DNA of 64,000 nt, taken from NCBI GenBank assembly GCA_047967505.1, contig CM106538.1. The stretch is one strand, 5' to 3'. The notes below the pieces were generated by a model. That model was not told the DNA's origin. It saw only the letters and a list, made by a program, of their open reading frames with translations, and did no database searches. A program made the translations under genes and the position numbers. This stretch comes from Dipteris shenzhenensis. Its lineage: Eukaryota. Shown here piece after piece: positions 1-64,000 of the stretch (the stretch's first letter is position 1; the number at the start of each line of letters is the position of its first letter).

Positions 1-199
1 GGGCTCACGTGGGGATCCAATGGCTGGGTGGTAAATGAAGCCAAGCCCTCTTTAGAGTTTTGACAATTATTAACAAAAGGAACATGTAGAATATGACAAC
101 CTCATAATGATACAAATGAAAATGACCCAACCCACCTAACAGTGCATGTTGGACACAACACCACCGATGGGAATATGTATGACATTGGATTGGATATGC

Positions 200-1607
200 C
201 TTCATTATGGAAGCAGCGAAGAAATTCTATGCACACACAAACTCGAGTGGATTACATTAACCAAATGTGCTTGCGACTAGTACCACAAGAACACACTTTT
301 CCACACCTCTACTACACAAACTCTCAAACAAATAAGCACAATCAAAAGGCCTTGCATCTCTCTATCAGCAACTAGAAACATATCTTTAGAGATATAGACA
401 ACTACTTTAAGGCAATGCCCACAAAATTGAAACTATTAGAAGACCATAAAATGACAAATGATCTATGTACAATAATAGAATTTAAAAAAGGCATGTTAGT
501 TGAACTATGCTCATGAAACCTCAACCAACAAGATGGCTTGGTAAATGGAGTTGATGGTATCTTCATGACATCATCAACTTATATGACAACGGAGATCATT
601 TGGATACTATTTCCTCACAAAGACACTGGCTTGCAAACAAGAACTGCAAATAAGAATGCATTCACACCATCTATACATACAGACTAGATACCCATATTTA
701 GAATCACAAGAATCCTCACATGAGAGAAATTCCCTATACAACCAGTAGCAGCAAGAACAATCCATTGAGCTTAGGGGATGACAATGCAAAATCTTGCTTC
801 CTCGCCAAAAGAAGTGCGTACACATGGGTTCACATACATAGTGTTATCTTGCATAAAAGACATACAAAACCTATACTTACTTGACCCATGATAGCTTCAA
901 TGTTCATAGCAATGTTCAAAAGGAAATGGAGTGACTCACTAGAGAAGCATCATGGAAAACTATAATGTAGCTTACATTGGAAGACATAGACACAAATACA
1001 TTACTCATTCAATCACTCAACACAAGATCCCTACCAAAAGATGAGGCGGATATTAACAAAATAAACCATATCATGAACTCATATATCATTTGCTTACAAG
1101 AATCTCGAACAAAACATCCAAAAGCATTTGTGTCTAATAACTTCCACACAATCGCTAACTACTCCCACTCAGGGTCATACAGACTAGTTAGAAAAACCAT
1201 TTTTGATACAAATTCTTGAACATTCAATAGAACAAGGGATTCAAATTACAAGTGTTGAAATAAGTGAGAAAGGGGATCTTACATCATCTTAAACATCTAT
1301 AGAACCCCATCCATAAAATACAATATGTTCATCTCCTACCTCAAGAGCATACTAGCAAACATTATGGAAATTAGCACAAGAATAATATTGATAGGGGACT
1401 TCAATATTGATATGTTAAAGAAAACACCACAATCAACCAATCTCCAAAACATGATGTCTTTCGATTAAATTGCAATTCAATGAACCCACTACAACTTAGA
1501 CGTCTCAACTAGACCACATCTGGCCCAACATTCACGTAACTAACAAACATGTAGGAACATCTTTTGCATATTGTACTGACCACTCCATCATATACCTATA
1601 CACATAA
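200..1607 (+). mobile_element. Degenerate Helitron/Helentron-type ORF 3' end: PIF1-family helicase C-terminal half followed by an EEP (AP-endonuclease-like) domain
   Basis: Manual translation gives PIF1-like motifs: PHLYYTN..NKHN (~300-340), KKGMLVELCS*NLNQQDGLVNGVDG (484-558), FPIQPVAARTIH*A*GMTM (730-786), HGFTYIVLSCIKDIQNLYLL (823-882). EEP motifs follow: IQSLNTRSL, IICLQES, LNIYRTP, IILIGDFNIDM, SQLDHIW, YCTDHSIIY, stop at ~1607. Several stops and frameshifts. Confidence 0.8.
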
Positions 1608-2749
1608 ATGAAAAGGCAACAGTTCTCTTGCTTTTCCTGCCAGCCTAGTAGCCACCAGTTTCCTAGCTTGAAGTTAGCTCGATGGCCATCAATCTCCTAG
1701 ATCGCTTGCCAACCTGATAGCCTTCCTATTACTTACTCTCATGCATCCATGGTGAACATCTGCCATCATTATTTCCTCTTAAGCTTAGACCCTACTCCTT
1801 GTAACTTTTGTTTCCTTTGCATAGTGGGTCCCTCTACATATTTTGAGTTTCAAGACCCTCTATTTAGCTCACGATTTAGACTGGGCAAAGAGTAGCCAAG
1901 CAAATCAAAGCATCTAAGAGAATCCTCACTCAAGAGAATCCTTCAAATTAGTGTGAGAAATCACAAGACAAATTAATCCATTAGAAAGAAGTAGGGTAAT
2001 CTCCACATTGATAACACTTAGATGTTGCATCATCTTTAAAATCCCAGATAGATTCTTAATGATACCATTGACATGTAACACATCGGTCAATGTGAAATTC
2101 CTTGCCATTATTTTGTTCTAGATAATACTAAACCATGGTAGACAATCATTGGCTTATTTCATATATGTTTTGCGATCAGAATATACTTAAGGTAGTACAT
2201 TCTTTGTTGTAAATATATGCATATACATAGTTGCCATCATCCTAGTGTCTAAGATAGGGACATGAAATGCATCTCCACATCCCTTTTGAGGAACCATTTT
2301 TCCTTATTTACTTGAGATATGTCTTGTATCAAAAACTTAATAGCTTAATTAAATGAGAGTAGACAAACATTTGAATACTATAAAGTGCTACATCCCACTT
2401 CTCATAAGTTGGTTCTCAGTAATCTTGGATAATCATAGAAATTGGCAAATCATGTGTTGGATTATGTCCTAACGATAATGCAAAATCTATCACTAGTGTA
2501 ATTGTATCCTTCAGTAATTTGAGATCTTGTCTTAGTTGGCTCTTTTAGTTCTCAACCATAAATCTAAGGTATGTTCATATATACAATATCCTTGTTTGAA
2601 ATTATGTTTGCTCGAGGAAATTGATCTTCCAACACATTCAAAAAATTAACGCCATAAAGAAAAAGGCACTACATATGAAATTATTTGTAATAAGCCATAT
2701 GATTCAACATGGTAACAAACTTAATGATTGGACCAGCCATTATGGACTA

Positions 2750-3200
2750 AACCAGCTTGGTGGTTGGAAGCAACTAGGTGGGAAATGAGCTTCCAGCAGA
2801 TTAAGAAGATTACACTATTAAAAAAATAAAATATATTCATCAACACAACAAGCTTATTAACTAGACCAATGGGCTAGTTTTAGCACCATCTAGTTGTAAG
2901 ACAAGACCAAATATGTACTATTCCAACCATTGGGTTAGTGCCCAACTAGCTTATTCTTGGACCATTGGGCTAGTCTCTAAACCAACCTAGTGATTAGAAT
3001 CGTGACGCTAGCCTGGTGGTTCTTGATTTGTTTTGACCAGTGGGCTAGTTTCTAAACCATTGTATTGGTATGATAGGTCCATGCTACTTGTTGTTCCAAA
3101 CATTGGGATAGATTAGGAGAGTTATCACATTGGTTCCTAAAGCCAACCAAGGTTTTGCCTAAACCAGCTTATTGTTTGAACAACCGGGATAATTTCAACA
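2750..3200. repeat. Degenerate short-unit repeat array (ACCA[A/T/G]TGGG[C/T]TAGT-like units)
   Basis: accaatgggctagt (~2865), accattgggttagt (~2926), accattgggctagtctctaaacca (~2961), accagtgggctagtttctaaacca (~3036) and weaker variants. Confidence 0.5.
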
Positions 3201-6200
3201 ATTGGAACCCTGATGCTAGTCTAATGTTTGTTAGTTGTTTTGCAAAAGGACAATGGAAATGACTTACATTGTGTCAAACATGTTACTGCTCATTTGAAGG
3301 CCTTTGAATATTATTACTCCATAAGGAGCTACTCTTTGGGTTATTTCTTCCTTTTTAAACATTACAACCTTTAACCTAAAATGTCCTATGCCTTGACTAA
3401 GTTTTTCAACAGCCCTTGCTTGATTCTCTTACAAGAGGTGACAAGTTGCATCATTCCATATGACACCTTAGTTTAATGAAAGTGAACTAAGAATAGAGAC
3501 TAGTTATTTTGTCTACTTGTAAAAATAGAAGTAGACTATTCACAAAAGTGTATTTTTCTTCCCTGCCGATGGGCACAAATTCCCCATCTTCCAATGTTTG
3601 CTCTTTGTCAATAGTTTGCCTTGTAATTAGTGAATACAATAAGAGATCACCTTTTTCCCAGCCATAAGATAGGAGTCCCAATAGGCCTTGGTAGCCAAAT
3701 GGACATGCCAACAGGCCTTGGTAGCCCTAAAGAAATTGCAATGAGGTGGTTCTTGGTTTTTGGACACGTGGTTCTTGTTTTTTGGACACATGGTTTTTAG
3801 TACATGAGGGTGTTTGGTATCAATACCAAAGCATCAATACCAAAGAATGGTGTTGTGTGCATGACCATATTAAGGAAATTTTAGGCAAGTTATTGTGGCT
3901 AGGAAGCGGCAAATTTTGGGTAATGATTACTTCAATCTTTCCTTAGTCACATGCAAGACAACCATTGTGATGGATGGAATTAAACATCATGCATGCCAAC
4001 AAATTGGAACTCAATCTACTTAATCACATGCAAGCCTATGGCCGGCACTATTTCCTCTTGAGTTTGACTCTCACTCCTTGTATTGTTTCCTCTCAATCTT
4101 ACTCCCATATTGCACTTAGGCATCTTGAAATTCCTTTAGTTTTTATCCCATGTACATAATATATCTCTTTGGACACACCAAGTTCTCAAAACTCATCGTC
4201 TAGCTCCTCTGTCACTCTTGAATTCATGAACTACAATCCCTCTGCATAGTAAAGAGATGCTCCCCTAGTCTTCCAAAATGGTCATTCAAGGTGCCCAATA
4301 TGCATCCCATTATCAACTTCACCAGCATGAAGAATACCATGAATATGAGCGAGAGATATATTGTATGTCGAAATCAAAAAGTTCACATTGATGAAAGGTT
4401 AATTGCGCATGTTCTTGGCATCCCTTGAGGTACTTTGCAAGCAAGTTATTTGGACAATCCATGGAATAAAAAGGAACTTCAAGATTCTTCCCTGACACTC
4501 AAATTAGCAAATATTGTGGAGTTAAGGCTTCAAGTATTCCACCATATGTTCACAATATTTTGAAGGAGACAAAGAAATTCTTTACAAACTATGAAGTTTT
4601 GGCAAGTTCAGATTGCAGTAGAGAAAATGAATGGATGTTTGGTCTCTTTCATAAAGGCAATCTCCAAGACTATGCCATATTGTCATCTCAGACCATTAGA
4701 ATTGGAGTGCATTTGATGGGACTAATTTCAAAGAAATTACGAAGAACTATAAAGAAGAAATAGGTGAAGCTATTGATGGATGGTTGCACTACATGAGAGA
4801 CAACTTGGGGAGGGTGTAGAAGCCAAGGTAGAGTAGGCACAAGCTTAGGTAAAGGAAGACCAAGAGAAGGCCTTACATGTTTGAGAATAAGCTGAGGCTA
4901 TTGAGGCCTAAGAAACGGAAGACAAAAAATGGTCAAGCAAGAAAAGCATAGAAGAGAAGCACAGGAGAAGTGCATTGATTCTTTGTGATGCTCAAAGGCC
5001 ATGAAAGGAGGTTCTTTACTAATAGCTTGGCAACATGTAGAGCCCTTTGAATATTGAGAAAAACAATAATGATTGATTAGTTAAAAAGGATAATGCACAA
5101 ACTAGAGAGTAGTGATGTAGGAGTCACAAGAGAGCTTCAAAGCCAAGAAGGATGCAGATCAGGTAGACAGCAGCCATAGTGAGGATGAGAATGTGCAATA
5201 TTGGCAAGATAAGCACAACTCCCATCCTATATATTAAATTACATGGTCTATGATAGCAGCCTTCTTCATTCAAGAATCTATGTATATGAGGCAGGTTTGG
5301 TTTCATTTAGGGATGATGTGGTATGGGTGAAAAAAGTATTGTTGGTTTTTTTTAATGGTAGTTACTTACACATCATGAAAGCAACGCATGATAAATTGAT
5401 TAAGAATGTACCCTTCTTGAATGTGTTTTGAAGCCTATTCAATCTTGCTTTCAAACAAAAGAGCAACGAAAAAGTTATTTTTGGTTTGAAAAAGGATTCC
5501 CCGAGGGATTTGTGTGAGGCTCTTAAGTTCATTTTGAATGTGTTTTGAAGCCTATTCACTCTTGCTTTCAACAAAAGAGTAGCAAAAAAGTATAGTAGTG
5601 TGTCACACTATCCTCATTTCATTTATTGCTAATGTTATGCTACAATCTTTTGATCAGGTCTGTATGGAGTATTATCCAATCATTGAATTTTACAAATGCA
5701 TGGAGTATCACGATGATTCACTGAATTTTATACAAATCTAGAAGAATTTGGCAATGAAAAGAGAATGTACTCTAGTTACAACTTTGTTGTTGGTATGGTC
5801 AACTTGCATTATGATTTCATTGTACAGTGCTAGGATTGTAAAGAATTCTTCTTTGGGCAGGATGGGGGGTTAAGCTCTATAACTCTTAGGGATTTGACTA
5901 TTGTATACATCTACAATCCATCCCTGAGGTTTTTTTTTAAAATGCAAACATGAAGGAGATGCTAAGAAGTTTGAAGAGAACATCAGAAAGAAATCATCCT
6001 GTGAAGAGTGACTAATATTGTGAATCCTTTTTGTCAATTACCTATTTAAGCAAGAATCCCCCCCCCCCCCCAAAAAAAAAAAAGTGCACAAGCAAAGCAA
6101 GATTCCAAAGAGCAAGTTGAATAGGCTAACAAGTGTCACGACTTTGATGGCCCAAAGTAATTTGATTGCCAAGAACTTTTGAGGGATCTCTAGTGACAAT

Positions 6201-7024
6201 CAGTCTCTAACCGTTTTAATTATAAATTGATAAAGGAATTATGCTTTATAATTTGTACACATGTACGAAGTGTTCATATAGAAATTTTCAGTCACTCATC
6301 ATAACCTCTCTCGAAAGTGTTTCTTCTTTTATGTACATTATTGAATCTATTGTTTTTACCATCCAAATTTTAATGCTAGTAGGAATTTACCTACATAGTA
6401 ATAGGAGAACTGTTTTAAAGCAAGAGTGTTGCCAATAGAATCCTCATGTATTCTTTGTAGGTCATCTAGATATTGATCCCTTTACATACTACGGATGTCA
6501 CATGCCCAAACCTTTTTATTGTATTGTAACGTACATGCTTTCGGTAACACTTAAAACTCAGAGTTGGCCTTTGATTGTTGAAGCATGCAAATTGGTATGT
6601 AGGGGGTTGCTGGAAGAAATAAAGAATGTGTCCTTTCTAGCTTTAGCCTTTTTGTAACGAAATAAGCAGTAACATGCCCTAACTTGCATAGAATGCTTGT
6701 TTTTCTTACTCTAAGTTGTTGCAGGTATTGTGCAAATAGGTTTAATCAGCTCTTGTAATGAAGCTTTCTAATGTTTTTTTATAACAACTCTCTTAGTCTT
6801 TTGTAAGCAAGGAGCATGTTTCTTCAAATATGGAAAATGCGCTGATGTGTCAAGCTGTCATTATCACTACCCAACTTGTCATAGAGGCTATAGAGAACAT
6901 GTAGATCTTTCAATTTTGCAGAATTTTGAAATGATAGTTTACATAAGGGCGGTGACAATCTACAATACTTGTGGTATACATATGCAAATTAGGCTATGCC
7001 GAATGAGCTTCTTTATATGGTCAC

Positions 7025-7027
<3 letters not shown>

Positions 7028-7114
<87 letters not shown>
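7028..7114. repeat. (CT)n microsatellite
   Basis: Perfect CT run of about 87 nt, read directly. Confidence 0.98.
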
Positions 7115-7118
<4 letters not shown>

Positions 7119-7700
7119 GTTGGGAAATCAAGGTGTGTTTTAAGATTTAATAGTCCCATCAATAAATGAATCATACCATCATTTAGACACAGGGAAAAAT
7201 ATTTTAGACAACTAAATTAAATATTTTTTACAAATTGTAACAAAATTTGGAAGATTTCATTAATATAGAGTTTGCCAAAAAAATTGACACAAAGGAGAAT
7301 GTTAACTAATATTGAGTTTGCACAAGAAAACCACAAGATTGGTAAAAAAAGGTATTGAATCCATCAGATAGTCCAGGTTGTGAGGTCAGAGCCCTCTTAC
7401 CTGCCATCATCCAAACGAAACTAGGTGTTACAATATCATATAGTTTCGTTCTGGTCAACAGGTAATGCCTGACTTGTTATGCTTTACCTAAGAACTACAT
7501 ATCCCCTTAGATTCCAAAGTTCAAAAGAAAATGGTATTTTAGAATAACTTTGAATATGAAGGCATATTCCTCACCCATGAGTGAGAAAACAAAAAAGATT
7601 TGGGGGATAGTCCACACCCATTAATGAACACCATACCACATAATAATTCATCCTCTTATGTGAAACACTCCCAAGGTGGGGTAGTCCACACCCTTAAGCA
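7115..7700 (-). repeat. Interspersed repeat, inverted homolog of 57945-58560 (probable non-coding end region of a Helitron-like element)
   Basis: Minus strand catttattgatgggactattaaatcttaaaacacaccttgatttcccaactag matches + strand 58507-58560. tttggatgatggcaggtaa...tggactatctgatggatt matches ~58266-58323. gttcttaggtaaagca(a)taacaag is shared. Confidence 0.75.
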
Positions 7701-7829
7701 AAAAAAGATAAAAAGATCAATACGGGGGGTATTCCACACCTTTAAGTAATAGACACAAAAAAGAAACATATTAAGGTACCTATATCTAATTTCCAAAAAA
7801 GAAAAAGAAAACTCTGTACTTGTTACTTT

Positions 7830-8464
7830 TATAATAACAATTGCAATTGTCCCCATGACATTGGAAACTGGCTGGTTGGTAAAGTTGATGGCTTCACTAG
7901 CCCAAGGCACAAATGTGCAAAGTGAGTGATCAGACAGTAAATGAAGATTACCTTCAAAAGGCTTTCCTCTAATGATAGAAGTAGTAGCATCTACACGCAA
8001 GGAAAATTTTGATGTACCACCCTCAATTGAATGCTTTGCTACAACACTTGCCCCCTCTACTCTATAAAACTCACCAACTTGTAAGGAATTTACAAATTGG
8101 TGAATATAAGTGGAGGGGATGAGCAACATGATTGTATGTGCACAAAACTTGTCTGTAAAATCCCCTTTCAAGAAAGTAGGATATTTAGGATTTGCAACCT
8201 TGTATGTACTATATTTGCAAAGCAATTTTCCTTCATAAGAAAATTTATAAGGTGCACAATCAAATAGTTGTCCTATCGAGATAGAGATATTAATGAGTTT
8301 TCTCCCCCTACGAAGTTCTCTTTTGATGGAACTATAGCTTTGGCTATGGATAGAAGATAATGTGGCAAGGGTTTGTTTTGGTTGATATCATTAAGCCCAT
8401 TGTATGAATGAACTTTTTCATTGTCCTCTTTGGATTGAAGTTGTTTGCTTGCTGAAAATGCCAA
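7830..8464 (-). pseudogene. RPA70/DUF223-like OB-fold ssDNA-binding protein fragment (type often carried by Helitrons); probably the later exon of a spliced minus-strand unit extending to ~10.9 kb
   Basis: ORF 7656-8225 contains FLKGDFTDK..HTIMLLIPSTYIHQFVNSLQVGEFYRVEGASVV...KFSLRVDATTSI, a pattern resembling RPA1 OB folds. Upstream ORF 8273-8464 is in another frame. GT/AG-bounded minus-strand segments occur at ~8780-8845 and ~8970-9165. Confidence 0.55.
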
Positions 8465-9494
8465 CGTTTGAAAAATAAATGACTTAATAGACTCTCAAAT
8501 GAAAATTGAATTACATGAACTATTCTAATTTCAAATTTATAAAATGAAATCAGTTTAATTCTAACAGCCACACATATGAAATTTAAATGAGAACAATGTA
8601 TTGCTCAAATGAGCATACATTTAAATTTAAAATGATTTTACTTTTGCTCTATTAAACTCTCTTAAACAAACAATGATAAATCAATTTTCATTCAAAGAAG
8701 TTTCTTAATCATAGTTGAAGCAAATAACATTACATTATCAATTATCAATCAGAGTCTATGTTTATTATTTCAATTGTACCTCTTTTGGGTTCCACTTTTC
8801 TAGTTTTGGAACAACGCTAGACACGAGAGGTAATTGTCGTTCTAAAATTAACATACTTTAGATTATGCTGAATCAACTTTTTCACTGAATTGAACAAAAA
8901 AATGAAAAACCAACCAAAATTGATGAAGGAAGAATGACATACAAAAAAAATGACAATTGAATTTATACCTTGTGCATAAGCCTCTTGTACCACCCCTTGA
9001 AAGTACTCTTCAAGAATCGGCATGGGCTTTTCTTTATCAAGGAGTTCTTCAAAAGGTTTTCTTTTGGAGATCTACTTGGAGAAGCAAGCAGAAAGTTTGA
9101 TTTTGGAGAAGGTGGAGATGTTGTTTTCTCAACATACGAGCATACGAAAAGTGCAGCACCACCTTTAAAACAATAAATAGTCTACAATAAGAACAATTGC
9201 ATATCAATCTAAATAATTAAAATGTAATGGTTTTCTAAAATGCAAAATCATTTATCCACAATGAAATTGAAGCAGCAAATTAAGAAGACTAACTACACAG
9301 GAACGACATACTCTGCTGCAACTGTATCACAGAGTGTTTGCATTGGTTAAAAGTGTCCACTCTGTACCTGTCTTGGACCACTCTATGCTAGCTAATGAAG
9401 CGAGAGCCACACAGTAAACCAATGCAGTAGAGCATGAAACGAGGACGTAATAGTAACAGTAAGCTTGGAAAACTACAGAAGAATTACCAGTAAT

Positions 9495-9715
9495 AATAAG
9501 CTTGGAAAATTACATAAGGATTACCAATTTCGATTCTACAGAAGGATTACAAAACGGGTGCAATAGCTACATTGGAAGGCGTCAGCTATTACTTTCGACT
9601 CTGTGCAAACGTAATAGTAAGGTTGGAAAACTACATAAGGTTTACCGATTTCGATTCTACAGAGGGATTGCAAAACTGGTGCAATCGCTACTTTGGAAGG
9701 CGTCAGGTACTACTC
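9495..9715 (+). repeat. ~120-bp tandem duplication
   Basis: aag(c/g)ttggaaaa(t/c)tacataagg...tttcgattctacaga...ggtgcaat(a/c)gctac(a/t)ttggaaggcgtcag at ~9498-9585 and ~9619-9706. Confidence 0.85.
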
Positions 9716-11369
9716 CCCTTCCACCTTTCATGATCTAATCACGCAGTAAATCAACGCAGTAAACCATGAAAAGAGAACTGAGCCAATTTTTTTGCGAACG
9801 TAAACAGAAGTATTGAGCGTTCTATTCTCTGCGACCCAGAAGCGCGTGAACACTTTAATCTCTACTTTGGAAGGCGTCAAGTTGGAAAAGGTTCGAAACC
9901 ATTTAACGATGGATGATACTCACTGTTTACAAATTTTTGAACCAGAACCTACGAAATATACAGAGTTCGCTAAAGCTGATCGAGTCTGCATGCGGGAAAT
10001 TGTAGTTCCAAACGAAAGCTAGACAAGTAAAACGTTCACGGAATGGCCAGAACGATATTGAAGAAGACTGATTTGAAAGAAACGAAAGATGAAATGCGTG
10101 CACAACCACAAGCGAAAAACCAACGACAGTATAAAAAGCCATCGAGTTTAACCTTGATCGACGCTCGAATTCTTGATCACCTCTTTCTCCACTTCTTTGC
10201 CAAGAACTTTCTTCGAAGGCGGGGTAACGACGGTCATGAGCGACCCGAGGACAAACTTTGGCAAGACCTGCCAACAAAACCAAGCATTACGAAGCATAAA
10301 TAAGAGTAAAAGTAAGGGAAAATCGCAAAAAGCAATACATGACCCTTGCTAGACGTGGAGAATCCACAGGTACCCTTGACGAAGGCACAGCTATCAGTGT
10401 CCATGGATTCTGCTGAAGCGTCCATAGAAGTAATCGTTCACAAAATTAGAAGAAATACGAATACGTTTCTTCAAACAGAGCGTCATTTTTATAGAGATCG
10501 TGGAGGCAAGGGCAGCGCACTTCGTCAACTATTCCAAATCTAAGCGGAGGATTTGCAGAGTTATGGCACCGAATTCCCGCAGGCTACCTGCTGGCAATCA
10601 TTGATTTCAATTGTATACAATGCAGAGATTAGAAGCAAGAACCATACCTACGCAACGATACTCCTCCAACAATCAATTCGCAAAACAAAAACGCGCTGTC
10701 AGCATTCAATCCAGAAGCAGACCTGGAACATTCTCCGACCTGCGAATTTCTCCCAGACACCACAGAAGCCAATTGATATCCATCCGCCACAATAGAAGAG
10801 CCGACGCGCACAGTCCAAGACAGGACATAAGGAAATTCGGCGCAGAGAAGACGGCAGCAACGCAGAGAAGAGGGCTGGAGCCGCTGGACTGTGGGACTTG
10901 GAAATCGAAACACGGTAATTCGTTGACGATCTCGCGAGGCTCATAGAAGAGAAAAACACGGCGAACTCGTTCAACTCTCCTTGCATGTATTTATGCATGA
11001 AAGTGCATGCAATGGCAAACTGACACGCGGCAAAATTCCAAAGAAACGACGGCGCTTTCCAGCTGGACACGTGGCTGGCATGGACGGACCGCGCTCACCA
11101 AAATACATTCTGAACATGCAGTAAATGTCCAATCAAAACATCACACGTGGAATTTCAGGATAGTCAAAGCAGAAATTGCTTAATTTTTGCTTTGCCAAAA
11201 CCCAACGGGTGCTAAGGCAACCCCGAGGGCAGGCCAAAAAGAGCACCCGAGGGAGCGAGATTCCAATAAGGGAGTTTGGGCTCAAGAGTGTGGTTGGGGA
11301 TGAAAACCATGAAAAGGAAGAAGCTCGAAGGACTTTGGAGGAAAGCAATGTATATAAAAGAGCGCCAAT

Positions 11370-12852
11370 TTTAAAAACTCTTTTCAGAAGGCTTGTTCAA
11401 ATTGAGTCCAATACCTAGGAATTCTATCATTTTCTCTGAGGCTCATCCACCATTTATACGCCTTATTTCCAAGGGAAAGACTTGCTTCCCATGACTTGAT
11501 TTTCAGGAGGGGTATTCCTGAGTTGATGGAAGTCTTGCCATTTTTGTAAGAACGTATTAATCGCATCTTTATTACACTCCTTTTCTTACCCATTGAAAAT
11601 TAGTAGTTTCAAGTCCTTAAGAATGCTAGAGGTTTCTCTAAGTCGAGAGGTGGACCTCTCAACTTGATTAGGAGGAGTCGCTGATTTTTCCATGGGAGTT
11701 ACTAATTGAGAGTTGGATAACTTGGTTATGGCTTCAGTTAGGGACTTTAATGTATCATTAGTAGTTCCTAACTATGTCTCCATGTTTTGTGTTCGAGTTT
11801 CAAGTTAAATGAATTTTGTATACAGAAATCCATAATCACCATAGTCTGTCTTCCATTTCCACGCTATCCTCCTAAGTTTCATTTTGTATTTCCTCATGTA
11901 TTCTCTGTTCAGCTATAGCTTTTCTATTTCCATGTTATCCTCTTGAGTTTCATTTTGTATTTCCTCATGTATTCTCTCTGAGGCCTTTCCTTGCTATCCC
12001 TAACCATTTCATCTCTTTCTAGAGTTGTTATTTTAAAAATGCATTTTTTTCTAGAAATTTATAAAGCAAGAAGCTTTATACTAGAGAGAAAAATGCAATG
12101 CCCACTTCCCTTGTATTTGTTTAATGGTCTTGGATTCGTCTTCACACTTTCTTTGACCCACGATTTCTCGCTTCTTTTGATTCACAATCCTTTCGGTTCC
12201 ACTTCTTCCACTTTCCTCAATCTCGAACTTTGATCCTCTTTCTTTTAATAATGGCGAGGCTTTAATTTGGAAAGAAGTGGTCTTGGAGAACAAGGATCTT
12301 TGAAAAGAAAAAAGGCCTTAGAGAAGCCTCGAGACCACCAATCGTGGAAAGAGCTTCATCCTTCTCCTCCATTCCCCTTGGGGTGGTGTCCCTCTTGGAC
12401 CTAGTGGGAGCCTTCATGATTTTGGAACTTGGGAGCTTCGGACCTGAGGGGGTATCCTTCATGGAACTTATGCAGCCAATGAGAGAGGTAACCTTGCTTA
12501 GAACCGGGATCCCTTATTGGAGGAGAACTCATGGTGATCAATAGTGGCACCCACATATGTTAGCCAGTGGAGGTCTGATTTGACCCTTACTGTTCACCTC
12601 ACGGGGTTTGTAGATATTAAACATTATGAGGGGAACCAATGTGCTCAACTCTTTATGCTTGGGGGTTGTTATTTGGAATCCTATTCTTTCTAGCACGTCG
12701 ATGTTTTCCAGAATGTGCATCCAATTCTGAGAGAACTCTAGATCAGCGAGAGGGGCATACCGAAATTCGTCTATCTCCTTCTCGTCATCTTCTCTCTCAC
12801 AAGTTTGGAATAGTTTCAGGGATGCGGTGCTGTTGGTTGTGTCGGACTCCAT
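11370..12852 (-). mobile_element. Ty3/Gypsy LTR retrotransposon gag remnant with upstream degenerate ORF
   Basis: Minus-strand translation of ~11370-11630, across a frameshift, reads LKDLKLLIFNG*EKECNKDAINTFLQKWQDFHQLRNTP...ASLSLGNKAYKWWMSLRENDRIPRYWTQFEQAF*KEFL, a Retrotrans_gag pattern (A..WW......W..F...F.KEF). Upstream ORF pieces 12081-12852 are unassigned. Confidence 0.7.
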
Positions 12853-14739
12853 GACAAATAGTTGTCCTTACAGAGGGTGGGCCTTGTATGTATGCAAGTC
12901 CATTCACACGATTTGCTCCTCATGCCATATATAGAGGTTGTTGGTGCACCAATCATGTATGAGTCTGAACATTTACAAGAAGGGCCTGCCTAGGATGGCT
13001 TCATATCTAGGATGCTGGGTTAAGTGCATGACTACAAATCTAACAGGGTACAAATACCTCAATGTTAATACCCGTGCGGACTCCGAGGGTTCAATAGTTC
13101 CGTAGTCGACTAGCTTAACTACCAAGTGGCTTTGCTTGAGGGAAGGTTTTCCCCACCTCTCCCAACATTCCTTGGTGTTTTTAATTAAATTTTAGAAAAA
13201 TTTTCACTTAATAAAGAGGGGCTTTTTTATTGGGGGAAATTTTAGTTGATACCCCTTTAAGGCACATGATACATAGGGTTTCCCAGTCCCCGAGGGCCTC
13301 TGTGCCTTGCATGTGTTGTATCTGCTACTATTTCCTCAACTAAATATGGCCACACATCCTTCTTCCCTACAGATGGTCCTTGACACTGAGTCCTTTAAAG
13401 CTCTCCCAACTACTCTTCATGTCCCCAAAGATGGGTCTTGATATTGAGCCCGTACATCAACCATCTAAAGTTCTTTTTACTTCTCTTTATCTCCCTACTA
13501 ATCTTCTTTGAGTGATCATTAAAAGAGAGAGCCTACATATTGGCTCCCACACCATGGAGGTCACACAAGATGTAGGAACACCCATATTTGATATCATATG
13601 TACTAGCCCTTGGCTTGATTAGAATACCTTCTAGATGAGGTCAATTTGTACAATCACATGAATGATGAATTTGATTTTGAATTCAATGCCATATCAAAGC
13701 AAGAGCAGCCACTCTACAAGGCTGAGAATTAGGTCATTATGGAACAAATTGTGGCTCTTCAAAGGCCCACTACAAAGACATTGCCTATATACTACCAACA
13801 TATTGACTGAGGTTCTCTTCCCAAACCCACCACCAAGACACTGCCTACATACTCCACCCACCCCCACTATGTTGAGTAGCTCTTAGCAATTGCCATTTGT
13901 GAGACCACATCAATGTGGCACCAACTCATTGAAGTCTATTGCAATCTATCACCAAATGGACATAACTGTAGGCAACACATAAATGCTTGAAGTATAATTT
14001 TTCACATCTTGGCATGATTGACCTTGATGTCCTACATGCTATTGCAATGTAAGGAAGAGTGTTGCCTCTTCCTCGATGAGGTTTATGTTGGCATCAATGC
14101 CTTGTACTCATTGTGCCCCAAGGTCACTTTCTATCAACCTATGATTGCACTATATGTTTTGCAGGACAACAATGAGGTGCATGAGCCATTCTCTACTCCA
14201 AACCCTCAAGTTTTTGTGACCACAATGACACCATTTGGTTGGAAAATGCAAACAAAGTTCGGTGTAGCCCTAGCATCCTCCATGTAAGAAAAATATTTTG
14301 GTCTCCCAATTTTGAATCCCATCTAGTGTTTGTGAGCCCTTGCCCTAAGTCTTATTTGGGTTTTGAACTGCAATGCCTCAAACAAACCTAGAGCTAAGGT
14401 GAGATATTAACCCCGAATACATAGGGGTGCAAAGGTAACCTCGAGTGACCATGAGCACCAAAGCATGACTGAGGTGGCGGTTGCAATCAAGCAAGAAGGT
14501 TACATAGTGGCAGCTGAGCAGTAAGGTGGCGGTAAAGTATCAAAGTGATTTCAAATACCAAGGCAATCACTAAGAGGCAAAAGTGCAATAATGGTGCATA
14601 GATAGCTAAATCAATGGAGGACCAACACACTTCAAAAGGCACAAAGTAGGATGAACTATTGCTCAAACTAATGTTGATAATTGAGTCGAAGCCATCATTG
14701 CTGCTTAGGCTATTGTGAGGGGTATGTCTTGGGGAAACA

Positions 14740-15900
14740 TGTCACATCCTTCATAGAAGCCTCACGAGAGGATCAAACTTTCATATAACTACCCTCCACT
14801 CATGCTAATTTTTCTTGAGTAGAATGATCCCTTAAGGCTTCAGCTTCATTAATTATCCAAGGTGCATGGGAATATGTTATGTGAAATGAAACTAGAACTC
14901 ATAGAGCTCATCTCATGAGAGAAGTAGAGATTTCATAAGCGAGGGAAAGGGAGATAAAAAGCTACAATAGCATGTGGCCTAATAGTAGTGAAAAACTTAT
15001 CGAATAAGGGAGAGAAGGGCTTATAATTGCTATGTATAGATTCATTTTTCCATCAATCACATAAGCCCATATGTGACCATCCATGTCCTTCTTGGAATTT
15101 TTTGGCATGTGTCCCATCACAAGATGCTCATGACTCTTTAAAGACTTACAAAGTCAAGAGTCTTCTAACATGGAGCCCATAGTCACCCTCTCTTTTTCAT
15201 ATGTCCACATCCTTCATATTCCACATAGGAATTCTAGAAGGATTCCTCTTGATTTCACACTCTTCTACACTCCTCCACAAGTCCCCCACATGCTTGGCAT
15301 GTGATTTATCTTACATTATTGAGCACACATGGACATAAGACCCATTCACTCTCATAGATGTTTTTATCAAAGCTATACTTTTATATTAATATATAATCTT
15401 GGAAAAATTTCATCAAACTAATTTTTTTAGTTTCACAATATTGATAATAAATAATATGATTTTATATATTTTATTTTGGATTTCTAAGTTAAATATGTAA
15501 AAATTCTAGTGAAATTTGTAAAAATTTTGCATAAAAGTTTTAAATCTTGGTGAATAATTAAAGATTTTATTTTTAATAGGGTGTATAAACTTTTGATGCC
15601 AATATAAAAGTTTCATTCTTAATGAAACTAAAATGAAAAAATTATCCATGCTCACTTTTCCTATTTTCTAAAACCCCCATATTACACAAATAACTCTCAC
15701 CCAATACCAAGGTATTTATCACTCATACACAAGGTATTTACAAGGATCGATTCCATTCATCCTCTCATTAGAATACCTTAGAAAATGAAAATAAGGGGTA
15801 GCCACTACACTATTTCTTGATCCTCACACTCTTCACTCTTGTCAAACATATGTAAAAGCGATGCCAATTCCAAATAAAAGTAATCAAATTTTGTGTGACA
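14740..15900. repeat. LTR-like long direct repeat, copy 1 (with an AT-rich insert at ~15355-15650)
   Basis: Colinear with 20095-21200: acatccttcatagaagcctcac...ccaaggtgcatggga, catgagagaagtagag, cttagaaaatgaaaataag, tgatcctcacactctt. Ends tgtgtgaca here and tgtgtcaca in copy 2. Confidence 0.75.
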
Positions 15901-18900
15901 TATTTTCTACCTAGCAAATCCCCAAGCCTGTCTTAGGGTCTATTGTCCAACAAGGTGGCTGATCACATAGAAGACTTAAGCCAATACTCATGGGTACTTG
16001 CCTTGATCAAACAAATAATATTTCATTGGATGAAGAGAAGGCTTTCTTTGATAAAAAATACAAGGCATTTTTGGAGAAATATAAGCATGTCCTTGATCAA
16101 AGACCTGATTGATATTACATCATTAGGTTTTTTATCCAAGCGTCTATCTCCACATCCAATTGAGTAGAATAAAGTAAACATTTTTTGTGTGTTTGTGTCA
16201 ATGGCTTAGTATAGTTTAACATGTCCAAAATCCGTTTAAACTATGTGTGACATGCACCCCCTTATTCACAACATTATCCAGGGTTACATAGCATTCTTTG
16301 TCATCTTCTATGATCACCTTTGATTCCAAGTCAAGATCACTTATAAGTGTCAACATTTCAAGAGCCTCAACATCCTTAGGATCACCACTATAGACTTCAT
16401 CCTTCTAGCCTATGTGGCTTGCTTCATCAATAGCAATTGTGGATCGTTTGTTTTCAAGCTTATCAACATCTAAAAGATCGACACTCAGATAGTCACATGT
16501 TTCAAATCCAAGATTTCAAGGTCTTCACATGGATGTTAACAAGCAAGCATGAAACTCCAACATGATCCAAGCTATCACCTTTATCCATATGATTTAATGC
16601 ATTGGCTATGAATGAGAAAATAACATTTCCAATCTTTCCATATTCATCTTTTGCTTCATATTCATATGTGTCAACCATCAAGAATTCATGCTCACTCATG
16701 AATCTTCAACAAACAATCCAAACACCAAGATTCTTGCCAAACATATATTTGTAGGAGGAAAAACATCACTTAATGGAATGGAAGTGGAGGTATCCTTACC
16801 CAAGCATGGCAAAGAATGAAATTTTGAGTCCCCCTAGTTTGAAATTGCATTAAGAAGTCTAAGAGGGGAGGATACAAACCCGTAATTAATGATTCATCTT
16901 TTGTTGGTGTGACCTTCATAACTAATAGGTTGCTCAATGATCTCTTTCCCACCAAAACACATTGCATCATCCTCTTTTACAGATCTTATTTCTCTTTGAG
17001 GAAAAAAATGCACAACTTTAATATGTTTTTCTTCAAGATTCAAGACCTTAAATTGTGAATCCTTTGCTTTCTGTTGTTATCTTTTTCCCATTTTAATACT
17101 TTTCTCTTTCCCTCATAAGAAAATAGGCAACTCATGTGTGTACTATGTAGGGCTATTTGTATTGAAGCCATTTTCGACCAAGTAATAGACAAAAACTTTC
17201 CATCATTCTTAATGTCTTTTTTTTTTCATCCTAGGACATTAATGGATAGTGCCCCCCTTCATGGCATTCATAGCAAGGGGCCCCAATTATATCTCAAGGA
17301 CTCGCATCACTCCTAGGACCTCTAGGAACCTATGCATTGACCAAATGCAATTTGAAATCGGTAAACTCAGCCACCATCAATTGGGAGATATTATGATCTA
17401 ACATAGAGGACTTTGGCACCTAAGGAGTTGCCTTTACCTCCACCTAAGAAGCCAAAGCTGATGATGTTAGAGTAGACATGAACAAGGATTCTATATGTAG
17501 AGAATCTTCCTTCTTTGTTGCAATGTAGAATGCCTCCATATATAATGTTTAATATCTACTGAGCCAAGACAATGCTCTAGAGCCATTAAGAATTTACTCA
17601 TATTTGTGTGCTCCATCTCTGAAAGACTTTGAGGGGTTGATGATGAAGTGGAATGACTCATAGAACTTACTTTTCATATTTTGTCCACAAAGCTTCATAT
17701 CAGATTCCCAATTCAGAGACCATCTCACTCTTCCCTTGACTTAAGCAATCCAACTATAGCAAGAAAGCATTTGGTGAAGTGATTGTCCTAGATCTTAGCA
17801 TCATTGCAGCCACCACTTGGTGCTAGTCCTCCTTGGTAGAGTCTAGTAAGGCCTCATGCCAACTCAAGGCTACATCTTATGGAAAATCAAGCATGAGCTC
17901 AGCCCAATCCTTCATGGACCATCCAAAAAACTGGCATCCTTGAACAAAATACCAAAGATAAGACTTGTCAAAACACTAGGATCTTCAACATAAAGAAAGC
18001 ACCAAGCTCTAAGCAATCTCCCATAGAGACTTAGTAAACCAAGGCCAAATTATTGTGCATAATCACTTCTTCAAGAATGGGCGTTTATTTTTTGCGAACT
18101 TTTCTTGGGCTAAGCTTGAGTGACTTGATTTTTTTGGTCATTTTTTAGAACATTATATAACACAACTTTTGGGATACTTCACATGATGTAAGGCTCACAT
18201 ATGTTGAGAAACACTTATAACACAACCCTTGATCTGTGTGATCACTTGAGAAGTAAGGTTAGTTGGCAAGGTTCACATGGACATAACGTTTTTCCAACCA
18301 TCATTGTATATCAATACTTTGAACATATATACTTAGTAGTTATTAATAATCAATAATTTCAACATGAGAATAATCAATGATACTAAAAGGGCATCCTTAT
18401 TAGCTTCACATCAAGGGAAAGATTGTCCTAAACAAAGGCAAAAAAAAGGAGCCCTAGATCTTGGCCAAGGGCTGGCCAACGCAATGTGCTTTGGGGGCTC
18501 CATCACACAAGTCTATTCTTGATCATGGTGACATGAAGGTGATCCATAATTGGTGTGCATAATGGATATAAGGTGATCAATGATTTATTTGTTTTATTAT
18601 TAAACATTTTACTCATGTGCATTAATTATACTTACTATCATATTAATTAGTCATTCCTTGATCATTTTGTGTATGAAATGGATCAATAATATCGATAGAA
18701 AAATTTAGTGAGCTATAGAAAGTTGTTTCAAAGGGAATTTGGTAGAAGGAGCTTCATGAGTCCCCCAATTCATTTCTTTTTTGTTCACTGCACAAAATTC
18801 TTACTTTGAGGTCAAAATAAAGATAGTAAGAAAACCATTAAGTTCACAAAGGTGTATGTTTTTAGTGCTCCTTTTCATGTCTTTTCCATTCACAACTCAC

Positions 18901-20094
18901 AAAGGCATGGGCTGCTTTGGCTAGAAACAGATGCACTTCTTCTCCAGAGAAGGTTTTGAAAAATCACCAAAAGGTACCCATGTTTATTGTTATTTCTAAG
19001 GTTTTTGGGCCTTTTGAGCTCATATATGGTGCCCAAAAGGACAAAATATGCATCAATCAAAAGTCTTCTTTAAAGATATATCAAGAAATTTATAGAGACT
19101 TTTTTGTATGGCACAAAATTATAGCATGATAGACCATCATTACTAGAATACATATGCAATGTGCCTAACCTCTTTGCCCATAAGGCTTGAGGGTTAAAAC
19201 TCATCTAGTCATACTCGAAAGAGTGCTACTTTGACCATCTCTTGCAATTTGGAAGACAAATATTTAAGTGAGTAAATTTAAAGGTGAGTAATTTGAGTAC
19301 ATTGTCAAGCAAATGATGATGGGAAAGCTTCCCAACAATTGGCTAAAATGGATTTGGTATCATAGTAGATTGTGTTCAAGAACTATAATGTTTGATTAAA
19401 AGGAAGTTTGATCATCTGCAGGATGCCTCTTATATCTACGTTAGATATAAGAAGACTGATAATTTGTAGGATGCCTCTTATGTCTACATTAGACACTATA
19501 GTATCCACACAAGAATTGGCTAGTCAATATGGGGATACAATTTTTTCTTGCTTCTTATGTACTCTTAGCTATCCTATGCTATAGTTGGTTGAGAAGAGAA
19601 GGTTGCTAGATAAATTTTAGCAAAAAACCCAATAACTACTACAAGATTATGTGAAAGTATTATTGTTCCAACCAATTGTGTGTTGCTTGATTACTATGAG
19701 TATGTGAAGTAGAAGCATGAAAGTACATATTCCTTTTGGAGAGGAGAGGCCTCCCCTGTATAGGGGAGCATTGTGCACCACCCAGGCATTCACCGTGGGA
19801 TGTTCTTATAGAAGATCATTTTCATTATGGAGTTGCATTATATGAATCAACTCTCTTGGATGTTCTCCATTTCCTACATAGTGTATCAAAATGAATTTAT
19901 GCATCAACTCTCTTGTATGCATTTTTCCATTTCCTACATATTGTATCAAAATAAATTTGAGCTAACGTCACATAGCAATGTATAAGTGTTTTCAGAAGTT
20001 AGAATGTGTGATGTCAATTATATTCGCCCTTGCTCGTTCTTGCCATGGCTCGTTCCCCCTTGCTCGTTATTTGGGGTACCTCATTTTAGGAAAA

Positions 20095-21200
20095 CATGGA
20101 ACATCCTTCATAGAAGCCTCACAAGGGTTCAAATTAGCATATAACATCCCTCCACTCATACTAATTTCACCCGAGTAGAATGATCCTTCAAGCCTCCACC
20201 TTCATCAATGATCCAAGGTGCATGGGATTTGTTAGAGTTAGAGGATATATACTCCCAATATCTCTAGAAAATATTGACCCATGTGGTTCAATGAGTGTCT
20301 AAAGAAATATGGCTCTGAAGCAAGAAATCAAGCATGGAGAGATAAGAGATGAAGACTCAAGAGAAATGTCATGAATTGATCTCAAATGTCATGGGAAATG
20401 GAACTACAACTCATAGATCCCATATCATGAGAGAAGTAGAGGTTTCACAAGAAAGAAGGAAAGAGAGAAAATCACGAAAAAAAGTTCAACTAGAGAGGAA
20501 GTAGACCCAAAACTCTATACAAGGGAACATATGCAAGAGGCTCATGAGATGAGCCACAACATGATGTGGCCTAATGATGTGGCCTAATGGTGGAAAACTT
20601 ATTGAACAAGGGAGACAAGGGCTTCTTTTATAGACACTTTGTCACCCTCCTTCACCCAGTTGCAATTACTGTTTGTAGATTCCTTTCTGCATCAATCACA
20701 CAAGCCCGTATGTCACCATCCATGTTCTTCTTGGCTACTGTTGACATGTGTCCCACCATAAGATTCTCATGAATCTTTAAAATTTGAGGTCAAGAGTCTT
20801 CTCACATGGGACCCTCTCGTTTTCATATGTCTACAACCTCCATATTCACTCTTCCACACTCCTCCACATGTCTTCCACATTATTGGCATGTGGTTTCTCT
20901 TACATTAGAGCACATATGGAAATGAGACCCATTTTTTTATATGACTCACTCTTCTTATTTTCTAAAACCCCCATAATATCTCATACACAAATCATTATGA
21001 CTCCATACCAAGGTATTTCTTGTTCATATACATGGTATTTACAATGATCCATTGCACTCATTCTGTAATTCCCTTACAACATCTTAGAAAATGAAAATAA
21101 GTGGTAGCCAATGGATTACCACTTGATCCTCACACTCTTATCAAACTTACATAAGAGTGATACCAATACCAAATATAAGATATCAAATTTTTGTGTCACA
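20095..21200. repeat. LTR-like long direct repeat, copy 2
   Basis: Colinear with 14740-15900. The two copies flank ~4.2 kb of heavily decayed sequence, so this is either one old LTR element or two solo LTRs. Confidence 0.75.
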
Positions 21201-21819
21201 AACCACACAGCCATGCCTATTATAATGAGCTACAAACCCCTATTTTGGTTCAATACATGCTATCTTTTCCCCTACTCTCTCTCTCTATTCTATAGTATGC
21301 TCATTTCCTTGTCTCCGTAAAGTTATGTCCATGTCTCAACCTTGTCTCAACAAGTCCATTTCAATAATGCTTGTTTTCCTGCAGCCAAGCATCAATAGGA
21401 CATTAGTCAAGCTGAGGAGTGTAAGAGAGGGCATATTGGGTGAGAACATGCACCATTTTGAGAACCCAAGGGCTAGTCAACCAAGGATAGGGGAAAGGAC
21501 TGCAACACTATACCCATCCATGAACAAGTATGTCTCATGGATGTCTACTTGGTCAAAGATGCAATCAATGAGAAGGGGATGGGAAATGGGGCCAGTATGG
21601 TTTGGGCATTTATATTTTGGTAGTCCACGCACGCTTGAAGTTTCCCATTTGAAAAACAACCAATCACTCCTATCAATTGCATAGATGGCCCTGGCTCTTA
21701 TTATCGGTCAAGCTAGACTTTCACCTACTTGGCATAGTTGGGCTTTAATCCATACCTTTGTTGATGCACTGGTACCAAGGGGATTTTATGTTGAATAACA
21801 AGAAAAACTATCTTGTAGT

Positions 21820-24360
21820 CACAAAGCACAATGTCACAAAGCAGCTATATAACCATCACAAAGTAGTAAAAACAACACAAGCACATGATGTACTTGAAGT
21901 CACAAAGAAAAAGCATTTAAAACGTAGCTAGAAAGATGTCACAAAGTACTAAAAATTTGATCATGAGCACAACTACACATTATTTAATTGTGTACAAAGT
22001 GCATGAACTTTGAGAAATACTAGAAACATAATTTGAACCTCCATATTACGTTTCCAAAATGTTGCAAACTCCATGTATACATGTCAAAACATAGTGTTGC
22101 CCAATGTAAAGAAATGCAACTTTATTATCAGGTCCACTTTTGAAGTCTCTTACTTACATGATGTTAACATGCCAACTAGGCCATAACACCTCCTTGCCAT
22201 GATGGTGCACAGCGTTGAAGCATTGACAAAAGCAATAAACCAAGCAAACCTAAAGCACACAAGAAGTAATAAGAAAAGCACAGTCATTTGGTTTTGTTGC
22301 GAACTCTTTAGCCAAGTAGTCAAATCCAATGACAAGCATTCATAAATCAATGATAAAGTAGAGACAAAGCACCCAAAAAAATCCCCCAAAGTATTCTAAT
22401 ACAAAAGTCAAAGTAGTGACAAGTCAGTTCTAAAGCGCTCATAAAGTAGCCATGAAGCACTTGGAAAGGGGTTAGTAAAGCTTAGTGATAACAAGGAAAA
22501 AGAAATCACTTGACAAAATTCCCATAAAGGAATCTGATACAGTTTTAATGTTGTGACAAAGCACTAATAAAGGAGATACAAATTAGATACAAATTTTATT
22601 GGGGAAGTTAGAACAACACCTTCACTAGGTTTCATTCATTGGGGGCATGGATGATTATTTTATGTTACTTTCACTTAAAAGAGAAACTCAAATACTAGTG
22701 CTGGAAGTTTGTATGTCCTAACGAAATTAAAGTTTAAAGTTTTTACAAGGATTGGAGACTTTTATGCTAAATATTTCGAAATTTCACCACAATTTACACC
22801 TTTTTTAAACAAAAAATCAAAGAAAATATATAGAACCATACTATATTTTATCAATACTGTGAAATTTAAAAATGACACTGATTGCAATTCAAAAGAGGAT
22901 TTCAGCTATCAAGTCAACCAAGTAGATCAGGATCCTTGGTGCATCGACAGCAGTGCATGGGGGACTCCATATCTCCCCAAGCATCCCAATTCAATGATAA
23001 AGTAATTGAAAAATAAATCGCATGCAATGATAAAGCACCAACAAGTAGATACGAAATTATGACAAAGCACTCAAATGTATTGTTGAATCATTAAAAAACT
23101 AGTCATAAATAAATAACCAAGAAATCCTAAAGACACAAAATATTAGAAAAGCATAATCACTTGGTTTCATTGTTGTTAAGTATCCCCCCAATTAGTCAAA
23201 TTCAATGAAAAGCATTAACAAAGCACCAACACAAATAATGACAAAGCAATAACCAAGTAATCCTAGAGCACACAAAAAGAAATTACAAGAGAACATGCAC
23301 TTGGTTTTGTTGCTAACTATCCCGCCAATCAGTCAAATTCAGTGATGCATTCATAGATTATGACAAGCAATGATGATAAAGCGGCAACACAAATCAATGA
23401 CAAAGCAATAGCACAAGTAGCTCAAACGCACACAAAAAGCACATTCTCTTGGTTTTGTTGCTCTTTATCCCCCCCAAGCATTCAAATTTAGTGACATGCA
23501 TTCACAAATTAGGGACAAATCCGTGACATAGCAATCATATGCAATGACAAAGAAGCATCAAATCAATGACAAAGATGTAATAAGCACTCACAAAGTAGTC
23601 AAAATGCAAGAAAGGACAAGGCACTCACTATTAGCACAAATTTGTGACAGAGTAGTCAAATGCAATGCCGAAGCATTAACAAAGTAGTTGTAAAGCAATA
23701 ACCAAGTAGTCCTAAAGAAGACAAAAGTAGTTTGAACAGCATATCACTCAGTTTTGTTACACACATTCAGGTATAATTGACAAAGCACCAACAAAAACCC
23801 CTCACAGTAGTCTAATAAAATGTCAAAGCAATGACAAAATAGTTCTAATGCACTCACAAAATAGTAATGAAGCACTCAGAAAGGGTAAAGCACCTTCAAT
23901 TGGTTTCATTACTTGGGGAACTCACTATCTCCCTAAGTAGTCAAATTTGGTGACAAATCTTGCACAAATCAGTGCAAAGAAATGACAAAGTAAATACAAA
24001 AATACTTCAAAGTGGTCTAATGCAATGACAAAGCAGCTCTACAACACTCACAAAGGAGTCATGAAGCACTCACAAAGGAGCGAGTTATGCACCTTCACTT
24101 GGTTTCATTTCTTGGGGGCTCAATATCTCCCCAAGCAATCCACTTCAGTGACAAATTTCATAAACCATTGACAAAGCAATGACAAAGTATTTACATGCAA
24201 TGATAAAGCGGTGAAATGTAATGTCAAATTAGTGACAAAGCTATCTTAAGCACACACAAAGTAGTTAGAATGTAGGAAAGGTACAAAGCACTCCCAAGCA
24301 CTCATCATCCCTTCAACAAACGAAGTCACAAAGCAGTATCAAAGTAGTCAAAGCACCAGT
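21820..24360 (+). repeat. Degenerate minisatellite/satellite array (ACAAAGCA / ATGACAAAG / AAGTAGTC units with a recurring CACTTGGTTT...CCCC..G..GTCAAATT higher-order motif)
   Basis: Dozens of tgacaaagca/caaagtagt variants. The higher-order motif recurs at ~23158, 23298, 23447, 23896 and 24096. Confidence 0.75.
22874..22958 (+). mobile_element. ~85-bp Copia gag/protease-junction fragment
   Basis: DTDCNSKEDFSYQVNQVDQDPWCIDSSA aligns at DNA level with 55215-55299 (DTNFNPKEDYSYQVDQVEQDPWYINNGA). Confidence 0.8.
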
Positions 24361-26559
24361 ACTAGTGGAGACATCTTATACAATACCTAACACAATTTAA
24401 AAATGGTAACATTAGAGGATTGGGCAATACCATCCATTTTGCTACTGCAAGGATTTTTCTTGAGCACCCAAGTGACTTGCAAGTGAATCTTCCACACACA
24501 TATTGGCAAAACAAAATTGATGGTACGAATGTCTACATGGAAGCATACATGCAACAACAAACTCCATAGAGGGTGTGTCAATTTTACGAGCAAAAACCTA
24601 TGAGCAGGTTTATCCAAGCTTGTTTTTCAAGAGATTTGAAAAATTGTATTTCCTTAGGAAACATGGTTTTTACACTTTTATTTTCACTAGAACTAGATCA
24701 CTTTATCATAAAAATATACAGAATTGTCACACATTCAATTTTACATAACATAAATTTTCTTCTTCATAGACATCCTTTGTACCCCTATTATTACCTTTAA
24801 AAAGTGTTGAAAAATAATTCCTTTAAGGAACATCCCTCATAATCACTCTCAATGTAATAATATTATACATATTTAATCACTTATTAAACACATTTATATC
24901 AATATGATAAGAGCTTTCTAGTGTTTTAATAGCATAAATAACAAGATATTTATAGATATGTTTCTAAAGAAGTTTAAATTACTATAAATAAGTATTAACT
25001 TGGGCTTACATATCACTCTTATAAAATAGATTTAATATTTAATAATATATATGCAATATTTTCCAAAATATAACCCCATAGATGTTCTCAAATGGGGTTT
25101 TTCAATCAATTTGAGTGGCTGAATGACTATATTTGGACATTCGATGTGAAAGTTATGCCACTTTTCCATGGTAGTTTCGCCAGCGAAACTACCTTGGAAG
25201 ACCTACTTCAAAGGGGTTTCGCAGGTGAAACTATCTTAATGGCTTGCTTCAATGAGGTTTCTTTGGATAAACCCTTTCATGAGAGGGTTTTCAATGTCAC
25301 CCCCTATTAAGTAAAAGTTGTAAGAAGGATCATAAGGGATTTTTCATAGAGAAGTCTTCTCTACATGTGGGTTTCTTCAAAAGTCATCCCATTATGTTAC
25401 TCACCATTCCCAAAGATTCATGTAAATATTTTTGTATAAAATGGGCATTGCTATAATACTTTGCATATTTCTAAAGGAAACTATGTTTTGTTTGGATCTA
25501 TTTTTGCCATATTTTTACATAGTTGGAAGCTTTTTTTTCGCTTCGCTCGGACGCACTGAAGATTTTGTTCGGAAAATGCTCGTCCCCCTCCACAGGCAGC
25601 ATAGCTCTTTGCAGTAATGAGACATATGAGATCATCTTCACCAGTCAAGGCAACTAGTGGAGCTGGGGAATTTGCAATAGGATGGTTTGAATACAGTCGT
25701 TGCATTCAACTTTAGAATTTCAATATTGGCAACTAAATTCTGAAATTGGGTCATCGAGGGTGCTACCACTTTTGAACTGTGCATGCGACTAATAGTAATC
25801 TGGCCCTTCCTCGAGTCTTTCTCAGTTCGTAGTTCTGAAGGCGCACCAACTTGAACCTTTCTTCACGTAAGCATCATAAGTGACATCAGTCTATGGATGT
25901 GTGCACAAAATTGGACGCAATAACAACAAGAGTGCTTAGAGAAAAAGCATGGCCTTCACAAGCCACAAGAGAGATTTGATTTGCAAGGTAAGACTAAGAG
26001 CACAATATTGCAACAGAGGCTGAGAGCACAATGTAGCAAGAGTAGATGTGGTGGCATGAGAAGGAAAGCGGGTTTGCAAGTTGAGGAAGCAGTGTAGCAA
26101 GAGAGGAAGTAGGTTTGCAAGCTGAGAGAGAGTGTGAGATCACGGACTTGAAAGCAGCAGTGTAGTAGGAGACGTGGTGTGCGGGCACTTACAATTGAAG
26201 TGGCTCATGATGTTTTGAAACTGTCACATTAACTAGATACTTCAAACATGCAAGTTGTCAAATCACTTACAGTTGAAGTGGCTTACGATGTTTTGAAATT
26301 ATCATGTTAACTGGATACTTCAAAAATGCAAGTTGTCAAATCACTATGCATGACGGATACATTTGTTTATTCCCCAAAAGTTCTATTCTCCAAAATTAAT
26401 AAGAACTCTTGAAGAGAGTTAAAAGAGTGCTTGTTTTTTCCAGAGAGGAGTTAAAAGAGTGCTTATTTAGCACATGCCTTTTTGCACAAAAAGCGTACCA
26501 ACCACACATGCATACACCCACCAAAGTACCATGGTTGCACAAATTCATCCTTAGAACCT

Positions 26560-27200
26560 GTGAAGTTGCAAATTATAATAGAACAATGTCATTTTTCAAA
26601 CGCCCATTGATATTTTTTATGGTCTCTCATCCCGAAGCTTTCTTTAAGATGTACAAATGTATCAATAGAAGGGTTTTTGGTGAAGATGTTAACCATGTTA
26701 TCCCTGGATGGACAATAGTGAGGTCAATGGTTCTGTCCTCAACACAACCCTGAATGCAATGCTGATGATTTTCAAACCATTAAAGATAATATTGTTTGCT
26801 ATGGCGATGCAACTCTGACTGTCATATTGAGTGGGAATGATCACACTATCGTTTGAATGATGTAAATCATAAGTTAAAGTTCTTCAACCACATGCATTCC
26901 ATAGTGGTTGCATTTGTTGCCTTGTATTTCACTTCACTAGATGACAAAGAGACCCTAGCTTGCTGAGCCATGAAGTGCAAGCTGAACTCAATGAGAAATA
27001 ATAGCCAAAACATTCATCGATGTCCTTTATCAATTATAGTTTGTGTACCCATAAAGGTCAATGTCCTAATTTCGCGTGATTGCGGGACAATGCCTAAACT
27101 GACGGGGAAACCTGTAGCATAGGCAATGTCAAGCCTCGTATGGCACAAATAAATGAGGTTGGACACTTACTACATATAAAGCATCCCATCAAATTATTTT
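26560..27200 (-). mobile_element. Highly decayed Ty1/Copia RT-RNaseH remnant
   Basis: Minus strand NLIYLCHTRLDIAYA (~27117-27161; consensus L.YL..TRPDIAYA), SEVKYKA (~26920; EAEY.A) and VNIFTK (~26675-26692; ADIFTK). Confidence 0.7.
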
Positions 27201-27904
27201 GTTGCGTCATACTTGTTGCGGCCTATTCCAAACGGGAGACGGGAATTAGCTCATACAAACTGAAGGAGCAAAACTTCATTCCAGAAATATGAAGCCTTGG
27301 GTTATGTATAAATCCGCAAACCGACGTAACTAGATTAACCTAACTAGAGTTAATGCATAACCATACCATCAAAATATTCCTGCAAATCACTGCTCAAGGG
27401 TATGGCTGAAGCTCTGGCAATGTCTTAGTAGTACTGAAAGTAACTAAAGTACCTGGTTGCACAAATTAATCCATAGGAATATAGCAACCTATGGTAGTAC
27501 ACAAAAAGATACAAGATATAATAGCCTTAGTAGCAGACTTCAAAAGTGAAATACTAGAACTAGCTCATTGAAGACTTTGTCCACTTTAAATACTAGAACT
27601 AGTTCATAGACATAGAAGACTTCATCCACTTTAAAAAGGGAATTCAATATAGTGGAGACGAATCTGTAATAAGACAAAATGCAAACACCACACCTAATGA
27701 AATCATGAGAAAGTCACAAACTGTACTTCGCAGAAATCAAATGTCTTTTGAGGTATACTAATATGGAGGAAAAGGAGACTGGATTTCTAGAAACTCCCAA
27801 CCTTGTTCACCAAAGCACCTCACTTTCATCTTTTCATTCTCCTGGTCTGAGTCCGCCTCTAGCATCCAACCTTTCAAGAGGAATAGACACTACCATAGGT
27901 ACAC

Positions 27905-28160
27905 TAAGATTACCCCACAAGAACACTTTCTGTTCTTGAAAACATGAAAGCGGTTAGCATCTCTGACGAGGCTATACTTTGGATATAAGCGCTTTAGCTG
28001 AATGGCAGTCTCTGCAGACCTGAAGATTATTTACAACATCTATGGGTACCCATTGGTGTATTAATCAGATAGCCAACTTGTCACTGTGCCCACATAACTC
28101 AAATTCCTCTAGATTATCATATATGTCCTGGGATAGCCAATGCAACTCTGGCTTCTTCCC
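27905..28160 (-). pseudogene. Frameshifted/decayed DYW deaminase domain belonging to the PPR gene
   Basis: Alternative frames read KPELHWLSQDIYDNLEEFELCGHSDKLAI / LINTPMGT / IDVVK / NLQVCRDCHSAKALISKV* / LVRDANRFHVFKNRKCSCG. HSD at 28080-28088, CRDC at 28005-28016, CSCG at 27914-27925. Confidence 0.9.
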
Positions 28161-30477
28161 TTAATTTGAAAGAAAGATCTTCTAGCTTTGCATATATATT
28201 ATTGGTTTTGGAATGTCCTGTATCCCCTACCAAAGATGAATGCACAATTCCGCTAACATCATTCCAACTCTGTTCTGGCTTCTTCCGTGCTTGTCCTTTT
28301 AATCTCGTTAACTCAACCTGCTTAGCGCCCTCCTGCATGCGAGCCTCTGCATAGATGTTAGACATCAAGACATAAGCTGCAGCATCCGTTTTATCCAATT
28401 CCACTGCATGTTCAAAGGCCCACCTTCCAAGCTCCAGATTCCCCCACTTCTGACAAGCACCCAACACAGTATGCCACAGCATGAGATTAGGACTGAGCGG
28501 CATCTTCTTTATCATCACTACTGCCTTGTCTAATTGGCCTGCACGGCCAAGGAGATCAACCATGCAATTGTGGTGCTCAATATTTGGAGTGATGCCATAG
28601 TCTTTGCTCATGGACTCAAAGTATGTCTGGCCCTTCTCCAGTAGACCTGTGTGACTGCATACACGAAGAATGCTAAGGAATGTGACCCCATCTGGTTTTA
28701 TGTCTTCTGCTCTCATTCTGTCAAGCATAACAAAAGCCTTCTCACTCTCTCCTAGCTGGGCATACCCTGCAATAAGTGCAGTCCACGAGACTGCATCTCG
28801 AACTGGAAGTTTGTCAAAAACTTCCTGTGCTTTTGCAAGCAAGCCACAATTGGCATACATATCAACCAAGGTATTAGCAACAAAAGGATCTCTTTCACAC
28901 AACCCCTTTCTCGCAATCTCAGCATGTATTTCTCGGCCCTTGTCTATGGCTCCTATGCTGCCACAAGCCTTCAAGCTGCAAACAAATGTGACCGCATCAG
29001 GAAAGACACCCTCCAATTGCATCTGTTCGAAACAGTTAAGCGCGTCCTGACCAAGGTCATGTTCAGCATACCCTGCAATAAGTGCATTCCAGGAGACTGC
29101 ATTTCGAATTGGAAGTTTGTCGAACACTTCCTGTGCATTTGCAAGCAAGCCACACTTGGCATACATATCGACCAAGATGCTACCAACAAAAGGATTTCTT
29201 TCCAACAACCCCATTCTCATAATCTCAGCATGTATTTCTCGGCCCTTGTCTATGGCTCCTACGCTGCCACAAGCCTTCAAGCTACAAATATATGTGACCG
29301 CATCAGGGGAGACACCGTCCAATTGCATCTGTTCGAAACACTTCAGCGCGTTCTGACCAAGGTCATGTTCAGCATACCCTGCGATAAGTGCAGTCCATGA
29401 GACTGCATCTCGAACTGGAAGTTTGTCAAACACTTCCTGTGCTTTTGCAAGCAAGCCACACTTGGCATACATATCAACCAAGGTGTTACCAACAAAAGGA
29501 TATCTTTCCAACAACCCCTTTCGTGCAATCTGAGCATGTATGTCTTGGCCCGTGTCTATGTCTCCTAAGCTGCCACAAGCCTTTAAGCTGCAAATAAATG
29601 TGACCGCACTTGGCGAGACGCCCTCCAATTGCATCTGTTTGAAACAGTTCAGTGCGTCCTGACCAAGGTCATGTTCAGCATACCCTGCAATAATTGCATT
29701 CCACGAGACTGCATTTCGCATTGGAAGTTTGTTAAACACTTCCTGTGCTGTTGCAAGCAAGCCACACTTGGCATACATATCGACTAAAGTGCTACCAACA
29801 AAAGGATTACTTTCCAACAACCCCATTCTCGTAATCTCAGCATGTATTTCTCGGCCTCTTTCTTTATCTTTCAGCCTGGCACAAGCCTTTAGTAAGGCCA
29901 CGAACGTATACTCACTAGGATGTACACAATCCTCCTGCATTTTTTGGTGCAGTATGAAGGCATGCTGTAACTCCCCACATTTAATATAACCTGTGATGAG
30001 AGAAGTCCAGGAATGCTCATTCCGATTAACCAACCTATCAAAAACCTGCTGGGCATCACACATGCTTCCAATTTCCACTAGCATTGGGACGACATAGTTA
30101 CCGAGTGACTTATGAGCTTCCAGCCCACTTTTGCGCAGGTAGGCATGCAAGCGCAGGGCATACGCTGGACTTTTGTGTTTTCTGCACTTGCACAAGATGC
30201 ATGTCAAGCTTTCAACCGAAGGCGGATGGGACATGTGTTCCAAAGAAGCGAGTGCCTCCTCTAAGCTAAGCTCTGGCAGCTGTGCTATGGGGCTGTGCAT
30301 GGCGTTGTTTGCAGTCTCCATTTTCTGGAGCGTGCCTTCAACCCAACTGGGATCGTGTATCCATAGCGACTCCTTGGTAAGTTTCTTGGGTGTGTCTGCT
30401 ACAGAAATACAGCAAAGGCCCAATCTATAGCTTGAGTTCAGCTCGTCATACACGAACTTTGTTGTTTCGATTGTCAA
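28117..30477 (-). CDS. PLS-class pentatricopeptide repeat protein (E1-E2-E+, no in-frame DYW), putative organellar RNA-editing factor; real start may be the ATG near 30322 or an upstream exon
   Basis: 786-aa open frame with P-L-S triplets (LVDMYAKCG...A.EVF.KLP.R.AVSW.ALIAGY), the terminal HNCMVDLLGRAGQL motif, E1/E2 (WHTVLGACQKWGNLELG...AAYVLMSNIYA) and a PG-box-like KKPEQSW...VHSSLVGD. Confidence 0.95.
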   Translation of the reverse strand: MTIETTKFVYDELNSSYRLGLCCISVADTPKKLTKESLWIHDPSWVEGTLQKMETANNAMHSPIAQLPELSLEEALASLEHMSHPPSVESLTCILCKCRKHKSPAYALRLHAYLRKSGLEAHKSLGNYVVPMLVEIGSMCDAQQVFDRLVNRNEHSWTSLITGYIKCGELQHAFILHQKMQEDCVHPSEYTFVALLKACARLKDKERGREIHAEITRMGLLESNPFVGSTLVDMYAKCGLLATAQEVFNKLPMRNAVSWNAIIAGYAEHDLGQDALNCFKQMQLEGVSPSAVTFICSLKACGSLGDIDTGQDIHAQIARKGLLERYPFVGNTLVDMYAKCGLLAKAQEVFDKLPVRDAVSWTALIAGYAEHDLGQNALKCFEQMQLDGVSPDAVTYICSLKACGSVGAIDKGREIHAEIMRMGLLERNPFVGSILVDMYAKCGLLANAQEVFDKLPIRNAVSWNALIAGYAEHDLGQDALNCFEQMQLEGVFPDAVTFVCSLKACGSIGAIDKGREIHAEIARKGLCERDPFVANTLVDMYANCGLLAKAQEVFDKLPVRDAVSWTALIAGYAQLGESEKAFVMLDRMRAEDIKPDGVTFLSILRVCSHTGLLEKGQTYFESMSKDYGITPNIEHHNCMVDLLGRAGQLDKAVVMIKKMPLSPNLMLWHTVLGACQKWGNLELGRWAFEHAVELDKTDAAAYVLMSNIYAEARMQEGAKQVELTRLKGQARKKPEQSWNDVSGIVHSSLVGDTGHSKTNNIYAKLEDLSFKLREEARVALAIPGHI

Positions 30478-30747
30478 ACCACTGGGAAGCGCTCAGTACT
30501 TAATTTAACTGCGTTTGCAGAATTGTATGGGTGTCGCTTTATATGGTACAGTGGGGGAGGCTGGGAATGGACCAAAAACTAAAGCATTGGCACATGGCCC
30601 TGTGAGACGACAGACAGACAACATGCGAAATCAAATGGAATAAAGAAACAAGAAAACAAGAACTCCGTAGTGTATTAGATGTACAAATTTTAATGCAAAG
30701 GGAGAACTCATCCATGGAAGAGTAGGAAGTCATGCCATACATGATAG

Positions 30748-30748
30748 A

Positions 30749-30779
<31 letters not shown>

Positions 30780-30922
30780 ATTCTAATTTATTGGTATGTG
30801 TGTACGCGTGTGTGTATCTTTGTGTGTGTTTGTTAGCACTCTTCCAGGCAGCTCTCTACTTAGAGTTTTGTTAAAAAGTGTCCCACACACTTTGTTGCCA
30901 AGTGGCCCCCTTCTATTTTGAT

Positions 30923-30954
<32 letters not shown>

Positions 30955-30966
30955 GCACGCACGCGC
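30748..30966. repeat. (CT)n/(CA)n microsatellites upstream of the PPR gene
   Basis: CT runs at ~30748-30775 and ~30923-30942, followed by CA repeats. Confidence 0.9.
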
Positions 30967-31096
30967 ACCAGACTTTGCAAATTTCTTTGCATTTGTAAGC
31001 GCTTGCATCGTCCACAATCATTTGCATCTGGCAGAACTTAAGGCAGTGCTCATGAGTACTTGTACTCACTTGTTCTCCTATATAAACACAAAATCT

Positions 31097-32120
31097 TTAA
31101 ACTCTAAAAAACATAAGTCCACACAGCACAAGATAGACACTAACTACATGAGTGATATCATACTGTGTATCATCACCAGTGCATTCATGCCCATGATCGC
31201 TAGGAATCACCTCATCAAACGATTCCTCATGAGATGTCATGTGGTTAGATGCTCCTGAGTCAATGTACCAAACATCTTCCAAACCAGCATCATTAGACTT
31301 ATGACCTTGCATGTGTTTCATGGCAAATAACTTATCTAAGGATCCCTCATTTGCATTACTAGAGGAAGCATAATGTCCCTCCTAATTTGATTTTGCCCTT
31401 TGATTTGCTTGCTTTTTGAAGCAATCCTTAGCAATGTGACCAATTTTCCCACAATAGTGACATTCTTTATTCCTATTTGATTGATCAACATGTTGTAAAG
31501 GTTGCTGCCATGCACCGCTACCTCTAGATCCATATCTCCCCCTTGCTTGGAACCATTCTCTGCCTCTTTGAATTTGTGCATTTTGATTTCCCCAGCTTTG
31601 GTTCTGATTCTATGAATAAGATGCATTCCTAAAATCACCTCGACGATGAGATGAGCATCTTCCTCTTCCACCTCTAGCTCTCTTATTAGAGTAAAACACA
31701 GCATCTCTACTCTTTGAACTACTAGAGCCACTGTTCAATACAAGCTTAACTTCCTCATGAATCAAGAGAGCAACCAGCTCATTAAAATCTGGCATATCCT
31801 TCCTCACTGAAATAGACGTATCAAAGGAGTTATATTTAGGTCCAAGACCATGAAGAGTCACTGCAACCATGCCATCCTTATCCACCGGTGCATTAATAGA
31901 TGCCAACTAATCTGTAGTGGTCTTTATCTCTATTACATATTCCGGTATACTTCTCCTAATTCTTGACATATTAAACTTTTACTTTAGATGAATCTTTCTA
32001 GCACTTGTAGTTGTGCCATAATACTTGGTTAAGATATCCCATGCATCCTTAGGTGATTTGCAATTCATAATTTGCATAATCATTGCATTTGAAATACATA
32101 TTGAAAACCAATGAAGCACC
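31097..32120 (-). mobile_element. Ty1/Copia gag-protease remnant
   Basis: KSPKDAWDIL; LASINAPVDKDGMVAVTLHGLGPKYNSF...DFNELVALLIHEE (gag); zinc knuckle CHYCGKIGHIAKDC; protease WYIDSGASNHMT. Truncated after the protease. Confidence 0.9.
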
Positions 32121-34130
32121 TTCGCTAGAGGCTCATGGAGCGGCACATCAATGGCCCTTCAACGGCTCAGCCCAGGCAACTCCTAGCTTCAACTATAAGT
32201 GTCTCATTAGCCCGGCAACTCCATTAACGGCAATGCCTTGATGGCAAACAACTTCTACCTACGGGAAAATGCCCATGCAAAGGGAATGACGAACTTTATC
32301 AAGGGGAAAACCCTAACCCTAAGGGGTTCACATGTATATCTTCATGTTCATTGAAAGTCCTCCAGCCTCGACCCTTGACTCAAGCTTCTACAATGGCGCC
32401 AATGAGAAGTGCCAATCCACGAGCCTCTAGCGACTCCTCAACAACCAACCAAGGTGCCAAATGACCGCCTCACGCAAACGATACGTGAAAACAAAATCCA
32501 AGCGATTGCGTTCGAAATCTAAAAGATTCTAGCAATTCTTATCTCCTCTAGTTTCTGACACATGGCACATGCACTATATCAACCTTGTTGCCATGTCATA
32601 GGCTCACCTTATCTCACTGTGCCACATGGCATGCTATTGCAACTACCACATCATCAGAGACCCGCAAGTGCCACATCAGCACCCCACATTACCACATCAG
32701 TAGACTATATGCCACATGATCCGTGACCAGATGAGTGCCACATCAGTAGCACCTGCTTGTTCCCACATCATCAATCCTACCATGTCATCATCCTACTGGC
32801 CCTATTGCCACTTCACTCGGGTTAATGTAACCATGGTTAGGTTTTAGTAGGGTTAAGCTTGCTGCCACATCTGCAGATCCAATCACCTGCCAACTCACCT
32901 TAGCTACCTAGTCAACAGCCCAATCATCCTGCCATGTCAATAGTGCTAGCCAAGCACACAAGCTCTCCATAGGCACACATTGAATTCAACATGTGACACC
33001 CTCTACCAATCACCCTCCAGGCCACATCATCATTTTTGGGCCGCCGTCTTGGGATCAAAATTTGGCCATCGTTCAGGGAGCCATAACTTTTGATCCAAAG
33101 GGAATTTTGTAATGCCCTAAAAAGAAAAATTGCTCACCAACTCGTGCTCTATGCATTAAGCACCTTAGATCTGCATTTTGGCATTTCCACAAGCCAGCAT
33201 CATTAAATCCTCATCATTGGAGCCACCTCCTAATCCACTGCGGCGCACCCAGCCCTTAAAATGAATCAAGATAGAGTTCATTTGCTGCATTTTGTGATTC
33301 GATGTGTAGTCTAGCTGTAGACTAGCACCGCCATAGAGGAGATCCAACTCCACTAAGCAAAGTTAGCCATTGCCACATTACCCCATTAGTTTCCACCCGC
33401 GTCAGTCCATGCGGTTCTATCATCGGTGTACACACTCATACATCTAACTAGCTCAGTCTTTTGGCATTTGACACTTCAGCACCTCAGTGTGACACTTGGT
33501 AGTGATCTCTACATCATTTGAAATAGATTACATCACCTCGCACATTGTTGTCAGTTCTTTTGGGTTGGTGACACCCTCGTATGTCACAACCAACCAGATT
33601 TGTTCTCCATCAACTAGCCTCACATCTAGATGCCTCTTCTTCAGAGTAGCTGCACAATCCACGGTGACTTATGACATGTTAAGTCTTGACATGTTTAGCA
33701 CACAGTTGTTCACGCAGTCATCTTTTGATCGACCAGTCTTTGATCCAGGTGGACTTGACTTTCTGCATATTTCCTTCCTCTTTCTTTTGGCCTATCTTTT
33801 GGGTTTTATTCCCAAAGGCAAAGGATGACCCACAACTTAAGAGGGGGAAATCCATGATATGTACAAGACCACATAAGTTGTACTCATTGTACATGCTTCC
33901 ACTACGTAATCACCGTGCTCACATACACACATACTACTCTAATTTCTTTTCATTTTTGGATGCTATCATATGCACCAAACAGGTCTTGTACATGCACCCT
34001 CTACTTACCCAATGCAATTGAAGAGGTGGTGTTAAAGATAGTGTAAATTGCACTTTCTACATAGGGCATAGGGGCAAACCCTAACCCTAAGTGGTTCACA
34101 CGTATATCTTCATGTTCATTGACAATACAC
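32120..34130 (+). mobile_element. Non-coding LTR-element-like insertion
   Basis: Direct repeat aaaccctaaccctaag.ggttcaca.gtatatcttcatgttcattga at ~32308-32354 and ~34076-34122. PPT-like ttaagaggggga at ~33837-33848. Segment ~33305-33440 resembles 53630-53740. Confidence 0.5.
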
Positions 34131-34159
34131 TTAGTGTACATGTAGCTATATCGTGTGCA

Positions 34160-34196
<37 letters not shown>

Positions 34197-34500
34197 TCTG
34201 CTATCATGATGCAGTTTTTGGTAGAGAACAATGTAGCGTCTAGAACAGATTGTCAAGACTAGGCAACACCCATCTCTAAAACAAGGAATGGTGGCATGTG
34301 GTGCGGATCGGTTGGCAATGTAGGAGCTCCATGAATCACGTGAAGGCATCTTCAAGAGCAGCTAGAACTAAGAACTGAAAGCTTAGGGAGCTACATGGCA
34401 ATGAGGATCACAAGTGAGCAGTAGCTCCTCCAATAGAGGTGAAAACCAACAATGGCAATGCTCAAAATGTGGATGCAAGTTGATCAGTTCAAAAATCCAA

Positions 34501-34520
34501 GCTTTGATATCATGTCAACA
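34501..34520 (-). other. tRNA-iMet primer-binding-site-like sequence marking an LTR-element junction that truncates the transposase
   Basis: Minus strand TGTTGACA-TGATATCAAAGC versus the canonical ...CA-TGGTATCAGAGC (2 mismatches). Confidence 0.5.
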
Positions 34521-37400
34521 AGTAAGGTGAGAATAAGGGAGAACTCCAAACATTTGCATCACGTTGTGCGAAGTCCAAACAAGTGCAACGTGGAAACTCC
34601 GCAATTGTCACAGCATAACTAACCTTCTTAGCTATTGAGCCTGGAGTCCGCACGTGAAACACATGTGACACATTTGGAACAATGATATCCTCTTTCAAAA
34701 CCTTGCCACTTTCTATCATTGCCTTCGCAATCCTTTCTTTGAATTCCTTAATTTAGATCTCCATCTCACAATCTTTCCATCACGATGACATGGACGTGCA
34801 TGGCTTACTGTGTTTCCTTGTTGCACTAGATCACCTTGCCCAACATCCTCAAGGACAAAGCTTGCTTTTATCAATTCAGCTCTCTCTTCAATACTTAGAG
34901 AGGTTCCCTCAGCAACCTTCCACACACCAGGTGAATCCCCTAGCACACCTTGAATAGATCGATCCACGTTCCAAGTATGGGTCACCGTTGTATTGCAAAA
35001 CCAGATAAATTGCTCTGTGATTCCATTTGGATGTTGTCTTCTACCTTTGAAGCATGGTGCAGGCACTCCATGATCACCCCTCTACCCTGTGCATTAATCA
35101 ACACCCCACACCTCCTTCACCTATCTTTCATGTACCCAAAGCATGTGACAACACTGTGTGGATCAGTTCTCCGTATTGCCCAATTGGCAACATGCACATC
35201 TGTCTCTTTACAAATTGGTTGACCTAAATGGCTTGCTATATTTGGCTTTCCTCTTTTACCAAGCACTCTATTTGTTGTAACTGTGATGTACTCAGGACAA
35301 TGACTGTCTAGTTCATGCTCCTCAGTAGGTAATCTTGAACCCCTCTTTCTTCTTGTTGTCAAGGGTTCAGTCATGGGTCTCTTCAACTCTGGAGAGTTCA
35401 ATCCATCCTCTTCTAGCACAACCTCTGTCAAATCCACAAGCTTATTTTGTTGTGCTCTACTTGAATTACCCTCAGAAACTCATCTTCGCAAAACCTCCAA
35501 ATCTGGTCTAGTCCCAGAGTGCTTTCCTAAAATGTATGCATGATAATGGGCACTTTGTAAAGCACTCATTGCAAGATCTGAAACTGAAGCTTCATATAGA
35601 GACACATATTTTTGCAACCCATGACCCGCTCTAATGCTAGAGTGCTTGTTCTCAAATAGATTTATTATAGGTACAGTCAATTCACCTTCCTTCACATGGG
35701 TAGGAGACCAAAATTTTCTAATCCTATTTTTCCATTCATTTGCTGCAGCATCTGTGTTTGCGTTTCTCCAACTTCGGCATAATGATTTGTGTTCCTCTTG
35801 AAACTGGGAGGTAATGCAGCATCTTGTGTGATCAACCATATTCATTTCCCAATGGAAAATACAAGTTCTCTCTTTTCCCTCCATTCTATTTTTCAGCCCT
35901 CCATTGTACACAGTCCTTACAGCCAACCAATTTGAACTAGCACTATCTACCATAAACCCTCGAAAGTCTAGTTTCTCAAATCCATTTTGCAACATTTGCT
36001 CATTTAACATGTGCCAAAATTGTACCTGTGCAACTGTGTTCTATACTTTAAACTCACATGTAGCAATGGTCAATAGCTCATGTATATAGGGGTCATATAT
36101 ATGAGCAGCCATAGTGGCCCACCCTTTAACACGTTGTATGTGATCAAAATGCACCCACATTTGACCAAGATTTCCCCCAGGCCTCATTTTATTAACAAGA
36201 TCTACTCCAAAGGTAGGGCCTATAGAGGACATTTTAAAAATATGAGGTTGACTCTTATCTTGTAGTTGGCTAGGAAACAATATACTTTGCAGGAAAGGAT
36301 AAGTACATCTCTTCTTCAAGGCAAGGATTGCATCCAAGCCTCCATCATCAATGGAAGAATTCTTTCTTGCACACTCAATAAATCTTTGAAGGCACCTCCG
36401 ATGGCACAAAGGGGTTATTGTTTCTAGCATTTCATTAAGCCTTGTCTCAGTTAATTCTTCATGCTTAGTGCCTTCATCAACAAGCAACATATCCATCAAT
36501 ATGTCTCTTGTAACTGTCATCTCAATGTTCTTATAGGATGCATTTGGAGACACCTTAGCACGCATCAAAACCATGTCCTCTACCTGTTGTCTTTTTTGCC
36601 TTGAGATCCCTTGTTCCACAGGGTGGTTGTGCATACCCATATGAATTGCGCATCTGGTAACTCTTTCACGGTCATGCGGGAGACAATAGTACATGATTGC
36701 AACATATGGTTCTACGCACTCTGGTGACTCACCACAATGCTTTCAAACTAATGTTCCTATCTCCTTGTTGAGTGGCCCTAGAGAGGGTGTCTTCTTTAGC
36801 TTGCCTTTCCACTGTGTTTCATTTACTAAACCAGTGCGCTCATTGTAAGCACAATCCACATTATAACACCTCAAATAACCTCCACATCTACAAAATCTTA
36901 CAACACCTCTAAAAAACTCTTGTGTGCTTGTCGTATACTCTGTCCAAATATGCCCATCACACCTCTGATCCATTCCTTTCATAGGAGAGCCTGAACTTAT
37001 GGGTGGTAGCTCAAACAAAACATATCCATCATATCTCACTGGAAGTTCTTGCACGACATGCATCGATTACGCACTTGAAAAGGGGACATGCAAAGAGCTA
37101 GACAATGGAAGCCTTTGCAAAATTGTAAGTACACTCACCTCTTCAATAGAAGTTGATGATGCACTTGACACTATTTTTCTTACGACCACCATGAAATGTT
37201 GATGGGTTCAGCCATCCAATCTGAACCCTTTCTCTCCCCCTTCCAAATCCACCAAAGGTTGACAAATAGTAACATCTTCAATTTCCATCTGTTGATGTAC
37301 TTGAATCTCTTAATCTCCAATGGCAAAATGGTCCTTAATGTCTATTAATGCAACCTCACAAGACTCAGTATCATATCTAATAGCAAGTGTTTGAGATTGC
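34510..37400 (-). mobile_element. Mutator-like (MULE-related) DDE transposase pseudogene, copy 1, with N-terminal WRKY/GCM1-like Zn region and C-terminal SWIM
   Basis: Colinear ORF pieces: DGHIW...CRCGGYLRCYNVDC...AIHMGMHNHP (Zn region); WVHFDHIQRVKGWAT (D1); FRGFMVDSASSNWLAVR (D2); CIFHW (CxxH); NLFENKH (E); YAVTIAEFPRCTCLDF (SWIM, cut before its final C-x-H). Several stops and frameshifts. Confidence 0.8.
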
Positions 37401-39309
37401 AGATATTTCAGTAGAATAGTTTGAGATGCCATTCTATTGTCTTAGATAGGAGAACATAAGTGCAAAGCCAGTAGAAGGTGACTAGAAGGGGAGGCCTTGG
37501 AGAAGGTGTTAAGAAATGGAGAACTTTGAGAATTGCAAAGCTACTAGTAGAAGGTGACGAGAAGTGGAGAAAGGTGACGAGAATTGCAAAGGTGGATACG
37601 AATTTATTCTGTGAACTTGTACATGACGCGCTATATTTATTAGTAGGAGAACAGTCCAAAAAAATGGACCAGTAGATGGTGCACATTGCCAGATACGTAT
37701 TAATTGTGTGAATCTCTGCCCATCACTTTGGACGTAGCCCACCACTCCTACAACTCATGCAATGAGCTACCAACTGATGATGTCGATATTGAAGCTCGAG
37801 AGTGTGAACAACTAACTTCATGTTAACTTCTATTATCATGCCAACTTCTAACTTCATTTTTATGATCTTGTAACTATCCATCAACAAAACTATGATCTTC
37901 TAACTTCACGCTAACTTCTAACCTCCTTCTAACTATCATGATAATGATCTAGCTTTCCATCAAGCTAACTTCTAACTTCATGCTAATAATTATGCCTAAC
38001 CGAGTGTTTTGCCTGACTGGAAGAACTAACCGAGTGCTACCGATAATCTAAAGCGGCTGCCATCTTCATGTAAAACTGACACTCCATCTGTCACTTTTCA
38101 TGAAAATCTGATGCTCCTAACTCAATGAAAACTGACGTATTCATGCTGAAAACTGTTAGTTCCATCTTTGCTCTCAAGCATCTTCGCTCTTCTCCCCTTC
38201 CCCCTCCTTTTTCCTCTTGCCATCGATCAAGCCAAGGAGTTAAATCTATGGTGCAGGTCCGCCTATTTACAAGCCAAGGAGTTTCGATGAAGTTAAATCT
38301 GTGGTGTAGGTCCGTGATAAACGATCATCTCTCTCAGCTCAATCTTTAGCTTAGTGATCATCTGCAAATCCTTGGCAAGATTACTTCCTCTCAAGTCTAC
38401 ACTTCCTCCGTCTTCTCCTTATGCTTGTTCATCGAGTGCTTTTAACTATTGTGGCGAAGCTTCTCTTCTCATTTGCTTGTTTATGTTACTTTCTCTCAGT
38501 CTTTGCTTTCATGCTCACTATCCATTTCTTCTATCGTAGCCGTGGCATCACCTCGTTGATACTTTTTGTACTGGAACGATCTCAAAAGAAGAGAACAGTT
38601 GGAAAGAATAGTTGGAAAACACAGAAGGCTCATGTGCTTTTGCTACCCACGCCGCTTTTCTCTGCTCTACCACATTTGCATGCATGCACTTTTCTTCCTT
38701 CTTTCTTCGCTCTCGACTTGAGGCTCGGCTTTGTAATCAAACATCCAATCCACCTGCATTTTCTTCACCTCATCCTTCCTCGGTGAGCACCTCCCGACTC
38801 TCTTTTCCCTCCTCTCTTCTCACTTCACTCCACACGCTCGAGCGCACACACAGCTTCCCATGTGCACCCTTAGCATTGCCTTCCTCACCTCGTTGGCCCT
38901 TGCATCTATCTCCTTGTAGCTTCTCACTCTCAACATCGCATTCCCTTCTTTGGCGGTGCCTTCCAGCTTCACCGCCTGTCTGCTTACGATTACCATCCTC
39001 CAGCTCTATCTAGCACTGACTCCCTCCTATAGTCTGCCGTCGTGGTGTCTATCATAGCCGGCCCCCTCGACATGGCGAAAGTAGAGTCTGAGACAACTTG
39101 CAGTTCTCTACTCCAGGAGTCGCAGGTGTGAGTTTTCTGTCCTTTCCAACTGTTCTCTTCTTCTGAGATTGTTCCAGTACAAAAAGTCACGGTCGAGCTG
39201 GGCATGTTCTCTTTGCTATCACCTCGTTGGCTAGTCAATGAATATGTTCTGTTTGTGGGTTTTAAACGAATGTGGTCTCAAAGTTTTCGGGCAGATGTTG
39301 CTGTCCTTT

Positions 39310-40400
39310 CATGGCTTGAGCACCGCGTATTAATACGCGGTGCCAAAGTGTATTATATAAGCTCTTCTCTACAAAGTGCCAAAGTGCCTTCTCTACAAGC
39401 TCGTCACTGGGTAATGCAAAGAGCGGAAGATTTTCTTTGGGAAGATTTTCAATGTTGCTGGAATTTGCAGCGGGTGTGTCATGAACCTGTTCTCTATCCT
39501 CTAGGCCCGGAATGAGATCAATGTGTTCTCTATCCTCTAGGCCCGGAATGAGATCATTGATCAGAAGTAATCCTTGCTCATGTTGAAACATTTCTTAACT
39601 GGAAAGACACTGTTCAAAAGTCCAAGTGGACAAATGGTCGCCTTTGCCCCCAAGCTATGGGTTACTCAACGAGAGTGGACATACAATGCCTGCAACTAAA
39701 AGCAGGTGCATAGATTTTTGCTAATCGTGCTTCTCTCTCCATCACACCTACACACTCTCCATGGAACCGACATATATCTTTGCCTTTTCATGGCTTGAGC
39801 ATCGCGTATTAATACGAGGTGCCAAACTCTCGTATCAAAGCAAGCTGAAATGACTTCCTTGCATGTGAGGAAGTAGTTTATGCTTGAATTATCACTTCTT
39901 CTTAGTTTGAATTATCGCTTCCTCTTTAATTAATTCACTCTTTGAATTGCCACTTCCTCACAAATCACAAAGCTTTTTGATCAAATCTTTGTCTCCAACT
40001 CAACTAGAGCCGTGGAGATAAAATCAAGTACCATGATAACAAGTTTGGAATGAAAACCTTTCAGGCAAGCTCTAAACGCATTTTTTTCATTGGTAGAGCA
40101 CGCATATTGATACGTGGTTGAAAACCTTTTAATCTTGGATTTTTCCAAATGTTCTACCATTTTCTCATGCTACAAAGATTTTATAGTTTGCCTTTTATCA
40201 ATTCTCCATTGAGGTGATTTGTTGGCAAGAATGATGTGTTTTAGGCAATGATTTATTGGCCAGAACATAGCGTATTAATGCACGGTTCCAAACATTATGA
40301 AAATTCCAGATTTGTACTTGAGGAAGGCAAGATTTTAGATGTCATTAAACAAGGCAATTTGCAAGTTTTAGCTCAGTGTATTAATATGCTATGCAAAAGG
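39310..40400. repeat. Dispersed array of a palindromic ~24-bp motif (GCACCGCGTATTAATACGCGGTGC)
   Basis: Perfect 24-bp palindrome at 39320-39343. Degenerate copies with shared flanks (catggcttga...caaa) at ~39799-39822, ~40097-40120, ~40265-40288 and ~40371-40394. Confidence 0.85.
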
Positions 40401-40626
40401 TTGTTCCTCATGCAAATTTAGGAGGGCATATTAGTGTTGTGCTCGTGCTTACTCTTGGAGCCATTTGTTGGGGCTTGGGCAAAAAGGTTAAATTTGGCTT
40501 GCCTTGATATAGCAAATGCTTGAAAAATAACAGATTGATTGTTAGCAAATGCTTGAAAAATAACAGATTGATTGTTTTTTCATCATGGATTGCTTTTTGT
40601 TATTGGCGGATTTCAGTCTTGGAATC

Positions 40627-43600
40627 ATGGTCAAGAAGAGGGTTTTGAAACTTTGTGAAAACAAAAAGCCTCCTCTTGCCACTATTGCAAGGGCACAAAG
40701 AAGGAAAAGAGAGTGGCCCCCAAGTGAGGGATCTGTCCATGACAATGTAGGGAATGAAAGAGAGGTTCTTGAAGTGGATAGTGTTGCAATTCAAGGTATG
40801 GATGAAGAAATTGAGCAGTCACTTCCAAAAGAGGATGAAGAGATAGATGTCGATCTTGCAGAAATGGAGGTGGAGATGGCAAGAGGAGCTGATGTCATTG
40901 GCAGATGTAGACTCCTTGGCTTTGATGAGTGTCCACGAATACCATTGTGTAGGATGATTCCATATGCTCGTGTACATGGTCTGAGGTCTGATGTGGCAAC
41001 ACTTAAAAGTGCTTTTCAGTATGAAGGTTACTTACCTGAAAAAGGGGCTTTCATTGTTTCTCTTTGCACTTCAAATGGGGAGGAAACAAAAGTCACAAAT
41101 GAAGTCTGAGAAACATGGACACCATTGTGGAGGGAAGTTGAAGGTGAATTTGAAAAGGAGCTTACAAGTAAGAAAGAGTGGCAGTTTATGTGTAAGAAGA
41201 TGTTTTATGTATGGGAGGGCAATCATCGTACCATTGCATGGATGCAATTGATTTCTGAGGCCTACATGGAGACTAAGTCAAGACACATTAGGGTGATGTG
41301 CATAGTGATAGACCCTCACCATACTTTAGAGATTGCATTGCTTGCTGGATTGCAAAGAATGAATTTGTAAGTACATTAAAATATTTTATTTGATGCCATG
41401 CACAATTTGATATGGAAACTACTAACTAGAATGCTATTTGAACCTTGTCTATTTGTGCAGATTGAATGAGCATGCTATCATTAAACCTAGTGTACGAGAC
41501 ACTCTTGTTAACACAAACAATATATGTGAGTGTGATGCCACCTTGTTTCTTAGTACTTTGACTAGTGAACAATGTGTAGTCATTGAAAAAGCAAGGACAA
41601 GGGATTCAAAAGGGAAAAAGCAATGGTACCCTTTGACAAGAGGATATCTTGCACGTTTGGTGTTTTAGGTGTGCTCATTTTTATTGTATTCACATTTCTC
41701 ATTGTATTCATTCTTTTCATATAGCAAGATTAGCATTTTTAATTGTATCCATTCACTATTTCTCAAGGGTCTTGATTTTGTAGGTTGAATACACTAGAGA
41801 CCTTACGCAAGCAATAGAACATGTGGGAAAGACAGTTTCTGAAGAGAGGAGGGCAGAGGCTGAGCGTGAAGAGCATACAAGAATTCACAAAAAGTACTCG
41901 GATAAAATGGTAATGGTATGTGACCATCTTTTTCTTGAATGCTATTCATGGCTTTTAATGTGAAATATCTTATCTTTTTGCTTATGCTGAATCATCCTAG
42001 GTGCTCAACATCCTTGATCCTAAACTTGGTGATGTGTGGAAGAAAAAGGTTTTTTCATTGCGCTTTGAAAGTCATGATTCTATTGTTACCTTATCCAAGC
42101 TAAAGTATCTTGCTAATGCGGAGTTGAGAAATGAGAAGAGACTCATGTTGCTATCACTTCTTGATGCCAACAAGAGGATGACAGAGATGTATTTTATGCC
42201 TGCAGGAGATAATGAGTATAGAGGGTAAGTGCTTCATGCCTATCCTATATTTTCCCAGGATGGTATGTGCTTAGTTGGATTTCTTTCTTTGATGTGCTAG
42301 CTTGATTTCTTTCCAAGTAGGTGGTTAACAACGGATACATTCCTTGACAAAGTGGAGATCCAATCATCAATGGCTTTGGAGGATTTATGTGCACTTTGTG
42401 CAATGACCCAACCACTTGATTTGCCGAAAGATTATACACTACAACAATATATAGAGGACATTAAGTTGGAGGGACGAAAGCATATGTTTGCTTCCTTGAG
42501 ATCCAGGGATGGCAAGGCTGAGCTCAAGAGTGGGAGAAGAGGAGATGGAGGAGCACAGAGGAAGGCAAAGCTTGATCAAGCAGCGCAGCGTGTGGTTTTT
42601 AGGTATAGTTTTGAGTTATTTTGTTATGTTGCATTATCTTTGTGAGCACTTTGACACAACATTAAATTGTATGTCATACAATCTTTATGGTATCTCTCCC
42701 ACTTGGTGCAAGAAGGAAAATTGAAAGATCTCCCTAGGCAGTGCAAAGGGTGATTTAGGGTTACCTTGTAGTATCTTTCTAAGAGCTCTGACACAACATT
42801 AAACTGTATGTCTTTAAGGTATCTCTCCCACTTGGAGCAAGAAGGAAAATTGAATGATTTGCCTAGACAGTGCAAAGGGTGGTTGGAGATTGGGAGCCCA
42901 GCAAGTTGCATGTACCCAGGAACCATGCATGCATTGTCTCAATGGGAACTTGCACACTGCCCTTGGTCGATTGACTTCATCGATGGTCAAGTTTTTACAA
43001 GAGAGAGAGATCTCTTCACACAATATTCTACAAGCAAGAAAAGTGAAGATAAGGCCACAAGCAAGATAGACAAGGGGAGTCAAAAGGCTACAACTTCTGT
43101 GCCACCACCGAAGGATGTTCCACCCTAGGATGAAGAAGGTGTTTATTAAATCATTTTGATAAATTTGTTCAGTTGTTATGGAAAGTATTTTTGGTTGCAA
43201 ATTGACCGACTCGATTTACTTGCATAGTTGTTGTAGAGATTCCAGCTCGTGTTGATAAAGACCGTCACGAAAGCATTGGCCAAGACCAAGGTATAATCAT
43301 TTCTCCTTTCATGAAACAATTGCTCTATATACAATAACTCATTGTTATATCATTTTCATTACTGCAAGAAAAGGTTATATTGTTATATTTGTGATATTGT
43401 ATATTACAGGAAGTAGGATGGTTGTGAAAGAGATGATCACTTATGTCTGTCATCGTCCATCACCTATGGATCCCACTGTGTGTCGAGGAGACACATTGCT
43501 TTGCAATTGTTCCATTGGAGATTATATTGCCATGGGCTTGGACTTTGTTGATGGGAAGAAGAATGGTGTTTACACGCAAGCTCATGAATTTTTCTTAGCA

Positions 43601-44420
43601 GTGGCTCAAAAAGAAATAGACTATAGGAGATTTGGCAAGAAGGTGAAGTGGGCTGCAAACTTTATGTTGCTTGACTTCCGACTGGTTTTGAGATTTGTGG
43701 AGATGTTGGCCTCCCGTCATGGAACAAACTCATAGAGGATCACTTGAAGTATGGCATAGCTGTAGCTACAGCGATGTTGGATGATGATGGGTGGTTGGTA
43801 CTCATCTGTCCATTGGTAGGTAAGCTTCTATTTACATCCATTTACTTCCTTCTTTTGCTTTACTTCCATTTAAGACTTCGAGCATGGATGCTCTTTGACA
43901 ATATGGATATTTTGTTTGATCTGTATATGAAGGACCATGTATTACATGGATGGAACGATATGTTCGTGCACAAGGATTGGAGGTGGACCGTCGTGTATTT
44001 GTGCTAGAAAAGCCTCCATATGGTCACATAAATGTACATGAAGGAGAAGATATGTTGGTGAGTTGGGTTCATGAAGTTTCTTCTTATCATTGTATGGTGT
44101 GAGAGATAAAATGTCAATGACATATGTTCCTTCATCTTGCAGATGCAATCCTTCATGCTTGTGTTTGTGAGGCATGTGGGCCATAAACCACCAACATTCC
44201 ATGTGGAGAGTAAACCATTTCGGTGCTCGGCCTCGTTGCAGAAGTCCATCAATTCATGCATCAGGCTGCACTTACAAAGGTGGAGTTGTTTCATGCCTTA
44301 GCTGGTGGTAGAAACCTTGCACGCATGGAGTAGGTGCACAAGAAGGTGGCAAAATCCTAACATGTGTAGAGTGTATGGAGAATGGTAGCAATGTATGGGA
44401 GATGAAAAGAGATCCCTGTC
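40627..44420 (+). pseudogene. Multi-exon gene: ParB/Sulfiredoxin-like N-terminal domain, helical middle region, and C-terminal N6A/N4C (beta-class) DNA methyltransferase-like domain; copy 1
   Basis: ParB-like IPLCRMIP..RVHGL...LKSAF..EGY..G.FIV...MFYVWEGNHRTIAW (WEGNHR 41212-41229). GT-AG introns at 41367-41460, 41669-41783, 41916-42000, 42225-42320, 43820-43932 and 44058-44142 keep the frame. C-terminus: FMLLDF/PTG (43661-43686, across a frameshift), AMLDDDGWLVLI, FMLVFVR, QKS, CTYKGGVV, AGG, CMENGSNVWEMKRDP. Confidence 0.75.
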
Positions 44421-45349
44421 TCAATTTTGGTAATGTTTTGCACATACAATAACAAGGATTTGTGGGTTTGGTATATCAATACCTTTAGTCTTTACAAATG
44501 TTTGAAAGTAAGTAGAGCCAAACAAGTGTGGAGTAGATGAAAGAGACATCGATTTTCATATACATGGAAATAATGAAGATCTTTTGGTTTGGACTAGCTT
44601 CAGTACCTTTGGTATTTCACTCTACTATGCATGAACTTTTTTTCCATTAAAATACTGGATGCATTATGAAATATGCTCCACTACATAAAGCAAGTACGTG
44701 AAAGTGGACTGATGGGATTTGATTGTTTGAGAACTAATTTGGCATCACTTCCTGCCTGGCTTATTTCTTTGCATGGCTTCCTTGCTGTTACTAAATGCTT
44801 TCTCTAATGGCTTACCCCATTTCCATAAATTTAAGGTGCCATGATTAAGGAGACTGTGAAACTCTTCTATTCTCAGATTATTCATGAAAAATGTGTGTGG
44901 CTTTGAAGTACAATACAGTGTCATGCAAAAGCCAAAATAAAAGTTTATTTGTATGCTCATATGATGTTAGGATAGACGGATAAAAGGTTAGGAAAATTGA
45001 AGCTTCTTATGCTCCTTTTATTTGTTGTAAATAAGAAATAGATACATATATAGATAGATTTTGATCATCCATGTGAGAGGTAATACATATGTAGACAGAT
45101 TTCATTCATCCATGTGAGAGGTAATGGATCTTTAGAGGTGCCTATAATGAGAAATAGGATGCTTAGAGCCTAAGAAATGAGTAGCAACTTTCCCTACACC
45201 ACACTTCTGGCCCTTTCATGTTTTCAGGTTGGTTACAATATTCTTTCCCCAATACAATAAATGAATGATTTGGATGGTCTGCTCGCTTTTTTATGCTCGG
45301 TGTAATAGCTCTGCTCGGTTTTTCTTGCTCGCTTTTTGGTAACCCTCTC

Positions 45350-46993
45350 AAGGATGTTCCTGATTGAACCTTTCACCTTCTTGGTGATGGTCCTGGAATA
45401 CTTGTAATGCTAGTTGATGGCTTCCATGTGCGGGTTACATCATTTTCACAAAACCAAATCATTTGGGAGCGCACTCCAATTGGTGTTTGAATCCTCCCAA
45501 AGAATGATAGTGCAACAACTCCATGTCGATTTTCATGATCCTTTATATTGACGAGCTTGTTACATTTTCCTCCTTGTCCAAGATAGCAACGGACTTGGCT
45601 TGTTACAGGAACTCTTCACAATGCCCAATTTGCATCATGCACTTCATATTCTTGCACACTCTTGGAATCATCATTCTCAAAACTCTCTGTTGCAAATTTA
45701 GTACTAGATTTGGGAGACATGGAGTACACAGGGCGATGACTATCATCCTCACATATATCTGAAGGCATTGACTTTGGCCTTTTCCTTCGCACAGTCTTGT
45801 CATCTCCATCATTAAAACATACTTCAGATACAACACCCATTTCCTTTGCAACATTACTTGTTAGGTCAACAACTATTTTGGCACTAATGTCAATCTGAGA
45901 TTTTGAAAATCTTTTTTTTAAGGTCTCTAGACTCGGCCCACTTCCAATGAACTGGCCCTTCAAAAAAGATGTGTATCTAGAGCTTTGTAGAATTGCATTT
46001 GAGAGGTCACTAATAGAGGCATTGTAGAGACCAACATATTTGACATGGTTCAATCCAAGCTTCCAACTACCATGAATGGACTCTGCTATATTTGTTCAAG
46101 ATATCAAGTACTTCTCATTATCTAGCATACTCTACAAACCAAGAATTGCATAGATATTATAATGGCAAAATTGCATTATTAACATGATTTTAAAAAATTC
46201 AAGAGAAATACAAAACCAACCTCTATAATGTAGTGGCCCCAATGGGAAATCCTAGCATGCCACCATGCAAACCAAGTTTCAAGCCGTGGCAAGTCTGAAT
46301 CACTTGCATGGCCTACATTCCACCATGCCCTTAGGCTTCTCATTTCGACTTCTGCAGCTTGCTCTATAGAGGCATCCTTCCAGCATCTACATCAGATTTT
46401 AGATTCCTCTTGGCTGTGCCAACTTTTATACAAGCCTTTGCATGGGAATGAAGACTTTGCTCCCAATGGAAAAGGCAAGACCGCTCTTTCCCTTCCATTA
46501 TATTGTCAAGGCCACCATTGAAAGCACGAGTAAGATTCACACCATCTCTACATTCTGGCATGTAGAGTAACATTTCACAGTAACATCTCTCCAAGCAAAC
46601 TAGTGGACGACCACAATGTATACATGATAACGAGCCATATGATTCAATTGACACATTTGCTGGGGCCACTCTAATTAATCTCCCATTCCATTATGTCTCA
46701 TTCTCTATCCCAATTATTTTTTTATAACCACAAGTTGCATTTATACAGCGGAGGTGACCTCCACATTCCTTTCTACAAACCACACTAGGAAATACTATAT
46801 TTGTTGTAATAGGATCACTCCAAATATGACCATCAAATTTTGACTCCGTACCTTTTGTGCGATGTTTCACTGAAGTAGCTGGTAACTCAAAGAAAACATC
46901 ACCATCATAAGTAGAAGGCAACTCATCCACAGTGACGTGCTTTTCAACCTTCTCATAGGCCTCACGCAATCTATTCTTTATAGGTAGTTGCAT
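45350..46993 (-). mobile_element. Same-family MULE-like transposase pseudogene, copy 2 (internally deleted, SWIM missing)
   Basis: ELPSTYDGDVFFELP...DGHIW...CGGHLRCINATC...NET; MEGKERSCLFHWEQ; WFAWWHARISHWG; intron 46132-46220; TNIAESIH; KYVGLYNASISDL; NWAL; IWFCEN; KVQSGTSL. All except the WFAWW block and the intron are colinear with copy 1. Confidence 0.85.
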
Positions 46994-47919
46994 AATAATG
47001 TCAATGACACTATGTTGTTCGTCATTCTCAATGTTCTTGCCTCATCATTTTTGTTGCAAACAGAGTAGAAATCTTTTTTGTTTTCGTGCAATAGAGTCTT
47101 TTGAAGTTCATTGTCATCAAGCTTGAATATTTCTCCCTTCATGGTGAAATATCACCAAACTGCGCATCAAGGTGAAACATTTTGTATCCATTGTCATGGA
47201 CTTCATATTGCAGCTCCATTGTCAAATCAGACCCATTATCACTGAAGTGCTGATGGATAGATATGGACCCAAGTGTGAATGGAAAATGGCTAGCAAGCAC
47301 CATCTCTAACAACACTCCTCTACCTACGAAAGTACGAACAAACATATGCAAAGATCTATCCTCATTCTGAATTGTGACAAATTCCATTAGAATGGAATGG
47401 TTGAGCTCTGTAACTCAATGAGATGAAGTCCAAAGGGTGAGATCAAGAGCAGAGTATTCATTTCAAGAACTCATTTGAAACAAGATTCTGCCTCAAGAAA
47501 AGTGGCTCACAAATGCTGCCCATTTTTTATACTCACAACTTTATAAGATAGGTCTTGTGAAAGTCGGCACAAGTGTGACAATGGTACTGAACCATGATGT
47601 AAATTTTAGCCATCGTTTGTTAACAACAATACTATAATACCATGGACTCTTAGACCTTTTAATCCTCAATCTTTCTTTGACATGTATGGGAGTTATTGCA
47701 AGCCATTCTCATTAGCAATGACAATTCATAATTGCTACATATTCATTCCGACAATTTGATATAAGGATTCTTAAACTACATAAATCGATTTAGGTATTTT
47801 TAAGTTGATAGATAGATATGAATTATAATTGTGGTGAACAAGAAATGGTTGGTCAACACATCTCTAACCTTTTGAATATAAATTATGATGTTAAAAATAT
47901 GCCCAAATACTATTTTATC

Positions 47920-48768
47920 GATGAAAGGGGTCTATTGGCCTCTATCTTTCATCAATTATTAATGAAAGGTAGAGGCCAATAGACCCCTTTCGTCAACGAA
48001 AGGGGTCTATTGGCCTCTATATTTAATTAATGGTTCATGAAAGGGGTCTACTGGCCTGTATCTTCCATTAACATTTAATAGAAATTATTTTCTCCAAAAG
48101 GGGTCTATTGGCCTCTATCATTAATTAACTATTAATCAAAAAGATATTTCATTGTATTGTCGATAAAAGGGGTCTATTGGGCTCTATTTTTTATAATTTT
48201 CAAAAACAATTATGAAAAATTATAAACCTCACATAGTTAAAGTAATGATGTTTAATTAAATGATCACTTGTCATTGCTGCATTCTCATTAGCAATCAAAT
48301 TCGTATGATAATCATTATAAGTCATGGTTCCTATTAACATCATGGTTTGGTAGCATTTCCATAGCAGTATGTCGTCCTGTCATGGTGAATAAAATAAACG
48401 CATTGATTGTAATGATTTAAAATAATAAAGACGACAAAATACATGAATTTTTGTGTGGTAAGGAGTGCTAGCTACTGATAAAGGGGCAAGGCTAAGTACT
48501 TGGGTCGGTCAAGGACACGCGGTAGTCCCTTGCTAGCAAAGGTGTTCTTTATCATGGATGGGGGATGCCAATTTCTACAAATATCAATCCTAGTATTTGA
48601 GCTTTCCAAATGTGAAAATTAAAGGCCAGTACATCCCTTTCGTCGACGAAAGGGGTCTATTGGCCTTTAATTTTCTTAAGGGCTCTCATGAAAATCAAAG
48701 GCCAATAGACCCCTTTCGTCAACCTTTCATCGATGAAAGGGGTCTTTTGGCCTTTAATTTTCACATTT
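47920..48768. repeat. Array of ~10 copies of GAAAGGGGTCTATTGGCCT in alternating orientations, forming long palindromes
   Basis: 50-bp palindrome at 47970-48019 (24-bp arms, 2-nt centre). Further copies at ~47923, 48039, 48097 and 48165. A second cluster at 48608-48768 includes a palindrome centred on GTCGAC (48642-48647). Confidence 0.92.
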
Positions 48769-49371
48769 TTCCTAAGGCCTCCTCGTCCCCTTGCCTCCCC
48801 CTCCTTTCCTTCTTTCCCTGCAGAGCGACTGCTGCCTTGGAGTTGGAGTTCGTCCCCTTGCCTCCCCTGCCTTGCCTTCTTTCCCTGCACAGCAACTGCT
48901 ACCTTGGAGTTGGAGTTGAGGTATCTTTCTACAGCAACACGATTCCAAGCGGCGACTGCCTCTACTTCTCGTTTGAGTGCCTCCTCTTGCAGGTGATATT
49001 ACTTTTCAGTTTTAATGGAGTCTTTTCTTCTAGCAAACGCTTCCATCCCCCTTCCCCTGTGGGACTATTCGTCTTCCCCCTTGATGGAATTTATGTAGGG
49101 TTCTTTCATTTTAGTGCTGAGTAGTCACGAATTTTTGCATTTCCGCTTGATTCCTGTGCACGAATCAAATTTTCGAGTCCTCGACTCTTTTATACAGTTG
49201 TAGTCTCATAGAAATTCGATTCTTCTGATCGACCTTTTGGATGCTCAAAGCATAGGTTTATATTGTGAATGTTCGTGTGCTTGTGTATTAGTTTTGACCT
49301 GCTGACACTAAAACGTGGATCACAGTAAAATGTGGATAGTGAATCCGTTTGTGTTGGTTGCTTCTCTGATT

Positions 49372-49951
49372 TCAATTGAAGTCTAGCCGAAATGCAAAAC
49401 TAACAACAAAGTTGTCTCTCTGGAGAACTTCAACGATTTCATCCCATAAATTTTCCTTTCTACCTGTCCTCCCAAATTTTGCATCGATGCCACTCCGTAT
49501 TCTTATAAGCTTCAATGTTTTTGGCCGCGTCCAATTCTTGGAGTGCTTCTTGTGCTCCCGCTCCCTCTTGCGTTTGTTGTCCCTTCTGCCTTCACTTTCT
49601 ATTCTAGTCCCACAACTCTTATTGTCGTACAATCTTGGTTCCGAAGAAGCTAGTCCAGGTGCAAAGAATGAAGGCATGGAAGGATTGGAAATTGGAGGAG
49701 CATAGGAAGTGAAGCAGGAAGTGAACTCTTGCATTTTTGCTCCATTTTTGTGGGAGGGAGAATCTCATTTCTAAGTTTGTTCGAATTCTCCGTGGACGAA
49801 CTCTTAGGGAGTTCAGAACGGTAAGCGAAGTCATCCATGTCATGTCTGGAGAGGGGGGGCGCTTGCAGGCCAAGGGAAGGGAAGCAGGGCAAGGGAGGTA
49901 CAGAGGGAAGGGGCAAGGAATGGAGAGGGGAAATCCCTCAGGGGAATACAT
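49372..49951 (-). pseudogene. Trihelix (GT-1-like Myb/SANT) DNA-binding domain gene fragment
   Basis: KKHSKNWTRPKTLKLIRIRSGIDAKFGRTGRKENLWDEIVEVLQR matches the trihelix pattern W...ET..LI..R......F......LW..I...L. The third helix (QC..KW) is absent and the upstream part is frameshifted. Confidence 0.7.
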
Positions 49952-51904
49952 GACAGGGAGAAGGAAGAAGGGGAAAATCGTGGGAGGAGAAGCTGTGATG
50001 TGCTAATCTAGATCCACACCACTGACCTATCGGAATGCAAAACTAATAGCATTCCCATTTTCCACACATAAACCATGAGCTCGATTCTCCATCTTTTGCC
50101 ATCGTGCGCATGTGTATTAGTTTTGACCTACCGACACTAAAACGTGGATCAGAGTAAAATGTGGAACTTGGAACTTGGAAGCAATCGCCTACACTGGTGC
50201 TTTGGCGTGCAATCGCCTGTACCTCAGAAGGGCAGCAAGGTGCCTTTGGTGGAGAGAATGCACCCTCAAACTATAAGCTCTCGTCCATAATACTACCTTC
50301 AAATGAGAGATTTGAAAACAGAGAATCCTTTTGCTCTTAATGTGACGCTTTCCTAGGCATAAGATAGGAGCTCCAGCATTATGATCAGCATTTGCTCTGA
50401 GATCTTGAAACTTCTCTCGGGTGGGAGAATTGTATAAGTGTATCTACTCTACTATCGTTGCATCCGTCGAGGCAATAAGAATTCCGATGGGTTTCTAAAA
50501 CATGGCCTTAGTTGAGGCAAGGATGCCCTAACTCAATTGTCTTGGCATTGAGTATCACAGCAGCTGAGAGCATGGCAACAAGTCACCTATAGATGTGTTG
50601 TCTCCTCTCCCTAGAATGATTAAATGAATTGCTTGAGTGCATTATCAGTATACACAAACATTCCAGGAGCTGGATTGAGATATGTTATCCAATCTTTAAA
50701 TGCATTTTAAAGAGAGAATTTGATAAATTACATGCATCTCATAAATGACGAAGAGCAATTCAAGTGAAACATATAAGTCGGAGCTACAAAGTGAAGCTGT
50801 AGGGAGTAGAAGATCCAAGAGGAAGATGAACGTGCGAGCATTGAGCAGATACTTGCTCAGTCAAGGTGGAGGTGTAGGGAGGAAGGCCAAGGCTTTTGTG
50901 CTGGGGTGCTGCGCCATCTTCGCCATCCTCGTGCTTGCTTCATCGCCAACACAACAACACACAAGCTTTATAAATACACACACTTTTTGCACAGTCATTG
51001 TAGTTGGTTTCCTTCTAGACACGTGGCTCGCTACAGTAACTAGCAACAGTCTTTGAAATTCTCTCTACAAAAAAATAAAATTGTCCTATGGGATACCCAC
51101 CTGTCAAGAATTGGTAACCTACAAGCACTAGAGAGGCAGCACATTGTACCATATTCATTCACAAGTAGAAGGGTCCCAATAGCTCAATTTTTTGGAAAAT
51201 GGTGTAAAAGTAGGAGCTTCTTATCACTATTAAAAAGCACTCCCCGAGAGCCCGAGCTAGGTTCTTCAGGTAAGAACAAAGATGATCGTAGATGTTTTTT
51301 AGTTTTTCAAGCCTACATGCTATTGGATTAAAATTACACACGTGGCTGTAAAGAATGGTCCTTCAATAATCGAATTTCCTTTCAGTCGTGCATGAAATCC
51401 AGTGATTGAATGAGCAAGTGGTTGCAAGCTAAATCAGTTAATTCTATGTGTGACCTCGAAAGTTGATATATTACAAAGCAGAGACATATACTTTGTAAAA
51501 GAGTAAGAGGAGGGGATCGATTCATTGCTTCTAACTAGATATTGTATGCTTTTGTGGTTAATAACTTGTTCTTGTATGCTTTTGTTGTCCAGCTAGTCTC
51601 CTCTCAAGCCCCATCATCTCGTCAAATGCAGCTTCAATTAGCAGCATCACAATCAAGCTTCAGGTATTTTCTATTTTGAAGACTCTTGGGCTTTCTTTGT
51701 ATGCTATTGAATTAATGCCGAGACTTAATTGACCTTGTAAGTCTATTCTATGCCATGTGAGGACTTCTTTTCCCTTGATTTTTTTCAATGCATTTTTGTC
51801 ACATTGGTAGGATGATAAAACTAAAAACTTCTTAGAGGAGGGGGAGAGGTGGAAGAGGAGAACGAGGAGGCAGGAGAGGTGGAAGGACAAGTAGCAAGAA
51901 AAGT

Positions 51905-53600
51905 TTGGAAGTGGAATCTACACCAAGTTTAGAGATTCAAAAAGAGGTTGAAGTTGGAGTTGAAGAGGATAAGGAGATGGAAGACTTTGAAGACACTACA
52001 ATAATTGTGGAGGAATCTTCTAAGAAGAGAAAGAAAGAAGATAAACAACTAGATGAGGAGTTTGAGCAAGAGTTTCCTACTACACTTGATATTGGCTAGG
52101 GGAAGGATGTTATTGAATCTCTTGCAATCAATCCTAAAAAGATTGCTCCCTTGATCCCATTATGTTGTTGTGTTGTAAACACAAGAGTGAGAGGCCTACA
52201 AACTGATATGGATAGCCTAAAGCAAGCTCTAGAGGCTGAAAAATATATTCAACAGAAGGGAATGTTTATTTTATCTACAACACTTCCAGATGGTGTTTGA
52301 CAAGAGGTGACAGATAAACCTGAACAATCATGGGATTCTTGTTGGAGGGATGTAAATGCAGAGTTTGAGGCACAGATTGTTGATGATGCTGATTGGTCAT
52401 TTTTATCTCAAAAGATGTTTTTTGTGTGGGAGGGGAATCACTGTACTATTGCATGGATGTCTCTAATTGAAGAGAAATTCAAGACATCAAAGGCATGACA
52501 TATTCAAGTTTTAGCAAGTTTTATTACTCCAGAGAAAGAAATAGAAATGAAGCTAATAGCTACTCTTCAAAGGTTCAATCTGTAAGTGCGAGTTAGAAGA
52601 GGTTTCTTGCTTATATGTGTTACCTTTTTTCGAGCTTTTAAGGATTTTGCAAACAATTCTTAATATGTTTGAAGCTATATATTTTTTATTTTTCAGCCTC
52701 AATGAAGTAGCAATTATTAAAACAAATCTCAAGGATTATTTGTACAACACGAAGACAATGTGTTCGTGTGACGAGAATGAGTACTTATTACTTTTTTCTT
52801 AGGAAGAAAAAAAGACACTTGAAAACCATAGGGCAAATGAAAGCAATAAAGGATCAAGTACTTGGTATCCTTTGACATCTCTGATGCTAGGGAGAATGGT
52901 ATTTGCAGTAAGTTTCATACCATTTATCATGGATGTCTTTCGAATTAGAACTAACTAATTCATTGTACTCATTCATTTCTTTGGAATATATTTTATCCAC
53001 TATACAAGCAAGATTATGAGGCAAATCTAAAGGAACTTCAACCAAGTTTGAGTGTTGCCGATATGGAGAAAGCACTTAAAAGTATTCGAAAGGATGTGAA
53101 TCAAGTATGGTCGAAAAATGATCAAGATATGGTTTATTTAATGATTCTTAACATAAAGTTGATTTTTTAAAGCGTTTCAGTGTTTTTTGAGATTGAGAAA
53201 GAACTCTAATATTAAAAAAGGATGTGAATATGATGTTTGTTTAGAAAATGATCAAGGTATGGGATATGCATGTATTCTATGATTAGAAAATACAGTTGAG
53301 TGTGACGAGTGCATGTATTGTTTATATGTAGATTCTGTCTATTATCAAACCAACAAATGGTGAAAATTGGTTTAATATCTTGTTGAGCCTCCCATTTGAT
53401 GATAGATCATCCATTGTCACATTGGAAAAGTTGTATAACATCTCCATTACAAAAGTCTCAAAGGAGACAACTAGCAACCCTCAGAATCTTAAGGTCAAAT
53501 TCAAATTTGAGAACAAGTTATGGAATGCCAAAAGCTTATAGAGAATTCATAAAGTGGATGGCGAAAGAGGCATGGAATTATTTGATGTTCTTTCATAGAT
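51905..53600 (+). pseudogene. ParB/Sulfiredoxin-like multi-exon gene, copy 2 (3' part replaced by Copia sequence)
   Basis: GKDVI...IPLCCCVVNTRVRGL..LKQAL...KGMFIL...QKMFFVWEGNHCTIAW (52427-52444); LQRFNL|gtaagt; LNEVAIIK...WYPLT..LGRMVFA|gtaagt; ILSII.P..G..W...SIVTLEKL. The first intron positions match copy 1. Confidence 0.85.
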
Positions 53601-53626
53601 CGACGGTTGGTATAGATCTAGATCAG

Positions 53627-55680
53627 AGTAGACTAGATCGCCATAGAGGGGATGCTTTGAATTTCCCCAAGTTACCAATCTAAGCCATGCCCGAAATTCT
53701 TGACTAGTACCTACTCGGAGTCAGTCCATACACTCACATACGGTTTCACATCATTACATTACTTGAAACCTTATGTTCATCAGTTCAGTGGAGCAGACTT
53801 CAGAGAGTAAAGAGGCATTGCAGATTGTCTTAGTGGGTAGATAGCACTTGATTTCACACACACATGCCACCATTGTAAAGCCTATTTGGCTATCTCACGG
53901 CATCGTGCACATCATTTTAGCCTTGTAAAGCCTCTTGGCTATTCCCGGCATCATTGCCACAAGCCTTGTAATACAAATCAGATTTTATTGTAGTTCTATC
54001 TTCACCGACGGTTGAGAGATTTCACTTGGCACAGTTAGTGTATTTGCAGTTGATTCATACAAAGATTTTCTCGACACTTTTGAGTACATTTTTTGCACCA
54101 TGTGTACAACTAGCAACCTCAATCTGGAGGCATCTGCTAAGTTAGACAACTCCAATTACGTTACATGGATATACCGCATGGAGACCATTCTTGTACTTCA
54201 GGACAAATGGGAGTATGTCAATGGGTCTACACCTAGACCATTGGATGATCGAGCCACAAGTAGCTCTACTCCATTTGTTGTCACAGCACTAGCAACAGGA
54301 TCTACAACTACACAAATAGTTTTCGCACCAGTAGCAGATCCTGCCATTGCCCGAGCTCAAGCAAAATGGGATAAGAAAAATAAGTATGCCTATCATCTGA
54401 TCAAGTAGAATGTGCAAGATGTCATGCTAGGACAACTCAACACATTCAAGACATCAAAAGAAGCATGGGATATGTTTGCAGCTCTCTACGAGTCCAAGAA
54501 CACATCCAGGATTCTCACCCTATAAAACCAGATCAACCAGAGTTTTCGCAATAGCAGTGAAACCGGTCATGCTTATGTACTCTGCATCAAAGACTACAAC
54601 AATCAACTTACATAGCAGGAGAGACTATGAACCCCACAGAAATGGTTCAAGTCATTCTGAATGGACTAGGAGAGAAATACGAGAATCTAGTCTAGAGTAT
54701 TGCCATCTAACGACAAATTCTGACACCGAAAGAACTTCAATCAATCCTACTTGGTGAAGAACTCAAGACTCAGGCCATCCAAGCACAAAAAGGTCATTCT
54801 AATGATCAGGCATTCATAGCTTCAGACAGAAGCAGAGGTAGAGGCAGAGGTAGATAATTCCAAAAAAGTGGTCATCATCAACAACAAAATCAGAATCAGC
54901 ATCAGCATCATCCTCAGCAATATCGGAATCAGCAAAGAGGAAATCATTCCAACCGAGGAAGATTTCAAGGACAAGGGAATGCATCCACCAATGTGTCAAA
55001 CATTCACTGCAACTACTGTCACAAGTTTGGACACTATGAAAGAGATTGCTGCAAGAAGCAGTACAACCAAGGCGGTCAAGGGAATTTTGAGGTAGAGGAA
55101 ATCATCGTGGTGGACATTCTAGTCACAGTCATTTTGCAAATGAACATGGAAATATGTTTCTTGCAAGCGAGGAAATGCATTAGATTGATACAGTGTACCC
55201 AGACAGTGTACCCAGACACTAATTTCAATCCCAAAGAGGATTATAGCTATCAAGTCGACCAAGTGGAACAAGATCCTTGGTACATCAACAACGGTGCATC
55301 ATCTCACATGACAAATCATTAGGAATGGTTCACAAAAATGAAGCCATTAGAAGGACAGAAAAATGTCATCTACACAGCAGACAATACACCAAATCCAGTT
55401 CAAGGGACAGGCGTTATCCCTATGAACAATTTCATTGGTACGAAAGGATTGGTGAAAGATGTGCTCTATGTTTTGAAGCTTAGCAAGAACCTTTTGTCAC
55501 AGTAGGTCAAATGACAAAACACAATTACAGAGTCATCTTCAATGGTGATGAATGCACTATCAGAGATAAATCCACCAAAAGATGTCAGCTAGTAGCAAAA
55601 GGTGTCAAGGAAGGACCCTTATACATAATGCTAGCTACAATACCAAATAAGCATGCCATGTCAACTCAACCACAATAGAT
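53627..55680 (+). mobile_element. Ty1/Copia 5' leader, gag and protease remnant
   Basis: KLDNSNYVTWIYRMETILVLQDKWEYV (gag N-terminus), SKEAWD, zinc knuckle CNYCHKFGHYERDC, protease WYINNGASSHMT, VKDVLYV..L.KNLLS. Confidence 0.9.
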
Positions 55681-56329
55681 GCCACTATCTCTGCTTTGTT
55701 CTTTCATCAATAGATGCATTTTTTTCTAATGTTGGAGGATGTTGTTGGTGAGCCTTATGTATTCTTGACAAGTACATCAAGCACATCATTAGTAGCAAGT
55801 TATTTTTTAATCATTGAATACAAAATTTTTTCAAGCAATCCAAACGGTCCAAAGTGTAGTAGCTCATATAAGGTTCTACTTGTGGTAGGTGATTTATGCA
55901 GTTGGAAAGGTACTTGCCATGGTAGGAAGGTCTCTGCTTGTCTAGTTTCTAGACAATCCAAGAAAGAGTGCAAGCCATAAAAATGTGGACTATGTCTTCT
56001 TTATGGTGTCTACAATATATACACCTTCCATCTGATTTGCCAATATTTTGGTCACATGAATTAGTCCACACAATTTGATGAATAATGTGCCACAATAATA
56101 TATATTATTTCTCGAGCATGTTTTGTTCCAAATCTTTTGGAAATGAAACTCTCTTCCAATTTTTAAATCATATGCCAACGGAGATCTTCCATGAAAGCAT
56201 GAACTACCTAGCAAAAGAGGCGTATGGTGAATTTTCGATGAGCTAAATCGACCTTTGAGGGAAGCTATCCTGGAGACCCATATGATCAGACTTTATACCA
56301 ACAGGCTATGGGTTGTTTATTTATTTATG

Positions 56330-57736
56330 AAACACGAAGGAATAAGAGAAGAGAGGAGAAGAGGAGTAACATAAGAGAGGAGGGAAAGAAAGTAGGATAG
56401 AAAGAGAGAAAGAATGAGAGAAAGAGAGTTGAAAGAGAGGAGAGGAAGAGAGCCAAAAGAAGAGAAATAAGAATAGAGAAAGAAAGAAATAAATATGAGC
56501 AAAAGAGGAGGAGAAGAAGAAGTGGAAGAAGGAAGAAAGAAGAATGTCATCATTTTGTGGACATGGATTTCAATCTATTTGAGGGATCACATGTAGCAAT
56601 TACATAGTGGCACATCTCTTCAAACCATCCATTGATGCTTGGGGACTAAAAGGGAGCTTCAAAGTCTTTTGTCTCACAATTTTAAATGTATTTTGAATCC
56701 TTTGCTTCCTTATCTTCATTTTCAAACTTCCGTCATCACTTTTATTGCTCTCATCATCAGCACTATTGCCATGGCTACTTCATACCAAATCATTATGGCT
56801 ATTAGTGAAGATAGAGGTACTGAGATGAACAGCTGTCCCATACCCAAATCAACATATAACCATCTAATCCATACACACTCAATGGTAGTTGTGAATGCTA
56901 CCCTATATTAGTAAGAGGCCACTGCACTTTTCTTCTTGCTTTACCAAAGAATGTATGAATTTTTCCCAAGAAGAAGCAAAAACTAGAAGTGGACACATGT
57001 CAAAATAGTCGGCCCAATTTGAGTCACAAATGGGCAGATTGAACCCCTTGGGATAGGAAAAACCAAGGTTCCAAGTAGCTTGCAAATAGCACAGCATCAT
57101 CTGCTTCACGATTTGCCAAATTTTACTCCTTGGGCTATGCAGAAATGTACTCAACTATGACACCCCATATTGTATGTCCATACATGGTACATGTAAAAAT
57201 TGAAGGTTGAGTCTACGCCTTGATTCTTGCTACATAATGCTAAACACTTAATATCACTTATATGGATTTCATCTTAATGATATCGTGGTGTATGCAATGA
57301 CATGGGTCACTTTTCTTGTGACCTGAGAAAAGTGAAAGAAGGAGAAGAGGGAAAGAGGAGAAAATAAGAAGAGAAGGAGGAGAAAGAAGAAGGAAAGGAA
57401 GAAAGTGGAGAGCAGAAGAGGAATAAGAAGTAGATGAATAAGAAGAGGAGAAGAAGAAAGAGTAAAGGATGAGAAGAAGGAGAGAAAGAGTGAGGGAAAG
57501 AGAGCTAAAAGAGAGGAAAAGAGGAGAGGAAGAGAGCCCAAAGAAGATGAGGAAGGAGAAGAGGGAGGAAAAAGAGCAGAGAAAGAGAGGAAAAGAGTGT
57601 AGAGAAAGAGAGGAGAGAGAGAGAGAGACAAAAGAGAGGAAAAGAGGAGAGGAAGAGAGCTAAAAGAAGAGAAATAAGAATAGAGGAATAAGAGGAATAT
57701 GAAGAGATAAAGAAAGAAAGAAAGAAAGAGCAAAAG

Positions 57737-57768
<32 letters not shown>

Positions 57769-57800
57769 ATACATGCACACAAATATATATATATATTTAT
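56330..57800 (+). repeat. GA-rich low-complexity tracts (56330-56545, 57325-57730) plus (CA)n/(TA)n
   Basis: Almost purine-only strand. The block gaggagaggaagagag(c/ct)aaaagaagagaaataagaatagag occurs in both tracts. Confidence 0.85.
56903..57154 (-). mobile_element. Copia RT/RNaseH junction remnant
   Basis: WQIVKQMMLCYLQATWNLGFSY...CDSNWAD resembles the consensus W.AVKRILRYLKGT...GL.Y...DSDWAG. Confidence 0.6.
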
Positions 57801-57944
57801 ATAAACATTCTTTCTTACATATGTAATTGATATTATTTAATCATATTTTTTGTTACATCATAATGTCTTAACACCTAATCATCTTGTGTCTTCTAAATCA
57901 TTATTTTTCCAACGTAATTTCTTATTTGGTCCTTAATTACCAAT

Positions 57945-59220
57945 CATGGGTGTGGATTACCCCCCATCATCATCATCATTAATTCAATTGAAAGAGGTAT
58001 TTTTTCTCCTCACAAGAGGAAGTTTTTCACATAAAGAGGTGGATCATTCCATGGTTTGCTTTAAATTTATAATTTTAGTTTTCACTAAAGGGTCTTTTAC
58101 ACATAAGATAACCCCTTCTTTTATATTACAAAAATAAACTTTTTTAATATATACTATAGAATCTAGAGGGTTGTTCTTGTTCTTAGGTAAAGCAATAACA
58201 AGCCCAGGAGCACATGCATTACCTCTCTACCCAAATCAAGCTATTTTGTTCTAACATATGGTTTATTTGGATGGTGGCAAGTAACTGGACCCTAACCTTG
58301 GAGCTTGGACTACCTGATGGATTTAACACCTTGTTTCAAACTTGTGTTCCTTTCCCATACTCAATATTTAGTATAAATTCTCATTTTGTCAGAATTTTGG
58401 CAAAACTCTCCAATTTGTTGCAACTTTGAACCTAGATGTCTCAAATATTTTTGTCCTTGTCTCCTATGTAACCTTCTATCCAAATTATGGAATTAATTGT
58501 ATGGCTCATTTATTGACGGGACTATTAAATCTAAACACACACACCGATTTTCCCAACTAGCCTTTGATTGGGCGAGTTCCATATAGTTAATTCACATTCC
58601 TTTGGATAATTCTTTAGTATGGCTGATTCTTAGTCATATTGTGAGCCTCCTTACTAATTATTTAATCTATCTTGTAGAACCATTGCAAACTCAATAAAAA
58701 TAAAATCTCTTATCTACACCACTCAGAGTTTTTCATCCTTTGGCCAATACTGGTAGATTATGATGTCTCTAGCTACCATACTAATTTTTTGGCTGCAATA
58801 TAGTCAAAATTTCTTCAATTTAGTTTTCTCAAATATTTCAATCCATTTTTTAATAATTATCCAAATGATTGAATTAATTATATAGTTCATTTACTAATGG
58901 GATTGCTAAATCTAAACATACACATGGATCTCCCAACTAGCCTTTGGTTGGCCTAGTACAATTGAATTGATTCATAGTCATAGGATAGTTTAGGCATGGG
59001 ATAAGTCTTTGTCATTATGTAATGTTTTAATTTTCTTTCCTATGATTACTAATTATTACTTTTTATGTGCATAAACATTGGTTCCACCCCACTATGAAAT
59101 TGGGTGCATCACAAATGGCATAACTTTTCAATCACTTTTGACACTTATCATATAGATCCATTTTTTACATATACTATTAGGTGGGGAGTAAGTTCCACAT
59201 GGTGGGATTACTCCCCACCA
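57945..59220 (+). repeat. Interspersed repeat (homolog of 7115-7700) with an internal ~390-bp-spaced direct repeat and a terminal GC-rich hairpin
   Basis: Homology to 7115-7700. Segment ~58467-58570 recurs at ~58858-58950. Hairpin arms ggtggggagtaa / ttactccccacc at 59180-59219. Confidence 0.65.
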
Positions 59221-59399
59221 TGTGTTTAACCCTGTGGGTTCGGGTGGGGGGACACACACACACACACTTTATGCATGATGAGCCAAAGTAATGGGACAAT
59301 TTCTTGTCCCATTACAAGACAAATCTGTTTCTCCACTTATAGGCATTGTCAGCTAACTTCCATCTTCTATTCAACGTAGTGGAAAGCTAATCAATGGAG

Positions 59400-62255
59400 T
59401 AGGTATAGGTAGAAAGTGGGGACTTCCAACCCAATTGAATCCCTATCATAAATCAAAACTCTACCCCCTTTCCAGGTGAGGTCATGGTCTCATAGTTCTA
59501 TTCTACTCATAACAATTGCCTGATCTTGATTGGATAATCTAAATTCTCTTCTAATCTCATGCCATTCTTTCCATTTGATGTTTTTTATACGCAAGCCCTT
59601 TTTTTGAAAAGTTGCCAAGCTTTTATCAAGTCAGCATTATTTAACGGTTGATTTTTGAAAAGTACCCATACCCAAATGGAATCTAATCCCATGAATGAAC
59701 CTTTACTAGAGTAAAGCCAATGTCCTTTTATTTGTTTGAAAGCATACCATAGGGATTTCCATAACTGGCTCCCCCTAGTTGTACATGGTTTTGGGTTACA
59801 AATGGTAGAGAGCATGGGGAAGTCTCTCCATTTGGGCGCTCATACTGGTTTAACAAACTTAAAATCCCAAAGTAGTAGATTGGCCCAATCCAAGTTAGGA
59901 TTATTTGTTGCTTTTATAATCCATGTGGTTGCTTTTTATAATCCATGCTACTGCTAACTTAAAAGCAGATTGTTAGATGTTAATAACATCCATGCCTCCT
60001 TCATCTTTGGGTCTAGTACAAAATGCCCACTTGAATTTAGAAATCCTTCTTCTAGAATCACTGCCCCCCCACAAGAAAGATTTGCATATTATGATAAACT
60101 TTTCCAGGCCAGTTGGTGAGGGGCACCAACAAAGACAACTAAAAGATAGAGATAGGGTAAACATAATGATTTAGGAATACTCTTCTTCTTGTCAGATTGG
60201 CTTGGAAACCCCAAGCTTAGTTCTAAGTCTGTTTAAGAACCAATCTTACCTTGATTTCATACTGACCTTGAACCCCATGGGAATTCCTAAGATTTTGGAG
60301 GTTCGACCTGGTGGGATTTTTTTGCAATCCTTTGACTTTAACTATTCTTGGTCTTTTCCTAAAAGTATAGCATACCCCATTTTAAGATGATTAACTTTTG
60401 ACCCAAAAGCAAGACAAAAAATCTCCACACAGTTCAAGGCATTTTCAATGCACCGAGAAGTGTTGCTGATAGTGAGATTAGTGTCATCTATAAACTATTG
60501 GTTCACTAAGTGTTTCCTTGAGGGAAATTCAATTCCTTTGATGGCTTCCTTGTCCACTTGATCCTGTATCAGCTACCCCAACAAATCTGCTACAATTGCA
60601 AACAAAAGAGGATCAAGAGGACATCCTTTTCTAATGGATCTCTTTAACATAAAGATTTGAGACATTTCTCCATTAATACAAAGCTTGGCAGAAACATTTG
60701 TGAGAAGTAGTTTTACAAAGGAGGTGAACACGTGGTCCTATGCCCCAATCTTGAATAGATTATACCAGGAAGTCCCAATTTCATCTATCATGAGCCTTAT
60801 CAAAATTAATTTTGATAAAACAAATATCCTGGTTTGTATCCTCTGCATGAGCACATCCCTCCCACAAATTTATAATGGCCTCCAAGAGGCGTCTGCCTTT
60901 TATGAAACCTTTTTGCTCTTGTAGAATCCATTTCTCCATTTTGTTCTTTAGTCTTGTGCTAAAGCTTTGGGAAAGATTTTGTAGCTACGATTGAGCATTG
61001 TCAAGGGTCTCCAATTCTATTCTCTCACCCACTTTTGGTATCAGCTTAACCACTCCTCCATTTAACCGATCTGATAGGTTGCCCACTACCACGCACTCCT
61101 ACCAAAGCTTGAGTAAGCAAGGTCCAATAGTCTCTCAAAAGGTTTTATACAATTTTATTACTAGACCATCTTCGCCAGGCATTTTGCCATTTGCCATAGC
61201 AAAGGCTACTTCTTTGAGCTCTTGTAGTGTAAACTCCAAGTCAAGTATTTTATCTAGGTTTGAGACCATTTTTTTTCTTAACTGCTACTGACACTTTTGG
61301 CACACTTCTAATACATGACAATCAGCATTATCACGAGTGCTCAACATCCCTTGGAAATAGTTTACAATAAACATATTCTCCTTAATTGAGGAGACAAAGG
61401 ACAACTGATCTTTCATAAGGAAAGGAATCTCATCATGGGATCTATTCTTCCTAATTAAATTGAACCTCTTGCTTGTTGGTCTACCTATTTTTCTAGCTCA
61501 CCACTCTTTCAAGTTAATGCTTGCATTTTGAAGTTTGCATCGTTCCTGATAACAGATTTCCTTCTTCTTGTTCAGTAGCTATTTTTGAGCCTCAATATCT
61601 AAAATCCTTGCTTTCCTTTCCAGTTCCTCTAATTCTTCCTTTAATCTACCCATTCTTTGAGCTCTAATGATTGCCCTATGTTTCCTGGCTACTTTTAAAA
61701 CTTGTTCAGTGTTAGATACATCCTCTATCCAACCTTGTGAGCAAGTTTTAGCCGAGTAGAAAATTGTATTATAAATACTAGAAATGTCTTGCTATGGATA
61801 GACCGGATGCTAAAGAGAGAGGGACTAGGCTTAAACCAAGAGCTACCCTTTTTACCTGAGCCAAAGTCAACAATCCAAGAAAAAGCCAATTTATGATATG
61901 AGAGAGTGAGGGATGAGAATATTTTGCTCCTCTTATCCATGGATTGTTCTAAGACTGACTGGGCAACATTTACTCGTCAAGCTTGGCTTCCCTTCTTAAT
62001 TCTCCAATTTGTCTATTACATGAAGTGAAAGTACCAGTTTCCCCTATGTCAATCAGTTGTGAGTTCTCCTTGAGCTCTTCCCAAATCTAAAGCTCAGTGC
62101 CCCTCAAAATAGATCCTTTCTTCATCCATCTATCCTCTACAAATTCAACCATATTAAAGTTTCCTAAAAGCACACAGTTACTCTCTAGCACTTGAAGTAA
62201 CTCCGAGGTCAATTGGAGCATAGACTAAAGCTGCAGTAAAAGAGACATTTCTGAT
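59400..62255 (-). mobile_element. L1-clade LINE ORF2 pseudogene (endonuclease C-terminal half and RT)
   Basis: CVLLGNFNMV; MANGKMPGEDG; VKLIPK..NWRPLTMLNRSYKIF.KAL; RSIRKGCPLDPLLF; Q*FIDDT (YADD); FLWGG...KWAFCTRPKDEGG. Confidence 0.88.
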
Positions 62256-62259
62256 CCTA

Positions 62260-64000
62260 CGTTTTATTAAAACCTCACAAAATATGAAGAGGGGAGAGAA
62301 GAAGAGTGGAGATGAGGAGAGAGGGCACACCACAAATGACTAATTGTACACTAGATTTAGTTGAAAATGTAGAATATGTACAAAAGCTTTTAGGGTTAGG
62401 GTTAGGGCATCTAATGCTTGTTAGTGCTATGCACATATGATCACATGATGTTGAGATGATCTCTCAACACCTTCCCTCAAGATCAACATCATGAGCCTTC
62501 CCTCAAGATGATGATTCTGGGGAATTAAAGAAGGACTGAGCATTACATTCCATCACACTCCTTTAATGGGAATGTCCTTCAACCAAGAGCTTGTCGGTAC
62601 TTCTCGAATAGCTCTTTACCAAGTGGTTTGGTAAAGATGTCTGTAACATTTTCTTTGCTATCGCAATGCTGCATTGTGATGTCACCAAGTAAAACTCTTT
62701 CTCTAATGAAGTGCTCTCTGACATCAATGTGCTTTGTCCTAGAGTGATATACTACATTCTTGGCCAATGCTTCAGCTAATTGATTATCACAATATATGGT
62801 TGTTGGCTTTGATTCGGCTTTGATTCGTCAAAGTAGTATGTTTCTGACAATAGTCTTCTAAGCCATATAGCCTCACATGCACCTGTACTAAGTGCTCTAT
62901 ATTCTTCTTTAGTCAAAGACAAAGAAATAGTTGGTTGTTTATTTGTTTACAACCATGATATAGCACCTTGACCAAGAAAAATGCATATCCCTGTGTCGAT
63001 CTCCTAGTCTCATGATCTCTGGCATAGTCACTATCACAATATCCATGCAACCTTGGATGACCTCCTCTGTATTCTATTCCAAACTATCTTGTACCTCTGA
63101 TGTATCTCAAGACTCTTTTGGCTACATTCGAGTGAGACTGTTTTGCATTTGCCATAAGCTATGGTAGTGAACTTACTGCATAACAAATATCTAGCCATGT
63201 GATAGTCATATATATAAAAGATTTGATGAGTTGCCGATAGTATCTGTCATTGATGGTAGGATTTTTTGAATCTTTTGTAAGTTTCAAGCTCTATTCCATG
63301 GGAGTGGCTGCAATCTTGCAATCTGCCATATGAAGCTTCTTTAGAGACTGTCAACATATTTTAACTGACTCATAAGGTGTTGTCTGAATCTCTCCAGAAC
63401 TCAATTCCAAGACAATAATTCATAAGTCCAAGATCTTTCATGTCGAACTTTGCGGGTGAGTCTTGTTTCAATTTCTTGATGAATCTATCCTTGCTTCCGG
63501 TCATAATCAGATCATCTACATAGAAAAGTGCAATAGTGATGTCTTCCCCTTGAACTTTGTAGTAGAGAGTATGATCTGCATTGGATATTATGTATCCCAG
63601 ATCAGCAAAATACTTGTCCATTCTGCTATACCAACTTCTGGGTGCTTGCTTTAAACCATAGAGACTTTTCTTGAGATGGCAAACCTCATTCTCTTTCTTG
63701 GTCAAACATAGCCCGCTGGTTGTTGCATGTAGACTTCCTTGTCTAGGTAACCATTGAGAAAAACATTTTTGACATCGAGCTGGTACACATTCCATCTGCT
63801 GAGTGTTGCTAGTGATATCAAGAACCATATGGAATCCATCTTTGCTCCTACTAGAGCATAAGTCTCATCATAATCTTGATCGTACTGCTATGCAAATCTT
63901 TTTGCAACTAGTCTGGCTTTGTATCTTTTAATGTTTCCATATGGATTGTACTTCACTTTGTATACCCATTTGTTTGCTATGGCCTTCTTTCCTGATGGAA
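62260..64000 (-). mobile_element. Ty1/Copia RT-RNaseH, PPT and 3' LTR (LTR ~62260-62469), abutting and apparently inserted into the LINE
   Basis: [58 protein letters not shown]. Minus strand ttgagggaagg (PPT) is followed by TGTTGAGAG (LTR start at 62469). Confidence 0.93.

Follow-up and report, generated by a model that had tools for sequence, protein, structure and literature searches.

The window, a stretch of 64,000 nucleotides from Dipteris shenzhenensis contig CM106538.1, holds at 34555-53575 two neighbouring copies of one layout: a transposase gene on the minus strand, a spacer of 3-4.5 kb with palindromes, and a second gene on the plus strand, Table 1. Gene order and orientation are the same in both copies (2/2), here called A and B, which lie about 1 kb apart and point the same way. 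Both are pseudogenes. The proteins of A and B are 33-59% identical and the DNA does not align, the sole likeness at that level being one 60-nt stretch at 78% (D9). Comparison of six-frame pieces from 34000-44500 with those from 44501-54500 gave 12 cross-matches (E<=1e-3, 33-65% identity), and when the pieces of at least 50 residues from A and B were searched with tblastn against the whole window, the cross-matches were confined to the pair. The preliminary description of this DNA had noted two adjacent, diverged copies with the same layout, not alignable by eye, and this holds on both counts. No Pfam model matched any of the window pieces.

Table 1. Features of copies A and B, with positions counted along the window.
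Feature	Position	Strand	Details
Copy A	34555-44332		transposase (-), spacer, spliced gene (+)
Copy A transposase pseudogene	37432->34555	-	tblastn with P0010/P0011
Copy A spacer	37433-40584		3152 bp, between the divergent genes
Inverted-repeat pair, copy A spacer	38561-38611 / 39137-39187
Palindromes with core CGCGTATTAATACGCG, copy A	39324, 39803, 40101, 40269
Perfect 33-bp tandem duplication, copy A spacer	40510-40575		tandem repeat scan
Copy A ParB-like/methyltransferase-like pseudogene	40585-44216	+	10 exons; profile of relatives and run contig
Exons 1-5	40585-41366, 41461-41668, 41784-41916, 42001-42224, 42321-42602	+
Exons 6-10	42819-43138, 43228-43290, 43410-43819, 43933-44057, 44143-44216	+
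ParB/sulfiredoxin-like domain, copy A	40843-41367	+	WEGNHR at 41212-41229; predicted fold
Methyltransferase-like domain, copy A	43410-44216	+	three exons, truncated; C-domain profile
Motif IV equivalent D-F-P-T-G, copy A	~43673-43688	+
Transposase C-terminus piece	44217-44332	+	last 38 codons and stop codon; opposite strand to the copy A transposase
Copy B	45313-53575		transposase (-), spacer, gene remnant (+)
Copy B transposase pseudogene	~47041->45313	-	tblastn and profile
Arrays of 18-mer GAAAGGGGTCTATTGGCC, copy B spacer	47923-48752		both orientations, two clusters
Copy B ParB-like gene remnant	51965-53575	+	profile positions 76-403 only

The transposase of this family is a DDE-type protein of about 1050 residues with a C-terminal SWIM finger. 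In the relative P0011 the SWIM model (PF04434) matches residues 984-1020 with 22.8 bits (cut-off 19.6), and the MULE/SWIM look-alike clusters score 0.87-0.90. IS256 is matched in two of nine transposase members, far below threshold (best E=1.1e-4), and Pfam MULE matches neither the 14 relatives nor the window pieces. The signals behind the earlier label "MULE-like", i.e. the SWIM finger, the look-alike clusters and the IS256 match, are weak, and the label is overstated. MULEs typically have long terminal repeats and make a target duplication of 9-11 bp; terminal inverted repeats and target-site duplications were sought in the window and neither was found.

In copy A the transposase aligns with residues ~1-1000 of the ~1050-residue relatives, with 14-1004 of P0010/P0011 corresponding to 37387-34555 at 41-51% identity (tblastn). 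It carries six in-frame stops (codons starting at 37312, 37210, 37069, 36745, 36043 and 35482), two frame changes and, judged by alignment with relatives, an internal loss of ~25-30 residues. Its 3' end falls within the SWIM finger. A C-terminal piece of a transposase of this family lies beyond the other gene, where 44217-44312 corresponds to residues 1014-1045 of P0010 and 1020-1051 of P0011 at 66% identity (tblastn); it follows directly where the plus-strand gene breaks off. Copy A is rearranged at 44216/44217. The copy B transposase survives as pieces at 47026-46694, 46690-46526, 46528-46421, 46391-46203 and 46095-45619. It lacks profile positions 267-512, about 245 core residues that include the region of the first catalytic Asp, and no SWIM part was found in it.

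The second protein of the family has ~830-1200 residues, with a ParB/sulfiredoxin-like N-terminus, a long helical middle part and a methyltransferase-like C-terminal domain. The copy A gene matches positions 34-801 of the 859 in the profile of its relatives, in 12 pieces. That it contains introns, as first described, is confirmed by nine gaps in the protein-to-DNA alignment, eight of which are bridged by joints of a spliced contig from one public run; the donor and acceptor dinucleotides were checked, and seven of the nine joints listed are flagged GT..AG. This contig is 95-99% like copy A and differs from it at the lesions of A. The copy A gene has an in-frame TGA (41107), an in-frame TAG (41666) and one base missing within the D-F-P-T-G motif (~43675). 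Its homology stops at 44216, so that it lacks ~60 profile positions, the SAM-binding motif among them; the run contig extends 255 letters further with sequence unlike the window. The copy B remnant has two in-frame stops in its N-terminal domain, and no methyltransferase part of it was found within the window. A WEGNHR motif had been ascribed to both copies. It is present in A, while B reads WEGNHC (52427-52444).

To what extent the two domains resemble ParB and DNA methyltransferases was assessed from predicted folds, which agree with the original assignment of both. The AlphaFold2 model of the ParB-like domain has a pLDDT of 92.2, and the first rows of its fold search contain nothing but chains of ParB, Noc, KorB, PadC or sulfiredoxin. 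These matches are statistically weak, with a best E of 0.11 and none of 110 reaching 0.001, and the WEGNHR domain of the model thus weakly resembles ParB/Noc/sulfiredoxin.

The modelled structure of the C-terminal domain supports the fold of beta-class N6-adenine/N4-cytosine DNA methyltransferases, and its motifs come in the order known from these enzymes. Copy A matches positions 9-220 of the 335 in the C-domain profile. The predicted fold of the relative P0008 is that of the beta-class N6A/N4C enzymes (CcrM, 6pbd_A, E=1.4e-9), with 99 PDB matches at E<=0.001, headed by CcrM, M.BceJIV, M1.HpyAVI, M.PvuII, rotifer N4CMT, MboIIA and RsrI. PF01555 is borne by 17 of 30 look-alike clusters, and three Riccia relatives score just below its cut-off (23.7-26.2 bits vs 26.7). 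In place of the catalytic DPPY stands a conserved D-[LFV]-P-[FT]-G. Motif I, G-x-G-T, lies ~170 residues downstream of this motif IV equivalent.

The domain could be catalytically dead, the protein then being a DNA-binding or bridging factor, for example in assembly of the transposition complex or in transcription control, that leaves no methyl mark. The canonical (D/N/S)PP(Y/F/W) is replaced in all 29 family sequences (0/29 have it), 13 of them have Thr, Pro, Ser or Ile instead of an aromatic residue at the fourth position, the PF01555 cut-off is never reached, and a transposon-borne methylase domain, that of DIRS1, is judged inactive in the account given in PMC4738411. However, Asp (28/29), Pro (29/29) and the next Gly are conserved and 16 of 29 have Phe at the fourth position, a pattern suggestive of selection for a functional pocket, the G-x-G-T of the SAM loop is kept in six of the ten sequences that reach it, and the entire fold is retained. 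We consider a dead enzyme somewhat unlikely.

A representative library yielded 545 relatives at E<=1e-3. The named ones come from two Adiantum species and from Riccia sorocarpa, and both gene families are present in Adiantum and Riccia. In the tree of the ParB-like domain (68 rows) copy A falls in a clade of 19 rows (100/99) and copy B in one of five (98/94). In the transposase tree (21 rows) copy A clusters with L003 (SH-aLRT 90), and copy B with P0013 and L001 (SH-aLRT 96). As A and B belong to different clades for both genes, the shared layout does not come from a recent local duplication, which, together with the number of relatives, upholds the earlier view of an old family. These comparisons support an old, multi-copy DNA-transposon family of land plants, and the trees argue for A and B as two insertions from two of its diverged lineages.

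The adjacency of A and B, with ~1 kb between them and a shared orientation, would also be expected from an ancient local tandem duplication of one insertion that decayed in place. Against this, A is closer to Adiantum relatives (P0049 57%, P0002 59%) than to B, B is closer to P0077 (47%) than to A, the clades are separate in both trees, and the public-run contig is 95-99% like A and differs at the lesions of A. Further, the long open stretches at 33-59% identity point to divergence under selection before insertion. We regard such a duplication as highly improbable.

Two separate insertions with the same layout suggest that the transposase and the ParB-methylase gene would move jointly as one element. 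Linkage of the two genes was not seen outside the window: transposase relatives are present at 33 metagenome loci, none of which encodes the second gene. If the ParB-methylase gene instead belonged to a family of its own, of repeats or of host genes, adjacent to the transposase by chance or through a shared insertion preference, these negative loci would be expected, as would the lack of element ends in the window. Among the A. nelumboides gene models listed, none of ten ParB-methylase models shares a contig with any of five transposase models, and the nearest listed pair in Riccia is 25 locus tags apart, i.e. not adjacent. However, the negative metagenome loci are either on short contigs or decayed to fragments; only two independent ones have 10-kb flanks (L016, identical to L017 and L020, and L029), both with decayed transposase fragments. 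A and B, which belong to different clades for both genes, are alike in order, orientation and spacer design, ferns and a liverwort harbour both families, and a like arrangement is published for a Sola1 element (PMC12477816, by its description). Separate units are in our opinion quite unlikely. The second gene had also been called domesticated, which is without support: its many copies and its decay here are what one expects of a gene carried by a transposon.

Palindromic repeats had been reported in the spacers, and they are indeed far above chance in both copies, with unlike sequences. Copy A has four matches to CGCGTATTAATACGCG at 39324-40284 (0.01 expected), and the ~4.5-kb spacer of copy B has ten matches to GAAAGGGGTCTATTGGCC on both strands (0.02 expected), some pairs of which are ~42-bp palindromes around GTCAAC or GTCGAC. 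Three of the four longest short-range palindromes in the 64 kb (I1, I2 and I3) lie in the two spacers, where I5 is also located. In the arrays of copy B, the arms of I1 are 48 nt long with 88% complementarity, those of I2 31 nt with 90%. The repeat families in the spacer of copy A are D2, I2 and D18.

By analogy with ParB at parS, the ParB-like part may recognise the palindromes of its own element. The palindromes could also be small, unrelated insertions of foldback or MITE-like type, or transposase or promoter sites. Their sequences are wholly different between A and B, the transposase of B starts 0.9-1.7 kb away from its arrays while the plus-strand gene is >3 kb distant, and the long pairs of inverted repeats, I1 of B and I2 of A, resemble small inserted elements. 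However, both lineages keep arrays in the same spacer, with the window's longest short-range palindromes among them, the ParB-like gene of A begins 0.3-1.3 kb downstream of the sites, and tandem inverted-repeat arrays are reported to adjoin the PAG3-type ParB-like gene in red algae (bioRxiv 10.1101/2025.02.11.637652). That the palindromes are not loading sites is a real possibility, if not the one we favour.

Recognition by the ParB-like part is the preferred reading. As a whole, the locus probably represents two dead copies of a two-gene transposon, whose accessory protein would bind the palindromes of the element and methylate its DNA nearby (6mA or 4mC), or at least bind it. This might favour expression or transposition, or oppose silencing by the host.

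Maize MuDR has a transposase and a second gene, mudrB, that serves the element. In Arabidopsis, VANC of VANDAL acts on the methylation state of its own element (as cited in bioRxiv 10.1101/2025.02.11.637652). The fern copies share with both the second, divergently or separately transcribed gene in the service of the element, but the accessory protein is unrelated in fold and the transposase has no Pfam MULE match.

The closest arrangement is described for Sola1-1_Ec32, a large DNA transposon of the brown alga Ectocarpus, where the accessory gene lies on the strand opposite to the transposase and its protein is suggested to bind the element that carries it and to modify it (PMC12477816). According to that description, both systems have a ParB-like and methylase accessory gene opposite the transposase. 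The transposase there is Sola1, whereas the fern element has a SWIM-finger, Mutator/IS256-like one, and the host here is a land plant; the accessory proteins are compared by description, not by sequence, and the replacement of DPPY was noted in the present family only. The giant Plavaka transposons of red algae have PAG2 (a PF01555 methylase) and PAG3 (ParB-like), which are reported on Mutator elements of Chondrus crispus too, such accessory genes moving between transposon superfamilies (bioRxiv 10.1101/2025.02.11.637652). As described there, these are two proteins, PAG2 fused to SET and PAG3 to a 2OG oxygenase, whereas the fern family has both parts in one protein with neither SET nor oxygenase. 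The published algal cases, with similar proteins in red and green algal transposons, weaken the premise of novelty in the preliminary description. By these accounts, this type of accessory gene has so far been described in algal transposons, and here it is found in transposon copies of a fern.

Fusions of ParB-N to N6_N4 methylases in phages and plasmids, and ParB-linked Dam-type methylases in chlorophytes, were described by Iyer et al. 2015 (PMC4738411). The likeness is a ParB-type module coupled to an amino-methyltransferase on mobile DNA; the chlorophyte family, as described, belongs to another methylase clade (Dam/M.EcoKI-type). Unlike the phage and plasmid fusions, the plant genes bear introns, and no sequence relatives were found in 50,697 phage and 72,556 plasmid records, nor when contigs of bacteria, archaea and viruses were scanned.

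The beta-class N6/N4 fold occurs in other eukaryotes in host genes for bacterial-type N4-cytosine methyltransferases with demonstrated 4mC activity, namely rotifer N4CMT (PDB 8s9m, a match of our fold search) and Marchantia MpDN4MT1a/b (bioRxiv 10.1101/2021.02.12.428880). The liverwort lineage of the latter overlaps the hosts of the fern family (Riccia), and the likeness considered is one of fold.

The twice-repeated module of the preliminary description is real, and two units of one layout lie at 34.5-53.6 kb (see table below). When six-frame pieces from one half of this region were compared with those from the other half, 12 cross-matches were obtained at E<=1e-3, with 33-65% identity. At the DNA level the likeness of copies A and B is a single 60-nt stretch (78%), and no third full copy was found elsewhere within the 64-kb window. 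A tree built from 68 ParB-like domains puts copy A into a clade of 19 rows (100/99) together with Adiantum proteins, and copy B into a different clade of five rows (98/94). For the transposase, a quick tree with 21 pieces pairs A with the metagenome locus L003 (66% identity, SH-aLRT 90) and places B with the transposase relative P0013 and a second metagenome locus, L001 (SH-aLRT 96). Because the two trees split the copies alike, A and B appear to derive from separate insertions of two old lineages in which the layout has been maintained. The two lineages of this family are neighbours, in like orientation and separated by about 1 kb (34555-53575), either by chance nesting in repeat-rich DNA or through a preference for inserting near relatives.

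Features of the two transposon copies and of the surrounding DNA, in window coordinates.
Feature	Coordinates	Strand	Remarks
PPR protein with E motif (plant organellar RNA-editing type)	28117-30492	minus	intact 791-aa frame, just upstream of the transposon pair
Copy A transposase	37432 (ATG) to 34555	minus	from the alignment to the relatives P0010/P0011, no introns
Transposase tail, last 38 residues and stop codon	44217-44332 (116 bases)	plus	66% identity
Copy B transposase	47041-45313	minus	profile positions 267-512 and the SWIM region missing
Copy B plus-strand gene remnant	51965-53575	plus	profile positions 76-403 only
Copia-type gag-like frame with CCHC knuckle	54016-55322	plus	directly after the truncated gene of copy B
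Copia RVT_2 fragment	63373-63864	minus	E=1.6e-26

The accessory gene of copy A starts at 40585, after a spacer of 3152 bp, and a profile of its relatives follows it in 10 exons over positions 34-801 of 859. A contig from one public sequencing run (X1), 95-99% like the window, bridges eight of its nine introns, and GT..AG is flagged at seven of the nine listed joints. Two in-frame stops interrupt the gene: a TGA at 41107, around which 9 letters are absent from the contig, and a TAG at 41666. Within the D-F-P-T-G motif, at about 43675, the gene is one base shorter than the contig. Since the contig differs from copy A around 41107 and at 43675 and continues past 44216, a less damaged sister copy exists in the sample of run X1. 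This sister copy is probably transcribed, although it is a guess that the run is of RNA. Among sequencing runs, one holds 18% of the sampled words, and none is listed as an RNA holder. At 42623-42884 about 137 bp are duplicated in tandem (81-91% alike) across the boundary of intron 5 and exon 6, and the run contig splices over the first unit. Both window copies are dead and without function.

The transposase of copy A aligns to residues ~14-1004 of P0010 and P0011, each about 1050 aa long, at 41-51% identity. It carries six in-frame stops and two frame changes, and about 25-30 conserved residues are missing. The tail consists of the residues that follow the break-off of the minus-strand transposase, after a gap of about 12, and it is found 9.7 kb from the body, on the opposite strand, where it directly continues the truncated methylase-like gene. 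Past 44216 the run contig has 255 further letters, which are unlike the window. Copy A is rearranged at 44216/44217, because after 44216 the transposase tail replaces the 3' part of the accessory gene and the transposase body breaks off at 34555. The simplest idea for this rearrangement is an inversion. A simple inversion predicts the missing 3' part of the methylase on the minus strand to the left of 34555, where it was not found; the C-domain profile, the full profile and an 18-letter probe from the contig continuation detected it neither there nor in the rest of the window. An inversion with its left junction lost, or a deletion between two head-to-head elements, is possible.

In copy B, two stops interrupt the N-terminal domain of the gene remnant, and its motif is WEGNHC where copy A has WEGNHR. 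The Copia gag-like element at 54016 may have cut this copy short. The window is land-plant DNA, and the closest named protein matches are from the ferns Adiantum nelumboides and A. capillus-veneris.

Among short-range palindromes, the longest in the window lie in the spacers of the two copies. In copy A, a palindrome with the core CGCGTATTAATACGCG occurs four times at 39324-40284, ahead of the plus-strand gene by 0.3-1.3 kb, and in copy B GAAAGGGGTCTATTGGCC occurs ten times, in both orientations and in two clusters, at 47923-48752. By chance 0.01-0.02 occurrences are expected, and there is no relation between the A and B motifs. The spacer of copy A also holds, at 38561-39187, an inverted-repeat pair whose 51-nt arms are 92% complementary and lie 525 nt apart. 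This pair looks like a small MITE-like insertion, and a clear target duplication was not seen.

The accessory protein obtained no name from Pfam, NCBIfam or PDB sequence searches. Ten window pieces and the read-through transposase had no match in Pfam, four ParB-methylase relatives gave only chance-level rows in NCBIfam, and the PDB sequence search with profiles A2, A4 and A5 returned nothing at E<=10. For PF01555 three Riccia relatives score 26.2, 24.8 and 23.7 bits, below the cut-off of 26.7, P0023 is at E=0.084 and the window pieces give nothing; the same domain is present in 17 of the 30 look-alike clusters. Full-length relatives are P0008 (832 aa), P0006 (866 aa) and P0166 from Riccia (1207 aa). 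We modelled P0008 with AlphaFold2 from an 84-row alignment (pLDDT 76.3), and the fold search places CcrM (6pbd_A) on top with E=1.4e-9, followed by M.BceJIV, M1.HpyAVI, M.PvuII, rotifer N4CMT, MboIIA and RsrI, with 99 matches at E<=0.001. The C-terminal domain is thus predicted to have the fold of a beta-class N6-adenine/N4-cytosine DNA methyltransferase.

The motif order is also that of the beta class, IV before I, with D-x-P-x-G about 170 residues ahead of L-E-x-G-x-G-T. The SAM loop G-x-G-T is kept in six of the ten sequences that reach that far. The canonical (D/N/S)-P-P-(Y/F/W), with its P-P, is found in none of the 29 family sequences. Their equivalent of motif IV is D-(L/F/V)-P followed by F (16), T (10), P, S or I (one each) and then G, the Asp being present in 28 and the Pro in all 29. 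Judged from this alignment, the catalytic motif of the family is unusual, and the conserved D-x-P-(F/T)-G pocket would be a variant of the amino-methyltransferase active site worth assaying.

For the N-terminal domain of copy A (40843-41367, the stop being written as X), the model reaches pLDDT 92.2. The domain has no match in Pfam, including ParBc (PF02195), and none among PDB sequences at E<=10 with profiles A2 and A4. Ranks 1-33 of the fold search are, without exception, ParB, Noc, KorB, PadC or sulfiredoxin chains. These matches are weak: none of the 110 reaches 0.001, 6sdk_A has a probability of 0.85 and 6ky4 a TM of 0.55 by target. In the model W-(E/D)-G-N-H-R, which is kept in the family consensus, lies between strand 121-125 and helix 127-140. 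Proteins of the ParB/sulfiredoxin superfamily have a phosphate-binding motif of the G-x-x-R or G-C-H-R type at a strand-to-helix turn, and by analogy G-N-H-R appears to be placed like it. Of the ParB-methylase reading in the preliminary description, the methylase part agrees with the fold predicted from the P0008 model. The ParB part is plausible, as all top fold neighbours are of the ParB/Srx kind, but the best E is 0.11 and no profile matches.

For the transposase, SWIM (PF04434) is detected in P0011 at 984-1020 with E=6.8e-5 and 22.8 bits, against a cut-off of 19.6, and copy A aligns into the SWIM region, as far as 34555. The SWIM zinc finger is common in the Mutator/MULE family and not exclusive to it. 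The look-alike clusters of the transposase are MULE/SWIM families (scores 0.87-0.90), and IS256 is the only recurrent NCBIfam match, seen in two of nine members (best E=1.1e-4, 16.5 bits against a cut-off of 150). Neither the window pieces nor 14 relatives (six, and eight from metagenomes) contain Pfam MULE (PF10551) or Transposase_mut (PF00872), and with the read-through transposase and its relatives there was no KDZ transposase or CxC Pfam model at E<=1-10. The core of Mutator, MULE and IS256 transposases has a D...D...E triad with C-x-x-H between the second D and the E; the candidate core motifs, read by eye in alignment A5, are FDH, (F)MAD, C-x-F-H-W and N-L-x-E-x-K-H. The first label, "MULE-like", is favoured by SWIM, the look-alike clusters and the weak IS256 match, and the missing Pfam MULE match speaks against it; we tentatively describe the transposase as Mutator/IS256-like. 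MULEs have long terminal inverted repeats and a target-site duplication of 9-11 bp. In the flanks of A and B a short-word comparison found no inverted pair above chance, and the element ends were not located.

Relatives of the accessory protein number 545 at E<=1e-3. The ten that were looked up come from A. nelumboides (four), A. capillus-veneris (two) and the liverwort Riccia sorocarpa (four), and named transposase relatives are from Adiantum and Riccia too. The database gene models P0047 and P0073 contain family pieces fused to an FCP1/NIF phosphatase (A. capillus-veneris) and an ABC transporter, probably by annotation read-through over transposon insertions. Outside plants, alignment A2 gave 60 pattern matches in bacterial and archaeal contigs (one genome per species) and 48 in IMG/VR viral contigs, none of them confirmed, in searches able to detect near relatives only. 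A tblastn search of phages and plasmids with P0166 had no match.

The divergent arrangement of the two genes is seen in both window copies (2/2). Not one of the 33 metagenome loci where transposase relatives occur encodes the accessory protein; 10-kb flanks are available at only two independent loci, and both of these hold decayed fragments. Among the gene models listed, the two families share no contig in Adiantum, and their nearest listed pair in Riccia is 25 locus tags apart. That the transposon and its ParB-methyltransferase cargo form one unit, as first proposed, is suggested by the two window copies and by published precedent, while the 33 loci and the ends that were not located stand against it.

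As for this precedent, a study of Ectocarpus (Genome Biology 2025, PMC12477816) describes a 1104-aa protein with a ParB-like domain and a 4mC/6mA methylase, a two-domain architecture like that predicted for the window family. According to the Bostrychia genome paper (bioRxiv 10.1101/2025.02.11.637652), PAG2 combines PF01555 with SET and PAG3 a ParB-like domain with a 2OG oxygenase; both are carried on Plavaka elements, have homologues on Mutator elements of Chondrus, and PAG3 is adjoined by inverted-repeat arrays. Iyer et al. 2015 (PMC4738411) report ParB-linked methylases in chlorophytes and few N6A methylases in land plants. In the openly accessible papers that were searched, we found no report of a ParB-like methylase paired with a transposon in ferns or bryophytes. 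The window family is probably a land-plant case of this recently recognised kind of transposon accessory system and not a new category.

If both genes travel together, land plants host transposons with their own DNA-binding methyltransferase, a class so far reported from algae only. The system would then open a way, accessible to tests, to DNA marks other than 5mC (6mA, 4mC) in ferns and bryophytes, and would be a natural case of an element addressing a modifying enzyme to itself via palindromic sites. Given the liverwort members, one may ask how the family is related to the N4-cytosine methyltransferases that Marchantia sperm require (MpDN4MT1a/b; bioRxiv 10.1101/2021.02.12.428880). A far-reaching reading, which we consider improbable, is that of a fern and liverwort transposon lineage in which an amino-methyltransferase is fused to a nucleotide-switch clamp of the ParB type. 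The clamp would load at the parS-like palindromes of the element itself, spread along the element, and mark no other DNA with 6mA or 4mC, so that the element addresses an epigenetic mark to itself. The bacterial-type N4-cytosine methyltransferases on which liverwort sperm depend would stem from this family or be close cousins of it.

A third, tiny methyltransferase-like remnant is present on the plus strand at 19751-19864. It reads ...SPWDVLIEDHFHYGVALYESTLLD... and matches positions 98-134 of the C-domain profile with E=2.9e-6.
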